Assembly (NCBI GenBank): GCA_016748015.1
Contig: JAAOMT010000706.1
Location: 234,764-298,763 of the forward strand
Length of the DNA: 64,000 nt
Source of the DNA: Geosiphon pyriformis uo1
Lineage: Eukaryota > Fungi > Glomeromycota
Direction: 5' to 3'
The notes under the pieces were generated by a model, which was given only the letters and a program-made list of their open reading frames with translations, ran no database searches and had not been told where the DNA came from. The first letter of the stretch is position 1. Every line of letters begins with the position of its first letter. Below are positions 1 through 64,000 of the stretch, piece after piece. A program made the translations under genes and the position numbers.

Positions 1-588
1 GGCAATAGGTGCATATGCTATTAGTATGATGAGTTGTTGCTGTTGTACTGATAGTTGTGAGAGTAGTATTAATGGTTGTTGTAGTATTAGCTCAACAATC
101 AAGTCAATTGGTGGTTAATTGATCACAATTACTGAAGGTAAGTTTTGCTGATTAATAAGATCAGGATTTGGATTGTGCTGATTTTCCTAAGTTTGAATAT
201 TTGGGGTTTTGACTTCCAGATTTTCTACAATTGGGTTTTGGTAATTAAATTCTTGATTGTTATCTTTCTCTTTTTCCAATTCTGTTATCTTTCAGAGATT
301 TATGGACCTAAAATCTGGTTGAGGTGGTGGTGATCAAAATCCTAATGGTGTTGGTAATTGTAATTTAAATCCTTCAAAATAATCACCATATGTTCCTAAT
401 AATTCTGTTTTCTTTTGTTTACTTTAAAATGGGAGTTATCCAAATGTTAATGTTGTGTTTGATGTAGATGTGTCTGCTAATATAATATTGATGGTACTTT
501 CAGGTGTGTAATAATATGATGAATATAATGGATATTCAATTCTTTGTTTTTTCTACATTGATAATTGTATTTTTTTGGGGGTTGCTGC
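1..588 (-). mobile_element. Family B Gypsy element B1, gag N-terminal region (continues beyond window start), interrupted by A1
   Basis: Minus-strand translation is homologous to B3 gag (45512-46382). It joins 10441 across the CTGC TSD to read ...KGKLQTLAATPKKIQ... Confidence 0.8.
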
Positions 589-1555
589 TGTTACCAGAGG
601 TTTTTGGTCTCTTTTCTTGAATGTTGTAACTGTTTGTTGGTTGCAAATTCACATTTTCTAGAAGTAGTTGAACCTCCAATAACTGAATTTATCTTCAAAT
701 TATCTTTTATAATTTAAACTGCTGGACTTATAAGTAGAATGGCCAATTCTATGCCAGTTACTTTGTATAGTTACATTGTAGTAAATGCCAACTCTTTTTT
801 AGGAATTGCTCATTTGGAAGCTCACTAAAATATGTAGTTACTTTGCTGTAAAAGTCAACTCTTCTACAGAAATCTCGTCTGTAGGCTATCCTAATAATTA
901 CAGTAAGAAAATAAAAGAAAATAAAAGAAATGTAAAAGAAATTGAATTCTGTCAAGGGAAACTTTTTCTATCCAGGCCTGGAGTCACTAACAGTTTACTA
1001 AAATTGGTAGCTAATCAATTTTAAAACATTAGTTGGGTTTTGGGAATTTTCCAAGTGCAATAATTAAAAATTTGGTTTTTGAATTATTTGATATTTATTT
1101 CTTTTTGTGTGTGTAGGAATAATTCTAGTGATAAAATCTAAAGTAAGATACATTTTTTTGAAAAGAAAAGCTCTTTTTTTATACAACTTGTTATAGTACT
1201 AGTCTATGAACTTGCACTTTTTTTCTTTGCTCAAATTTTGGCAAACTAAAGATACATTTTGATAAACTACAAGTTATTTTGCTGAACTATTGATTAATTT
1301 GGATGAACTATTCATAATTTCGGCGAATTTCTATAAATTTCGGCGAATTTTAGAATGTTACAAAGTTCAGAGTATTGTGCAATTTGATCATTCTACTTTC
1401 TGTTATACTAATTGAATTATTTAATTGAATCGTGATATGTAATAATTGATTAAATAATAAATGATAATTTGAAATAATATTAATATATTAATTAATTATA
1501 GGAATTATAAGGGTAATTTTCCTGCTAATTAATAGCTAAAATTCTACTGATAACA
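589..1555 (-). repeat. 3' LTR of A1 (967 bp)
   Basis: Direct repeat of 9494-10440, 20 bp longer because of a tandem duplication near 1313-1352; preceded on the minus strand by the PPT. Confidence 0.95.
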
Positions 1556-2242
1556 AAATCTCCTCCTCAAGACTGAGCTCCATCAAAGTCCAAGCACTAT
1601 CTGTGATATTGAGATAGTAATCCAAAATAATTGAAATAATCTGGTTTGAAAATTGTTGAAATTTCAGTTCTGTAAGTTTGCCAATGTATTGGACTTTTAT
1701 TGGTTGCAGTATGGAATTTTGTAGAACATTTTCACAAGTATTAAACAAATTATAAAGTTTAAAAGCTGCTTTAAGTTTGTAGCAAGTGTTTGTTGGTCCA
1801 GCTGCTGTTTTGAATTCATTGTAGATTTGTTTTTGTATAACTTCAGGAGTGAGATTTGTTGCTTTAAGTTCCAGTTTTCGTTCATAAAGTGTTTTTCCAA
1901 TTTGAAAGTATTTATAGATAGAGGTGTGTTCATTGTCCTGTTCATTGAGAAGTAGTAGTAGTTTTTGTTGCATTGTAGCATTTGGTAGAATATCAATAGG
2001 GGCAATTAGCAGATTTTCTTCTAGTGCCTGCTTCAAAAGTCTTGGTAATCTATTCTCAGAGTGACTTCTTGTTTCTCTTCTATAGGGGTGATAGTTCTGT
2101 AAATAATTTGCTACTGAGACTGTGGTTTCTTTCTGAATGTATTTAATTTGACTTCCATTATTGTTATAGATAAGTCAGGGAGTGTTTTCAAGACTAACAT
2201 TAACTTTTGGGATATTTGTTAAATATTTCAGGGAATAATTAT
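1536..2242 (-). pseudogene. Accessory ORF3 of A1 (post-integrase, unknown function), disrupted
   Basis: ORF 1536-2036 (166 aa) matches the C-terminal part of the open 235-aa ORF 28906-29613; it runs through the PPT and stops inside the LTR. Confidence 0.8.
1559..1568 (-). promoter_or_regulatory. Polypurine tract of A1
   Basis: GAGGAGGAGA 3 nt upstream of the 3' LTR; identical tract at 29581-29590 in A2. Confidence 0.85.
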
Positions 2243-2393
2243 GATAAAATTGACTAATTATGAAAAGAGAGAATAAAGAAAATTATTTTTGGGTATAAAG
2301 TTTTTATTTGTTTTTGGGTTTTGGGTGTTTTGTAATTATTTATTATTTTTGTCTTTTATGTGTTGTTAAAGATTATTGTAAAATTATGTTGAA

Positions 2394-3766
2394 TTAAGTG
2401 TTTAAGTTTGGTTGTTGTTTTATTATAATTATTGGTTCTAAATTTCGGGAAATATCTTCAAGATTAATTAAAGGAGAATGTGTACCAATTTGTGAAATTA
2501 ATGGTTCAGGATTGTTTCTGGAATAATAGTGTTTCAATCTATTTCCATGTACAACTTTTGCTAGTACTTTGTCATCAAGTCTTAACTTGTATGATCCATT
2601 GCCTAAAATTTCGTGAATATAAAATGGTCCATCCCATTTGTTTTCAAATTTCCCATTCCATTGTTTTTCAGTCTTAGTTCTGTGTAAGAGAACTTTATTT
2701 CCTATTTTAAATTGGGTGGTAATTTGTTGTCATGTCTTTCTTTTTGTTGAGCTTGAGAATGTTCAATATGAATTGCTGCTATCCTTCTTTTTCCTTCTAG
2801 TGTACTAAGAAGAGTGTAGGCCCTTCTTTGGAGTGTTTCTTGCAAGTTCTCTTCATTAATTGGTTGTACAAGATATGTTTCCACTGTGAAATTAATTGGT
2901 AATGTTGCTGTTCTTCCATAAGTAAGATCAAATGGTGTGTGTTTCATAGTATTTTGTTTTAGTATTCTGTATGCTAGTAACACTAATGGAATAAAGATAT
3001 CCCATTCCTGTTCAAAGTTTGTTGAGACTTTGGCTAGAGATTCACACAATGTTCTGTTGAAATGTTCTACAAGTCCATTTGTTTAAGGGTAATAAGGTGA
3101 TGATAGAGGTCTTTTGATATTGAATCATTCACAAATTTTTTGTATCAAGTTGTTCACAAAATGTGTTCCTTGATCAGATAAGAGTTCAATTGGGCATCTA
3201 TGTCTACAGATAATGTCTTTATAAATAAAATTTGCTATTGATTTTATATCTGCTCTTTGAATGGCTCTAGCTTCAGGCCATTTGATAAGATAATCCACTG
3301 CAACTGCAATATAACAATTTTTTGGGTTGTGATAGGTAATGGTCTGACTAAATCAATTCTAACTCTGTCAAAAGGTTGTCCAACTTTGATTGGATTTAAA
3401 GATTCTGTGGGACGAGTTCCTCCTTTTTTTTTGACAACTATCACAAGATTCTACATATTGTCAAATGTCTTTTTGTATGTGAGGCCAAAAATAATGTTCA
3501 AGAGTTCTTTGAATTGTTCCATTTCTTGCCAAGTGTGCTGAAAAAGGATCTGTGTGCATGTTGTATAGAATTGTTTCATTTTCATTTTCCTGTATTAATT
3601 TGAGTGGTTGGTTTGGGTTTTTACAATTTTTGTAATAGATTTTGTTGTGATGTATAAAATATTGTTTGAATTGGTGTTGTAATCAATGTTTTTCACTTGG
3701 AAACCAATTTTCTGGCATGGTGAGAGTCTCCAAATAGTTTTTGATGTTGTAGTTTTCTGGATCCAT
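2394..3766 (-). pseudogene. Integrase of A1 (separate ORF)
   Basis: Starts MDPENYNI; HHCC zinc finger, IDLV, SDQGTHF, GLVEHFN core and GPF motif; no chromodomain; stops and frameshifts present. Confidence 0.9.
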
Positions 3767-3833
3767 TGTTGTTGATTTTGTTGTTTGTTCTGCTGTTAAG
3801 TTTGTTGGTATTTTGTTGGTGTTGATGTTGGTA

Positions 3834-6800
3834 TTAATATTGTTTCATTCTTGAGAGGCTATCAACATTGGTGTGTAGTTTTCCTGGTTTGTAATGTACA
3901 ATGTATCTGTAGTCTGCTAGGAAGTCATTCCATTGAGACTGTTTGGCATTTTGTTCAGTTTTCTTTTTATTAAGCCATTTGAGACCAATATTGTTAGTTA
4001 TTATGTCAAATTCTTTTCTATTCTTCAGGTATTGTTGAAAGTGTTTGAGAGCCCAGATGACTGCAGCGGCTTCCAATTCAGTTGAACCATATTTGAGTTC
4101 TGTTAGTTTGAGTGTTCTGCTGGCATAGGTAATAACTTGTTTCTGGCCATTTTTATCTAATTGTGATAAGATGGCACCAAATGCTATGTGTGAAGCATCA
4201 ATGGCTAATTGGAATCATTTGTTGAAGTCTGGGTAAGCAAGAACTGGAGCTGTTATCAATTTTGTTTTGAGAGTTTCAAAAGCTTTTTGTTGTTCTTCAG
4301 TTCATTTGTATGGTACGTTTTTGTTGGTAAGATAATTGAATGATTTGGCAATTTCTGAGAATCTTTTTATAAATTTTCAATAGTAAGAGACTAATCCTAC
4401 AAATCCTTATAGTTCTGTGGTATTTCTGGGAGTTTGAAAGTTTTTGACAACACTAATTGTTCCAGGATTTGGTTTGACTTCATCTTTGCTAATAATGTGT
4501 CCAAAAAAGATTAAGCTTGTTTTTCCAAAGTGACATTTCTCAATATTCAACTTCAATCCTGCTTTCCATAATTGTTGAAAAACTTCTTACAGGTGAATAA
4601 GATGGGCTTCAAAGCTTGGTGAGTACACATTAGTGTCATCAAGGTAAACAACTATTGATTGCCATAAGAGTTCTTCATATACAACATCCATGAGTTATTA
4701 GAATATTGCTGGTGCATTGCAGAGTTCAAAAGGCATAATATTGAACTCATAGTTTCCTTCTTAAATGGTGAATGCTGTTTTGGGTCAGTTTTTTGGGTCT
4801 ATTTCGACTTGTTAGTATCCACTTTCTAAGTCTAAAGTTGAGAAGAACTTGGCTTTTCTTAGAGCATCTAGTATGTCATCAATTCTTGGAAGAGAGTAAG
4901 CATCTCCAATTATTACACTGTTCAATTAGCAATAGTTAACACAAAATCTGATTTTTTCATTTTTCTTTTTGACAAGAACTACTGGTGAGGCCCAAAAACT
5001 TCTTGATAATTGAATCAATCTGTTATTGAGCATTCTCTGGACTTTTTTTCTGATGAATTGGTGGCTAGCAGGTGGCACTTTGTAAGCTTGCTGACATTTT
5101 GGTAGAGCATTTCTTGTATAAATCTAATGTTGAATCATATCTGTTTTTCCCAGATTATTGTTGTCTTTTGCAAATATATCTGCAAATTCAGCTATTAATT
5201 GTTTCAATTGTCTTTGTTGTTGAGGTTTTAAGAGACCCATGTTGATTTGAGAGAGTTTTTCTTTCAAAAAGTGGTAGTTTTCAGTAGTAAAAATGATATT
5301 TGGATTTGGGAGTAAAGTGTGCCTTACAATTTCAATGAAATTAAAGACAATTTGAGAGTTTTCATCTTGAAAAATATTGCTGTGTATGATTCCAATCTCT
5401 AGTTTGTTTAATAAAACAATAGGGTAATTATTGGGGTTGTAGAATATAACTTGAAATTTTTTCATTCCTTTGGGAATATAAACGTTTGGAATTGAGATTT
5501 CATGCTTCAAACAAATTTGTTCATTGGATTCAAAGATTTGTTGTATAGTGGTGGGTTTTGAGCAAGTGTAAATTTCGTGATGTTCTCCAAAAGGTGAAAT
5601 AGTAATTGGCTGGGGAAGTTGAAGAATCTGGTGAGATTCATTTTGTGTATTAAGAGCTATGTTTACTGGAACTGTAAATCGTCCAGTTGAACCAAAACCT
5701 TGAGTTCTTTTTTCACTTTTTCCCAATTGTTCTTTGTTGTTTAGTGATTGTAAACCTGAAATGTTGATTAAGGGTAAGTAAATTGCTTGAGCAATTTTTT
5801 CAGCATGTTCAATTTTGAATGGTTTGTCTGTCTCATTTTGTAATATGATGGTAATGTTTCCAGTGTATTCTGCATTTATAACTCCTCCTCTAATATTGAT
5901 TCCTTTGCTTGCCAATGATGATCTGGAGGCAATTTGAACTATTGCTCTTGGTGGAATTTCAAGAGCAATTTTGAGATTGATTTTTGTCAAGAACTTTGGT
6001 TGGAGAACCAAAGTATCTTTTTCTGGGTATCTTAGGTCATATCCAGCATCAATTTCATGTGCTTTTTTTGGTCTGATTTTTTGGCCATGGTTGTCAAAAT
6101 ATTCAAGTTGTAAAGGTGGTTGCTTTTCAAGAAGATAGATGAGGGTGGTTGGTAGTTTTTTTACTAGTTCAGATACTCCAAATTCGATTTTATTTTCATT
6201 ATTCTCATCTGGCAGAGGAATGCTAAGAGCATAACATTCTAAACACCATTGGTCATCACAAGGCATAACATATTCTTCACACAATTGAATGTTCATTTGC
6301 TCTAATTGTTGAATTTGAGCTTCTTTGGTCGGATATGTGTGGCTTGCAATTTGGTAATAGGTTTTTACTTCATCTTCATAATCAAATCCAGCTAATTTCA
6401 TGGTATACTCAATATATTCAGCTTCTTTCATTTAGTGGACATCTTCTTGGGTGGTTCTATTGATCAATGCCATTGCTAGGTCAAAAATCATTTCAGCATC
6501 ATGAGGGTAGTAGTAAAGTTTATTGAGAGCACTGTTGTATGCTGTATCAAATAGTGTTCTTCTTCTGACTTTTTCCGAAATTGATAAAGCATATTGACAG
6601 ATCTGATCACATACTCCTCCTCTCATTGCTATATCAATCCAATTGTATTCTTCTGGTAGTCTTTCTCTACAAGTAAGGCAAGAAGTTTTGTCACATTTTC
6701 CACTTCTCTTTGGAGATCCAAATTGTTCTCTATGGCATGCCTTGCAGAAATAACAAGTGCGAGTTTTGTATTCCTCTTCTGGGGAAATACAGGCTCCCAT

Positions 6801-9446
6801 AGATGAAAGCTTCTTTTTGCAATCTTTGCATTTTAGTGGAATGTATGGTGGTGCTTTTCGTGATTCTGGTGTGAAATATCTAACTTTCTTTCATTCTCTT
6901 GATTCTTCAAAAATCTCTTGTTCTGTTTCCTCAGCCCAATTGGATGGTGATTTAAGAGCCATGTAGGTTTCAGTGAGTGGCATTTCCTTCTCTTTTTCAA
7001 ATTCAAATACTGAAGCTTTTTCTGATTGTTTGTTAAAGGTACTACAGGTTGCAGGTACTATGGTATATTGTTCTTGATATGAGATTTTAAGTTCTTGAGT
7101 TTCCCAGTTCAGGTTTGTATTGGCCTTAAGAAGCCAATCATTTTTGACTAGAGCTTGGTATTGGGGTGCATCCATAACAAGAACTTTAATTGGAATAGTG
7201 ATTCTATTAATTGTAAAGGAGAAATCATCAATTTCTCCTACTGGAGTTTTCTTCATACCATCAGCTGTGACAATAACTGTTTGAGCTGGTCTGTCTATGT
7301 TTCGTTTGAGTTGTTGCATCAGTTGGTAAGTGATGATGCTTCCAGCCAATTCACTATCTAAGATTAAGCAAATGGGTTTTTCTTCTACTGTAGTTTCTGT
7401 GTACATAGCAGTAATTGCTTTCTGTTCATTGACTGCTGCATTACTAAGCAGAAATAGTGATTCATTTGCTTCAAATTCAAATGGAAATATATCTGACAGA
7501 TTGGCATTTTGGGCAATTTGAGCTGGTAGAATGGTGTGGTTGGAAGGGTTTGATCTTGGTGCTGCAACTTCACCTTTAGAAAGTGCAGTTTGTTGAAAAT
7601 CCGATTCCTCTGGTATTGTAAGATAACTGGGTTGAGTGTAATAGTGATTGGGTTTTTGTTGACCAGAATTTCGGAGAACCAACTGGTTATTTGAATTGAT
7701 TCTGTTGTTGTTACTTTGCAATTGATTTTGGGGTGTGGATTGGTTATGTTGAACTAATCTTCTTGCTGGTACTTGATATTGTTGAGTGGGTGGTGTCTGA
7801 TATGGCTGAATTGGTAAAGATTGCTAATATTGTTACTGCATTGGTTGTGGAGCTGGTGGATAATAACTGTTTTGATTTTGTGGTTTTGGTGAATAATAGG
7901 TTGGTGGTGAAGATTGGTAATAAGATTGTTGTGGTAAAGAGTAACATTGATTACTCCTGTTTTGTTGGTCTCTTTGTAATTTCTTACAATCTCGTTTCTA
8001 GTGTTCTGGGATTTCACAATAATGACAATTTTGAGGTTGGTTGTTGGATGGTAATCCAAAATTGTTTTGGTTGCATCATTGTGGAGGTTGATATCTTTGT
8101 GGTTGTTGTTGGTTTGTGAAATAGCTTTCAACTTTTTTTGTGAGTTGGTCTATCTTTTCTTCAGCTGCTGAACTGGTTTCTCCAATTGTAAGGTTTACAA
8201 GCTTGGTGTGATTTGCTTCTTCCATTGCCATTTCATAGCTCTTTACATGTCTAATAGCAGTTGCTAAGTCTGCTGGAGCATGTGGATAGACTTTCTTAAT
8301 CAGTTTGTCTTTTAACTCTGCTATAAACTGATTCAGAATTTAAGTATCAGAATAGTAGTTATTGGTTTCCAATTGTCAGATTCGTCTGAGAAGTTTGTTA
8401 AATCTTCCAAGATAGGTTATAACAGTTTCAGATGTTTCTTGTTTGATATTGGGAAAGTGGTTTCTGAGAGTGATAGAGGTATTGTTGTTGGTGAATTATT
8501 GTAGAAAAGCATCTTTGAATGCTTGCCAGTTTTCAAATGGTTCTTCTAAATTTTCAAACCATTCTCCTGCTGTTCTTTAGAGAAAGTAAGGAATTGCTTT
8601 AAGCATTCTTGCTGCAATCCAACCATTTGTATTTCCTGCTTTTTGAACTTTGTCGAGCCATTCTTGAGAACTGGTATCATTATCTTCACCCGTGAATTCT
8701 GGAATCTTTGCAATGTAAGCAGTTGTGATTTCCTCTTCATTTTCTGTGGCTTCTCCTTGTTCTGATTCAGTTTCTTCACTTTCTAAATTTTCTGAATGAT
8801 TACTTTCGTTTTCCTGCAAGTATTTAATAATATTGGTGCTTGTTGATATAGATTCCTGCTGTTGAGTAAGATTTCTAGGTGACTGAAAATCTTTTGGTCT
8901 GGAGAAATTTTTAAGTAGTGAATTTGGTGTTTGTGGTCGAGCAAATAAAATTAGAAATGGTGTGATAAAAAGTAGTAATTTGACACTGGTTCCTTGTTCA
9001 GATGTTTGCAAGTGTTTGGCAGTTGTCTTTGGTAGTATTGGAGTGTTTGGAGCGGTTTTTGAGTGTTGTTTCACTTTTTGTTTGTCTTTGTTGCCTGTTT
9101 CTGTTTCTGATTCAAAGTCAAAAGAGTATTTAAACTGTACTGGATATTTTTCTTCACAATACTTGATAATGTTGTAATTGAGTTCTTGAAAGTAGGTGGC
9201 AAGTGTTTCACTATTAAGATCTTCAGTTCCCAATTGTGAATAGTGTACTAGGTTATTGTAGAAGTTGCTTCTCACTTCTGAAATGTTGTAATTTCCAAGA
9301 AAATAATTGTTGATACAGTTTTTAATATATTGGTAGAGTGTTTTTTCAACAATTTTAATTCTGTCTGAGATGTTAAATCTCTGCTTGCAATAGGTGTAAA
9401 TTGACTGATAATACTCTAGAGTTGTTGTGTCTGGTGTGGTTGCCAC
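3834..9446 (-). pseudogene. gag-PR-Cys-rich-dUTPase-RT-RNaseH polyprotein of A1, one frame with premature stops
   Basis: ORF fragments 8577-9446, 6891-7721, 6432-6800, 5124-6431 and 3834-4076 are all in one frame. Capsid IPEFTG..QEWL, CCHC knuckle near 8000, protease LILDS(G), RT YLDD at 4634-4645, RNaseH DASH and ELEAAA, ending DSLSRMKQY-stop. Confidence 0.92.
5682..6080 (-). other. dUTPase domain within A1 pol
   Basis: All five trimeric dUTPase motifs: AGYDL, RSS, GGVI(N)AEYTG, KIAQ, GFGSTG. Confidence 0.92.
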
Positions 9447-9473
9447 TTTGAAGTTTGTTGTTTGCTGTGTTAT

Positions 9474-9491
9474 TTCTGTAAGAGAGCATTA
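9474..9491 (-). promoter_or_regulatory. Primer binding site of A1 (mutated; consensus TGGTGCTCTC from A3/B3)
   Basis: Lies 2 nt after the 5' LTR; other copies read TGGTGCTCT/TGGTGCTCC, complementary to a tRNA ending -GAGCACCA; tRNA identity not determined. Confidence 0.7.
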
Positions 9492-9493
9492 AA

Positions 9494-10440
9494 TGTTACC
9501 AGAGATTTTTGGTCTCTTTTTTTGAATGTTGTAACTGTTTGTTGGTTGCAAATTCACGTTTTCTAGAAGTAGTTGAACCTCCAATAACTGAATTTATCTT
9601 CAAATTATCTCCTATAATTTGAATTGCTGGGCTTATAAGTGGAATGGCCAATTCCATGCCAGTTACTTTGTATAATTATGTTGTAGTAAATGCCAACTCT
9701 TTTTCAGGAATTGTTCATCTAGAAGTTCACTAAAATGTGTAGTTACTTTGCTGTGAAAGTCAACCCTTCTACAGAAATCTCATCTGTAAGCTACCCTAAT
9801 GATTATAGTAAGAAAATAAAAGAAAATAAAAGAAATGTAAAAGAATTTGAATTCTGTCAAGGAAAACGTTTTTTATCCAGGTCTGGAGTCACTAACAGTT
9901 TACTGAAATTGGTAGCTAATCAATTTCAAAATGTTAGTTGGGTTTTGGGAATTTTCCAAGTGCAATAATTAAAAATTTGGTTTTCAAATTATTTGATATT
10001 TATTTCTTTTTGTGTGTATAGGAATGGTTCTAGTAATAAAATCTAAAATAAGATACATTTTCTTGAAAAAAAAAGCTCTTTTTTTATACAACTTGTTGTA
10101 GTACTAGTCTATGAACTTGCACTTTTTTTCTTTGCTCAAATTTTGGTAAACTAAAGATACATTTTGATGAACTACAAGTTATTTCGCTGAACTATTGATT
10201 AATTTGGATGAACTATTCATAATTTCGGCAAATTTTAGAATGTTACAAAGTTCAGGGTATTGTGCAATTTGATTATCCTACTTTTTGTTATACTAATTGG
10301 ATTATTTAATTGAATCGTGATATGTGATAATTGATTAAATAATAAATGATAATTTGAAATAATATTAATATATTAATTAATTATAAGAATTATAAGAGTA
10401 ATTTTTCTGCTAATTAATAGCTAAAATTCTACTGGTAACA
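9494..10440 (-). repeat. 5' LTR of A1 (947 bp)
   Basis: Repeat of 589-1555; followed by PBS and gag. Confidence 0.95.
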
Positions 10441-11725
10441 CTGCTAATGTTTGTAGCTTTCCTTTACTCTTATCTGCATAGGTAATAAAGAATTGTTGTT
10501 AAGTATATCTTTCAATTTCTTGATTGATTTTCCTGATAATTGGTGCAAAATTATGATTTTGTGGTAAGCTGATATATTGGATTAGTTCTGTATAGAAATT
10601 TTCTCTTGCTAATTCAATGTCAACTGGTCTTTTTAAGAAATCTGTAATTTTTTTGTTAATGTAAAAGTTGAAGGCTGATTCCACTGGATAATAGTTGTTA
10701 GTTAAGTCTAATTGTTGGCTATACTATTGAAATAAGAATTTGGTGAATCCTAAATGGTTTGTTCCTATTATTTCTGATTTTGTCACTTTTGGATAACTGC
10801 TATTGGTACTAGTTTTCTGTAAAATTATATCTCATAGGGAGCACCAAATGTTACAAGTGATTATTTGGGGTCTTGAATTCAATAACAAACCCATAATTTG
10901 GTGCTAATTTGCTTGATAACATTGGTAATATTAGAAGATTGTTTGTATTTAAAAGTTTTGGTAATCTGAAGGTTTTGTGATAAAGTCTTTTGTATAATAG
11001 ACAGAGATTCAGTTATGATTTTAGTAGCTTCTCAGAATCACAATTCCATCCAATTTCTTTTTCAGCTTGATGACCAGTTTTATTCTGGCAGTCATGCTCT
11101 TTTAGTAAGTTATCTGTTAATATATATAATATTACTCTTATTTCTGGGTCTTTTATCAGACTATCTGTAATGTCAATAACTCAGTACTTAATTTTTAATC
11201 AATTAGTAACAACAAAAAATTAACAAAAGAAAAAAATAAAATAAAAAAATAAAAAAATAAGCCAAGGCAATAAATATTAGTATTCCATCAATAGCCATGA
11301 TCAAAAGCTATTGTTTCAGTGTGATTAAGTATTGGTTACTTTAACATGAAGTATTGATAGTGAAGAATGGATTGAGATAGCAAATAATTATTTATTGATA
11401 TTTGTAAATGGAAAGGTTGCTTAAATCAAATCTAAACTAAAAGATCTGTCTTTTCTACTTCTAATATTACCACTATATATACATAATTAAGATTCCTCAA
11501 TTTCTCAATTCTTTGCCTTAGGAATCCTGGAATTCCTAGAATCCTGCAATTTCTTTGAGAGAAATCCTGGAATTCTAAAATCCTGTGATTTCTCGTATAA
11601 GAATCCTAAAATTCTTGGAATTCTGCAATTCCTTTGAGAAGAATCCTGGAATTTCACATTTACTATGGCTACTTCTGATTGGCTAATTTATATGTTAATA
11701 TACTTCCTATATTCTATAAATAACA
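10441..11725 (-). mobile_element. B1 5' end: gag start, PBS and 5' LTR (10849-11725)
   Basis: ORF 10499-10684 is homologous to 46017-46382; PBS TGGTGCTCCCTATGAG; LTR TGTTA...TAACA with GGAATTCC-rich U3 repeats at about 11500-11655. Confidence 0.88.
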
Positions 11726-14700
11726 GCATCAAAAGAAAAAATAAGAGAAATAAAAAGCAACCCACCAGAACCTATAAAACTTGATTGGATTCCAAATTCT
11801 GATATTGTTTTCAACACTATGAATTCAGAACAATTCCACAAATATTATCAGGACCTAGCACTCACTAAGAAAAAGCAAGAGCAATGTTTAGAACAACTAA
11901 ACATTTGATTATGTGACTATTGTTTGATTCCATGTAACTTTTAATATTGTAATAAGTATGATCTTATTTATAATCTACTATTATGTATAATTTACACGAT
12001 TCCAGAGAAAGAAAAACCAATTAGCAGTTGCACATTGGAATTGAAATCAATATTCAAACTTTGAAAATAACAATAACAATAACAATGGTTTTAATTCTGT
12101 TCAATATGGCAACCAAAATAACAATGATTCAAATCCCAAACAATATATCACACTCTTTGATCTCACCAAGAAGCAGAAACTGAAATAGTTTAGTGATAAT
12201 AATGAAGATATTATGCCAGAACATGTGCATAATACTAATGCCAGGTTTGATTTGAGATATTTAGGGAAGGATGCCATCAAAGAGTAGTTTAGCAAAGAAG
12301 AGAATCAATATTAGAGAAGGAATAATTAACACAGAATATATGAGAAATATTATTGCAATGCTACAAAATAATTTAGAAAAGACTTACATCATAAAGCCAA
12401 ATGAAAAAATAGCACAGGCAATATTCCTGTCTCTGGTTAAAATAGCTTAGTTAGTATCAGTAGAAAACTGGAAAAAATTAGTGATTATAATTAGAAGGAT
12501 TAGTAGATTTGGATCAACAGAAAGAATAAACATACCAGTTAATATGGCAGAGAAAAAAGTTATTGACAAGAGAGAAATTATTTCCACCTGTCAATTAATT
12601 TCTATTCTACTATATAACTAGTACATAATAGCCATAGAAAAAAAAGTAAAGGATCAGGTTCAGATTTTTAAGGCAAAAGCAACACTTTGTGAATTAAAAA
12701 AGATTGGATTAATCAATCTACATATACCAGCCAAGAACCACAGTCACATTAAAATTTCTATTTACAGCAACATAAAAAATGTTATTGAGATATTAGAAGA
12801 AACTACCATTGGATATTTAACCACCAAAATCGAAAACCAACCACCAAATCTCATTCCAGATTTTTTACAACTGTGTGGATATGTCAACATAACATTACAA
12901 ACCATTTATAGATGGAATGAATGTTATTTGCTCCAACCAAAACAATTGGAACAAATGAACATAGAAAACTTAGACTCATTTCAATATATGCAATTTAAAA
13001 TATTACTCAACAACTTTACTGACATTTTTGCAAGTGAAAACAAGTTTAGTAAAACTGATATAATTCAGTACCAGATCAGGACTAGAGATGTAATGCCAAT
13101 CAAACAAAGAGCATACTGAATATTACCAGCCAGTCATGAGATCATTTGTTAAGAAATCAATTGGATGCTTGACAACAGGCTAATTCAGTCATCAATGAGT
13201 TCATGGTCATTACCAGTGGTATTAGTCTATAAAAAAAATGGAAAAATCCACTTTTGTATGGATTACAAAAAACTCAATGGTGTAAATTGTGAAGACAATT
13301 ATCCAACTCCATGAATTCAAAAATTATTTGACACTTTCAGAAGAAAAAAATAGTTCTTGATATTAGATCTAGATAGCAGTTACTGACAAGTAGCCATAAA
13401 TCCAGAAGATAAGAAGAAGACGGTATTTACCACAAGAAAAGAGAATTTTGAATTTGAAGTAATGCTATTTGGCTTAACCAATATACTGGTCACATTCCAA
13501 CAGCTAATGGAAATTGTTTATACTGGACTACTGTAAAAATCAGTAGTTGTGTATTTGAATAATACTAATGTGTTCTCAAAAACATTTGATGATCATTTCC
13601 ATTATCTCCAGTAAGTGTTTGAAAGATTGAAAAAAGCAGGATTAAAACTAAATGCAACCAAATGTTTTTTCAGCAAGACAAAACTCAAGTTTTTGGGACA
13701 TGTTGTAAGCAAAGAGAGCATTAAAACAGATCTAGATAAAATTGAAATAGTAAAGTCTTTTCCAGTATTCACTAACTTGACCAAACTAAAAGCATTCTTA
13801 AGATTTACAGAGTACTATCATTGATTCATCAAGAATTTTTCCAAACTAGCTCAACTACTGCATTATCTACAAACCAAAAATATTAAATATAAATAGACTG
13901 AAACACAACAAAAAGTTTTTGATACACTAAGAAGAAAGTTTATTTAAGCTCCAGTACTAATTTATCCAGATCATAGCAAACCATTTATTATTACTATCAA
14001 TGTATCAAGTCAAGTATTGGGAGCAGTACTATTACAAAAAAGACTGAATAGAAGAAAACATCCAGTAATATATGTCAACTAAAGCTTAATACCAGCCAAA
14101 AAAAACTATAGAACACTTAGCAATTTATTAAGCTGTTATAAAATAGAAAGAATACTTAAGCCAGAAATTTGAAGTGCACACTGATCACAAAGGATTGACT
14201 TCAATCCAGAAACAAGAATTTAGAGATAATCGACATATGAGATAGAAAATAGCACTTTCACCATATACTTTTACAGTATACTATAAAAAAAAAAAAAACA
14301 GAAATGCTGACAGTTTGTCGTAGATAAAACAAATCTAAAAACATTTTAATACAAAAATATAACAAAAGGTGAATACACAAAAATATCAACAACTTTAACA
14401 TTTTATAAATACTCAACAGTTCAAAGAAAAATTATCTCCAAAAAAACAAAACCATATCAAACAACAGTCCAAATATTTTATTATTCACTAAGATATACTT
14501 TATCGAAAAAACAGAAAGAATTCAGACCAACCAATCCAAGTAATCACAAAACCAAAGAAAGAAACAATATTATTCAATATGCACTCTGATCTAACAGCAA
14601 GACATTTTTACAAAGAAGCAACCATAAAAAGAACCAGAAAAAGATACTATTGGCCATTAATGTATCCAGATATCATCCAATATATTTAAAATTGTAATAC

Positions 14701-15375
14701 TTGTCAGAGAAGAAAAAGAACAAGACCCAGTAAACTATTAAGACCAATCAAAGTAAGACAACCATTCAATCACATTGAAATTGATTTAATCAGACTATTA
14801 ACAATAACCAGCAGAAGAAACAGATATATTGCAGTAATCATAGATTATCTTACTAAGTAACCAAAAGCAAAAGCCATTTAAAGAGCAGATGCAGAATCTG
14901 TTGCCAAATTCATTTATCAAGATCTAATTTGTTGACATGGATGTCCAAAAAAACTACTATCAGATCAAAAAACTCACTTTGTAAATAGAACACTAGCAGA
15001 ATTAAGTCAAAGATTTGGAATCAAAAGACCATTATTATCACTATACTATCAAAAAAATCAAAACAAATGGGATTTGTTTATACCATTAGTATTATTTGCT
15101 TATCAGACAATGAAACAAGATACTACACAAGCAATACTATTTGAATTAGTATACAGTAGAACAGCAACATTACTAGTTGAAATAGAAATCAATACATATC
15201 TAACTAAACCAATAACAGAAGACAATTTTCAAGAAACATTATTAAGAAGAACATATGACTTAATAGAAACTCTAGAAAGCAAATGACAAAAAGCAGCTGA
15301 TAATATCCAAAAGTCACAAGAAAAACAAAAAAAAAGACATGATAACCAATTACCAGATAAACCAGTCAAATTTAG
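11726..15375 (+). mobile_element. B2 pol (Cys-rich, dUTPase, RT, RNaseH, IN), decayed, with internal deletions
   Basis: Degenerate dUTPase at about 12220-12520; RT fragments 12928-13824 (KFLGHVVS); RH ending DSLS-x-IKQI-stop at about 14338; IN 14369-15375. Confidence 0.88.
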
Positions 15376-16033
15376 TGTTATCAGTAGAATTTTAGCTATT
15401 AATTAGCATAAAATTACTCTTATAATTCCTATTATTAATTAGCATACATTATTATTTATTTCAATTATTACTTATTATTTAATCAAATTATCAAATATCA
15501 TTACTTAATCAATAATCCGATTTGTACTCTAAAAATTAAGATGATTAAATTACACAATACTCTAAACCATTTAACATAGTCAAAATTCGCCGAAATTAAT
15601 GAAAATTGGCCGAAATAATCAACAAATTCAGTGAAATAATTTGTAGTTTGCCAAAATGTATCTTTAGTTTACCCAAATTATAGCAAAAAGAAAAGTGCAA
15701 GTTCAAAAACTAGTAATACAACAAGTTGTATAAAAGAAGAGCTTTTTTCTTCAAGAAAATGTATCTTCTCATAGTATCTTACTATAGTATCTTACTTTAG
15801 ATATCTTAATTGAAACAAATCACTTTTTACAAAATCAAATAAAATTAAATATTCAAAAACCAAATTTTTTGATTATTATACTTGAAATTCTCTCAACACA
15901 AACTAACATTTTAAAATTGATTAGCTACCAATTTCAATAATCTGTTAGTGACTCCAGGCCTGGATAGAAAACGTTTTTCTTAATAAAATTCTATTTCTTT
16001 TATTTTTCTTTTCTTTTCTTATCATAATCATTA

Positions 16034-18334
16034 AAAATAATTGCAAAAAACTCTTTGTCTCCTTAATATTATGACCATGACCAGAGCAAAGAGTAAAAAA
16101 GCTGCACCTGATATCTGTCCTGAGATATCTAATAAAATTTCAACCAGAGGAGCTCTCTCTGTTGTAGAAGCAACTAGACAGAACGTTTTAAAAGCCTTCC
16201 CTTTACCCAGTAATCGTAATAAGCTGTCTTTGGTGGCCACTGAAGCAACTTCCTTATCTTTGACTGGTTTCTCACCAGTCAAAGTTCCCTTAAAGAGACA
16301 CACTTGGGTTAGTCCCAGTGTTGCCTTTATCCTTACTAAGAGCCCAAAAGTGTTTAATAATAGATCAGTTAACAAGCTGGTCTTCCTTTCTATAGCTTCT
16401 ACATCTGGTGCTGCTAGTATTATCTCTTTAAAAAAAATAGTTAAAAAGACCAAAAGTTCAGAAAAGTGGAGGCAGTTACTTGCTTCTGCTATTATTACAC
16501 CAAACTCCTTTGTGGTTCTCAATGAAATTTTGGATGAGATTTCTGTAGCATCATCCAGCATGTTGTCCAAAATGGGCCAAGATCAACTACTGGCTGTGTT
16601 GCCAAATATGATGTCTTCTGGCAGATTATCGCTGGTTTTAGAAGCAAAGCAATCTTTTTCTGTTGGGTTATCTGTTTTAGGGAACTGGGCTGATCAAATG
16701 AAAACTGAATCATCTCCTCCTTTAGTTTCTGGTGCTACTTCTGGTGGTGCTTAGGAAACTATTACTAGTCATCAAAGATTTGCTGGGTGGATGGCCTCCA
16801 CTCTGGTGTCTGGTGCTACTTTTAAGATCAAATTGGCTTATTTTAAGACTGTTTTTCAGTTGGTACATGGTTTCTTAGGTGCAAAGTCAGTATCAAAAGA
16901 CAATGTGAAGCTGTTTTGTGTGGAGTTTGCTTCTCAAGTGTCTTTGGAAGCTGTATTCTTAGTTGAACTTACAAGCTTTGTACATTTGGCCACTCTTAAA
17001 ATTGCCAGATCTTTGGTAATTTCTAAGTTTGGTTCCCTTTCTGCTGCTGTTGTGCTGTATAATGTGCTCTTGGGTGTGTCTGCTGCTAACATTAAGACAG
17101 CTTTTAATGTGTTTGGTGGTGTTGCTTGTGTTGTGCTGAAGCCTGCTGGTGTTTAGCAGTACATGATGGTTTATTTTGAAAAGTTGAACTTTGTTGTGTC
17201 TGCTTTGAATCATTGGTCAGTTTTGGTGGACAAGGATAGTATTAGAATCTTTCCTTTAGTAAATTAAAATGAGACTATTTTGTCTTGTGATAGGTTTAAG
17301 GCCAAGTTAGTCAACCTTCCTCTTGGCTGTACTGCCTTTGAAATCAGTAATATGATTTCTTAAGTTGGTGGCCAGACTTGTTTCATTCCTTAGTCTCCTG
17401 ATTCTGGTTGTTATCTTTGCTTTACTTTAGTTACATTTGGATCCCAAGCTGATATGGATTTTGTTGTTGCCAAAACTGGTACACTTAGAAAGTGCTGTAT
17501 TTGGTAGAAGACTCCTAATTGTCAGTGTTGTTTTCAGTGTCAAAAAATAGGTTACTTGGCTATAGACTGTGAAGTTGCTTCATCTCCCTTTTCTAAAACT
17601 TCCAAGGTGTTCAAACCATGTTTTGTTGGATTTTTGTCTTATGTTAAGGCATCTGATCCTCCTGTTATGTCTGAATTTCCTTTTTTGGTGGCTTTTGCCT
17701 CTCCTGTGGCTATTGTTAATCCTGCTGTTGGGTCCAGATTGGACTCTTTGGAAAAGCAAATTTCGGATTTGGCTGCTTTGGTAAAGTCTATTGTTGAGCC
17801 TGTTGGCTCTTTGGTTGCCTTGGTATCTCATCTCCTTGATAATAATGCTGTTAAAGCTGTTCAGGTTAAGAAAGATTTTTTTTTATGAAATATGCTTCTA
17901 ACAATTTTGCCAATCTTTTGGTTGGTGTGTCTAAGGACATTGCTTGTTTTAGATTTGAAGTTGACTTTGGTGGCATGGATTATAATGATATGCAGGCTGC
18001 CAAATCTTCTCTCTTAAGTGAAAACACTGTTGAGTGTGTTATAGCTTTGTGGTAAATGTTGGGTGCTAAGGTTAAGAGTAGTGGCAAATCTACAAGATTA
18101 TTTTTTAGTGAGTTTATTTTTGATTCTAGGAATCTGAATAGTGTTATTAAAAAAATTCATGAGTTGGAATTATTCTCACCTCTTATTGTTTCAGCTTAGT
18201 TAGTGCCTTGACTGACTCAGGTGGTTTGTCACATGTAGAAAATGTGTGATTCACATCTAATTTGTAATCCTTAATAGTGCATAGTATTAGATAGTATTTG
18301 GGCACACTTTATTAAAACGTAAAAAAAAATAATA
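16034..18334 (+). mobile_element. ORF1-only non-LTR retroelement (HAL1-like or truncated LINE transcript)
   Basis: TSD ATAATCATTA (16024-16033, 18335-18344); ATTAAA at 18311 then an A-tail at 18321-18329; one LINE ORF1-like frame; no endonuclease or RT. Confidence 0.85.
16071..18199 (+). pseudogene. LINE ORF1-like protein (RRM-like regions, CCHC knuckle, coiled coil)
   Basis: In-frame fragments 16041-16754, 16791-17156, 17556-17888; CFQCQKIG(Y/H)LAIDC knuckle; RLDSLEKQISDLAALV resembles ORF1 at 60427-61236. Confidence 0.75.
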
Positions 18335-18694
18335 ATAATCATTAGGATAGTCTACAGACAAGATTCTTATAGAAGAATTGACTTTCACAGCAAAGTAACT
18401 ACACATTTTTAGTGAGCTTCCAGATAAGCAATTTCTGGAAAAGAGTTGACATTTACTACAACATAACTACACAAAGTAACTGGTACAGAATTGGCCATTT
18501 TACTTATAAGTTCAGCCATTCAAATTATAGAAGATAATTTGAAGATAAATTCAGTTACTGGAGGTCTAACTACTTCCTAAAAAACATGAATTCACAGCAA
18601 ATCAACATTAACAACATCCAAAAAAAGAGACCAAAAACCTCTGGTAATATTTGGTGCTCTTCTACAGAAATAACACAACAATAACAACTTCAAA

Positions 18695-21600
18695 GTGGTG
18701 ATCACACTAGACACAACAACTCTAGAGTATTATCAGTCAATTTACACCTATTGCAAACAGAGATTCAACATTCCAGACGGAATTAAAATTGTTAAGAAGA
18801 CACTTTACCAATATATTGAAAACTGCATCAACAATTATTTTCTTGGAAATTACAACATTTCAGAAGTTAGAAACAACCTTTACAATAATTTAGTATATTA
18901 TTCACAGTTGGAAACTGAAGATCTTAACAGTAAAACACTTGCCACCTATTTCTAAGAACTTAATTTCAACATTATCAAGTATTGTGAAGAAACATATTTA
19001 GTACAGTCTAAATACTCTATTGACTTTGAATTAGAGACAGAGACAAACAACAAAGGCAAACAAAAACTGAAACAACACTCAAGTACTATTCTAAATACTT
19101 CAAAGACACCAAAAACAACTATTAAATATTTACAAACACCTGAACAAGGAACCAGTATCAAATTACCACTTTCTATTACACCATTTCCAATTTCACTTGC
19201 TCAACCACAAACACCAAATTTACCACTTAATCATTTCTCCAGACCAGAAGACTTTCAGTCACCTAGGAATTTTACTTAATAACAAAAACCAATATCAATC
19301 AACACCAATATTATTGATTACTTACAAGAAAATAAAAGTAATCATTTAGAGAACTTGGAAAGTGAGAAAACTGAATCAGAACAAGAAGAAACTACAGAAA
19401 ATGAAAAAAAAATGGCAACTGCTTATATTGCAAAAATTCCAGAATTTATTGGTGAAGATAATAATACCAGCCCTCAAGAATGACTTGACAAAGTTCAGAA
19501 AACAGAAGATGTAAATAGTTGAAATACAGCAAGAATGCTCAAAGCAATCTCATACTTTCTTCAAGGAACTGCAGAAAAATGGTTTGAAAACTTAGAAGAA
19601 TCATTTGGAAACTGGCAAGCATTCAAAGATGCTTTTTTACAACAATTCACTGACAACAACATCTTTATTACTCTTCACAATTGCTTTTGCAATATCAAAT
19701 AAAAAACATTTGAAACTGTCATGACCTATCTTAAAAGATTTAATAAACTTTTTAGATGAATTTGACAATTAGAAACCAATGACTACTATTTTGATGCCCA
19801 GATTTTGGATCAGTTTATAGCAGGATTAAAAGACAAATTAATCAAGAAAGTTTGTCCACATGTCCCAAAAGACTTAGCAACAGCTATTAAACATACAAAG
19901 AACTATGAAATGACAATGGAAGAAGCAAATCACACCAAACTTGTCAACCTAGTTATTAGAAAAACCAGCTCAGCAGCTGAAAAAAAAATAAATTAACTTA
20001 CAAAGAAAGTTGAAAACTACTTTACAAACCAACAACAACAGCAGCAACAACCACTAAAATATCAACTACCACAATAATGCAACCAAAACAACTTTGGATT
20101 ATTGTCTAACAACTAACCTCAAACTTGTCATTATTGTGGAATCTTAGGACACTGAAAATGAGATTGCAGAAAATTGCAAAGAGATCAACAAAACAGGAGT
20201 AATCAACATTACTTTTCACCACAACAATTTTATTACCAATGTTACCAGAAGATTTTTACACTTTTCAATGCAAAAATTACAACATATACAATGGAAATTA
20301 ACATCAAAATCATGCAAAAAAGGCCTACATCATCACACTTAATCAACAAAATCAGCTGGCAATTTGGAAATAAATGATCAGCAATTAATCTAATTACAAC
20401 AAAGAAATATGGCACAATCCAACAGTTTAACTAAGTTGGATATAAAGAAATCTTGGCAAACTAAGAAACACCAATGGAAATGAATGATTGATGCATGTAA
20501 TCAGATAACAACAGATTTTGTTATGCTCCAAAATTCTCATATGCCCTTATTAGAACAATCTAACATTTCAGATCTGCAATCAATGATTAAAAGTAATTAT
20601 CAAGAAATGTAATCAATTGATCTACTTCTGATTATGTTGATCATAATCACAATTGGTATCATTGATTAACAATTAATGTTCTAGATCCAGCCATCTAAAT
20701 CTGATCATCTAAAAATCACTAGCTCTGAGAAAATAACATGCCGAGTAAGCTCATCATAAATTGATTAATTAAATGTATATAAATAATTGATGTATTTTAA
20801 ATAGTTCTAATATAGTATGTAGATCTGATGTAATTTAGCTATATATACAGCCCCTCTGTCAGCTCAGGAAAGTATTAGTTCAATACTGAGCCAACTCTTT
20901 GCTATAGTTTTATAGTGAGCAGTTAGTCTTTTCCTTTACTCTTTACATTCTCTCTTCACTTTCTATGCTCTAAATACTTGTCATTACAATCTCAAGTATG
21001 TCTTCCCATATTCTTTATCACCATTTGGAATCACATTGTTTATGATCTTTTACTTACTTGTTATCACCATTTCAAATTGTTCTATTACTTTCGATCTTTC
21101 AAATCATGTGTTATCACCATTTCACATTAAGTCTTGTTTCACTGAACAAGTTATTAAATATAAAAATAAGTAATAAAGTATCACATTGTTAGAAAGTGGT
21201 CTCAACAATAAAAAGTTTAAGCAAAATCTATTTCAATTATGGTTGACTTTCATAATTCCTTTTATAATTCCTATAACTTTGTTTTCAAAGCGGGCATTTG
21301 AACACCACACCTTTTTGACGATTAATTGAAAGAATTCCAGTTATGTATTTATTTGAGTAGTTGGTTTCACTCCTTGTTGCTGGTTGTACTTCTGATACAT
21401 ATAAAAAGATGTAATTTCTTTTTTTCTTTTAAAATACCTAAGACTGGTTCTTGCCCAAAAACAAATAATAATGACAATACTTTCTTTCACTTTTAATGAC
21501 CTTATCACGTACTTTTTTCTGCTCTTCCATTTACTGAAATAGTCCATACACCCATGATATGCTATAGTCAGTAGTTTAATCATGGTAATGTGTGTGTTCT

Positions 21601-24600
21601 AGGTGAAAGCTATTGTTATTGCTACAAAGTTACAAATCCATAACTTTCACCCGGTAACATATAGTGCCCTTTGTTGTTAGTATAGAAACAACTATGAACA
21701 TTTAAATAACCTTTAGATATCTCAAAGGACTTCGATCTTCCCTAGAGAGAAAAAAAATTTTAACAATTCGCAGGAGCTTATTTTTCAAAGGTGGAAAAAA
21801 TGTTACCAGAAGATTTTTACACTTTTCAATGCAAAAATTACAACACATACAATGGAAATTAACATCAAAATTATGCGAAAAAGGCCTACATCATCACACT
21901 TAATCAACAAAATCAGCTGGCAATTTGGAAATAAATGATCAGCAATTAATCTAATTACAACAAAAAAATATGGCACAATCCAACAGTTTAACTAAGTTGG
22001 ATATAAAGAAATCTTGGCAAACTAAGAAACACCAATGGAAATGAATGATTGATGCATGTAATCAGATAACAACAGGTTTTGTTATGCTCTAAAATTCTCA
22101 TATGCCCTTATTAGAACAATCTAACATTTCAGATCTGCAATCAATGATTAAAAGTAGTTATCAAGAAATGTAATCAATTGATTTACTTCTGATTATGTTG
22201 ATCATAATCACAATTGGTATCATTGATTGACAATTAATGTTCTAGATCCAGCCATCTAAATCTGATCATCTAAAAATCACTAGCTTTGAGAAAATAACAT
22301 GCCAAGTAAGCTCATCATAAATTGATTAATTAAATGTATATAAATAATTGATGTATTTTAAATAGTTTTAATATAGTATGTAGATCTGATGTAATTTAGC
22401 TATATATACAGCCCCTCTGTCAGCTCAGGAAAGTATCAGTTCAATACTGAGCCAATTCTTTGCTATAGTTTTATAGTGAGCAGTTAGTCTTCTCCTTTAC
22501 TCTTTACATTCTCTCTTCACTTTCTATGCTCTAAATACTTGTCATCACAATCTCAAGTATGTCTTCCCATATTCCTTATCACCATTTGAAATCACATTGT
22601 TTATGATCTTTTACTTACTTGTTATCACCATTTCAAATTGTTCTATTATTTTCAATCTTTCAAATTATGTGTTATCACCATTTCACATTAAGTCTTGTTT
22701 CACTGAACAAGTTATTAAATATAAAAATAAGTAATAAAGTATTATATTGTTAGAAAGTGGTCTCAACAATAAAAAGTTTAAGCAAAATCTATTTCAATTA
22801 TGGTTGACTTTCATAATTCCTTTTATAATTCCTATAACTTTGTTTTCAAAGCGGGCATTTGAACACCACACCTTTTCGATGACTAATTAAAAGAATTCCG
22901 GTTATGTATTTATTTGAGTAGTTGGTTTCACTCCTTGTTGCTGGTTGTACTTCTGATACATATAAAGAGATGTGATTTCTCTTTTCTCTTTAAAATACCT
23001 AAGACTGGTTCTTGCCCAAAAACAAATAATAATAACAATACTTTCTTTCACTTTTAATGATCTTATCATGTACTCCTTTCTGCTCTTCCATTTACTGAAA
23101 TAGTCCATACACTCATGATATGCTATAGTCAGTAGCCTAATCATGGTAATGTGTGTGTTCTAGGTGAAAGCTATTGTTATTGTTACAAAGTTACAAATCC
23201 ATAGCTTTTACCCGGTAACACCAATCTCCACCACCAATTTATTACCCATCAAGACCACAAAATCAAAACAATTACTATCAACCAGCTTCACAACCAATAC
23301 AACAACAATATTAACAACCTTTATCAATTCAGCAATATCAAACACCATCTACTCAACAATATCAAGTACCAGCCAGAAAATTGGTCCAACAAAACCAATT
23401 CACACCACAAAACCGTTTTTTTACAAACCACAACAAATTTAACCCCAATAATCAACTAGTTCTCCAAAATTCTGTTTAACAAAAGCTCACTCAGTTTCAC
23501 ACTCAACCCAGTTATTTAACAATACAAGAAGAATCGGATTTTCAACAAACTGTACTTTCTAAAAGTGAAGTTATAACACCAAGATCAAATTCTTCTAACA
23601 ATACTATTCTACCAATCCAAATTGCCCAAAATGCCAACCTTTCAAATAAATTTACATTCGAATTTAAAGCAAATGAATTACTATTTTTGCTTAGCAATGT
23701 AGCAGTCAATGAGCAAAAAGCTATTACTGTCATGTACACTAAAGCTACAGTAGAAAAAAAGCTCATCTAATTAATTCTAGACAATGGATCCACTGGAAGT
23801 ATTATTACTTACTAATTAATACAACAACTTAATCGAAATGTTGATAGACCAGCCCAAACAGTAATTGTTACAACAGATGGTATGCCAGTAGGAGAAATTA
23901 ACAACTTCCTATTTATCATTGATAAAATCACCATTCCAGTTAAAGTTCTAATCATAGATGCACCCCAATACCAAGCTCTTGTTGAAAATAATTGGCTTCT
24001 TAAAGCCAATGCAAACTTAGACTAAGAAACTTAGGAACTAAAAATCTCATACCAAGGACAATACACTATAGTACTTGTTACTTATAGTATTTTTAACAAA
24101 TGATCAGAAAAAGCCCCAGTATTTAAATTTGAAGAAAAAAAAGAAATGCCACTCACTAAAACTGACATGGCTCTTGGATTAACATCCAATTGGGCTGAGG
24201 AAACAGAACAAAAATTTTTTGAAGAAACAAGAGAATAAAAAAAGGTTCAGTATTCTATACCAGAATCACAAAAAAAATCACCATACATCCCACTAAAATA
24301 CAAAGATTGCAAAAAGAAGCTTTCATCTATGAGAGTCTGTATTTTTTTAAAAAAGAAATATGAAACTCACATCTACTACTTTTGCAAAGCATGCCATAGA
24401 GAATAATTTGGATCCCCCAAAAAAAGTGGAAAATGAGACAACACATCTTGCCTTATATGTAGAAATATGCTACCTAAAGAATGCAACTGGATTAATGTTG
24501 CAATGAAAGGAGGAGTATACAATCAAACCTGTCAATATGTCTTATCAATTTTGGAAAAAGTGAAAAGAGAAATTCCATTCAATACAACATACAACAGTGC

Positions 24601-27295
24601 TTTCAATAAACTGTATCACTATTCTTATGATGCTGAAATGATTTTTGACTTAGCAATAACATTAATCAATAGAGCCACCCAAGAAAATGTCCACCAAATG
24701 AAAGAAGTTAAATATATTAAGTATACTATGGAATTAGCTGAATTTGATTATGAAGATGAAATAGAAACCTACTACCAAATTGCAAGTAATACATACTCAA
24801 CTAAAAAAGCTCAAATTCAACAATTAGAGCAAATGAACATTCAATTATGTGAAAAATGTGTTATGCTTTGTGATGATCAATGGTGTTTAGAATGTTATGC
24901 TTTTAGCATTCCCTTACCAGATGAGAATCATAAAAATAAAATCGAATTTGAAGTATCTGAACTGGTAGAAAAACTACCAACCACCCTTATTTATCTTTTT
25001 GAAAATCAATCATTCTTATAACTTAAATATTTTGACAACCATGGCCAAAAAATTAGACCAGAAAAAGCACATGAGATTGATGCTGGATATGATCTAAGAT
25101 ACTCTGGAAAAAATACTTTAGTTCTCCAACCAAAGTCCTTGACAAAAATCAATCTCAAAATTACTCTTGAAATTCTACCTGGAGCAATGGTTCAAATTGT
25201 ATCTAAATTATTATTGGCAAGCAAAGGAATCAACATTAGAGGAGGAATTATAGATGCAAGATATACTGGAGACATTACAATCATGTTGCAGAATGAAACA
25301 GACAAATTATTTAGAATTGAACATGCTGAAAAGATTGCTCAAGCAATTTACTTACCCCTAATCAACATTTCGGGTTTACAGTCAGTAAACAACAGAGAAC
25401 AATTGGGAAAAAATGAAAGAGAAACTCAAGATTTTGGATTAACTGGACAATTTACAGTGCCAGTAAACATAGCTCTTAATGTACAGAATAAATCTCACCA
25501 GATTTTTCAACTTTTCTAATCAATCACCATTTCACTTTTTGGAAAACATCAAAAAATTTACACTTGCTCAAAACCCACCACCACTCAACAAATCTTTGAG
25601 TTCAATGAACAAATCTGTTTAAAGCATGAAATCTCAATTTCAAACGTTTATATTCCCAAAGAAATGAAAAAATTTCGAGTTACTTTTTACAATCCCAATA
25701 ATTATTCTATTGTTTTATCGAACAAATTAGAGATTAGAATTATACACAGTAATATTTTTCAAGATGAAAACTCTCAAATTGTCTCTAATTTTATTGAAAT
25801 TATAAGACATACTCTACTTCCAAATCCAAATATTATCTTTACTACTGAAAACTACTATCTTTTGAAAGAAAAACTCTCTCGAATCAACATGGGTCCCTTA
25901 AAACCTCAACAACAAAGACAATTAAAACAGCTAATAGCTGAATTTGCAAATATATTTACAAAAAACAACAATAATCTTGAAAAAACTGATATTGTTTAAC
26001 ATCAGATCCACACAGAAGATGCTCTACCAAAATGTCAATAAGCTTATCAAGTGCCATCTGCCAGCCACCAATTTATCAGAGAAGAAGTTTAGAGAATGCT
26101 CAATAATGAATTGATTTAACCATTAAGAAGTCCTTGGGCCTTACTAGTAGTATTTGTTAAAAAGAAAAAGAAAAAAATCAGATTCTGTGTAGTTTATTGT
26201 CAGCTCAACAGCATGACAATTGAAAATGCCTATCCACTTTCAAGAATTAATGACATGCTAGATGCATTGGGAAAAGCCAAGTTCTTTTCAACTTTAAACT
26301 TGGAAAGTGGATACTAACAAGTTGAAATGGACTCAAAAAATCGACCCAAAACAGCATTTACCACTTAAGGAGAAAACTATAAGTTCAATATTATGCCTTT
26401 TGAACTCTGCAATGCACTAGCAACATTCTAATGACTTATGGATGTTGTATATGAAAGATTCTTGTGGAAATCAGTAGTTGTTTATCTTGATAATATTAAT
26501 GTGTACTCACCAAGCTTTGAAGCTTATTTTATCCACTTGTAAGAAGTTTTTCAATGATTACAGAAAGCAGAATTAAAGTTGAATATTGAAAAATGTCACT
26601 TTGGAAAAACAAGTTTAATTTTTCTTGAACACATTGTTAGCAAAGATGGAGTCAAACCAAACTTTAGAACAATTAGTGCTGTCAAAACCTTTCAAACTTT
26701 CAAAAATACCACAGAACTATGAGGATTTGTAAGATTAGTCTCCTACTATTAAAAATTCATAAAAAGATTCTCAAAAATTGCCAAACCACTCAATTATCTT
26801 ATCAACAAAAATGTGCCATACCAATGAACTGAAGAACAACAGAAAGCTTTTGAAACTCTTAAGACAAAATTAACAACAGCCATAGTTCTTGCTTATCCAG
26901 ATTTTAACAAACAATTTCAACTAGCCATTGATGCTTTACACATAGCATTTGGTGTCATTTTATCACAATTAGATAAAAATGGCCAGAAACAAGTCATTGT
27001 TTATGCCAGTAGAACACTCAAGTCAACAGAACTCAAATATGGCTCAACTGAATTAGAAGCTGCCACAGTTATTTGGGCTATTAAACATTTTCAACAATAT
27101 CTAAAGAATGGAAAAAAATTTGATATCATAACTAACAACATTGGTCTTAAATGGCTTAATAAAAAGAAAACTGAACAAAGTGCCAAACAGTCTTAATGGA
27201 ATAATTTCCTAGCAGACTACAAATATTTTGTACACCATAAACCAAGAAAACTACATACCAATATTGATAGTCTTTCAAGAATGAGACAAGATTAA
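18695..27295 (+). pseudogene. gag-PR-Cys-rich-dUTPase-RT-RNaseH of A2, interrupted by element D
   Basis: Colinear with A1; dUTPase at about 25050-25447 (AGYDL, GGIIDARYTG, KIAQ); ends DSLSRMRQD-TAA. Confidence 0.9.
20240..23220 (+). mobile_element. Non-autonomous LTR element D (two 1420-bp LTRs, 141-bp internal region)
   Basis: LTRs 20240-21659 and 21801-23220, TGTTACC...GGTAACA; TSD CCAA; PBS-like T(A/G)GTGCCCT at 21662; purine tract AAAGGTGGAAAAAA before 21801; no coding domains. Confidence 0.92.
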
Positions 27296-27350
27296 CACCA
27301 CTAACAATTCCACTACAACTTACTATTATCAACAAAACAACAAAACAACA

Positions 27351-28747
27351 ATAGATCCCAAAAATTATAACAACCTCAAAAACTATTTGGAGACTCTTAC
27401 CATGTCAGAAAATTGGTTTCCAAGTGAAAAACATCGATTACAACACCAATCCAAACAATATTTCATACACCATAACAAAATCTATTACAAAAATTGTAGA
27501 AACCTAAACCAACTACTCAGATTAATACAGGAAAATGAAAAAAAAACAATCTTATACAACATGCACACAGATTTATTTTCAGCATACTTGGGAAGAGATG
27601 AAACAATTCAAAGAATCCTTGAACACTATTTTTGGCTTCATATGCAAAAAAACATTCAACAATATATAGAATCTTGTGATAGTTGTCAAAAAAGAGAAGA
27701 AACTCACCCTACAGAATCTTTAAATCCAATCAAAGTTGAACAACTTTTTAACAGAGTGGAAATTGATTTAGTTGGATTATTACTTATCACAACCCAAGGA
27801 AATTGTTATATTGCAGTTGCAATAGATTATCTTATCAAATGGTCTAAAGCTAGAGTCATCCAAAAAGCAAATACAAAATCAGTAGCAAATTTTATCTATA
27901 AAGACATTATTTGTAGACATAAATGCCAATTGAACTTTTATCTAATCAGGAACACATTTTGTGAACAACTTAATACAAAAAATTTGTAAATGATTCAATG
28001 TCAAAAGACCTCTATTATCACCTTATTACCTTCGAACAAATAGACTTGTAGAACATTTCAATAGAATATTTCAATAGAACATTGTGTAAATTTTTAGCCA
28101 AAGTCTTAACAAATTTTAAGCAGAAATGAGATATCTTTATTCCATCAATGTTGCTAGCATACAGAACACTAAAACAAAATACTATAAAACACACACTATT
28201 TGATCTTACTTATAGAAGAACAGCAATATTACCAATTAATTTCACAGTAGAAACATATCCAGTACAACCAATCAATGAAAAAAACTTTCAAGAAACACTT
28301 CAAAGAAGAGCTTACACTCTTTTTAGCACATTGGAAAAAAAGAGACACATAGCAGCCACTCATATTAAACACTCCCAAGCCCTACAAAAAGAAAGGCATA
28401 ACAATAAATTGCCATCAATTACCAATAAATTTAGAATTGGAAATAAAGTTTTCTTACACAGAACTAAGACTGAAAAACAATGGAGTGGAAAATTTGAACA
28501 TAAATAGGATGGACCATTTTATATTCACAAAATTTTAGGCAATGAATCATATAAGTTAAAACTTGATGACAAAGTACTAACAAAAGTTGCACATAGAGAT
28601 AAATTGAAATACTATTATTCCAGAAACAATTCTAAACCATTAAATACACAAATTGGTACATATTCCCCTTTAGTTAATCCTGAAGATATTCCCCAAAATT
28701 TAGAATCAATAGTTATAATAGAACAACAATTAAACTTGAATACTTAA
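27351..28747 (+). pseudogene. Integrase of A2 (separate ORF)
   Basis: ORFs 27387-27989 and 28148-28507; HHCC, IDLVG and GPF motifs. Confidence 0.9.
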
Positions 28748-28905
28748 TTTAACATTTTTATAATAATCTCTTCTAAAATACACAAACATAAAAACAAAAA
28801 TAGTAAATAATTACAAGAAACACTCAAACCCAAAAACAAATAAAAATCTTATACTCAAAAATAATTTTTTTTATTTTTATTTTTATTAATTAGTCAATTG
28901 TTATT

Positions 28906-29613
28906 ATGATTATTCCCCGAAATATTCAAAAAATATCCCAAAAATTAATGTTAGTCTTAAAAACACTTCCTGACTTATCTATAATGATTAATGGAAGTCA
29001 AATTAATTACATTCAGAAAAAAACCACAGCCCCAGTAGTAAACAATTCTCAGAACTATCACTCCTATAGAAAAAAAACAAGAGGTCATTCTGAAAATAGG
29101 TTACCAAAACTTTTGAAGCAAGCATTAAAAAAAAACCTTTTAATTGCTCCTATTGACATTTTACCAAATGCCACAATTCAACAAAAACTTTTACTATTTC
29201 TTAATAAACAGAACAATGAACATACCCTTATATATAGATATTTTTATATTGAAAAAACACTTTATGAACAAAAACTGGAACTTGAAGCAACCAACATTAT
29301 TCCTGAGACTATACAAAAACAAATTCACAATGAATTCAAGACAACAACTGGATCAACAAACATTTGTTACAAACTTAGAGCAACATCTAGACTCTATAAT
29401 TTATTCAACACTTGTGAAAACATTCTACAAAATCCAATACTCTATTCAATGAAAGTTCAATACATTGGAAAGTTCACAGAACTGAAATTTCAAAAATTTT
29501 CAGACCAGATCACTTTAATTATCTTGGACTACTATCTTGACATTACAGATAGTACTTGGACTTTGATAGAGCTCAGTTTTGAGGAGGAGATTATGTTACT
29601 AGTAGAATTTTAG
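28906..29613 (+). CDS. Accessory ORF3 of A2, 235 aa, still open, unknown function
   Basis: ATG-initiated ORF between the IN stop and the 3' LTR; homologous ORFs in A1 and B2. Confidence 0.75.
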   Translation: MIIPRNIQKISQKLMLVLKTLPDLSIMINGSQINYIQKKTTAPVVNNSQNYHSYRKKTRGHSENRLPKLLKQALKKNLLIAPIDILPNATIQQKLLLFLNKQNNEHTLIYRYFYIEKTLYEQKLELEATNIIPETIQKQIHNEFKTTTGSTNICYKLRATSRLYNLFNTCENILQNPILYSMKVQYIGKFTELKFQKFSDQITLIILDYYLDITDSTWTLIELSFEEEIMLLVEF

Positions 29614-30566
29614 CTATTAATTAGCATAAAATTATCCTCATAATTCCTATTATTAATTAGCATACATTATTATTTATTTCAATTATTACTTATTATTTAA
29701 TCAAATTATCAAATATCATTACTTAATCAATAATCCGATTTGTACTCTAGAAATTAAGATGATCAAATTACACAATATTTTGAACCATTTAACATAGTCA
29801 AAATTCGCCGAAATTAATGAAAATTGGCCGAAATAATCAACAAATTCAGTGAAATAACTTGTAGTTTGTTGAAATATATCTTTAATTTACCCAAATTGTA
29901 GCAAAAAGAAAAGTGCAAGTTCAAAAACTAGTACTACAAATTATATAAAAGAAGAGCTTTTCTTTTCAAAAAAATATATCTTCTCATAGTATTTTACTAT
30001 AGTATCTTACTTTAGATATTTTAATTGAAACAAATCACTTTTTACAAAATCAAATAAAAATCAAATATTCGAAAACCAAATTCTTTGATTATTACACTTG
30101 AAATTCCCTCAACACAAACTAACATTTTGAAATTAATTAGCTACCAATTTCAATAATCTGTTAGTGACTCCAGGCCTGGATAGAAAACGTTTTCCTTGAT
30201 AAAATTTTATTTCTTTTACATTTTCTTTTCTTTTTCTTTTCTTTTTTTATTATAATTATTAGGATAGCCTACAGACAAGATTCCTGTAGAAGAGTTGACT
30301 TTCACAGCAAAGTAATTACACATTTTTAGTAAGCTTTCAGATGAGCAATTCTTGGAAAAAAGTTGATGTTTACTACAACATAACTACACAAAGTAACTGG
30401 CACAGAATTGGCTATTCCACTTATAAGCCCAGCAGTTCAAATTATAGGAGATAATTTGAAGATAAATTCAGTTACTGGAGGTCCAATTACTTCCTGAAAA
30501 ACGTGAATTCACAGCAAATCAACATTAATAACATCCAAAAAAAAAGACCAAAAACCTCTGGTAACA
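29594..30566 (+). repeat. 3' LTR of A2
   Basis: TGTTACTAG...CTGGTAACA, after PPT 29581-29590. Confidence 0.93.
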
Positions 30567-32458
30567 TCAGAATTGAAGACAAAGTACTTTTATATTATAT
30601 CAAAGTAAAAAAACAATGGAATAGAAAATTTGACTTCAAATGAGATAGACCATTTTATATAGAAAAAAGTCTAGGAAATAGAGCTTATAAATTAAGATTA
30701 AACAACAAAATTTTAACCAAAACAGTACATAAAAATTGACTGAAATCATATCACAATATAGCATCATCATCTACTAGTAATATTTTACAATTAGAAGTAC
30801 AAAGAATACTAGTCTGACCAGATAAGATTTCATGAGATCTAAAACCAATTATTATTATCGACACAAACACATCAAATTGATTAACCAAAAGAATATATAA
30901 AGACATGATAGATGTGATAGAAGATATCAAAAAAATGGAAATTACTAATGAGATTCACTTGCTAACACAACAACTCTTTCAATTAATTCAACAACAGAAT
31001 ATAGAAATTACTATCAACCAATAAACTATTTGATACAAAAATACCAGAAAAATATCTCAATACAAAGTACAGAAGAAACCAGAAAACACTGTCAAAAAAA
31101 TAATTCTAAAAGTAAAATTGGTAATAGAAAAGCCAACAAATATCACCCCATATTAAGAATTGACTAAAGAAACTTGGAAGTAGTGGATACAAGAATTTCC
31201 AAATAACTTTTGTTATTTCCACTTAGGACAACATTTGAATATCCAAAACTTATATACAAATAAAACAAAGTAATTATTTGATCCAGAAATATTACAACAA
31301 TTTAAGCAATTTGTGAGAAAAAACAATCTAACTACATAAGCACAAGCCATTTACTAATTACAAGTTGGATTTCAAGACCAACCAGAAATCTTACTCAATT
31401 CAACAATGGACACCATTATTATTAACTAAATGGGAAAAATAACTAATACTCAATTTGAAAAATTACAGAACAAGATAACACAAGTAATTCTCAAAAAAAA
31501 AGTTCAAGAAATACTCAAAAACGGAGAGTTAGAATTAGAAAATCTTGATAGAACTCAATATTAAAAGAAGAAAATAATATTACTTATAGAATATAGAAAG
31601 TATATTAATGTATAAATTAGCCAGTCAGAGGTAGATGTAATAAATGTGGAATTCCAGAATTCCTCTCAGAAGAATTACAGAATTTTAAAAATTTCAGGAT
31701 TCTCATATGAGAAATTGCAAGATTCCAGAATTCCAGAATTCCTCTTAAAGGAATTGCAGAATTTCAAGAATTCCAGAATTCCTGGTGTGAAGAATTGAGG
31801 AATTGAGAAATCTCAATTATGTATATATAGCAATAGTATTAGAAGTAAAAAAGACAAATCTCTCAGTTTAGATTTGATCTAAGCAATCTTTCAAATTACA
31901 AATATCAATAAATAATTATTTTTTATCTTAATTCACTCTCCACTATCAACACTTTATGTTGATAGTAATCCATACATGATCACACTAGAACAATAGCTCT
32001 TAATTATGGCTATTGACAGGATACTAACTTAATTGCCTTGGCTTATTTTTTTTTGTTATCTTTTCTTTTTTTTTATTTATTGTTGTATACTAATTGATTA
32101 AGGATTAAGCACTGAATTATTGATGTCAGAGTATAGCACTGGTAAAAAACTCAAAAATAAGAGTAGACACTCAATTTGAGGATAGCTTATCAGAAGATTG
32201 CTGGCCATTATACTGAGAAAAAAATTGACAGAATTGCAATTCCAGGAAGTGATAGACAACAAACCACCTTAATCTGAGAGTTGATATGGAAGCATCACTA
32301 AAGAAAAAACACATTTGAATCTCTGTTTATTATACAAAAGACTCAACCAAAATCTTCAGATACAAAAACCTTTAGATATTACCAATATAATTTAGTTATT
32401 AAGCACCAAGTTATGGGTTTGTTATTTGATTTAAGACTCCAAATAATTACCTATAATA
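30567..32458 (+). mobile_element. B2 3' end: IN C-terminus, ORF3, PPT and 3' LTR (31578-32458)
   Basis: Degenerate GPF region; LTR matches the reverse complement of 10849-11725 and 46446-47319; purine tract 31563-31574. Confidence 0.87.
30905..31577 (+). pseudogene. Accessory ORF3 of family B
   Basis: Read-through translation: YFHLGQHL, ILQQFK, ILLNSTMDTIIINxMGKITNTQFEKLQNKITQVIL align with A ORF3 YFQIGKTL, IYNEFK, VLQNSILQPIKVQYIGKLTELKFQQFSNQIISIIL. Confidence 0.7.
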
Positions 32459-35400
32459 CTGTCTTAGTTTTTATATATATTTAAATTTACAATTTAATTT
32501 ATTATCAATGAATTACATTTTAATAATAATAATTGGTTTTAGATTTCATAGTATATTTTCTGGTCTAATTAATAGAATTTGTGTTTTTACAAATAACAAA
32601 AACTTTTGGTTGATATAATAAATTTTCAGTCAATTTTTATGTGCTATTTTCTTTAAAATTTTGTTTTTTAATTGTAATTTGTATGCTCTATTGCCTAAAA
32701 CTTTGTGTATATAAAATAGTCTGTTCTATTTTGAGTTAAATTTTCTATTTTACTGTTTTTTAGCTTTAATACAATTTAATAATATTCTGTCTCTAATCTT
32801 AAATTTAGCTAGTTGGTCAAATAGACAATTATTATGTCTCTCTTTTTGTTATTTCTGAGTATTACCAATATTGTTAGCTGCTGTTTTACAATTGTTTTTT
32901 AATGTTTCCATTAACTAGTATGTTTTATGATATAAAATAGCTTTAAAATTTTTTTTGGTAATTAATTCTTTTGAGAAAAATAGTATTTTTTATTCAATAT
33001 ATAGAGTAATTTGTCTTTTATAAACTAGTTCAAATAGTGTAAACTAGATAGTATTTTGCTTTTGTGTTTGATATACAAATAATACAAAGAATATAAAAAA
33101 GTCTTATTTTTGTGTATTTTTGTAACTTATTTTTATTAATGCTTTACATAATATTTAGTTAAATTGTTTTATCAGTTTATTTGTTTGTAAATAATATGAC
33201 AATAATAATAATTACTTTATTTTAAATTGTTGGCTTAGTTTGGTTAATATATTATTAACAAAATAAGTTTCTTGGTTAAATAATAATTTTTTTGGATATT
33301 TATATTAGCAAATTAAATCTTGATATACAAATTTGGCTATTGTTTTAGTGTTAACTACTGAAATAACTCTGGCTTTAGGCTATTTAATAAAGTAGTTTAC
33401 AGCTATAATAATGTGGCGATTTTTTTTGAATGTAATTAAGAAAGAACCAACCAAATTAATTCTAATTCTATTAAATAAATTTTTAACTGAAATAGGTTAA
33501 AATGGTTTTATAATTTCAATTCCTTTTCTTTATTAATATAAGTTATAATTAATAATGTATTTAAAAATATTTTTATATATTATTGGCCAATAGTATAAAT
33601 CTATTGTTCTTTCTAAAGTAGTATCTTTATTAAAGTGTTCTATAGTTAAATCAAAATGCATACTATGCAAAACAGTTTTTTTTTACTATCTTTTATAACT
33701 TGTTGTGGAATAGTACAGTTTTGGCATTCATAATAATATAGTTGATTTTTTTAAATAATGTAATTGTAAACTTGTTTTTATATACCATTTTGTTCTTGTT
33801 AAGATAATTTCTTCTTAAACTGTATTGTTAATAGATACTGGTGTAATTGCTGATAGATAGTTGTGTTTATAAATCCAGAATTAAATTTGCATTATTTTTA
33901 ATAAACTGTTAATATTGGTGTTCTTAGTTCTTTACTTATAATGTACTTTGTATAGAAATTATTGCAAATAAGTATTTTATTGTACATATCTTTTTTTCAA
34001 TTATGGCTTGTTAAATAACTAAATAGATTCTTTGTAATTTATATATAAATCAAATGATTGGCAAAGATAGTGTTTTCAATTTGTACTGTTTTGTAAATAA
34101 TAAAACATTTTAAATCTGTTATGCTATATATTTTTTTTATTGGACTGGTACTGTAACTGGCATAAGTAATTGAGTGTTTTTAATTATTTAGTCTAATTTA
34201 AAATAAAATAACTCCTAATGTATTTTTTAAAGCATTTGTAACAACAATAAAGTGTTTATTGAAGTTTGGATAAATTAATATTGGTGTTTTTATTAAGCAT
34301 TGTTTAAAATAGTCAAAAGTTTCTTGTTGTTTTTTCTCTATAAATATAAAACATATTTTAACAATAAGTAATAAAGTGGTTTTGTAATGTTTGAAAAATC
34401 TTTGACAAATCTGCAGTAATATTTAGCCAATCTTAAAAATCTTTTTAGTTTTTATAGATCGGTTAAAGCCAAAAAGTTTTTGACTTTTTTTATTTTGTCT
34501 AAATCAGATTTTACTCTATTTTTTCTTATTATATGTCTTAAAAATTTTAGTTTAATCTTTTTAAAGAAGCATTTGTTTAGGTTAAGCTTTAGTTTGACAC
34601 TTTATAAGTGATTAAAAATTTGTTAAAGATAAAACAAATGATCATTAAATGTTTTTAAAAACACATTAGTATTGTCCAAATATACTACAACTGATTTCTA
34701 GAGAATTTTTTGTACACAACATTTATAAGACATTAGAAAATAGCTGGGATATTGCAAAGTTTAAAAAGCATTATATTGAATTTAAAGTTTCTGTCTTATA
34801 TAGTAAATGCTGTTTTCTCTTTGTTTTTGGAGTTTATTTTAACTTGCCAATATTTACTGGCTAAATTTAAAAAGAAAAATTATTTTTTATTCTCTAGGTT
34901 GTCTAAAATTTTCTGAATAAAAAAAGTTGAATAGTTATCTTCTCAAGTAATATTGTTGAATTTTCAATAGTTTATGTAAAACTGTATTTTTTCATTTTTT
35001 TTGGTAATCAATACTACTAAAAAAGACCAAAAACTTAATAATTTTTTGATCAATCTATTATTTAATATCTGTTGTACTTTTTGTTTAATTAAATTATTAC
35101 CTATTGAAGTTACTAAGTAGATTTATTGTTTAATGAGTCTGGTATTTCTTATGTTAATCTGATGTTTTACAATATCAGTATGTTTTTATTAATAAAGATA
35201 TTAACATATTGTTTTAAAAGAACTTTAAGTTACATTTGTTATAGAATACTTAAGTTTCTAAGATTTAATTTAACAATTTTTTCTGGTGTAAACAAGTAAT
35301 TTTTTTTTGGCAGGTTCTATACTTGAAAAGTAATATCACAAAATAAGAACAATTGTGTAAAGTTTGGAATAGACTGGGATTTTTTAGAATTTTAAATGTT

Positions 35401-36658
35401 TAAAGAAATAGAACAAACAAAAATTCCTTCAGAAATTTTAATAATATTTTTAATGAAATTGTAGATGGGGATTTTGAAGTGCTTGTGAACTTTGGCAGAT
35501 ATGTATAAGTTGACAACATTAGCTAAAAAACAAATTTCTGAATCAGTTTTAAATAAAAAGACTTGATTCTAAATTTTTTGATCTACTTTTAAGATATATT
35601 ATTAATATAAAAAGATAGAAATAACTATGTTGATATAAATAAGTTCTATTTTGTTATTGTTGTTTTCTATAAAATTAATTACTACATTTTTTCTTTTACT
35701 TAATCCAAATTTTTTAATTTTTTAAGTTGTAAGGCCTAATTTCTTACACATAGTTACTGGAGTTAATTGGAATATTTTTACAAAGAGCAGAAAGATAGCT
35801 TGGATGATTTTTTCTTGTAATTTAATTGTATAGAATTTATTAGAATTGTTTTGTAACATTACAATAATGTTCTTTGTATATTCTGAATTGATAATATTTC
35901 CTTTCACATTAATCTCTTTTTTTGCAAAACTAAACCAAAAAGCAACTTAGACTATAATATTAATAAAAATTTTTAAAGCTATTTTGAGATCTATTTTTAC
36001 AAAAAAATGTGAAACTATAACTATAAAGAATTGTTTGGAGTATTTTAAATCAAATTCAGTGTTGTTTTTATGTATTTTTTTAGGACATATTTTTTTGTTA
36101 TCATTATTATACTATTTTAGTTTTAATTCTTTGAAAAGATTAAAATAGACAAGATACTATTCTATTTTAATAGTCTTATTTGACTCTTAAAACAATATGC
36201 TTTCAGTAATAAACTCATATTTTTCCTCGGATTTTAATAGTTCAATGATAAAGTATAGTGTTCTTAAAAATAAATTAAACAAGAAATCACACTTTTCACA
36301 ATATTAAAAATAGCAAGAAATTAAAAAATAATTACGCAGTTTTATATTGAAGTCTGTTAGTCTTTGTTTTTGTTCTTTTTGAGTAGAAGCAAATTCTTAA
36401 TATTGGTCTTGAAATGCTTTAGTATTATTTGTAAATAAGTCCTCCATTTTTTTGATAGTTACTAGGGCATTCTTTATAACATGTACTTTTTTAATTGTGA
36501 TGTTTTTTTATTTTGTTGTGGTCATGTTCTAAATTTCTTTTTTATTGTAAGAGTATAAATCTAATTAGTTTATTACTTAACTATAGATTGTGGTAAATAG
36601 AGTTTTTTTTTATGTCTAGTTATTGATTAAAATAGTGTATTGACAGAATTTGTTATAT
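32459..36658 (-). mobile_element. Heavily decayed Gypsy E1 (Cys-rich, dUTPase, RT, RH, IN)
   Basis: dUTPase remnant 35722-35907 matches 56346-56579; RT remnants about 34300-35150; IN about 32540-33870; extremely AT-rich. Confidence 0.8.
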
Positions 36659-37162
36659 TGTTACCCAAATAAAAAAAACAAATCCAAAAGATATTGAAAA
36701 AACATGATTAAGAAATATGATAACATAGAAAAAATATAATAATACAAAATAACACAAAATAATATATTATAACTCAAGATAATATAAGATAACACAATAA
36801 TGTAAAATAGCACAAAATAACTAGTTATAATATAAAAAAATAAAGCAACAACAAAAATAGTAAGCAATAGCTAATAATAACAAATAATTAAAAAGCAATC
36901 TTGTAAAACTAAAAATATGTATAAAAATGAATAGTTTTAGCAATAAAGAAAAAACAAAAAGACAGAGAAAATAGTTAAATAGAAAATATATTTTTTATTT
37001 ATATCTACTAGATTTATTTTACTTATATATCTACATTATCTCAAATAAAAAAAATATTTGAAACTAAAAATCACTTATTTATAATTCTTGAATCTTATGT
37101 TTAAACCAAATTATTTATTTTCTTTTTTTGTTTCTAGCCAAATGCTCTTAACATAAAAATAT
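36659..37162. repeat. Probable LTR fragment of another family with AAAAT-rich low-complexity tract
   Basis: Starts TGTTACC exactly where E1 homology stops; no matching end or TSD found. Confidence 0.4.
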
Positions 37163-38440
37163 TGTTACTGAAAGATTTTTACACTTTTCAATGCAAAAAT
37201 TACAACACATACAATAGAAATTAACATCAAAATCATGCAAAAAAGACCTACATCATCACATTTAATCAACAAAATCAGCCAGCAATCTGAAAATAAATAA
37301 TCAGCAATCAATCTAATTACAACAAAGAAATATAGCACAATCTAACAGTTTAATTAAGTTGGATACAAAGAAATCTTGGCAAACTAAGAAACACCAATAG
37401 AAATGAATGATTGATGTATATAATCAGATAACAACAGGCTTTGTTATGCTCCAAAATTTTCATGCACCCTTATTAGAACAATCTAACATTTCAGATCTGT
37501 AATCAATAGTTAAAAGTAGTTATCAAGAAATGTAATTAATTGATCTACTTCTGATTACATTAAAATGTATAAATAATTGATGTATTTTAAATAGTTTTAA
37601 TATAATATGTAGATCTGATGTAATTTAGCTATATATACAGCCTTTTTGTCAGCTCAGAAAAGCATTAGTTCAATACTGAGCCAACTCTTTGCTATAGTTT
37701 TATAGTAAGCAATTAGTTTTTTCTTCTATCTCTTACTTTTTTTTTTCCTTTTTCTATGTTTTAAATACTTGTTATTACAATCTCAAGTATGTCTTCCTAT
37801 ATTTTTTATCACCATTTGAAATCACATTGTTTATAATTTTTTACTTACTTGTTATTACTATTTCAAGTCATTCTATTATTTCTGATCTTTTAAATCATGT
37901 GTTATTATCATTTCACATTAAGTTTTGTTTTACTAAACAAGTTGCTCAATATAAAACTAAGTAATAAAAAATATTATGTTGTTAGAGAATGATCTCAACA
38001 ATAAAAAGTTTAATTAAAATCTATTTTAGTTATGTTTTACTTTCACAATTCCTTTTATAATTCCTATAACTTTGTTTTTAAAGTGGGCATTTGAACACCA
38101 CACTCTTTTAATGACTAATTGAAAAAATTCTGGTTATAATTTTATTAAGTAGTTTTGGTTTCTCCTTGTTGCTAGTTGCACTTCTGATACATATAAAGAG
38201 ATGTGACTTCTTTTTTCCCTTTAAAATATCTAAGACTGGTTTTTGCCCAAAAACAAATAATAATGACAATACTTTCTTTTAGTTTTAATGACCTTATCAC
38301 GTACCCTTTTTTGCTCTCCTACCTACTGAAATAGTCCATACATCCATAATATATTATAATTAGTAGCATAATCATGATAATATGTGTTACCAGTTGAGCT
38401 AAGAAATGTTTCCTAATACTGACAAAAACCATTGGTAACA
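37163..38440 (+). repeat. Solo LTR of family D (internal deletion, variant 3' end)
   Basis: Colinear with 20240-21659 apart from a deletion of about 125 bp; ends TGGTAACA; TSD ATAT/ATGT. Confidence 0.85.
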
Positions 38441-39259
38441 ATGTTTTAAACAAATAACAACTTAAATCAATTGCTTTTAATTATAATAATTAACAATACT
38501 GATTTTTTTTTTAATTTTATTTTATTTTTTATTTTTTATTTTTTTTTGTTCTTTTTTTTGTTCTTTTTTTATTTTTTTTTTGTAAAGCAGTAACATAAAA
38601 AAATTGACTGTCTGAGAATAAAATTTGTGATAATCTGATAAAAAAAGAAAGCTTTTCTTAGGATTAAATATTAATATTATCTTGTTAACTTACTAAAAGA
38701 GTGAAAAAACATTATTAGACTCTAGTAATTGTGTTTGATTAGCTCAAAAAAGATAGCTTATAAATACAAGTTACAATATTGCAAAACTATATTTCTGTGT
38801 TTTATAATCAAAAAACTCCATAAATAAATTTATATCTATTAAGAAATCTTTAGAAACTAATAACACTAATACAGTGAATTCTCTTTATAGTCCCTCTGGT
38901 TATAGTCACTATCTTTTTATAATCACATTTTTTTAAAAACCAAAACCATTTATATATAATATTATTTTCCTATAGTCACTTTTACTATATATATCTCCTT
39001 ATAGTTCCTATCCCCACAAATATGATAGCAGAATATAAATAATTTCCACTCTCTATAGTCATACTATAATCATATGATATTAGATATAAACATTAAATGT
39101 TATCTTATATTTAATCGGACATGTACAGTCAGAGAAATTTTCCAATTAACAATGGAAATTATTTTTTTTATGGTAGTAAAAAAAATTAGAGAAGTTTCTG
39201 AAAACAATTGTAGAACACTAAACAAAATTTCTTAAATATTACAACATTCAATTATTCTT

Positions 39260-39760
39260 CTTTATAAGCTGCCATCACCATCAGAAAACAATGACAAAAC
39301 TATTATATCTGGCTTGTTATTTGTGGGTATTATGAGAGTTTTAATAATAGTTGACATATGGTACAGTACTGCTGCTTTTGGTGCTTTGGAGACTGGTGGT
39401 GCTTCAGAGACTGGTAGTGCTTTGGAGACTGTTGCTGTGAGTATCAATGAAATTACTCTGGATCAAACTTAGACTAACGAGATTATTTTTTCTCCATATT
39501 AAGAGAAAGAATTAACAGACCTACAAGTGAGAATAATGGCCCAATGGAATCCTCTGGGAACAAGTTTGTTAATAAGACATTGCTTAAGCAAATCAACTGG
39601 GAATGGAGTTTGAATTTACCTTTTCTTAGAAAGAGAAATGTGATCAGTAATAAAACTTAGAGCATGAGAATTTCGATATATACCCAATAAATACATTTTC
39701 ACATCAACTTTGACATCCACAATTAAAAAAGGGCTCCATACTAGTAATCATATTTATCAT
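39260..39760 (-). pseudogene. Possible intron-containing fragment of an unknown gene (cargo)
   Basis: Two short GT..AG intron-like segments (about 39460-39520 and 39625-39682) between coding-like stretches; 18-bp x3 repeat at 39380-39430. Confidence 0.3.
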
Positions 39761-40109
39761 TCGACCAATATTTAGTATTAGCAAGCAAAAGTTTGACTGA
39801 TAGTTTTAAAGATGTATTAAAAATCAACTTTTTTGGGACAAATAAATTCATGTTGAATGCTTTTCATAATTTAAACATCATTATGCAGAATAGAAATTCG
39901 GACCTAGACTCAACATATCATGTTTTAAAAATGCCAATTATAAATAGTAATACACCTAATCCAAGATAAACAAAACTGTACACAATACAATATATTTCTA
40001 ACTTCTTGAAGGATATTTATTAGGCTGTCACATGATTAACTTGATAAGCTTTGAAAACATTATCACTTAAAAGAGGTATTAGAGAGTTAATAATAGGTAA
40101 TAGTTGTGA

Positions 40110-41040
40110 TTTTATTAACAGATTTACATTTTTTGATAATTTGCTTCTTCACTTGTTACTGGAATTGGTTTTCAAGTACCTAACAATGTTTTTTTAATTT
40201 GCCTTGCTTTAAGAAAGTCTATTCTTTTCATCTGTGCAATTTCACTGAATTTTTTCATTTCTTTGCTTAATATCCATTCATGACCAATATCATGAAAAAC
40301 ATGATTAGAGACATTTGGATTTACAAACTGTGTCTTTCTTATCTGAACTTGAAATCAATTTGATTCAGCAATAAAGCTAGGACATGTACAAGACCTGTAT
40401 ATTTCACTTTTAGAATATCTGATGACATTAAAAAGGTTAGTATGTAATTTCTCAAATTTGATACAGTTATGTGCTGCAATTTCCCAATGCCATTGTGAAG
40501 GTAAACAATTTAAGCATTTTGTTAATTTTTTCAAGTATTGTATCATGGCCTTGATGTTGATTTGAAAGTTTAGATTGAGAAATTACAATTCTTTCTTGAA
40601 TCAGCTTGCAAACTTCAGGCTTTAATCATAGCCATTGTTCTTCATCAGCAATTTCAATTAATTGGTAAATAGGATGGCACCAAGCAAACCAAATTGGTGC
40701 AAACATTTGTCTAGCTGCAAGTCTTAATGAAGACCTATTAAAACAAACTCCAATGCAAAAGTTAATAATTGCTTGTAAATAAAAAAAGACTTGTTTATAC
40801 TTTAACCTGAATTAAGATCTGTTTCATTTTGGGTCTATTCTAAGTTACTTTCAACAGATGGATTTTCCTTAGAAACAACATATGACCACATTAATTTGGA
40901 AGTCATTACATGCCTATATATATTACATATCAAATCTCACAACTTATGATGATCAGGACATTTTTTAAAAAACTGCAGTTGACTTTCACTTTAATATCCC
41001 TGACATTGTGCAAAGTATTTTATATTGATATTCCAATTAA
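40110..41040 (-). pseudogene. Fragment of an uncharacterised repeat-associated protein (possibly DUF6589-like)
   Basis: Read-through translation NWNINIKYFAQCQGY..QLQFFKKCPDHHK..LRLAARQMFAPIW..HPIYQLIE..HQGHDTILEKINK..HWEIAAHNC; family assignment is recollection only. Confidence 0.5.
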
Positions 41041-41042
41041 TA

Positions 41043-41250
41043 AGTATTGCTGTGTTTGGAGGACTTGACAACATGACATTGTGTTATCTTCTATGCAATT
41101 ATGCAAGTATGTGGAGAATCAAATTGACAGTCTTCATTATTGATCATCAGTTGGAGGTAAGAGACAAAAAATGTCACAGATGCATTATCAAAATTAGATT
41201 TCTTTTTACCGAGAATCTGTTATTTGCACTTAGAATCCTACAGTTGGATT
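41043..41250 (+). pseudogene. Fragment of a PP-loop ATPase, tRNA(Ile)-lysidine synthase (TilS)-like
   Basis: IAVFGGLDNMTLCYLL...LTVFIIDHQL is a transition-mutated IAVSGGxDSMxL...DH motif; followed by a GTAAG donor and VTDALSKL / ILQLD(W) remnants. Confidence 0.7.
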
Positions 41251-41420
41251 AAAACCTTCATTTTTATAATTTGGCTGCTTTTTATAATCTGAAACACCTC
41301 ATATAACATGAGACATCTCATATGTCTGATTAGATATAAGGCAAAATGACGTTTGAAACATAACAGATACATCAATGTGTTATAAAAGCAAAATGCAATA
41401 AAAAGTGTGTTCTTATTAAC

Positions 41421-42968
41421 ATGTCAAAAAACATGGACCAAAAGCGAACAGCAATCTCCTTGAAGACTAAAAAGGCTCTCTGCCAGTACAAACTAGAGCA
41501 TTTTAACTATTCAGCAAATAGACTTATCAAAATATTTAATCTAAAAGTTGACCACTCCACTGTAACAAAGATACTCACAAAATCAGACTAATGGATTGAA
41601 AAAAATGTATCTAACAACTCTAGTCAATTGACAAAGAACAGGAAAGAAATGTTTCTGAAGATAAATGATGCACTGGGAGAATGGATGCTTGGAGTACTAG
41701 CTACCAACTGCATTTTTACTGGAAAAATTTTACAAATGAAAGCCCTCAAGTTTGCTGAAAAGTTTCCAGAAGAAAATAACTTTAAAGCATCAAATGGTTG
41801 GTTAGAAAAGTTCAAGAAACATCATAATTTGCACCACATTAAGATGCATGGCAAAGCAAACAGTGCCTTCTTAGAAATTTTACCAAAAAAACAAGAGAAA
41901 CTGTGTGAAATTATCAGCAAATATAATCTAAATAATGTTTACAATGCCGATAAGACAGCATTATTCTTTAGAATGCCACCAAATACAACTTTGGCAACAA
42001 GATCTACCTCTGGTACCAAGCATGATAAGAGTCGAATTATCATACTTCTTGCTTGTAATACAACAGGCAGCATCAAGTTGCAGTTTTTAATTATTGGCAA
42101 AGCCACAAAGCCACGATGTTTTTGCAATATTAATATGAATGCACTTCCAATTATTTATTATTACAATACAAAAGCATAAATGCAAACTGATATTTTTAGT
42201 GAATGGCTTAATTTATTAAATGAAGAAATGCATCACAAGAAAAAAAAGATTTTGCTATTGCTTAATAATACTGGTTCCCATAGTAGAGAATTTTTTGTAT
42301 TATCTAATATTATGATTAGATATCTACCATCCAATACAACATTCCATTTGCAACCATTAGATGTAGGAATTATTGCATCTTTTAAGGCACAATATTAAAA
42401 GTTGTTTTTTTTCCATCTTATTAATCAGTATGATGACAAGATTCCAATATCAACAGTAACATTAAAAAATGCAGTTGACTTTCTAATTAATGTGTGGTCA
42501 GCAGTAACAACAACTACAATCCAAAACTGTTGGCATCATATGGAAATTTTGAATAATAGTTAAATGCCAGCCCATTCATTAGATATTGAACAAAAAGTAC
42601 AAGTTCTTATTGAGCATGTTGATATTGATAAGCTATTGACAATAGATTTCATTAATATTGACAAGTTTAAACCATTATTCACTTATGCCTCAGAGAATGA
42701 AATTGTGGATCTTATTAACAACAAGTATAATAGAAATTCTAATGTAAATGAAGATTTAGAAAGTGAAAATGAAGATGAATCTTTGTCTTTGCTATCTATA
42801 TATTAAGATAAAATTGCACTTGAAGATACATTGCACTATTGTGAAGAGCAGTATAGTGAAAAAGTTGATTCAGACTTTTTTAAAACTTTGAGAACATTAA
42901 TTCATAATACTGTTTTCAAAGTTTAAGAAGAGAAAAAACAGTTGCAAATAGATAGCTTTTTTAAATAA
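41421..42968 (+). pseudogene. pogo/CENP-B-like transposase (HTH + DDE_1), 515 codons with premature stops
   Basis: FKASNGWLEKFK, NAD(K/E)TALF, LLL(N/D)NTGSH, QPLDVGII; C-terminal QLQIDSFF. Confidence 0.93.
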
Positions 42969-43111
42969 AATATATATAATTGGTTATTATATTATGCATG
43001 TGATATATAGATCATGTAATAAGATATTGATCATTTTTTATAGTCCTATCTCTCTATAGTCATCACAAATGTGCTGACCAAAAGATGTGATTATAAAGAG
43101 AGTTCACTGTA

Positions 43112-46100
43112 TTGGCATGATTTATTGCAGATTTCTTCTCATCCAGGAATGTTGTTCCACATTTTTTCATCCAATAAGGTTTCCCACAAGCAAGACAAGA
43201 TTTATTGTCCTATTTTCTTTGTCATTTTGGTCATTCAAAGTATTTTAGTATACATAGACAGCAATAGAATTTGGTTACTGTAGAGTATTCCTTATCGTCA
43301 CTATAACATGTACCTATTGATAACAATTTTTTGCCACAATCAATACATACTAGTTTTGGTTAGCAATAATTAGTTGGTTGTGGTAGAGTATAGGTGTATA
43401 GAATATAGTTGTGGTAATGGTTAGTATTGGCTCTTCTCCTTTCTCTTTTCCTTTTTTTTTGTTACTCTTTCCCCATTCTCAAGTTGGTATCAGCTCAGTA
43501 TTGTCCATGTTTGATTGGTATTTTTGGTAAGTTTTTTTTTTTGCTTTTTCTTTTTATTGTCACCTCAGAATGGTATCAGTAATAGTTTGTTGTAATTGTT
43601 GTCAGCCCAGGAAATTTAATAGACTTTCCAAGTAGGTTTTTCTTCTTCATTATCAAATTCAATGAGAGGTGTTGATAGTGTAATAATAGGCTTAAAGTGG
43701 CTACACGTCACTGGTACATGTGTATATTGACTATTTTGGCTAAGTTAAAGCTTCTGCATGGACCAATTGAGTGTCACGTTAATTTTGGACAACCAATTAT
43801 TGCCAACAAGTGCTTAGTACTACATTGCTTCTATCACAAGAACTTTAATAAGTACTATAATGCCATTGATTTCAATAGGTAAATCATCAATTTTTCCAAT
43901 TAGAGTTTTGGTTGCTCTATTGGCTGTTATAATTCTGGTACTGGCAGTGTGATCAACTTGACAACCTAATTGGTTCATGAGTTGTTATGTAATAATGCTG
44001 CCTGTTGACTCACTATCTAATATGAGTTTAATGAAGTGACCATCAACTTTAGTATTAGTGTACATGGTGGTAATTAGTTTTTTTTCAAGTGCTGCTCTGC
44101 TGAATAAAAGTGTGGATGATAGTTTTTCAAGTTTAAATGAGAAGATTGCTGCTAGTGATTTATTGTTAGTGATAGTGGCTGGAAGTATATTGCTGGTAAG
44201 TGATTGTGTTTGGTTGGTTTTCACATTATTAGATGGAGCATTTTCTGGGGTAATCAGGAAACTTAAATAATTCTGAAAACTTGGGTTTTGGGTATACCTG
44301 GTTCCTAAACTCTACTGGCATGATTCTAATAGTTGGGCTGAGGAACTGGGGATCAGTTGGTACATAACCATTGCTGATCTCCAGTTTTGCTGTATATAAA
44401 TAATTCTTGGTCTTTGATTTTCAGGTGTCAGGTGAGCTGAGTTTAAGAGTGGTGGTTAAATTGCTGGAGTTTGATAAATTATCTGTAGTTGTGGTAGTTG
44501 ATAAATTATGGGTGTTGTTGGTTAATAAATTGGAGCTTGATATACTGATATTTGATAAATTGGCTATTGTGTCATTTGAGTATAATAAGATGAGTATTGA
44601 TCCTGATTTGGTTATTGATTTGGGGTTTGAAACCTGTGATTAGGGTTTCAATATTGGTTTTCCAATTATGAGTTATTATTATAAGAATAGCAGTCAATTT
44701 TCAAATGGTCTTGTTTACCATAGTAGTGGCAAATACATGTCTCTTGCTGCCATGGCTGATTGGATAATAATAAAGAATGCGACTGATTTTGGGAGCAATT
44801 CACATTTTCAGAATTATGGCATCATTGGAATAGTTGATAGATTATGTAATTGTCAGCTAAGTATCTTTTTAGTTTCTGATTAATTGAATTACTGAATTGT
44901 TTTAATTTAGAATCCAAGTCAGATGATCTATTCATAACTAGGTTTATGGCTTAAACATGATTAGTCTCTAATTCAGCAGTTTCAAAATCTCTAGCATTGA
45001 TGACTGTGGCTTGCAAGTTGGTTGGATGTAGTAGACATACACATTACAGAATACTGCTGCATAATCCACAAATAAATTGATTTATAATTTGAGCCACTGT
45101 AAAATAATCAGCATTAATTGTTTATATCTGGTGCAGATTTCTATAGAAGCATCCCAAGTAAGTGGTAACAGCTTCTGTTTCTCCTTGTTTTATGGTAATA
45201 AAGGTGTTGGCTAACCAGTTGATACTGTTATTATTGCTGAAATATCATAGAAATTTAAGCTTGAAGACATTGAAATCTTGGAGTTTGTTGACCAAACTTT
45301 AATACCAAAAGTTGGTAATATTCTAGAAAAAATAGAGAATGGCTTGCATGGCTCTGGCATTGTTTCATCTATTGGCTGTAATGGCTTTTTCCATATTGTT
45401 TAGCCACACTTGGGCATTGTCCTCTTTGCCAGTGAATTTTTTGAGTTTTGCTATTGGAGCATAGGCCATTGGATCCAAATTTGGTTATTGTAGTAGTTGA
45501 AGTGGTAATTGCTAAAGTAGTATTGGCAGCTGTTGAAGTTGTTCAGCAATCAAATCAATTGGTTGCTGATTAATGATGATTTCTGGAGGTAAGTTTTGTG
45601 AATTAATTAACTTGGGGTTTGGATTGTTTTGTGTTTGCTGGGTTTGAATATCTGGAGTTTCAATTTCTGGATTTTCTGCAATCAGCTTTTGATAATTAAA
45701 TTCTTGATTCTTTTCTTTTTCTTCTTCTGATGTCATTATTTTCCAAAGACTTGCAGTTCTGAAATCTGGTAAAGATAGTGGTGATTGGAATCTTAATGGC
45801 ATTGGCAATCGCAATTTAAATCTTTTAAAGTAATTGCCATAGGTTCCTAATAATTTTAGTTTTTTTTTGTTTACTTTGAAATAAAAGTTGTCCAAATGTT
45901 AATGTTATGTTTAATGTGGATATGCCTGTTGATGCAATGTTAATGATACTTCTAGATATGTGATAATATGATGAATATAGTGAAAATTCAATTCTTTGTT
46001 TCTTCCACATTGGTAATTATATTCCTGTTGGTATTGCTGCTGGTGTTTGTAGTTTTCCTTTGCCTTTGTTTGTGTAGGTGATTGGGTATCTTTGTTGTGT

Positions 46101-47319
46101 GTGATGTTCAATTTCTTTATTGATTTCAATGAGAATTGCTGTAAAATTATAATTTACTGGTAGACTGGTATTTTGAATTAATTTGTTGTAGAAATTTCCT
46201 CTGGTTAAATCAGTTTCTATTGGTACTTCTAGCAAATATGAGATTCTTTCATTGACATAAAAATTGAAGACTGATTCTGTTGATAAGTGATTGCTGTTTA
46301 ATTCCAAGTGTTGACAGTAATATTGAAATAAGAATTTAGTGAATCTTAAATGGTTTGTCCTTATTCTTTCTGGTTTTGCCACTTTTAAATGGTTGTTTGT
46401 TGGTGCTGGTTTTCTGTAGAATTATATCTTACAGAGAGCACCAAATATTACAGATGATTATTTGGAGTCTCAAAGCAAATAACAAATCCATAACTTGGTG
46501 CTCAATTGATATAATGATTTTGGTTTCTAAAGGTGGTATAAATCTGAAGGTTTTAATAATCTGAAGGTTTTAATAATCTGAAGGTTTTGTTGTGGAATTC
46601 TTTGTATAATGAACAGAGATTCAATTGATTGTTTTATCAGTAGCTTTCCAAAACTGCAGTTTTGTCAATTTTTTTCTCAGCATGATGGCTGATAATTTTT
46701 CTGGTAAGATATCTTCAATTCTGAGTGTCTATTTTTATTCTTAGGTCTTTTACCAGTACTATATCCTGACATCAGTATTTTCATGCATGAATTTTTTTAA
46801 ATTAAGTTAGCAAAACAAAGAAAGTAAAGCAAGAAAAGAAATAAAAACATAAACCAAGGCAATTGCAAGTTAGTATTCTATTAATAGCTGTGATTAAGAG
46901 CTATTGTTTTAGTATAATTAAGTATCAATTACTATCAACATGAAGGGTTGATAGCAAGAATGGATTAAGATAGTGAATAATTATTTATTGATATTTTTGT
47001 ATAGAAAGATTGCTTAGATCAAATCTAAACTGAGAAGTCTGTCTTTTCTACTTTTAATGCTACTGCTATATATACATAATTGAGATTTCTCAATTCCTTA
47101 ATTCTTTATACCAGAAATCCTAAAATTCCTGAAATCCTGCAATTTCTTTTGAGAAAAATCCTAGAATTCTGGAATCTTGCGATTTCTTGTATGAAAATTC
47201 TGAAATTTCTGGAATCCTGCAATTTTTCTGAGAAGAATCCTAGAATTTCATATTTACTATGGCTATTCCTGATTGACTAATTTATATGCTAATATACTTC
47301 CTATATTCTATAAGTAACA
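43112..47319 (-). mobile_element. 5' half of Gypsy B3 (LTR 46446-47319, PBS, gag, PR, start of Cys-rich domain)
   Basis: LTR homologous to B1/B2; PBS TGGTGCTCTCT; capsid MAYAPIAKLKKFTG; knuckle CHYYGKQDHLKIDC; protease LILDSESTGSII; truncated at the pogo end. Confidence 0.88.
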
Positions 47320-50300
47320 TTTTCTATATGTAAGATTAAATAGTATGTGTTTTGTAGTATTTGTTTTAGTGTTCTGTATGCTAGTAATACTGATGGAATA
47401 AAGATATCCCATTTCTGCTCAAAATCTGTTAAGACTTTGGCTAAAGATTTACACAATGTTTTGTTGAAATATTCTACAAGTCCATTTGTTTAAGGATGAT
47501 AAAGTGATGATAGAGGTCTTTTGATATTGAATTGTTTACAAATTTCTTGTATCAAGTTGTTCACAAAATATGTTCCTTGATCAGATAAAAGTTCAATTGG
47601 GCATTCATGTCTACAAATAATGTTTTCATAAATAAAATCTGCTACTAATTTTGCATCTGTTTTTTGGATGGCTCTAGCTTTAGGCCATTTGGTGAAATAA
47701 TCTACTGCAACTGCAATATAACAATTTCCTTAGGTTGTAATAGGTAATAGTCTGACTAAATCAATTCCAACTCTGTCGAAAGATTGTCCAACTTTGATTG
47801 GATTTAAAGGTTTTGTGAGATGAATTCCTCCTCTTCTTTAACAACTATCACAAAATTCTACATATTGTTAAATGTTTTTTTGCATGTGAGGCCAAAAGTA
47901 ATATTCAAAAGTTCTTTAAATTGTTTCATCTCTTCCCAAGTGTGCTGAAGAAGGATCTGTGTGCATATTGTATAGAATTGTTTTTTTTTCATTTTCTTGT
48001 ATTAATCTGAGTAGTTGATTTGGATTTCTGCAATTTTTGTAATAAATTTTGTTGTGGTGTATGAAATATTGTTTGAATTGGTGTTGTAATCGATGTTTTT
48101 TACTTGGAGACCAATTTTCGGGCATGGTAAGAGTCTCCAAATAGTTTTTGATGTTGTTGTAATTTCTGGAATCTATTGTTGTTTGGTTATTTTTGTTGAT
48201 AGTTGGTAAGTTGTAATGAAATTGTTGTTGGTATTAATCTTGTTTCATTCTTGAGAGACTGTTCACATTGGTGTGTAGTTTTCTTGGTTTGTAATGTACA
48301 ATATATTTGTAATTTGCTAGAAAGTCATTCTATTGAAACTGTTTGACACTTTGTTTGGTTTTTTTTTATTAAGCCATTTGAGGCCAATATTGTCAGTTAT
48401 AATGTCAAATTTTTTTCTATTCTTTAGATATTGTTGAAAATGTTTAATAGCCCAAATGACTACAACAGCTTCTAATTCAGTTGAGCCATATTTGAGTTTT
48501 GTTGGCTTGAGTGTTCTACTAACATAGGCAATAACTTGTTCCTGACCATTTTCATCCAATTGTAACAGAATGGCACCAAAAGCTATATGTAAAGCATCAG
48601 TGGCTAGTTGGAATTGTTTGTTGAAATTTGAGTAAATAAGAACTAAAGCTGTTGTTAATTTTGTTTTGAAGGTGTCAAAGGCTTTCTGTTGTTTTTCAGT
48701 TCATTGATATGGCACGTTTTTGTTGGTAAGATAGTTGAGTGGTTTGGCAATCTCTGAGAATTTTTTTATGAATTTTTGATAGTAGGAGATTAATTCTACA
48801 AATCTTTGTAGCTCTGTGGTATTTCTGGGTGTTTGAAAGTTTTTAACAGCACTAATTGTTTCAGGATTTGGTTTGACTCCATCTTTGCTAACAATATGTC
48901 CAAAAAAAATTAAACTTGTTTTTCCAAAGTAACATTTTTCAATGTTCAACTTTAATCTTGCTTTCTATAATCATTGAAAAACTTCTCACAAATAGATAAG
49001 ATAGGCTTTAAAACTTGGTAAGTATATATTAGTGTTATTAAAATAGACAACTACTGATTGCCATAAGAGTCTTTCATATACAACATTCATGAGTTGCTAA
49101 AATATTGCTGGTGCATTGCAGAATTCAAAAGGCATAACATTGAACTCATAATTTCTTTCTTGAGTAGTAAATGCTGTTTTGAGTCAATCTTTTAGATCTA
49201 TTTTAACTTGCCAATATCCACTTTTCAAGTCTAAAGTTGAGAAGAACTTGGCTTTTCCTAAAGCATCTAGCATGTCATTAATTCTTAAAAGAGGATAGGC
49301 ATCTTTAATTATTATACTGTTCAGTTGGTAATAGTCAACACAAAATCTGATTTTTTCATTTTTTTTTTAACAAAGACTACTGATAAGACCCAAGAACTTT
49401 TTAATGATTGAATTAATCCATTATTGAGCATTCTTTGGACTTCTTTTCTAATGAATTGGTAACTGGCAAGTGGAACTTGATAAGTTTGTTGTTGTTTTGG
49501 TAGAGCATCTGCTGTATGAATCTGATGTTGAACAATATTAGTTTTTCTAAGATTATTGTTGTCTTTTGCAAATATGTTAGTGAATTCAGCTATTAGCTGT
49601 TTTAATTGTCTTTGTTGTTGAGGTTCTAAGAGATTCATGTTGATTCAAAAGAGTTTTTCTTTCAAAAGATGGTAGTTTTCAGTAGTAAGAATGATGTTTG
49701 AATTTGAAAGTAGTGTATGTTTTATAATTTCGATGAAATTAGAGACAATTTGAGGGTTTTTATTTTGGAAAATATTGCTGTGTATGATTCCAATTTCTAA
49801 TTTATTCAATAAGACAATAGGGTAATTATTGGAATTGTAGAATGTAACTCAAAATTTTTTTATTCTTTTGGGAATATAAACATTTAAGATTGAGATTTTA
49901 TGCTTTAAACAGATTTATTTATTGGATTCAAAGATTTGTTGGATAGTGGTGGGTTTTGAGCAAGTGTAGATTTCTTGATGTTCTCTAAAAGATGAAATGA
50001 TAATTGGTTGGAGAAGTTGAAAAATCTGGTAAGATTCATTCTATGTATTGAAAGCTATGTTTATTGGCACTGTAAATCATCTAGTTGAACCAAAACTTTG
50101 AGTTCCTTTTTCATTTCTTCCCAATTGTTCTCTGTTATTTACTGATTGTAAACCTAAAATGTTGATTAAGGGTAAATAAATTGCTTGGGCAATTTTTTCA
50201 GCATGTTCAATTCTAAATGGTTTGTTTGTTTCATTTTGTAACATGATAATAATGTTTCTAATATATTCTGCATCTATGACTTCTTCTTTAATATTGATTC

Positions 50301-53300
50301 CTTTGCTTGCCAATAATAATTGGAAAGCAATTTGTACTATTGCTTCTGGTAGTATTTCAAGAACAATTCTGAGATTAATTTTGGTTAAAAATTTTGGTTG
50401 AAAAACCAAAGTATCTTTGCCAGGATATCTTAAGTTATATCCTGCATCAATTTCATGAGCTTTTTCTGGTTTTATTCTTTTTCCATTGTTGTCAAAGTAT
50501 TTAAGTTGTATAATAAGCTGGTTTTCAGTAAGATAGATTGGGATTGTTATACTTTTTTCTTTTGGCTTATGTTCTCCAAATTCAATTTTTTCTTGGTCAT
50601 TTTTACTGGATAAGGAGATGCTAAGAGCATAGCATTCTAGACACCATTTGTCATCACAAGACATTATGTATTCTTCACACAATTGAATGTTCATTTGCTC
50701 TAATCATTGAATTTGAGCTTCTTGGGTTGAGTATGTATGACTTGTAATTTGGTGGTATATTTCTACTTCATTTTTATAATTGAATCCAGTTAATTTCATT
50801 GTATATTCAATGTACTCAGATTCTTTCATTTAATGGACATCTTCCTGTGTGGCTCTATTAATTAAAGCCATTGTTAAATCAAAGATCATTTTAGCATTAT
50901 AAGGATAGTAGTAAAGTTTGTTAAGAACATTGTTATATGCTGCATCAAAAGATGTTCTTCTTTTAACTTTTTCCAAAATTAATAGGGCATATTGGCAGGT
51001 TTGGTCACATACTCCTTCTCTTATTGTAACATCAATCCAGTTGTATTCTTCTGGTAGCATATCTCCACATGTAAGGCAAAAAGTGTTGTCCCATTTTCCA
51101 CTTCTTTTGGGATATTCAAATCGTTCCCTATAGCATGCTTTGCAAAAGTAGTAGATATGAGTTTCATATTCTTCTTCTGGGAAAATACATGCTCCCATTG
51201 ATAAAAGTTTTTTTTTACAATCTTTGCATTTAAGTAAGATATAAAGTAGTTGTTTTCATAGTTTTGGTGTGGAATATCTAACTACATTCTATTCTTTGGT
51301 CTCCTTAAAGATTTCTTGTTCTGTTTTTTCAGCCCAACTGGATGTTAATCCAAGAGCCATAAAGGTTTTGGTAATTGGTAGTTTTTTCTTCTCTTTAAAT
51401 TCAAATACTGAGGCTTTTTCAAATCTTTTATTAAAAATATCACAGATGGCAGGTATTTTGGTGTATTGTCCTTGATATGAAATCTTCAATTCCTGAGTTT
51501 TCCAATCTAAATTTGCATTGGTCTTGAAAAGTCAATTATTTTTGATGAAAGCTTGGTATTGGAGTGCATCCATAACTAAAACTTTGACTGGAATAGTAAT
51601 TCCATTAATGGTGAATGGGAAATTGTCAATTTCTCTTACTGATGTCTTTTTTATATTATCTGCTATAACAATTACAGTTTGGGCTGGTCTGTTAACAGTT
51701 CTTTAAAGCTGTTGCATTAACTGATAGGTAATAATACTTCCAGCTGATCTACTGTCTAAGATTAACCAAATTGGTTTTCTTTCTACTTTAGCTTCTGTAT
51801 ACATAGCAGTAATTGTTTTTTGTTCATTGACTGCTGTATTGCTAAGCAAGAATGGTGATTTATTGGCTTCAAATTCGAATGGAAATATATCTGAAAGATT
51901 GATATTTTGGGCAATTTGGGCTGGTAAAATAGTATTGTTGGAAGGATTTGATCTTGTTGCTGCAACTTTACCTTTAAAAAGTGCAGTTTGTTGAAAATCC
52001 GATTCTTCAGACATTGTAAGATAACTGGATTGAGTGTGATAGTGATTGGGTTTTTGCTGACCAGAATTTTGAGGAACCAACTGGTTGTTTGGGTTGATTC
52101 TGTTGTTGTGATTCTGAAATTGATTTTGAGGTGTGAATTGATTTTGTTAGACCAATCTTCAGGCAGGTACTTGGTATTGTTGTGTAGATAGGTATTGATA
52201 TTGTTGGATTAATAGAGATTGTTGGTATTGTTGCTGTGGAGCAGACTGATAGTAGTTGTTCTGTTATTGGGATTTTGAAGAATAGTAGACTGGTAGTAGA
52301 GGATGGTAATGAAATTGCTGTGTTGAAAAGTAATGCTGATTATTTTTGTTTTGTTGGTCTCTTTGTAGCTTTCTGCAATCTCATTTTCAATGTTCTGGAA
52401 TTTCACAATAATGACAACTTTGGTTTTGACTGTTTAATGATGGTGGGTAGTTAGTTTGGTTTTGTTATTGTGGTAGCTAATATATTTGTGGTTGTTGCTG
52501 TTATTGCTAGTTAGTGAAATAGTTCTCAACCTTCTTTGTAAGTTGGTCAATTTTTTTTTCAGCTGCTGAGCTGGTTTTTCCAATAGTAAGATTCACAAAT
52601 TTGGTATAGTTTGCTTCTTTTATTGCCATTTCATGGTTTTTTGCATGTCTAATGGCTATTGCTAAGTCTTCTGAAACATGTGGATGAACTTTCTTGATTA
52701 ACTTGTCTTTTAATTCTGCTATAAACTGATTCAAAATCTGGATATTGGAATAGTATTTATTGGTTTCTAATTGTCAAATTCATCAAAAAAGTTTGTTGAA
52801 TCTTCCAAGATAAGTCATGTTTTTTGTTTAATATTTTGAAAGCAATTTCGAAGAGTAATAGAGGTGTTGTTGTCAGTGAATTGTTGTAAGAAAGCATTTT
52901 TAAATGCTTGCCAGTTTTCAAATAGTTCTTCTAAGTTTTCAACCCATTTTTTTGCAGTTTCTTGGAAAAAGTATGGGATTGCTTTGAGCATTCTTGCTAC
53001 ATTCCATCCATTTGCATCTCCTGTTTTTTGAATTTTGTCAAGCCATTCTTGAGGGCTGGTATTATTATTTTTACCAGTAAATTCTGGAATCTTTGCAATA
53101 TAAGCAGTTGCCATTTCTTCTTCATTTTCTGTAATTTTTTCTGGTTTCAATTTAGTTTCTTTACTTTCTAAGTTTTCTGAATGATTACTTTTATTTTCTT
53201 GTAAGTAATCAAGAAAATTGGTGCTGATTGATATTGGTTTCTGCTGTTAAGTAGAATTTTTAGATAACTGAAAATCTTCTGGTCTGAAGAAATGGTTAAG

Positions 53301-54852
53301 TAGTGAATTTGGTGTTTGTGGTTAAGCAAGTGAAATTGGAAATAGTGTAATAAAAAGTAGTAATTTGACACTAGTTTCTTGTTTAAGTGTTTGTAAGTGT
53401 TTGGCAGTTGTCTTTAGAGTATTTGGGATGGTACTTGATTGTTGTTTTAGTTTTTGTTTGCCTTTGTTGCTTGTTTCTGTTTTTAATTTAAAGTCAATAA
53501 AGTATTTAAACTGTACTGGATATGTTTCTTTACAATACTTGATAATGTTAAAATTAAGTTCTTGAAAGTAAGTGGCAAGTGTTTTACTGTTAAGGTCTTT
53601 AGTTCTCAACTGTGAATAGTGCACTAAATTATTGTAAAGATTGCTTTTAACTTTTGAAATATTGTAATTTCCAAGAAAATAATTGTTGATGTGGTTTTTA
53701 ATATACTAGTAAAGTGTCTTTTTAACAATTTCAATTCCGTCTGAAATGTTGAATTTCTGCTTACAATAGGTGTAAATTGATTGATAATACTCTAGAGTTG
53801 TTGTGTCTGGTATGGTCGCCACTTTGAAGTTGTTATTGTTGTGTTATTTCTATGAGAGAGCACCAAATGTTATCAGAAGTTTTTGGTCTCTTTTCTTAAA
53901 TGTTGTAAATACTTGTTTGTTGTTAATTTTACGTTTTTCTGAAAGCAGTTGAACTTCCAATAACTGAATTTATCTTCAAATTATCTCCTATAATTTGAAC
54001 TGCTGGGGTTATAAGTGGAATAGCCAATTCTTTGCTAGTTATTTTATGTAGTTATATTGTAGTAAATGTCAACTTTTTTCCAGGAATTGCTCATCTAGAA
54101 GCTTACTAAAAATGTGTAGTTACTTTGCTGTGAAAGTCAATTCTTCTACAAAAATCTTGTCTGTAAGCTACCTTAATAATTATAATAAGAAAAAGAACAG
54201 AAAAATAAAAGAAATGTAAAAGAAATAGAATTTTATCAAGGGAAAAGTTTTCTGTTCAGATCTGAAGTCACTAACAAATTACTGAAATTAGTAGCTAATC
54301 AATTTCAAAATGTTAGTTGTGTTGAGGGAATTTCAAGTGTAATATTTTAAGGATTTGGTTTCCAAATATTTAATTTTTATTTAAGATGTATAAAAGATAA
54401 TTTGTTTCAATTAAGATATCTAAAGTAAAATATTATGATAAAATACTATGAGAAGATATAAGAAGATATATTTTCTTGAAAAAAAAAGCTCTTCTTTTAT
54501 ACAACTTGTTGTAATATTAGTCTTTAAACTTGCACTTTTCTCTTTGCTACAATTTGGGTGAACTAAAGATACATTTCAGCAAACTACAAGTTATTTCACT
54601 GAACTATTGATTATTTCGGCCAATTTTTATTAATTTTGGCAAATTTTGACTATGTTAAATGGTTCAGAGTATTGTGTAATTTGATTATCTTAATTTCTAT
54701 AATACAAATCAGATTATTGATTAAGTAATAATATTTGATAATTTGATTAAATAATAAGTGATAATTGAAATAATAATAATATATGCTAATTAATAATAGA
54801 AATTATGAGGGTAATTTCATGCTAATTAATAACTAAAATTCTACTGGTAACA
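47320..54852 (-). mobile_element. Gypsy A3 (5' LTR 53868-54852, gag to IN), 3' end missing, interrupted by B3
   Basis: Colinear with A1/A2; PBS TGGTGCTCTCTC; dUTPase in ORF 50077-50694; RH stop at 48234-48236; IN 47320-48176. Confidence 0.92.
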
Positions 54853-57195
54853 ACATCAAATTGATTCTCAATAGTGAATTAGCAAGTAGTATAATTATAA
54901 AGCAACTTATAGATCAACTAGGTCATTGAATAAACTGTACAGCTACTGCCTGAATCATAACTGCAGATAAAAATACTAAAACTCTGATAGGAGAAATTGA
55001 CAACTTCTTTTTCAAAATCAACAAAATTCAAATCCCTACTAAAGTATTTGTTATGGAGGCCACCCAATATCAAGCCTTTATAGAAAATGATTGGTTAGTC
55101 AAAGCTAGACTGGAATATGCAGGAATTACAGATCATCTTTAATAGACAGCATACACAAGTTTTGGCTACATGTAGACACTTCAAAGCTTAAAGCCCAAAA
55201 AAACTGCTGATTGAATTTGAAAACTTAATACTACTACCAACAATAAAGACCTATTAAGTTTCTTGGGCTGATGATTACTGAGCAGAGTTACCCTTACCAC
55301 CAACTTGAAAAGAAAAAGAAAAAGCAGAAAAAGAACTACAATCGGCATTTGCAGGCTATTTTGTCCCAAGTCAAAGAAGTCAATAGTATCAAATCCTAAA
55401 ATTAATTTGTGTCAACTATAAGAAAAAGTTATCTTCTATGAGCACATGTATCAGAAAGAATGAGGAATGGCCAACTGCCACCAAATATTACTGTAGACCT
55501 TGTTTGTTGAAAAAATTTGGCAGACCAAAATGACAAAACAAATAAGACAATACATCATGTCTTGTCTGTGGCGAGATCCTATCAGATGAAGGACTATGGA
55601 ACAATGTTCTTAGCAGAAGAAGAACATGTAACAAAGCATGTTAATACACTATCTTAATCAATAATTGGATATGAAAAAAAAAACTGATTGAAAACACCTG
55701 GAGATGAACACTTAGTAGATTAGATAGTTATCTACATAATGAACACAAAATATGGAGAATGGCAAGTGCCAAAACCAAAGGCACTATACTTAGTAAAATA
55801 TGAAAAATTAAAGAAAATCCATTTACACCAAAATATAATAGACCCAATTACATCACAGAAGATTTTTTCATAGATAACCTAAATGCATTTCAAGATCAAT
55901 ACCAGGAATTGGCCTCGACATGAGAAAAGCAAAAATAGTAGCTAGCTGACCTAAACACAAAACTGTGTAATCATTGTTTGATCTCTTGTTATTTTCAGTA
56001 CTGTGATGAATGTGATCTTATGTTCAACTTACCTCCAAGAAAACTATACCTGATCACTAAACTATTTGAGCCTGAGGTAAAAAAAAATTAATCAATAAGG
56101 ACATATCATGTCAAGATCTAACTGAAAATACTAAAACAGAATAGTATCTTGCTTATTCTGACCTCTCCAAAAAATTAGAATTAAAATAATATAGTGACAA
56201 TAAGAAAAAAATCTGCCCTGAAAGAACACATAACACTAATGCTGGATTCAATCTATAATATTCCAGACAATTATTTATAGTTATAGTTCCATATTCTCTT
56301 GTAACAATAAATCTTAAGATAGCATTAAAAATTTTTGTTAGTACAATGGTACAAGTTGCTTTTCAATCTAGTTTAGCCAAAAAAAAAATTGATGTAAAAA
56401 GAAGAATCATTGATGCTAGTTATACAGAAAACATTATCATGATGCTACAGAATAATTCAAACAAATCCTACAAAATAGAATCACAAAAAAAAATTGCCCA
56501 AGCTATCTTCTTATCCTTAGTCAAAATACTTCAATTAACTCTGATAACAACCCAAAAAGAATTAAGCCTCACTGCTTGAGGAATTAATAGGTTTAGATTA
56601 AGTAAAAAAGAAAATGTATCAGTCAACTTTACAAAAGAAAACAGTGACCAGGTAGAACTTATCTACATCAACACAGTCATCTCTATCTTTCTATACTGAC
56701 AATATATCCTCAAGGTGAATTGAAAGATTCAAGATCAAGTCCTGTTATTTAAAGTTGATTCTGAAATCTGTTTTCTAGCCAATATTGCTAATCTATACCT
56801 ACTGGTCAAAGCCCATAAACACTTCAAAATTCTTATTCACAATCTCACAGATAATATTATTGAAATTCCTGAAGGGACTCTTGTTGGTTTCATCTCTCCA
56901 GACATTTAACATCCTAAAAAACCCCAGCTTATTTTAAACTTTGCACAGCTATTTTTATTTTGCAATATTATCTTACAAATATGAAACTTGCCAAAAAAAA
57001 ATAATCTGTTCACACCAAAAAAAATTGACAAACTTCACTTGGGAAACCTGAGTACTCTTCAGCAAATGCAACTTAAGGTTCTCTTGAATTAATACACTGA
57101 TGTCTTTGCCAGTAAAAATAAGTTCAGATGCATTAATATTGTAAAGCATCAGATTGATATGGGAGATGCATGACTTATTAAACAGCAGGCCTAAG
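54853..57195 (+). mobile_element. Gypsy E2 fragment (PR, Cys-rich, dUTPase, start of RT)
   Basis: HIKLIL(N/D)S protease motif; Cys clusters 55400-56020; dUTPase ORF 56346-56579. Confidence 0.85.
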
Positions 57196-57912
57196 AAATT
57201 TTATATAACATTAAATATGTATATATAATGAAAATATTAGAAGCAAAAAAGACAGAATTCATCTCAAAATTAATACTCACAATTTATTAATTATTCCATA
57301 TCTTTTTCTTTAAAAAATAGTTTTCTATAACTTAAAATGGAATCAATCACATATTAATAAAATATCAATTATTACTTAAATCTATGTTATTGTCATTTAA
57401 TTAAAAAAAATTAATCACTATTACTTTATTAACACTTTATATTAATAAAATTTAACACTTAACTATATTGAACCAATAGTTCTTGATTATGGCTATTAAT
57501 AAGATATTAATTTTTTATTTTTTTATTTTATTTTTTTTATTTTATTTTTTTTATTTTTTTATTTTATTTTTTTGTTGTTTACTAATTAATTAAAGAGATT
57601 AAGTACTGAGTATTTAATGTCAAAGATAGCCTGGTAAAAGATCCAGAAATAAGAGTAAAAATTTAAAGATAGTTTACCAAAAAGACATGACTGCCAAAAT
57701 AAACCAGCCACTATGCTGAAAAAAAAAATTCATGAAATAAACTTCTGAGAGGATATTAAAACATCAAGTGAATCTTTGTTTATTATACAAAAGACTTAAC
57801 TAAAACCTTCAAATTACCAAAATCTTCAGATATTACCAATCATACTAAGCTATTGAACACCAAATTACAGGTTTGTTATTTGTATTAACACTCTAAATAA
57901 TTATCTATAACA
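57196..57912 (+). repeat. 5'-truncated B-like LTR
   Basis: Homologous to the 3' part of 31578-32458; ends TATAACA; U3 lost together with E2 RT-RH. Confidence 0.7.
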
Positions 57913-59265
57913 ATACTGAAACTGCACTATCTTATAACAAATTATAAAAAACAATAAAAAAAAGACTGTTTTGCATAACATATACTTTGATTTAATCATA
58001 AAACATTTTAATAAAGATATTATTTTGTAAAAAATGATAAATTTATACTATTGACCAATAATATATAAGAATATTTTTGAATATATTATCAAATATAACT
58101 CATGCTAATAAAAAAAAGAGCCAGAATCATAAAACCATTTTGACTTATTCTAGTTAAAAATCTATTTGATAGAATTGAGATCAATTTAGTTGGTCTTTTT
58201 TTAATTATATCTAAAAAAATCATTATATTGTTGTAGCTATAGACTATTTTATCAAATAATTTAAAGTCAGAGCTATTTCAATAACTAATACTAAAACAAT
58301 AGCTGAATTTATGCATCAAAATCTGATTTGCCAACATAGATGTTGTTACAGATAATTATTTGGAATCTTAAGTCAAATAACAAACCCATAATCTGGTGCT
58401 CAGTTTTTACTCTAATGGATGGTGGTGATAATATTAGTACATTGTCTTTATCTGAAGATTTTGATTAAGAGTTCTTTGTATAATGAACAGAAATTCAATG
58501 ACAATATAGTTGGTTGGTAAGTTGTGTTCCCAATTTCTGTTTTCAGCTTGGTGGCCAGTTTATTCTAATAGTCATGCCCTTCTGGTAAGTTAGCTGTTAA
58601 TATATATATAATTTTATCCTTATTTCTGGGTTTTTTATCAGGCTATCCATAACATCAATTACTCAGCACTTTTAATCCTTAATCAATTAGTATACAACAA
58701 TAAAATCAAGAAAAAAAAATAAAAGAAAATAAAGAAATAAGCCAAGACAATGTGCAAGTTAGTATCTATTAATAGCTGTGATCAAAAGCTATTATTCCAA
58801 TGTGATTAAGTATTATTTACTATTAATATAAAGCATTAATAGCAAAGAATGGATTGAAATGGTGAATAATTATTTATTAATATTTGTAAATAGAAAGTTG
58901 CTTGGATAAAATCTAAACTGAAAGGTCTCTAATAGAAGGATTCTGTCTTTTCTACTTTCAACACTATTACTATATATACATAATTTAAGTTCTATGAGAT
59001 TGCTCACATTCTCAAACAATGTTTTATAATTTCTTAAATAATGTTCACATTACTGAGCAATGTGTCATGATTTCTGATATTGCTCCATATTGCTAAGCAA
59101 TATGCCATAATTTCTGACATTGCTCCATATTGCTAAGCAATGTGCTCACATGCTGACTACTACTCTCTTATTGGTCTACTGTTTTCCTATATCTGTTTTT
59201 TTTTTATGAATAACAATGTCTGAAAAAATTATTATTTGACCAAGAAACTTATTTTATTAATAGTA
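57913..59265 (+). pseudogene. E2 integrase remnant, split by a solo LTR
   Basis: Degenerate IDLVG and CQHRC|LKKLLFDQETYF read across the insertion. Confidence 0.7.
58344..59215 (-). repeat. Solo LTR (B-like R/U5, different U3)
   Basis: TGTTACA...TAACA, perfect TSD ATGT; 40-bp tandem repeat at about 59050-59145. Confidence 0.88.
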
Positions 59266-59286
59266 TGAATTATAAAATATTATAAA

Positions 59287-61236
59287 TTGAAAACTTTTTT
59301 CTCTTGTTCATCTCAAATTCCCAAAAAAAAGTCAAAAAATTTTTCTAGAAAAAGTTTTTTCAACATTCAGCATGATAAATCCAAACCATTTTTGCTTGAT
59401 TACAAGGCCACCATCAGCCCTAGTATTGCTGTTCTAAACATGTCTATTGTGGAGCCTGGTTTTAATATTGGTGTCAAGTCCAATAAGTCTAGAAAGAAGA
59501 AAAGGTGTGGTGTTTTGGAAGATAATATAAGTATTAAAAAAATTATTACTGCTAAAACGTCAGGTGGTCATTCATAAAGTTCTAAGACAGGTGATACTAC
59601 TGAATCAGATAGTGTGAACATAAAAGAAGAGTTTTTGGTTAAGGAGACCAGTTTTGATTATGGTGAAGATGGTGCTACTGTTGATGGAGACTTGAAACAA
59701 ACTCCTAAGAGCTCAAAAATTCAAACTAAGAGAATGCTTGGCAAACCACTGGGAAAGATTAATTTCTTGAGTGATAATGATAATGATAATATTCTATTGA
59801 ACAAATCTGTGGTTCTCTCCTCTCTTTGAAAAATTTGATCAATGTTTCTGTTAGAAAATCTTTCACTCTGGACATTGGTTTAAACAATATAGTTGGTAAA
59901 TCCATTCAGGAAAAACTTGTGGTGGTCAGAAAACTGTTTTCAAAAATCAATGGTTTTTGGAGGGTCTCTACCCTCTCAAAATTTGTTGGAATTGTCAGAG
60001 CAATGTTTACTTCCGAATTGAGTTTAATGAAAGTTACCAAGTTGGCTACTGATGCAAAGATTCTGGTAAATACTGATCTTAAGAAATCATCTGGGCATTC
60101 AGATTGGGCTGTGGTGGTGAAAAAAATTTCTGTTGGAACATCAGTTGAGGCTGTGTGTGCTGTGCTTTTTGAATTTGGGATAATTAAATCAGTCAAGATG
60201 CAACTTGTAAGTCTATGGCAGAAAGCAATTGTCAAATTTAAAAATCAGAATCAGGCTGATTTTTTGGCTTCTAGATGGTTTATCTTCATTGGGAAAAATG
60301 CTGTTCATGTGGCCAGGGCCAATCTTGATAAACAAAACATGGGACTCTAGAGATCTGCATAAAGCACTGTTTTATACTTTTTCTGTGGGAATCAATGCTC
60401 ATAATATCTGAAAATATATTGGCTCTGTGAGTAGAAAGACTTGTGTGATTGATTGTTATCCGATTACATATGCTCGAACCAGATGTGTCATTGTTTGTTT
60501 TGGGTCAGCTGAATCATTGGATGCTGTCATGGGTGTCACTCCTGTGTTAAGAGGTGCTCACCTTTGTTGGTCTTATCTTGGTTCTACTGTGTATGCAAAG
60601 TGTGATAAAGTGGGTTACACTTCTCTAAGCTGTGCTTCTGGTAGGAAGATTTCTTCTGGTAGCTTGTCATGTCGGGTTCTTTTGGATACAGATAAAAACA
60701 GACTGGCAGCCATTTATGCCAAATGTTTGGCTCCTGTTTTTCATCCTGTTACTTTTGGTGGAATGTCTTGGGTGAAAATTGCTGGTGGATCTTTGTTTTC
60801 TCCTCTTTCTGTACATAGTGGTTTGGTCAATTTTGGCTCCTCTTTGGGGATAAAGCCTATTCTGTCTGCTATAGTTGATATTGAAAAAAAGTTTACCATT
60901 TTGGAAAGCAGTCTTACCAGTCTTGTAAAACAAATTAGTGAGTTGGCTAAGAGATTAGATTCACTCATGCTGGCAGTTTCTCAGCCTAGTCCTGAATGTC
61001 AATTGCTAGTGACCTCCCTATCACAGAATCAAGTGGGTGATATAGTAATGGGAGAGGGTTCAGGTGAGACCACTAGTGATGAGACTGCTACAAAATTGAA
61101 CTCTTTCATCTTCTCAGAGGTGAAGAGACTAAAAACTATACTGAAAGGGCTCTCTGTTTCAGTTCTGAGTCTAACAATAAGGTTTGATGGTTCAATTTTG
61201 GCTGGTGGTATACTTCTCAATTCTTTTTTTCAATGA
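59287..61236 (+). pseudogene. LINE ORF1 (RRM-like, degenerate CCHC, coiled coil)
   Basis: Fragments 59287-59577, 59614-59829, 59826-60350, 60427-61236; (C)AKCDKVG(H)TSLSC; heptad-like region; start uncertain. Confidence 0.75.
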
Positions 61237-63450
61237 CCAGTCTAATTTGGAAGATTGCCACATGCAACATTAGGAGTATGAACAATTCAGCAAAACAAGA
61301 AAATATTGTTTATTGGCATTTAGAATCTGGTAATATAGTTTCTGTTGTTATCAAAGCTAAGTTAAAAGCAAGTGTTGGACTTTGGATTAAAAACAAGTTT
61401 GAAGGTGTTAGAATTTTTACTTCTGGCTTAGATAAGGGTTTTCTGGGTGCAGGAATGGCTATCATAATAAATAGTGTGTTTGCTCAGCATGTTTCAAAGA
61501 TTGAGGAAATCTCTGGTCAGATTATCTCTGTTTGTTTATTGTTTAAAAACAAGCTTTCAGTGACCTTCTTGGGTTTGTATACTGGTGCTTCAGCCAAAAC
61601 TTGGTTTTCTCAGGCTTCAGGCATCAACTTTTTCATATTTAGGGCCATAAACACAAGTTTTTTTGTGGTTCTTAGTGGTAATTTCAATGAAAATAAAGTC
61701 AAAAGATGTGCAAGTTTTAGGAAGTGTTTGGAAGTAGGTTTGATCAATTTGCTGAATGGCTTTTCTGCAAGTAAATCTAGTACTTGGAGCAATTTGTGTG
61801 AAGTTTTGAGAGTTATTGATTATGTTTTTGTGAATGAGGTTTTGGCTTCTGCCATTGTCAGACGTGAAGTTACTCCTATGTCCAAATTTTTTGATACTGA
61901 TCATAAGATGGTTGGAATCTCGGTTGAGTTGGGGGGCTTAGTTGATGTGTGTCTGAACAATGTTTGCAAGCAGACTAATAAAAACCAGTGGAAATTTAAG
62001 ATCAATAATATGGATGTGGCCAAGTGGGTACGTTTCAAAGAACTTTCTTTGGCTAGTCTGGTTACATCTCTGGGTTGCTTTTTGGTCACTAAAGAAAAGA
62101 AAGATTTGGATGAGATGTGAGAAGTGTTGAAAAGTGCAGTGTGTAATTCGGCTAATGAGATATTTTCCAAACATTGGTTTAGTGAGTTTGATTGTCCAAA
62201 AAACAGACAGTCTTTAAGATTTTTCAAATTGAAGTCTTTAATAGCTAAGGTTATGAAATATGTGTTCACAAGTTAATTCTTGGAATTTGATTGTTTTATA
62301 CAGATTTGGTTGACTCTTAATAATGCTGAGGCCTCTAAGTTTATTGCCTTGTATCATGGTAAGCTTAGATCAACTGTGCTACTTAAACATTTGTCCAGAG
62401 CTAAGAAAAGTTATCATAAGTCCAAATACTATAAGGCAGAGATAGCAAAAAATGGACACATCAGGGATGCAATTGATAAGTGAATGGAAAATTTTGTTTC
62501 AAATAAAGGAAATATGATCAGGAATGTCTTGGAATGGCCATTCTGCAAAGTTATTCTAGATCATTTGGTGGTTGGAGATGAGCTGATTGTGGAGCCTGGT
62601 GAGATAAGATCCAAAGTGAATGAGATCATGGTGAATTGGACTCATAAGTGAAGGGTGTTTCCAGTCTTACCTGCCCTTTGGGCTTGCCAATACAGTCCTT
62701 TGGAGTATGTTGACAATGATGCTTTCTTGAAAGTAATGTGTGATATTAGTCTAGGTGAGTTATCTTCAGTGGTTAGTGATTTATCTGATAGTAAGGCTGC
62801 TGGTCTTTCTGATATACCTAATGAATTTTGGAAGTGCTGTGGGAATAAGATGATGACATATTTTCTGGATCTGTTAAATTCTTACTTGATGATAAGTGAT
62901 GTTTTTATAACTTGGAAGAGAGCTTGGATTTCTATGATTTCCAAGCCCTATGACTGGGATAGAGTTCTAACCAATACAAGGCCAATTGCACTCATAGAGA
63001 CAGCAAGGAAGATCTTGTCTAAGGTGTTATCTAATCATATCTCGTCTGCATATAACAAGTGTGGCATTCTACATGGTGACAATTTTTTAGTCTTAAGAGG
63101 CACTTCAACTCAGTCTCCAATTTTTGCTGTGGATTCAGTCATTAAAGATGCTTTGAAAAAGGATCATGAAATTTGGCTGGTCTTACAGGATATGCACAAA
63201 GTCTATAACTCTATCAGTTGGCATCATTTGAAATTGAGCTTAGAGCATATCAAAATGTGTAGCAAATTTATAAAATTTTTTGGTAATATCCATAAAAACA
63301 AATACAACAAGATAATAACTGACTTTGGTCTCTCTGATGGCTACTTGGTTCATGATGGTTTGGATCAGGGAAAAGTTTTTTCCCTGCTCCTTAGAGAATT
63401 TTTTATGACTTTTTGTTGTGTAAGGTTAAGAAACAGGAACATTTGTGTGG
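61233..63450 (+). pseudogene. LINE ORF2 (AP endonuclease + RT N-half)
   Basis: IATCNIRS, SGNFN (GDFN), IDYVF, TDH endonuclease motifs; RT motifs RPIALIE, QDMHKVYN, GLDQG. Confidence 0.92.
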
Positions 63451-64000
63451 TGTTACTCATAGAATATAGGAAATATAATATTATTAGTCAGTAGATATTA
63501 GCCAATCAGATGTAGATATAGTAAATGTGGAATTCCAGGATTCCTCTCAGAGGAATTGCAGGATTCCAGGAATTTCAGAATTTCCCGACAAGGAATCGCA
63601 GGATTCTAAGAATTCCAGGATTCCTAGTGCAAGAAATGGAGGAATTGAGGAATCTTAATTATGTATATATAGCAGTAAGATTAAAAGCTGAAAAGACAGA
63701 CCTCTCCATTTTAGATTTAATCTAAGCAACTCTCCAAATCACAATCATCTAAATAAATTACTATTTGTTATCCCAAAATTCACATCTACTATCAACTATT
63801 TATGTTGATAATAATTGATACTTAACCACATTGGAACAATAGCTCTTGATTATGGCTATTGACGGGATACTAACTTTGTAAATTGTCTTGGTTTATTGCT
63901 TTAGATTTCTTTATTTTCTTTAATTTTCTTTGATTTTGTTACTTTGTACTAACCAAGTGATTAAAAAGCGCTGATTATTGACATCAAAAATTGCCTGGTA
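63451..64000 (+). repeat. Family B LTR (B4), runs off the window end
   Basis: TGTTACTCATAGAATATAGG start and GGAATTCC repeats, homologous to 31578 onward. Confidence 0.9.

What the first reader, a model, noticed from the sequence alone, without database searches (positions are those of the whole stretch)
3766..3840. Split pol: conserved stop after RNase H, integrase encoded as a free-standing ORF in all three Gypsy families
Seen: five of five readable copies end RNase H with DSLSR-x-x-Q-x-TAA (A1 3834, A2 27293, A3 48234, B2 about 14336, E1 about 33882). A spacer of 67, 55, 57, 30 or 10 nt follows, which does not preserve frame. Integrase then starts at M-D-P/M-N-T (ATG in A1; ATA in A2, A3 and E1; GTG in B2). 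Established: canonical Ty3/Gypsy IN is cleaved from a continuous Pol. Inference: this lineage makes IN separately (reinitiation, +1 frameshift or subgenomic RNA) while gag-PR-RT is one frame, so it needs another way to package IN. With the dUTPase and ORF3 this may be an undescribed LTR-retroelement lineage.
Basis: partly seen in the sequence, partly recalled or inferred. Interest (0 to 1): 0.82.

Follow-up and report, generated by a model that had tools for sequence, protein, structure and literature searches.

The report
Retrotransposon integrase as its own gene
In these fungal jumping genes, and in many intact relatives from soil, the polyprotein gene stops right after RNase H and integrase sits in a reading frame of its own, so it is likely made as a free protein and would need an unknown route into the particle, unlike textbook Ty3/Gypsy elements.

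Summary
The stop is real. All five decayed copies have TAA four codons after the RNase H end motif. Shared stops alone are weak evidence here: 5 of 1181 codons are stops in all three A copies. Outside evidence decides it. Family contigs show no variant at 2% or more at this TAA. The 10 closest intact relatives with RNase H on the contig are all split, each with a Met at the same integrase start. 106 of 120 related RT-RNase H proteins end within 45 residues of the motif. Spacers of -11 to 521 nt in all three frames argue against a frameshift. ATG is depleted before the integrase start and a purine sits at -3, which fits separate initiation, probably reinitiation. A subgroup carries a covarying bulged hairpin before the start, with no Rfam match and absent from this window. 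One origin of the split is not shown. The scan reported this layout on other genomes (four earlier findings). My literature searches found no description.

The parts
589..10440 (-). Element A1: complete but decayed LTR retrotransposon, about 9.85 kb, TGTTA...TAACA ends, 4-bp target duplication GCAG
9494..10440 (-). A1 5' LTR (92% identical to the 3' LTR)
589..1555 (-). A1 3' LTR, preceded by a polypurine tract
3834..9488 (-). A1 gag-protease-dUTPase-RT-RNase H in one frame, with decay stops; ends at TAA 3836-3834
5682..6071 (-). A1 dUTPase domain between protease and RT
   Evidence: Pfam PF00692 E 3.6e-23
3767..3833 (-). A1 spacer, 67 nt, 58% A, 3% G, no ATG, no predicted structure
2394..3766 (-). 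A1 integrase ORF starting ATG (M-D-P); carries later frameshift and stop lesions
1536..2212 (-). A1 ORF3, function unknown; start uncertain
27293..27353 (+). A2 junction: TAA, 55-nt spacer (+1), ATA at the integrase start position
48174..48236 (-). A3 junction: TAA, 57-nt spacer (in frame), ATA at the integrase start position
14336..14371 (+). B2 junction: TAA, 30-nt spacer (in frame), GTG at the integrase start position
33868..33883 (-). E1 junction, very decayed: TAA, 10-nt spacer, ATA

Best explanation
These Ty3/Gypsy-type retrotransposons end their Pol reading frame a few codons after RNase H and carry integrase as a separate reading frame, which is likely translated from its own AUG by ribosomes that probably restart after the Pol stop. 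Shown: the stop, the separate frame, the Met at one homologous position, free spacer length, ATG depletion and the start context. Inferred: the stop-start replaced the short protease-cut linker of fused relatives. The small subunit likely stays on the genomic RNA, crosses a short, AUG-poor and in this window A-rich, unstructured spacer (or none, in the TAATG overlap types), and starts at the next AUG. Free integrase would then need to enter the particle by binding the genomic RNA, Gag or RT, as foamy virus Pol does; this step is untested.
For: 10 of 10 loci scoring at least 290 bits to P0013 with RNase H on the contig are split; the query was built from free integrases, but the upstream RNase H stop was not selected for. 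Each has Met at the same column, and M1 is invariant in 26 of 26 free integrases. Fused relatives have no Met there (P0107, P0025, P0097). 106 of 120 best RT-RH hits end within 45 residues of the RNase H motif, 92 of them within 15. L010 and L023 have TAATG overlaps and L014 has ATGAACAATAA, the junction type of coupled termination-reinitiation in CHV1, influenza B and SART1 (PMC10275272 passages; PMC2699510 listing). In 20 spacer-type loci ATG occurs 6 times in the 100 nt before the start, against 18.9 expected from dinucleotides; it is not depleted further upstream (27/28.9, 62/60.2) or after the integrase stop (10/11.4). A purine is at -3 in 18 of 20 (background 0.58, P about 0.002). All four window spacers examined lack ATG.
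Against: No expression data. Known TURBS-type reinitiation needs stop and start within about 20-30 nt, whereas three window spacers are 55-67 nt. None of 10 loci has TGGGA before the Pol stop. L011 (521 nt, 8 upstream ATGs, an 83-codon ORF), L030 (278 nt, 3) and L086 (308 nt, 4; probably shorter, as its Pol tail seems frameshifted) are hard to cross by simple scanning. ATG depletion and a -3 purine fit the 5' leader of a subgenomic RNA equally well. GTA is also depleted (9 vs 17.7) and the antisense strand shows a mild ATG deficit (20 vs 28.6). Only 1 of 5 window copies still has ATG. The RT search saw only proteins of 265-846 aa, which hides most long fused forms.
Confidence: 0.5

Rival explanations
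1. Integrase is a separate gene but is made from a subgenomic RNA (spliced from the LTR leader, or from an internal promoter in pol).
For: Explains long spacers with upstream ATGs and inserted ORFs (L011, L030, L023, L025), the ATG depletion limited to about 100 nt, and further downstream ORFs. ORF3s of LTR elements are typically made from spliced RNAs (PMC5408684 passage).
Against: No common acceptor: a branch-point-like word followed by YAG within 120 nt was found in 7 of 20 loci and 2 of 4 window copies, and L012 has no YAG at all. Exact stop-start overlaps would not be needed.
Confidence: 0.25
2. Ribosomes enter internally just before the integrase AUG: through a structured RNA in one subgroup and an A-rich unstructured leader in elements like those of this window.
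For: A bulged hairpin ends 1-33 nt before the AUG in L008, L017, L021, L025, L029 and L087, with 7 of 11 pairs changed on both sides and 95.5% of cells paired. It occurs once per locus and only there. Window spacers are 51-63% A.
Against: The hairpin is absent from the window and from most split loci. It could instead be a packaging or protein-binding signal. The structure was drawn from the same six sequences, which inflates the controls.
Confidence: 0.15
3. A programmed frameshift or stop readthrough joins RNase H and integrase into the usual polyprotein.
For: Four of 12 relatives and 2 of 5 window copies are in frame across the stop. Two NCBI gene models (P0203, P0290) join RH to IN.
Against: Spacer frames are 0, 1 and 2 across relatives (4, 1 and 7 of 12) and vary among contigs of one family (net indels -6 to +2 in 8 shown of 311 laid). 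Several spacers hold further in-frame stops. It leaves the invariant Met and its context unexplained. The two gene models drop the RNase H end motif, which (recalled) holds a catalytic aspartate, so they look like predictor artefacts.
Confidence: 0.05
4. The split is decay: C-to-T mutation made the same stop in each copy of an originally continuous pol.
For: C>T and G>A dominate the changes, and four other codons are stops in all three A copies. A3 and B2 are in frame.
Against: No variant at 2% or more at this TAA in family contigs, against 88% at a decay-made shared stop. Intact relatives with long open ORFs on both sides are split.
Confidence: 0.03

Closest known systems
Canonical Ty3/Gypsy (Metaviridae), e.g. 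S. cerevisiae Ty3
   Same: LTRs with TG..CA ends, PPT, Ty3-type capsid Gag, order PR-RT-RH-IN, integrase with H2C2, DDE core and GPY/F; the nearest solved RT is Ty3 (E 3e-98).
   Different: The ICTV profile (PMC7879559, whole text read) puts integrase inside pol; here it is a separate ORF, followed by a non-env ORF3.
   Same: Integrase begins with the same first helix, about 10-30 residues after the RNase H motif; P0107 lies among split elements in two RT trees.
   Different: Continuous frame, and no Met at that position.
Ginger1 DNA transposons (Bao 2010, PMC2836005; abstract and passages)
   Same: A free Gypsy-like integrase of about 400 aa with a conserved stretch before the zinc finger and GPY/F.
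   Different: Ginger1 has terminal inverted repeats, no RT, and a C-terminal protease. These integrases lie in LTR elements behind RT-RH and do not nest with P0054 (integrase plus Ulp1) and eight look-alikes.
Termination-reinitiation after a long ORF: CHV1, influenza B M1/BM2, caliciviruses, SART1
   Same: TAATG and similar overlaps in L010, L023 and L014.
   Different: The window's spacers reach 67 nt, no TURBS core word was found, and none of these systems is an LTR-element integrase.
Foamy virus Pol
   Same: An enzyme made apart from Gag and packaged through bridging viral RNA (PMC3196705, start of abstract in the listing).
   Different: There the whole Pol, integrase included, is separate; here the cut falls between RNase H and integrase.
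dUTPase-bearing LTR elements of bdelloids and basidiomycetes (PMC5408684, passages)
   Same: dUTPase between protease and RT, and an extra ORF3.
   Different: Described with a canonical pol that includes integrase.

Membership tests
Metaviridae (Ty3/Gypsy) | Internal region flanked by LTRs | tested here: met
   A1 LTRs 92% identical, TG..CA ends, 4-bp target duplication
Metaviridae (Ty3/Gypsy) | PPT before the 3' LTR and PBS after the 5' LTR | tested here: inconclusive
   PPT seen in A1 and A2; a TGG-starting PBS-like stretch in A3 was not matched to a tRNA
Metaviridae (Ty3/Gypsy) | gag with capsid and nucleocapsid | tested here: met
   Retrotrans_gag in A3; Ty3_capsid and zf-CCHC in relatives L008 and L010
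Metaviridae (Ty3/Gypsy) | Domain order PR-RT-RH-IN and Ty3-like RT | tested here: met
Metaviridae (Ty3/Gypsy) | pol gene includes integrase | tested here: not met
   Stop after RNase H in 5 of 5 copies and 10 of 10 closest intact loci; so described as Ty3/Gypsy-like, not filed as a canonical member
Metaviridae (Ty3/Gypsy) | Placement within a named clade in a reference RT tree | not tested
   No named reference set (GyDB, Repbase) was available; trees used session sequences only
Metaviridae (Ty3/Gypsy) | Replication in particles primed by host tRNA | not testable with these tools
   needs experiments
Ginger1 DNA transposons | Terminal inverted repeats of 40-270 bp, no RT | tested here: not met
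   LTRs and RT-RH present
Ginger1 DNA transposons | C-terminal OTU or Ulp1 protease | tested here: not met
   None in P0013, P0145, P0153, P0157 or the L018 integrase; present in P0054
Troyka | CG..CG ends, 3-bp target duplication, no GPY/F, animal hosts | tested here: not met
   TG..CA ends and 4-bp duplication; features from PMC12440569 parts 1-3 of 5
TURBS-dependent reinitiation | Stop and start within about 20 nt | tested here: not met
   4 of 5 window spacers are 30-67 nt; met only by E1 and by L010, L014, L023
TURBS-dependent reinitiation | 18S-complementary core upstream of the stop (UGGGA, recalled) | tested here: not met
   0 of 10 intact loci have it within 120 nt

The most novel reading that the evidence does not exclude
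A large, unnamed group of polycistronic LTR retroelements of soil fungi has taken integrase out of Pol. It makes integrase from its own AUG on the genomic RNA and loads it into particles through RNA. One branch uses a new bulged-hairpin RNA element just before the integrase AUG to recruit ribosomes or integrase itself, and the group shares a small helical ORF3 with no known fold match.
Probability: 0.3. Interest if true: 0.87.

Novelty: new variant of a known kind. Interest (0 to 1): 0.7.

Why it matters
In LTR retrotransposons and orthoretroviruses, fusion to Gag-Pol sets how much integrase is made and delivers it into the particle (established knowledge). A widespread group that dropped this fusion must have another delivery route and a way to translate a downstream ORF in fungi. 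Intact elements (L008, L009, L010, L013) make both questions testable. It also matters for annotation: free 410-435 aa 'integrases' in soil metagenomes and some MAGs belong to these elements, and gene predictors bridge the stop with apparent false introns.

Tried and rejected
No whole genome was held. A single-protein scan of metagenomes with the decayed RNase H found nothing. No RNA holder was listed, so expression was not tested. Rfam gave no match at the hairpin, only two weak snoRNA hits elsewhere. A pattern scan of viral contigs gave five hits; four lie inside one kind of phage coding gene and none is at an integrase. The hairpin model found nothing in the window (E 2.5 or worse). Ginger origin of the integrase is not supported but not excluded, as the backbone is open. 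Single origin of the split: a FastTree clade (support 98, 121 rows) held 4 window copies, 8 of 9 split loci and all 102 proteins ending after RNase H. A 62-row quick tree needed 5 changes, and there I wrongly labelled fused P0107 as split. A 33-row careful tree left the backbone open, with 0 of 200 bootstrap trees showing one change. So monophyly is not shown, and L030 falls outside. ORF3: no convincing Pfam, PDB or viral fold match (best Z 5.0). Atlas leads to RegA and closterovirus coat had low shared-feature counts. The window ORF3 matched the relatives' family only weakly (E 0.014, probability 3%) and folded poorly (pLDDT 39). No model of an RT-integrase complex was obtained, so binding is untested. 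Kuafuorterviruses are animal elements by part 1 of 3 of PMC11673190 and were not compared further.

Full report
Setting. The window is AT-rich DNA packed with decayed LTR retrotransposons. The nearest named proteins are from Geosiphon pyriformis at 55-80% identity, so the host is probably that fungus or a close relative. PMC11952901 (passages) reports that 41% of that genome is LTR sequence. Element A1 is complete: LTRs at 9494-10440 and 589-1555 (92% identical), a 4-bp target duplication and a PPT. Gag, protease, dUTPase, RT and RNase H read in one frame, and integrase and ORF3 follow.

Observation. All five copies have TAA four codons after the RNase H end motif, with spacers of 67, 55, 57, 30 and 10 nt. 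Only A1 keeps ATG. The window alone is weak evidence: C>T and G>A changes dominate, and 5 of 1181 aligned pol codons are stops in all three A copies.

Is the stop ancestral? Contigs of run X1 were laid on two junctions; X1 may be the window's own source, and contigs drop rare variants. At codon 4304-4302, a stop in all three A copies, 88% of depth reads another letter (that table showed 40 of 244 rows). On the A3 junction 311 contigs were laid and 16 differences at 2% or more were listed, with none withheld. None falls on the TAA, while neighbouring sites vary up to 94%. The eight pieces shown differ in net length by -6 to +2 nt, so spacer frame varies within the family. The start codon lay outside the span with listed differences. 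A Geosiphon protein starting MDPRNY (P0003) supports ATG there.

Intact relatives. A search of cluster representatives returned many free integrases of about 410-435 aa that begin at the same Met. An alignment of nine of them fetched 162 loci. All 10 loci scoring at least 290 bits with RNase H on the contig are split, with long open frames on both sides. Among 66 lower-scoring loci with RNase H, 49 are fused and 17 split. I inspected two of the 17 (L030, L098; both have their own ATG); the other 15 were not examined and many have short broken frames. From the RT side, 106 of the 120 best hits end within 45 residues of the RNase H motif, 8 run longer and 6 lacked a recognisable motif. That search saw only proteins of 265-846 aa, but tails clustered at 1-15 residues (92 of 120) are not what random contig ends would give. 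Named members include Rhizophagus proteins (P0232, P0251, P0315).

Mechanism. Stop-to-start distances in 12 relatives are -11, -1, 30, 62, 63, 63, 74, 110, 117, 278, 308 and 521 nt, in frames 0, 1 and 2. This argues against a shared frameshift or readthrough. M1 is invariant in 26 of 26 free integrases. Fused relatives with the same first helix have a short linker and no Met there. In 20 spacer-type loci, ATG is depleted in the 100 nt before the start (6 vs 18.9 expected) but not further upstream or after the integrase stop. A purine is at -3 in 18 of 20. These are marks of a start codon found by scanning. L010 and L023 have TAATG overlaps and L014 a short overlap, as in known termination-reinitiation (PMC10275272 passages). 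I therefore favour reinitiation on the genomic RNA (0.5). Against it are spacers beyond the 20-30 nt TURBS range, no TURBS core word in 10 loci, and three long spacers with upstream ATGs. A subgenomic RNA (0.25) fits those, but no common splice acceptor was found. How free integrase reaches the particle is untested; foamy virus Pol offers an RNA-bridged precedent (listing only).

A new RNA element in relatives. Six loci (L008, L017, L021, L025, L029, L087) and weakly L006 carry a 41-nt element ending 1-33 nt before the integrase AUG. It has a short stem, an 11-nt purine-rich bulge, a 6-bp stem and a CA-NN-GUGA loop. Seven of 11 pairs change on both sides, and 0 of 500 shuffles reach the covariation score; the structure was drawn from these same sequences. 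There is no Rfam match. The model finds it once per locus, and not in the other 37 sources searched or in the window. Five of the six loci lie in one integrase subgroup (L029 was not in the tree). A likeness of the bulge to T-box stem I is recalled and untested.

Phylogeny. The five window integrases form one group (SH 99), and A and B RTs group with proteins that end after RNase H (99/98). The integrases do not nest with Ginger1-like proteins. A FastTree clade holds nearly all split elements, but a careful tree leaves the backbone open and fused P0107 lies among them. One origin is neither shown nor excluded. Relatives share an ORF3 family that folds confidently (pLDDT 88) with no clear structural match; the window's ORF3 is at best a weak member.

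Known or new. The ICTV profile (whole text) places integrase within pol, so that feature is not met. I describe the elements as Ty3/Gypsy-like with a split pol. Troyka (parts 1-3 of 5), Ginger (abstract and passages), fungal LTR surveys (PMC3248453, PMC11952901, PMC10224137; passages) and bdelloid dUTPase elements (passages) do not describe it in what I read. Searches found no report of it; subscription journals, Repbase and supplements were not seen. This scan has four earlier notes of the same layout, with overlapping start-stops, on other genomes. They agree but are not independent evidence. This window adds the long-spacer form, the contig control, the initiation statistics and the hairpin.

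Verdict. It is a new variant of a known kind, interest 0.7.

Noticed in passing
L008:4462-4502; L017:174-214; L021:7-47; L025:491-531; L029:18-58; L087:160-200: Covarying bulged hairpin just before the integrase AUG; no Rfam match; absent from the window.
   Followed up: yes
L008:5890-6330; L086:2613-3050; L010:8592-9176; L022:1123-1971; L007:1270-1662: Shared small helical ORF3 family after integrase, confident model, no known fold match.
   Followed up: partly
L011:868-1391; L023 and L028 upstream of integrase; L025:1-490: Extra ORFs lie between RNase H and integrase or directly before integrase; in L023 a non-RNase H ORF ends in a TAATG overlap with the integrase start.
   Followed up: partly
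L008:3506-4438; L086:137-1150: Pol carries an acidic C-terminal extension of about 310 residues after RNase H.
   Followed up: no
P0312: dUTPase lies after RNase H, and the protein ends there without integrase.
   Followed up: no
P0203, P0290: Rhizophagus clarus gene models join RNase H to integrase and drop the RNase H end motif; probably predicted introns bridging the stop.
   Followed up: partly
L086, L087, L088, L098; P0178: These retroelement contigs or proteins sit in assemblies labelled bacterial or archaeal, including a Gigaspora endosymbiont assembly; likely fungal contamination.
   Followed up: no
window 5124-7000 (-): Between protease and dUTPase A1 has a Cys-rich stretch of about 330 codons with several CxxC pairs and no Pfam match.
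   Followed up: no
window 41592-42179 (+): Decayed Tc5/pogo-type DDE transposase.
   Followed up: no
window 62652-63494 (+), with related pieces at 10433-11725, 31576-32458, 46029-47319: Another RT-bearing repeat family (RVT_1 E 1e-6), not part of the LTR elements studied.
   Followed up: no
window 20238-23220 and 37161-38387: A 1561-bp tandem duplication, 97% identical, inserted in element A2, with a third copy elsewhere.
   Followed up: no
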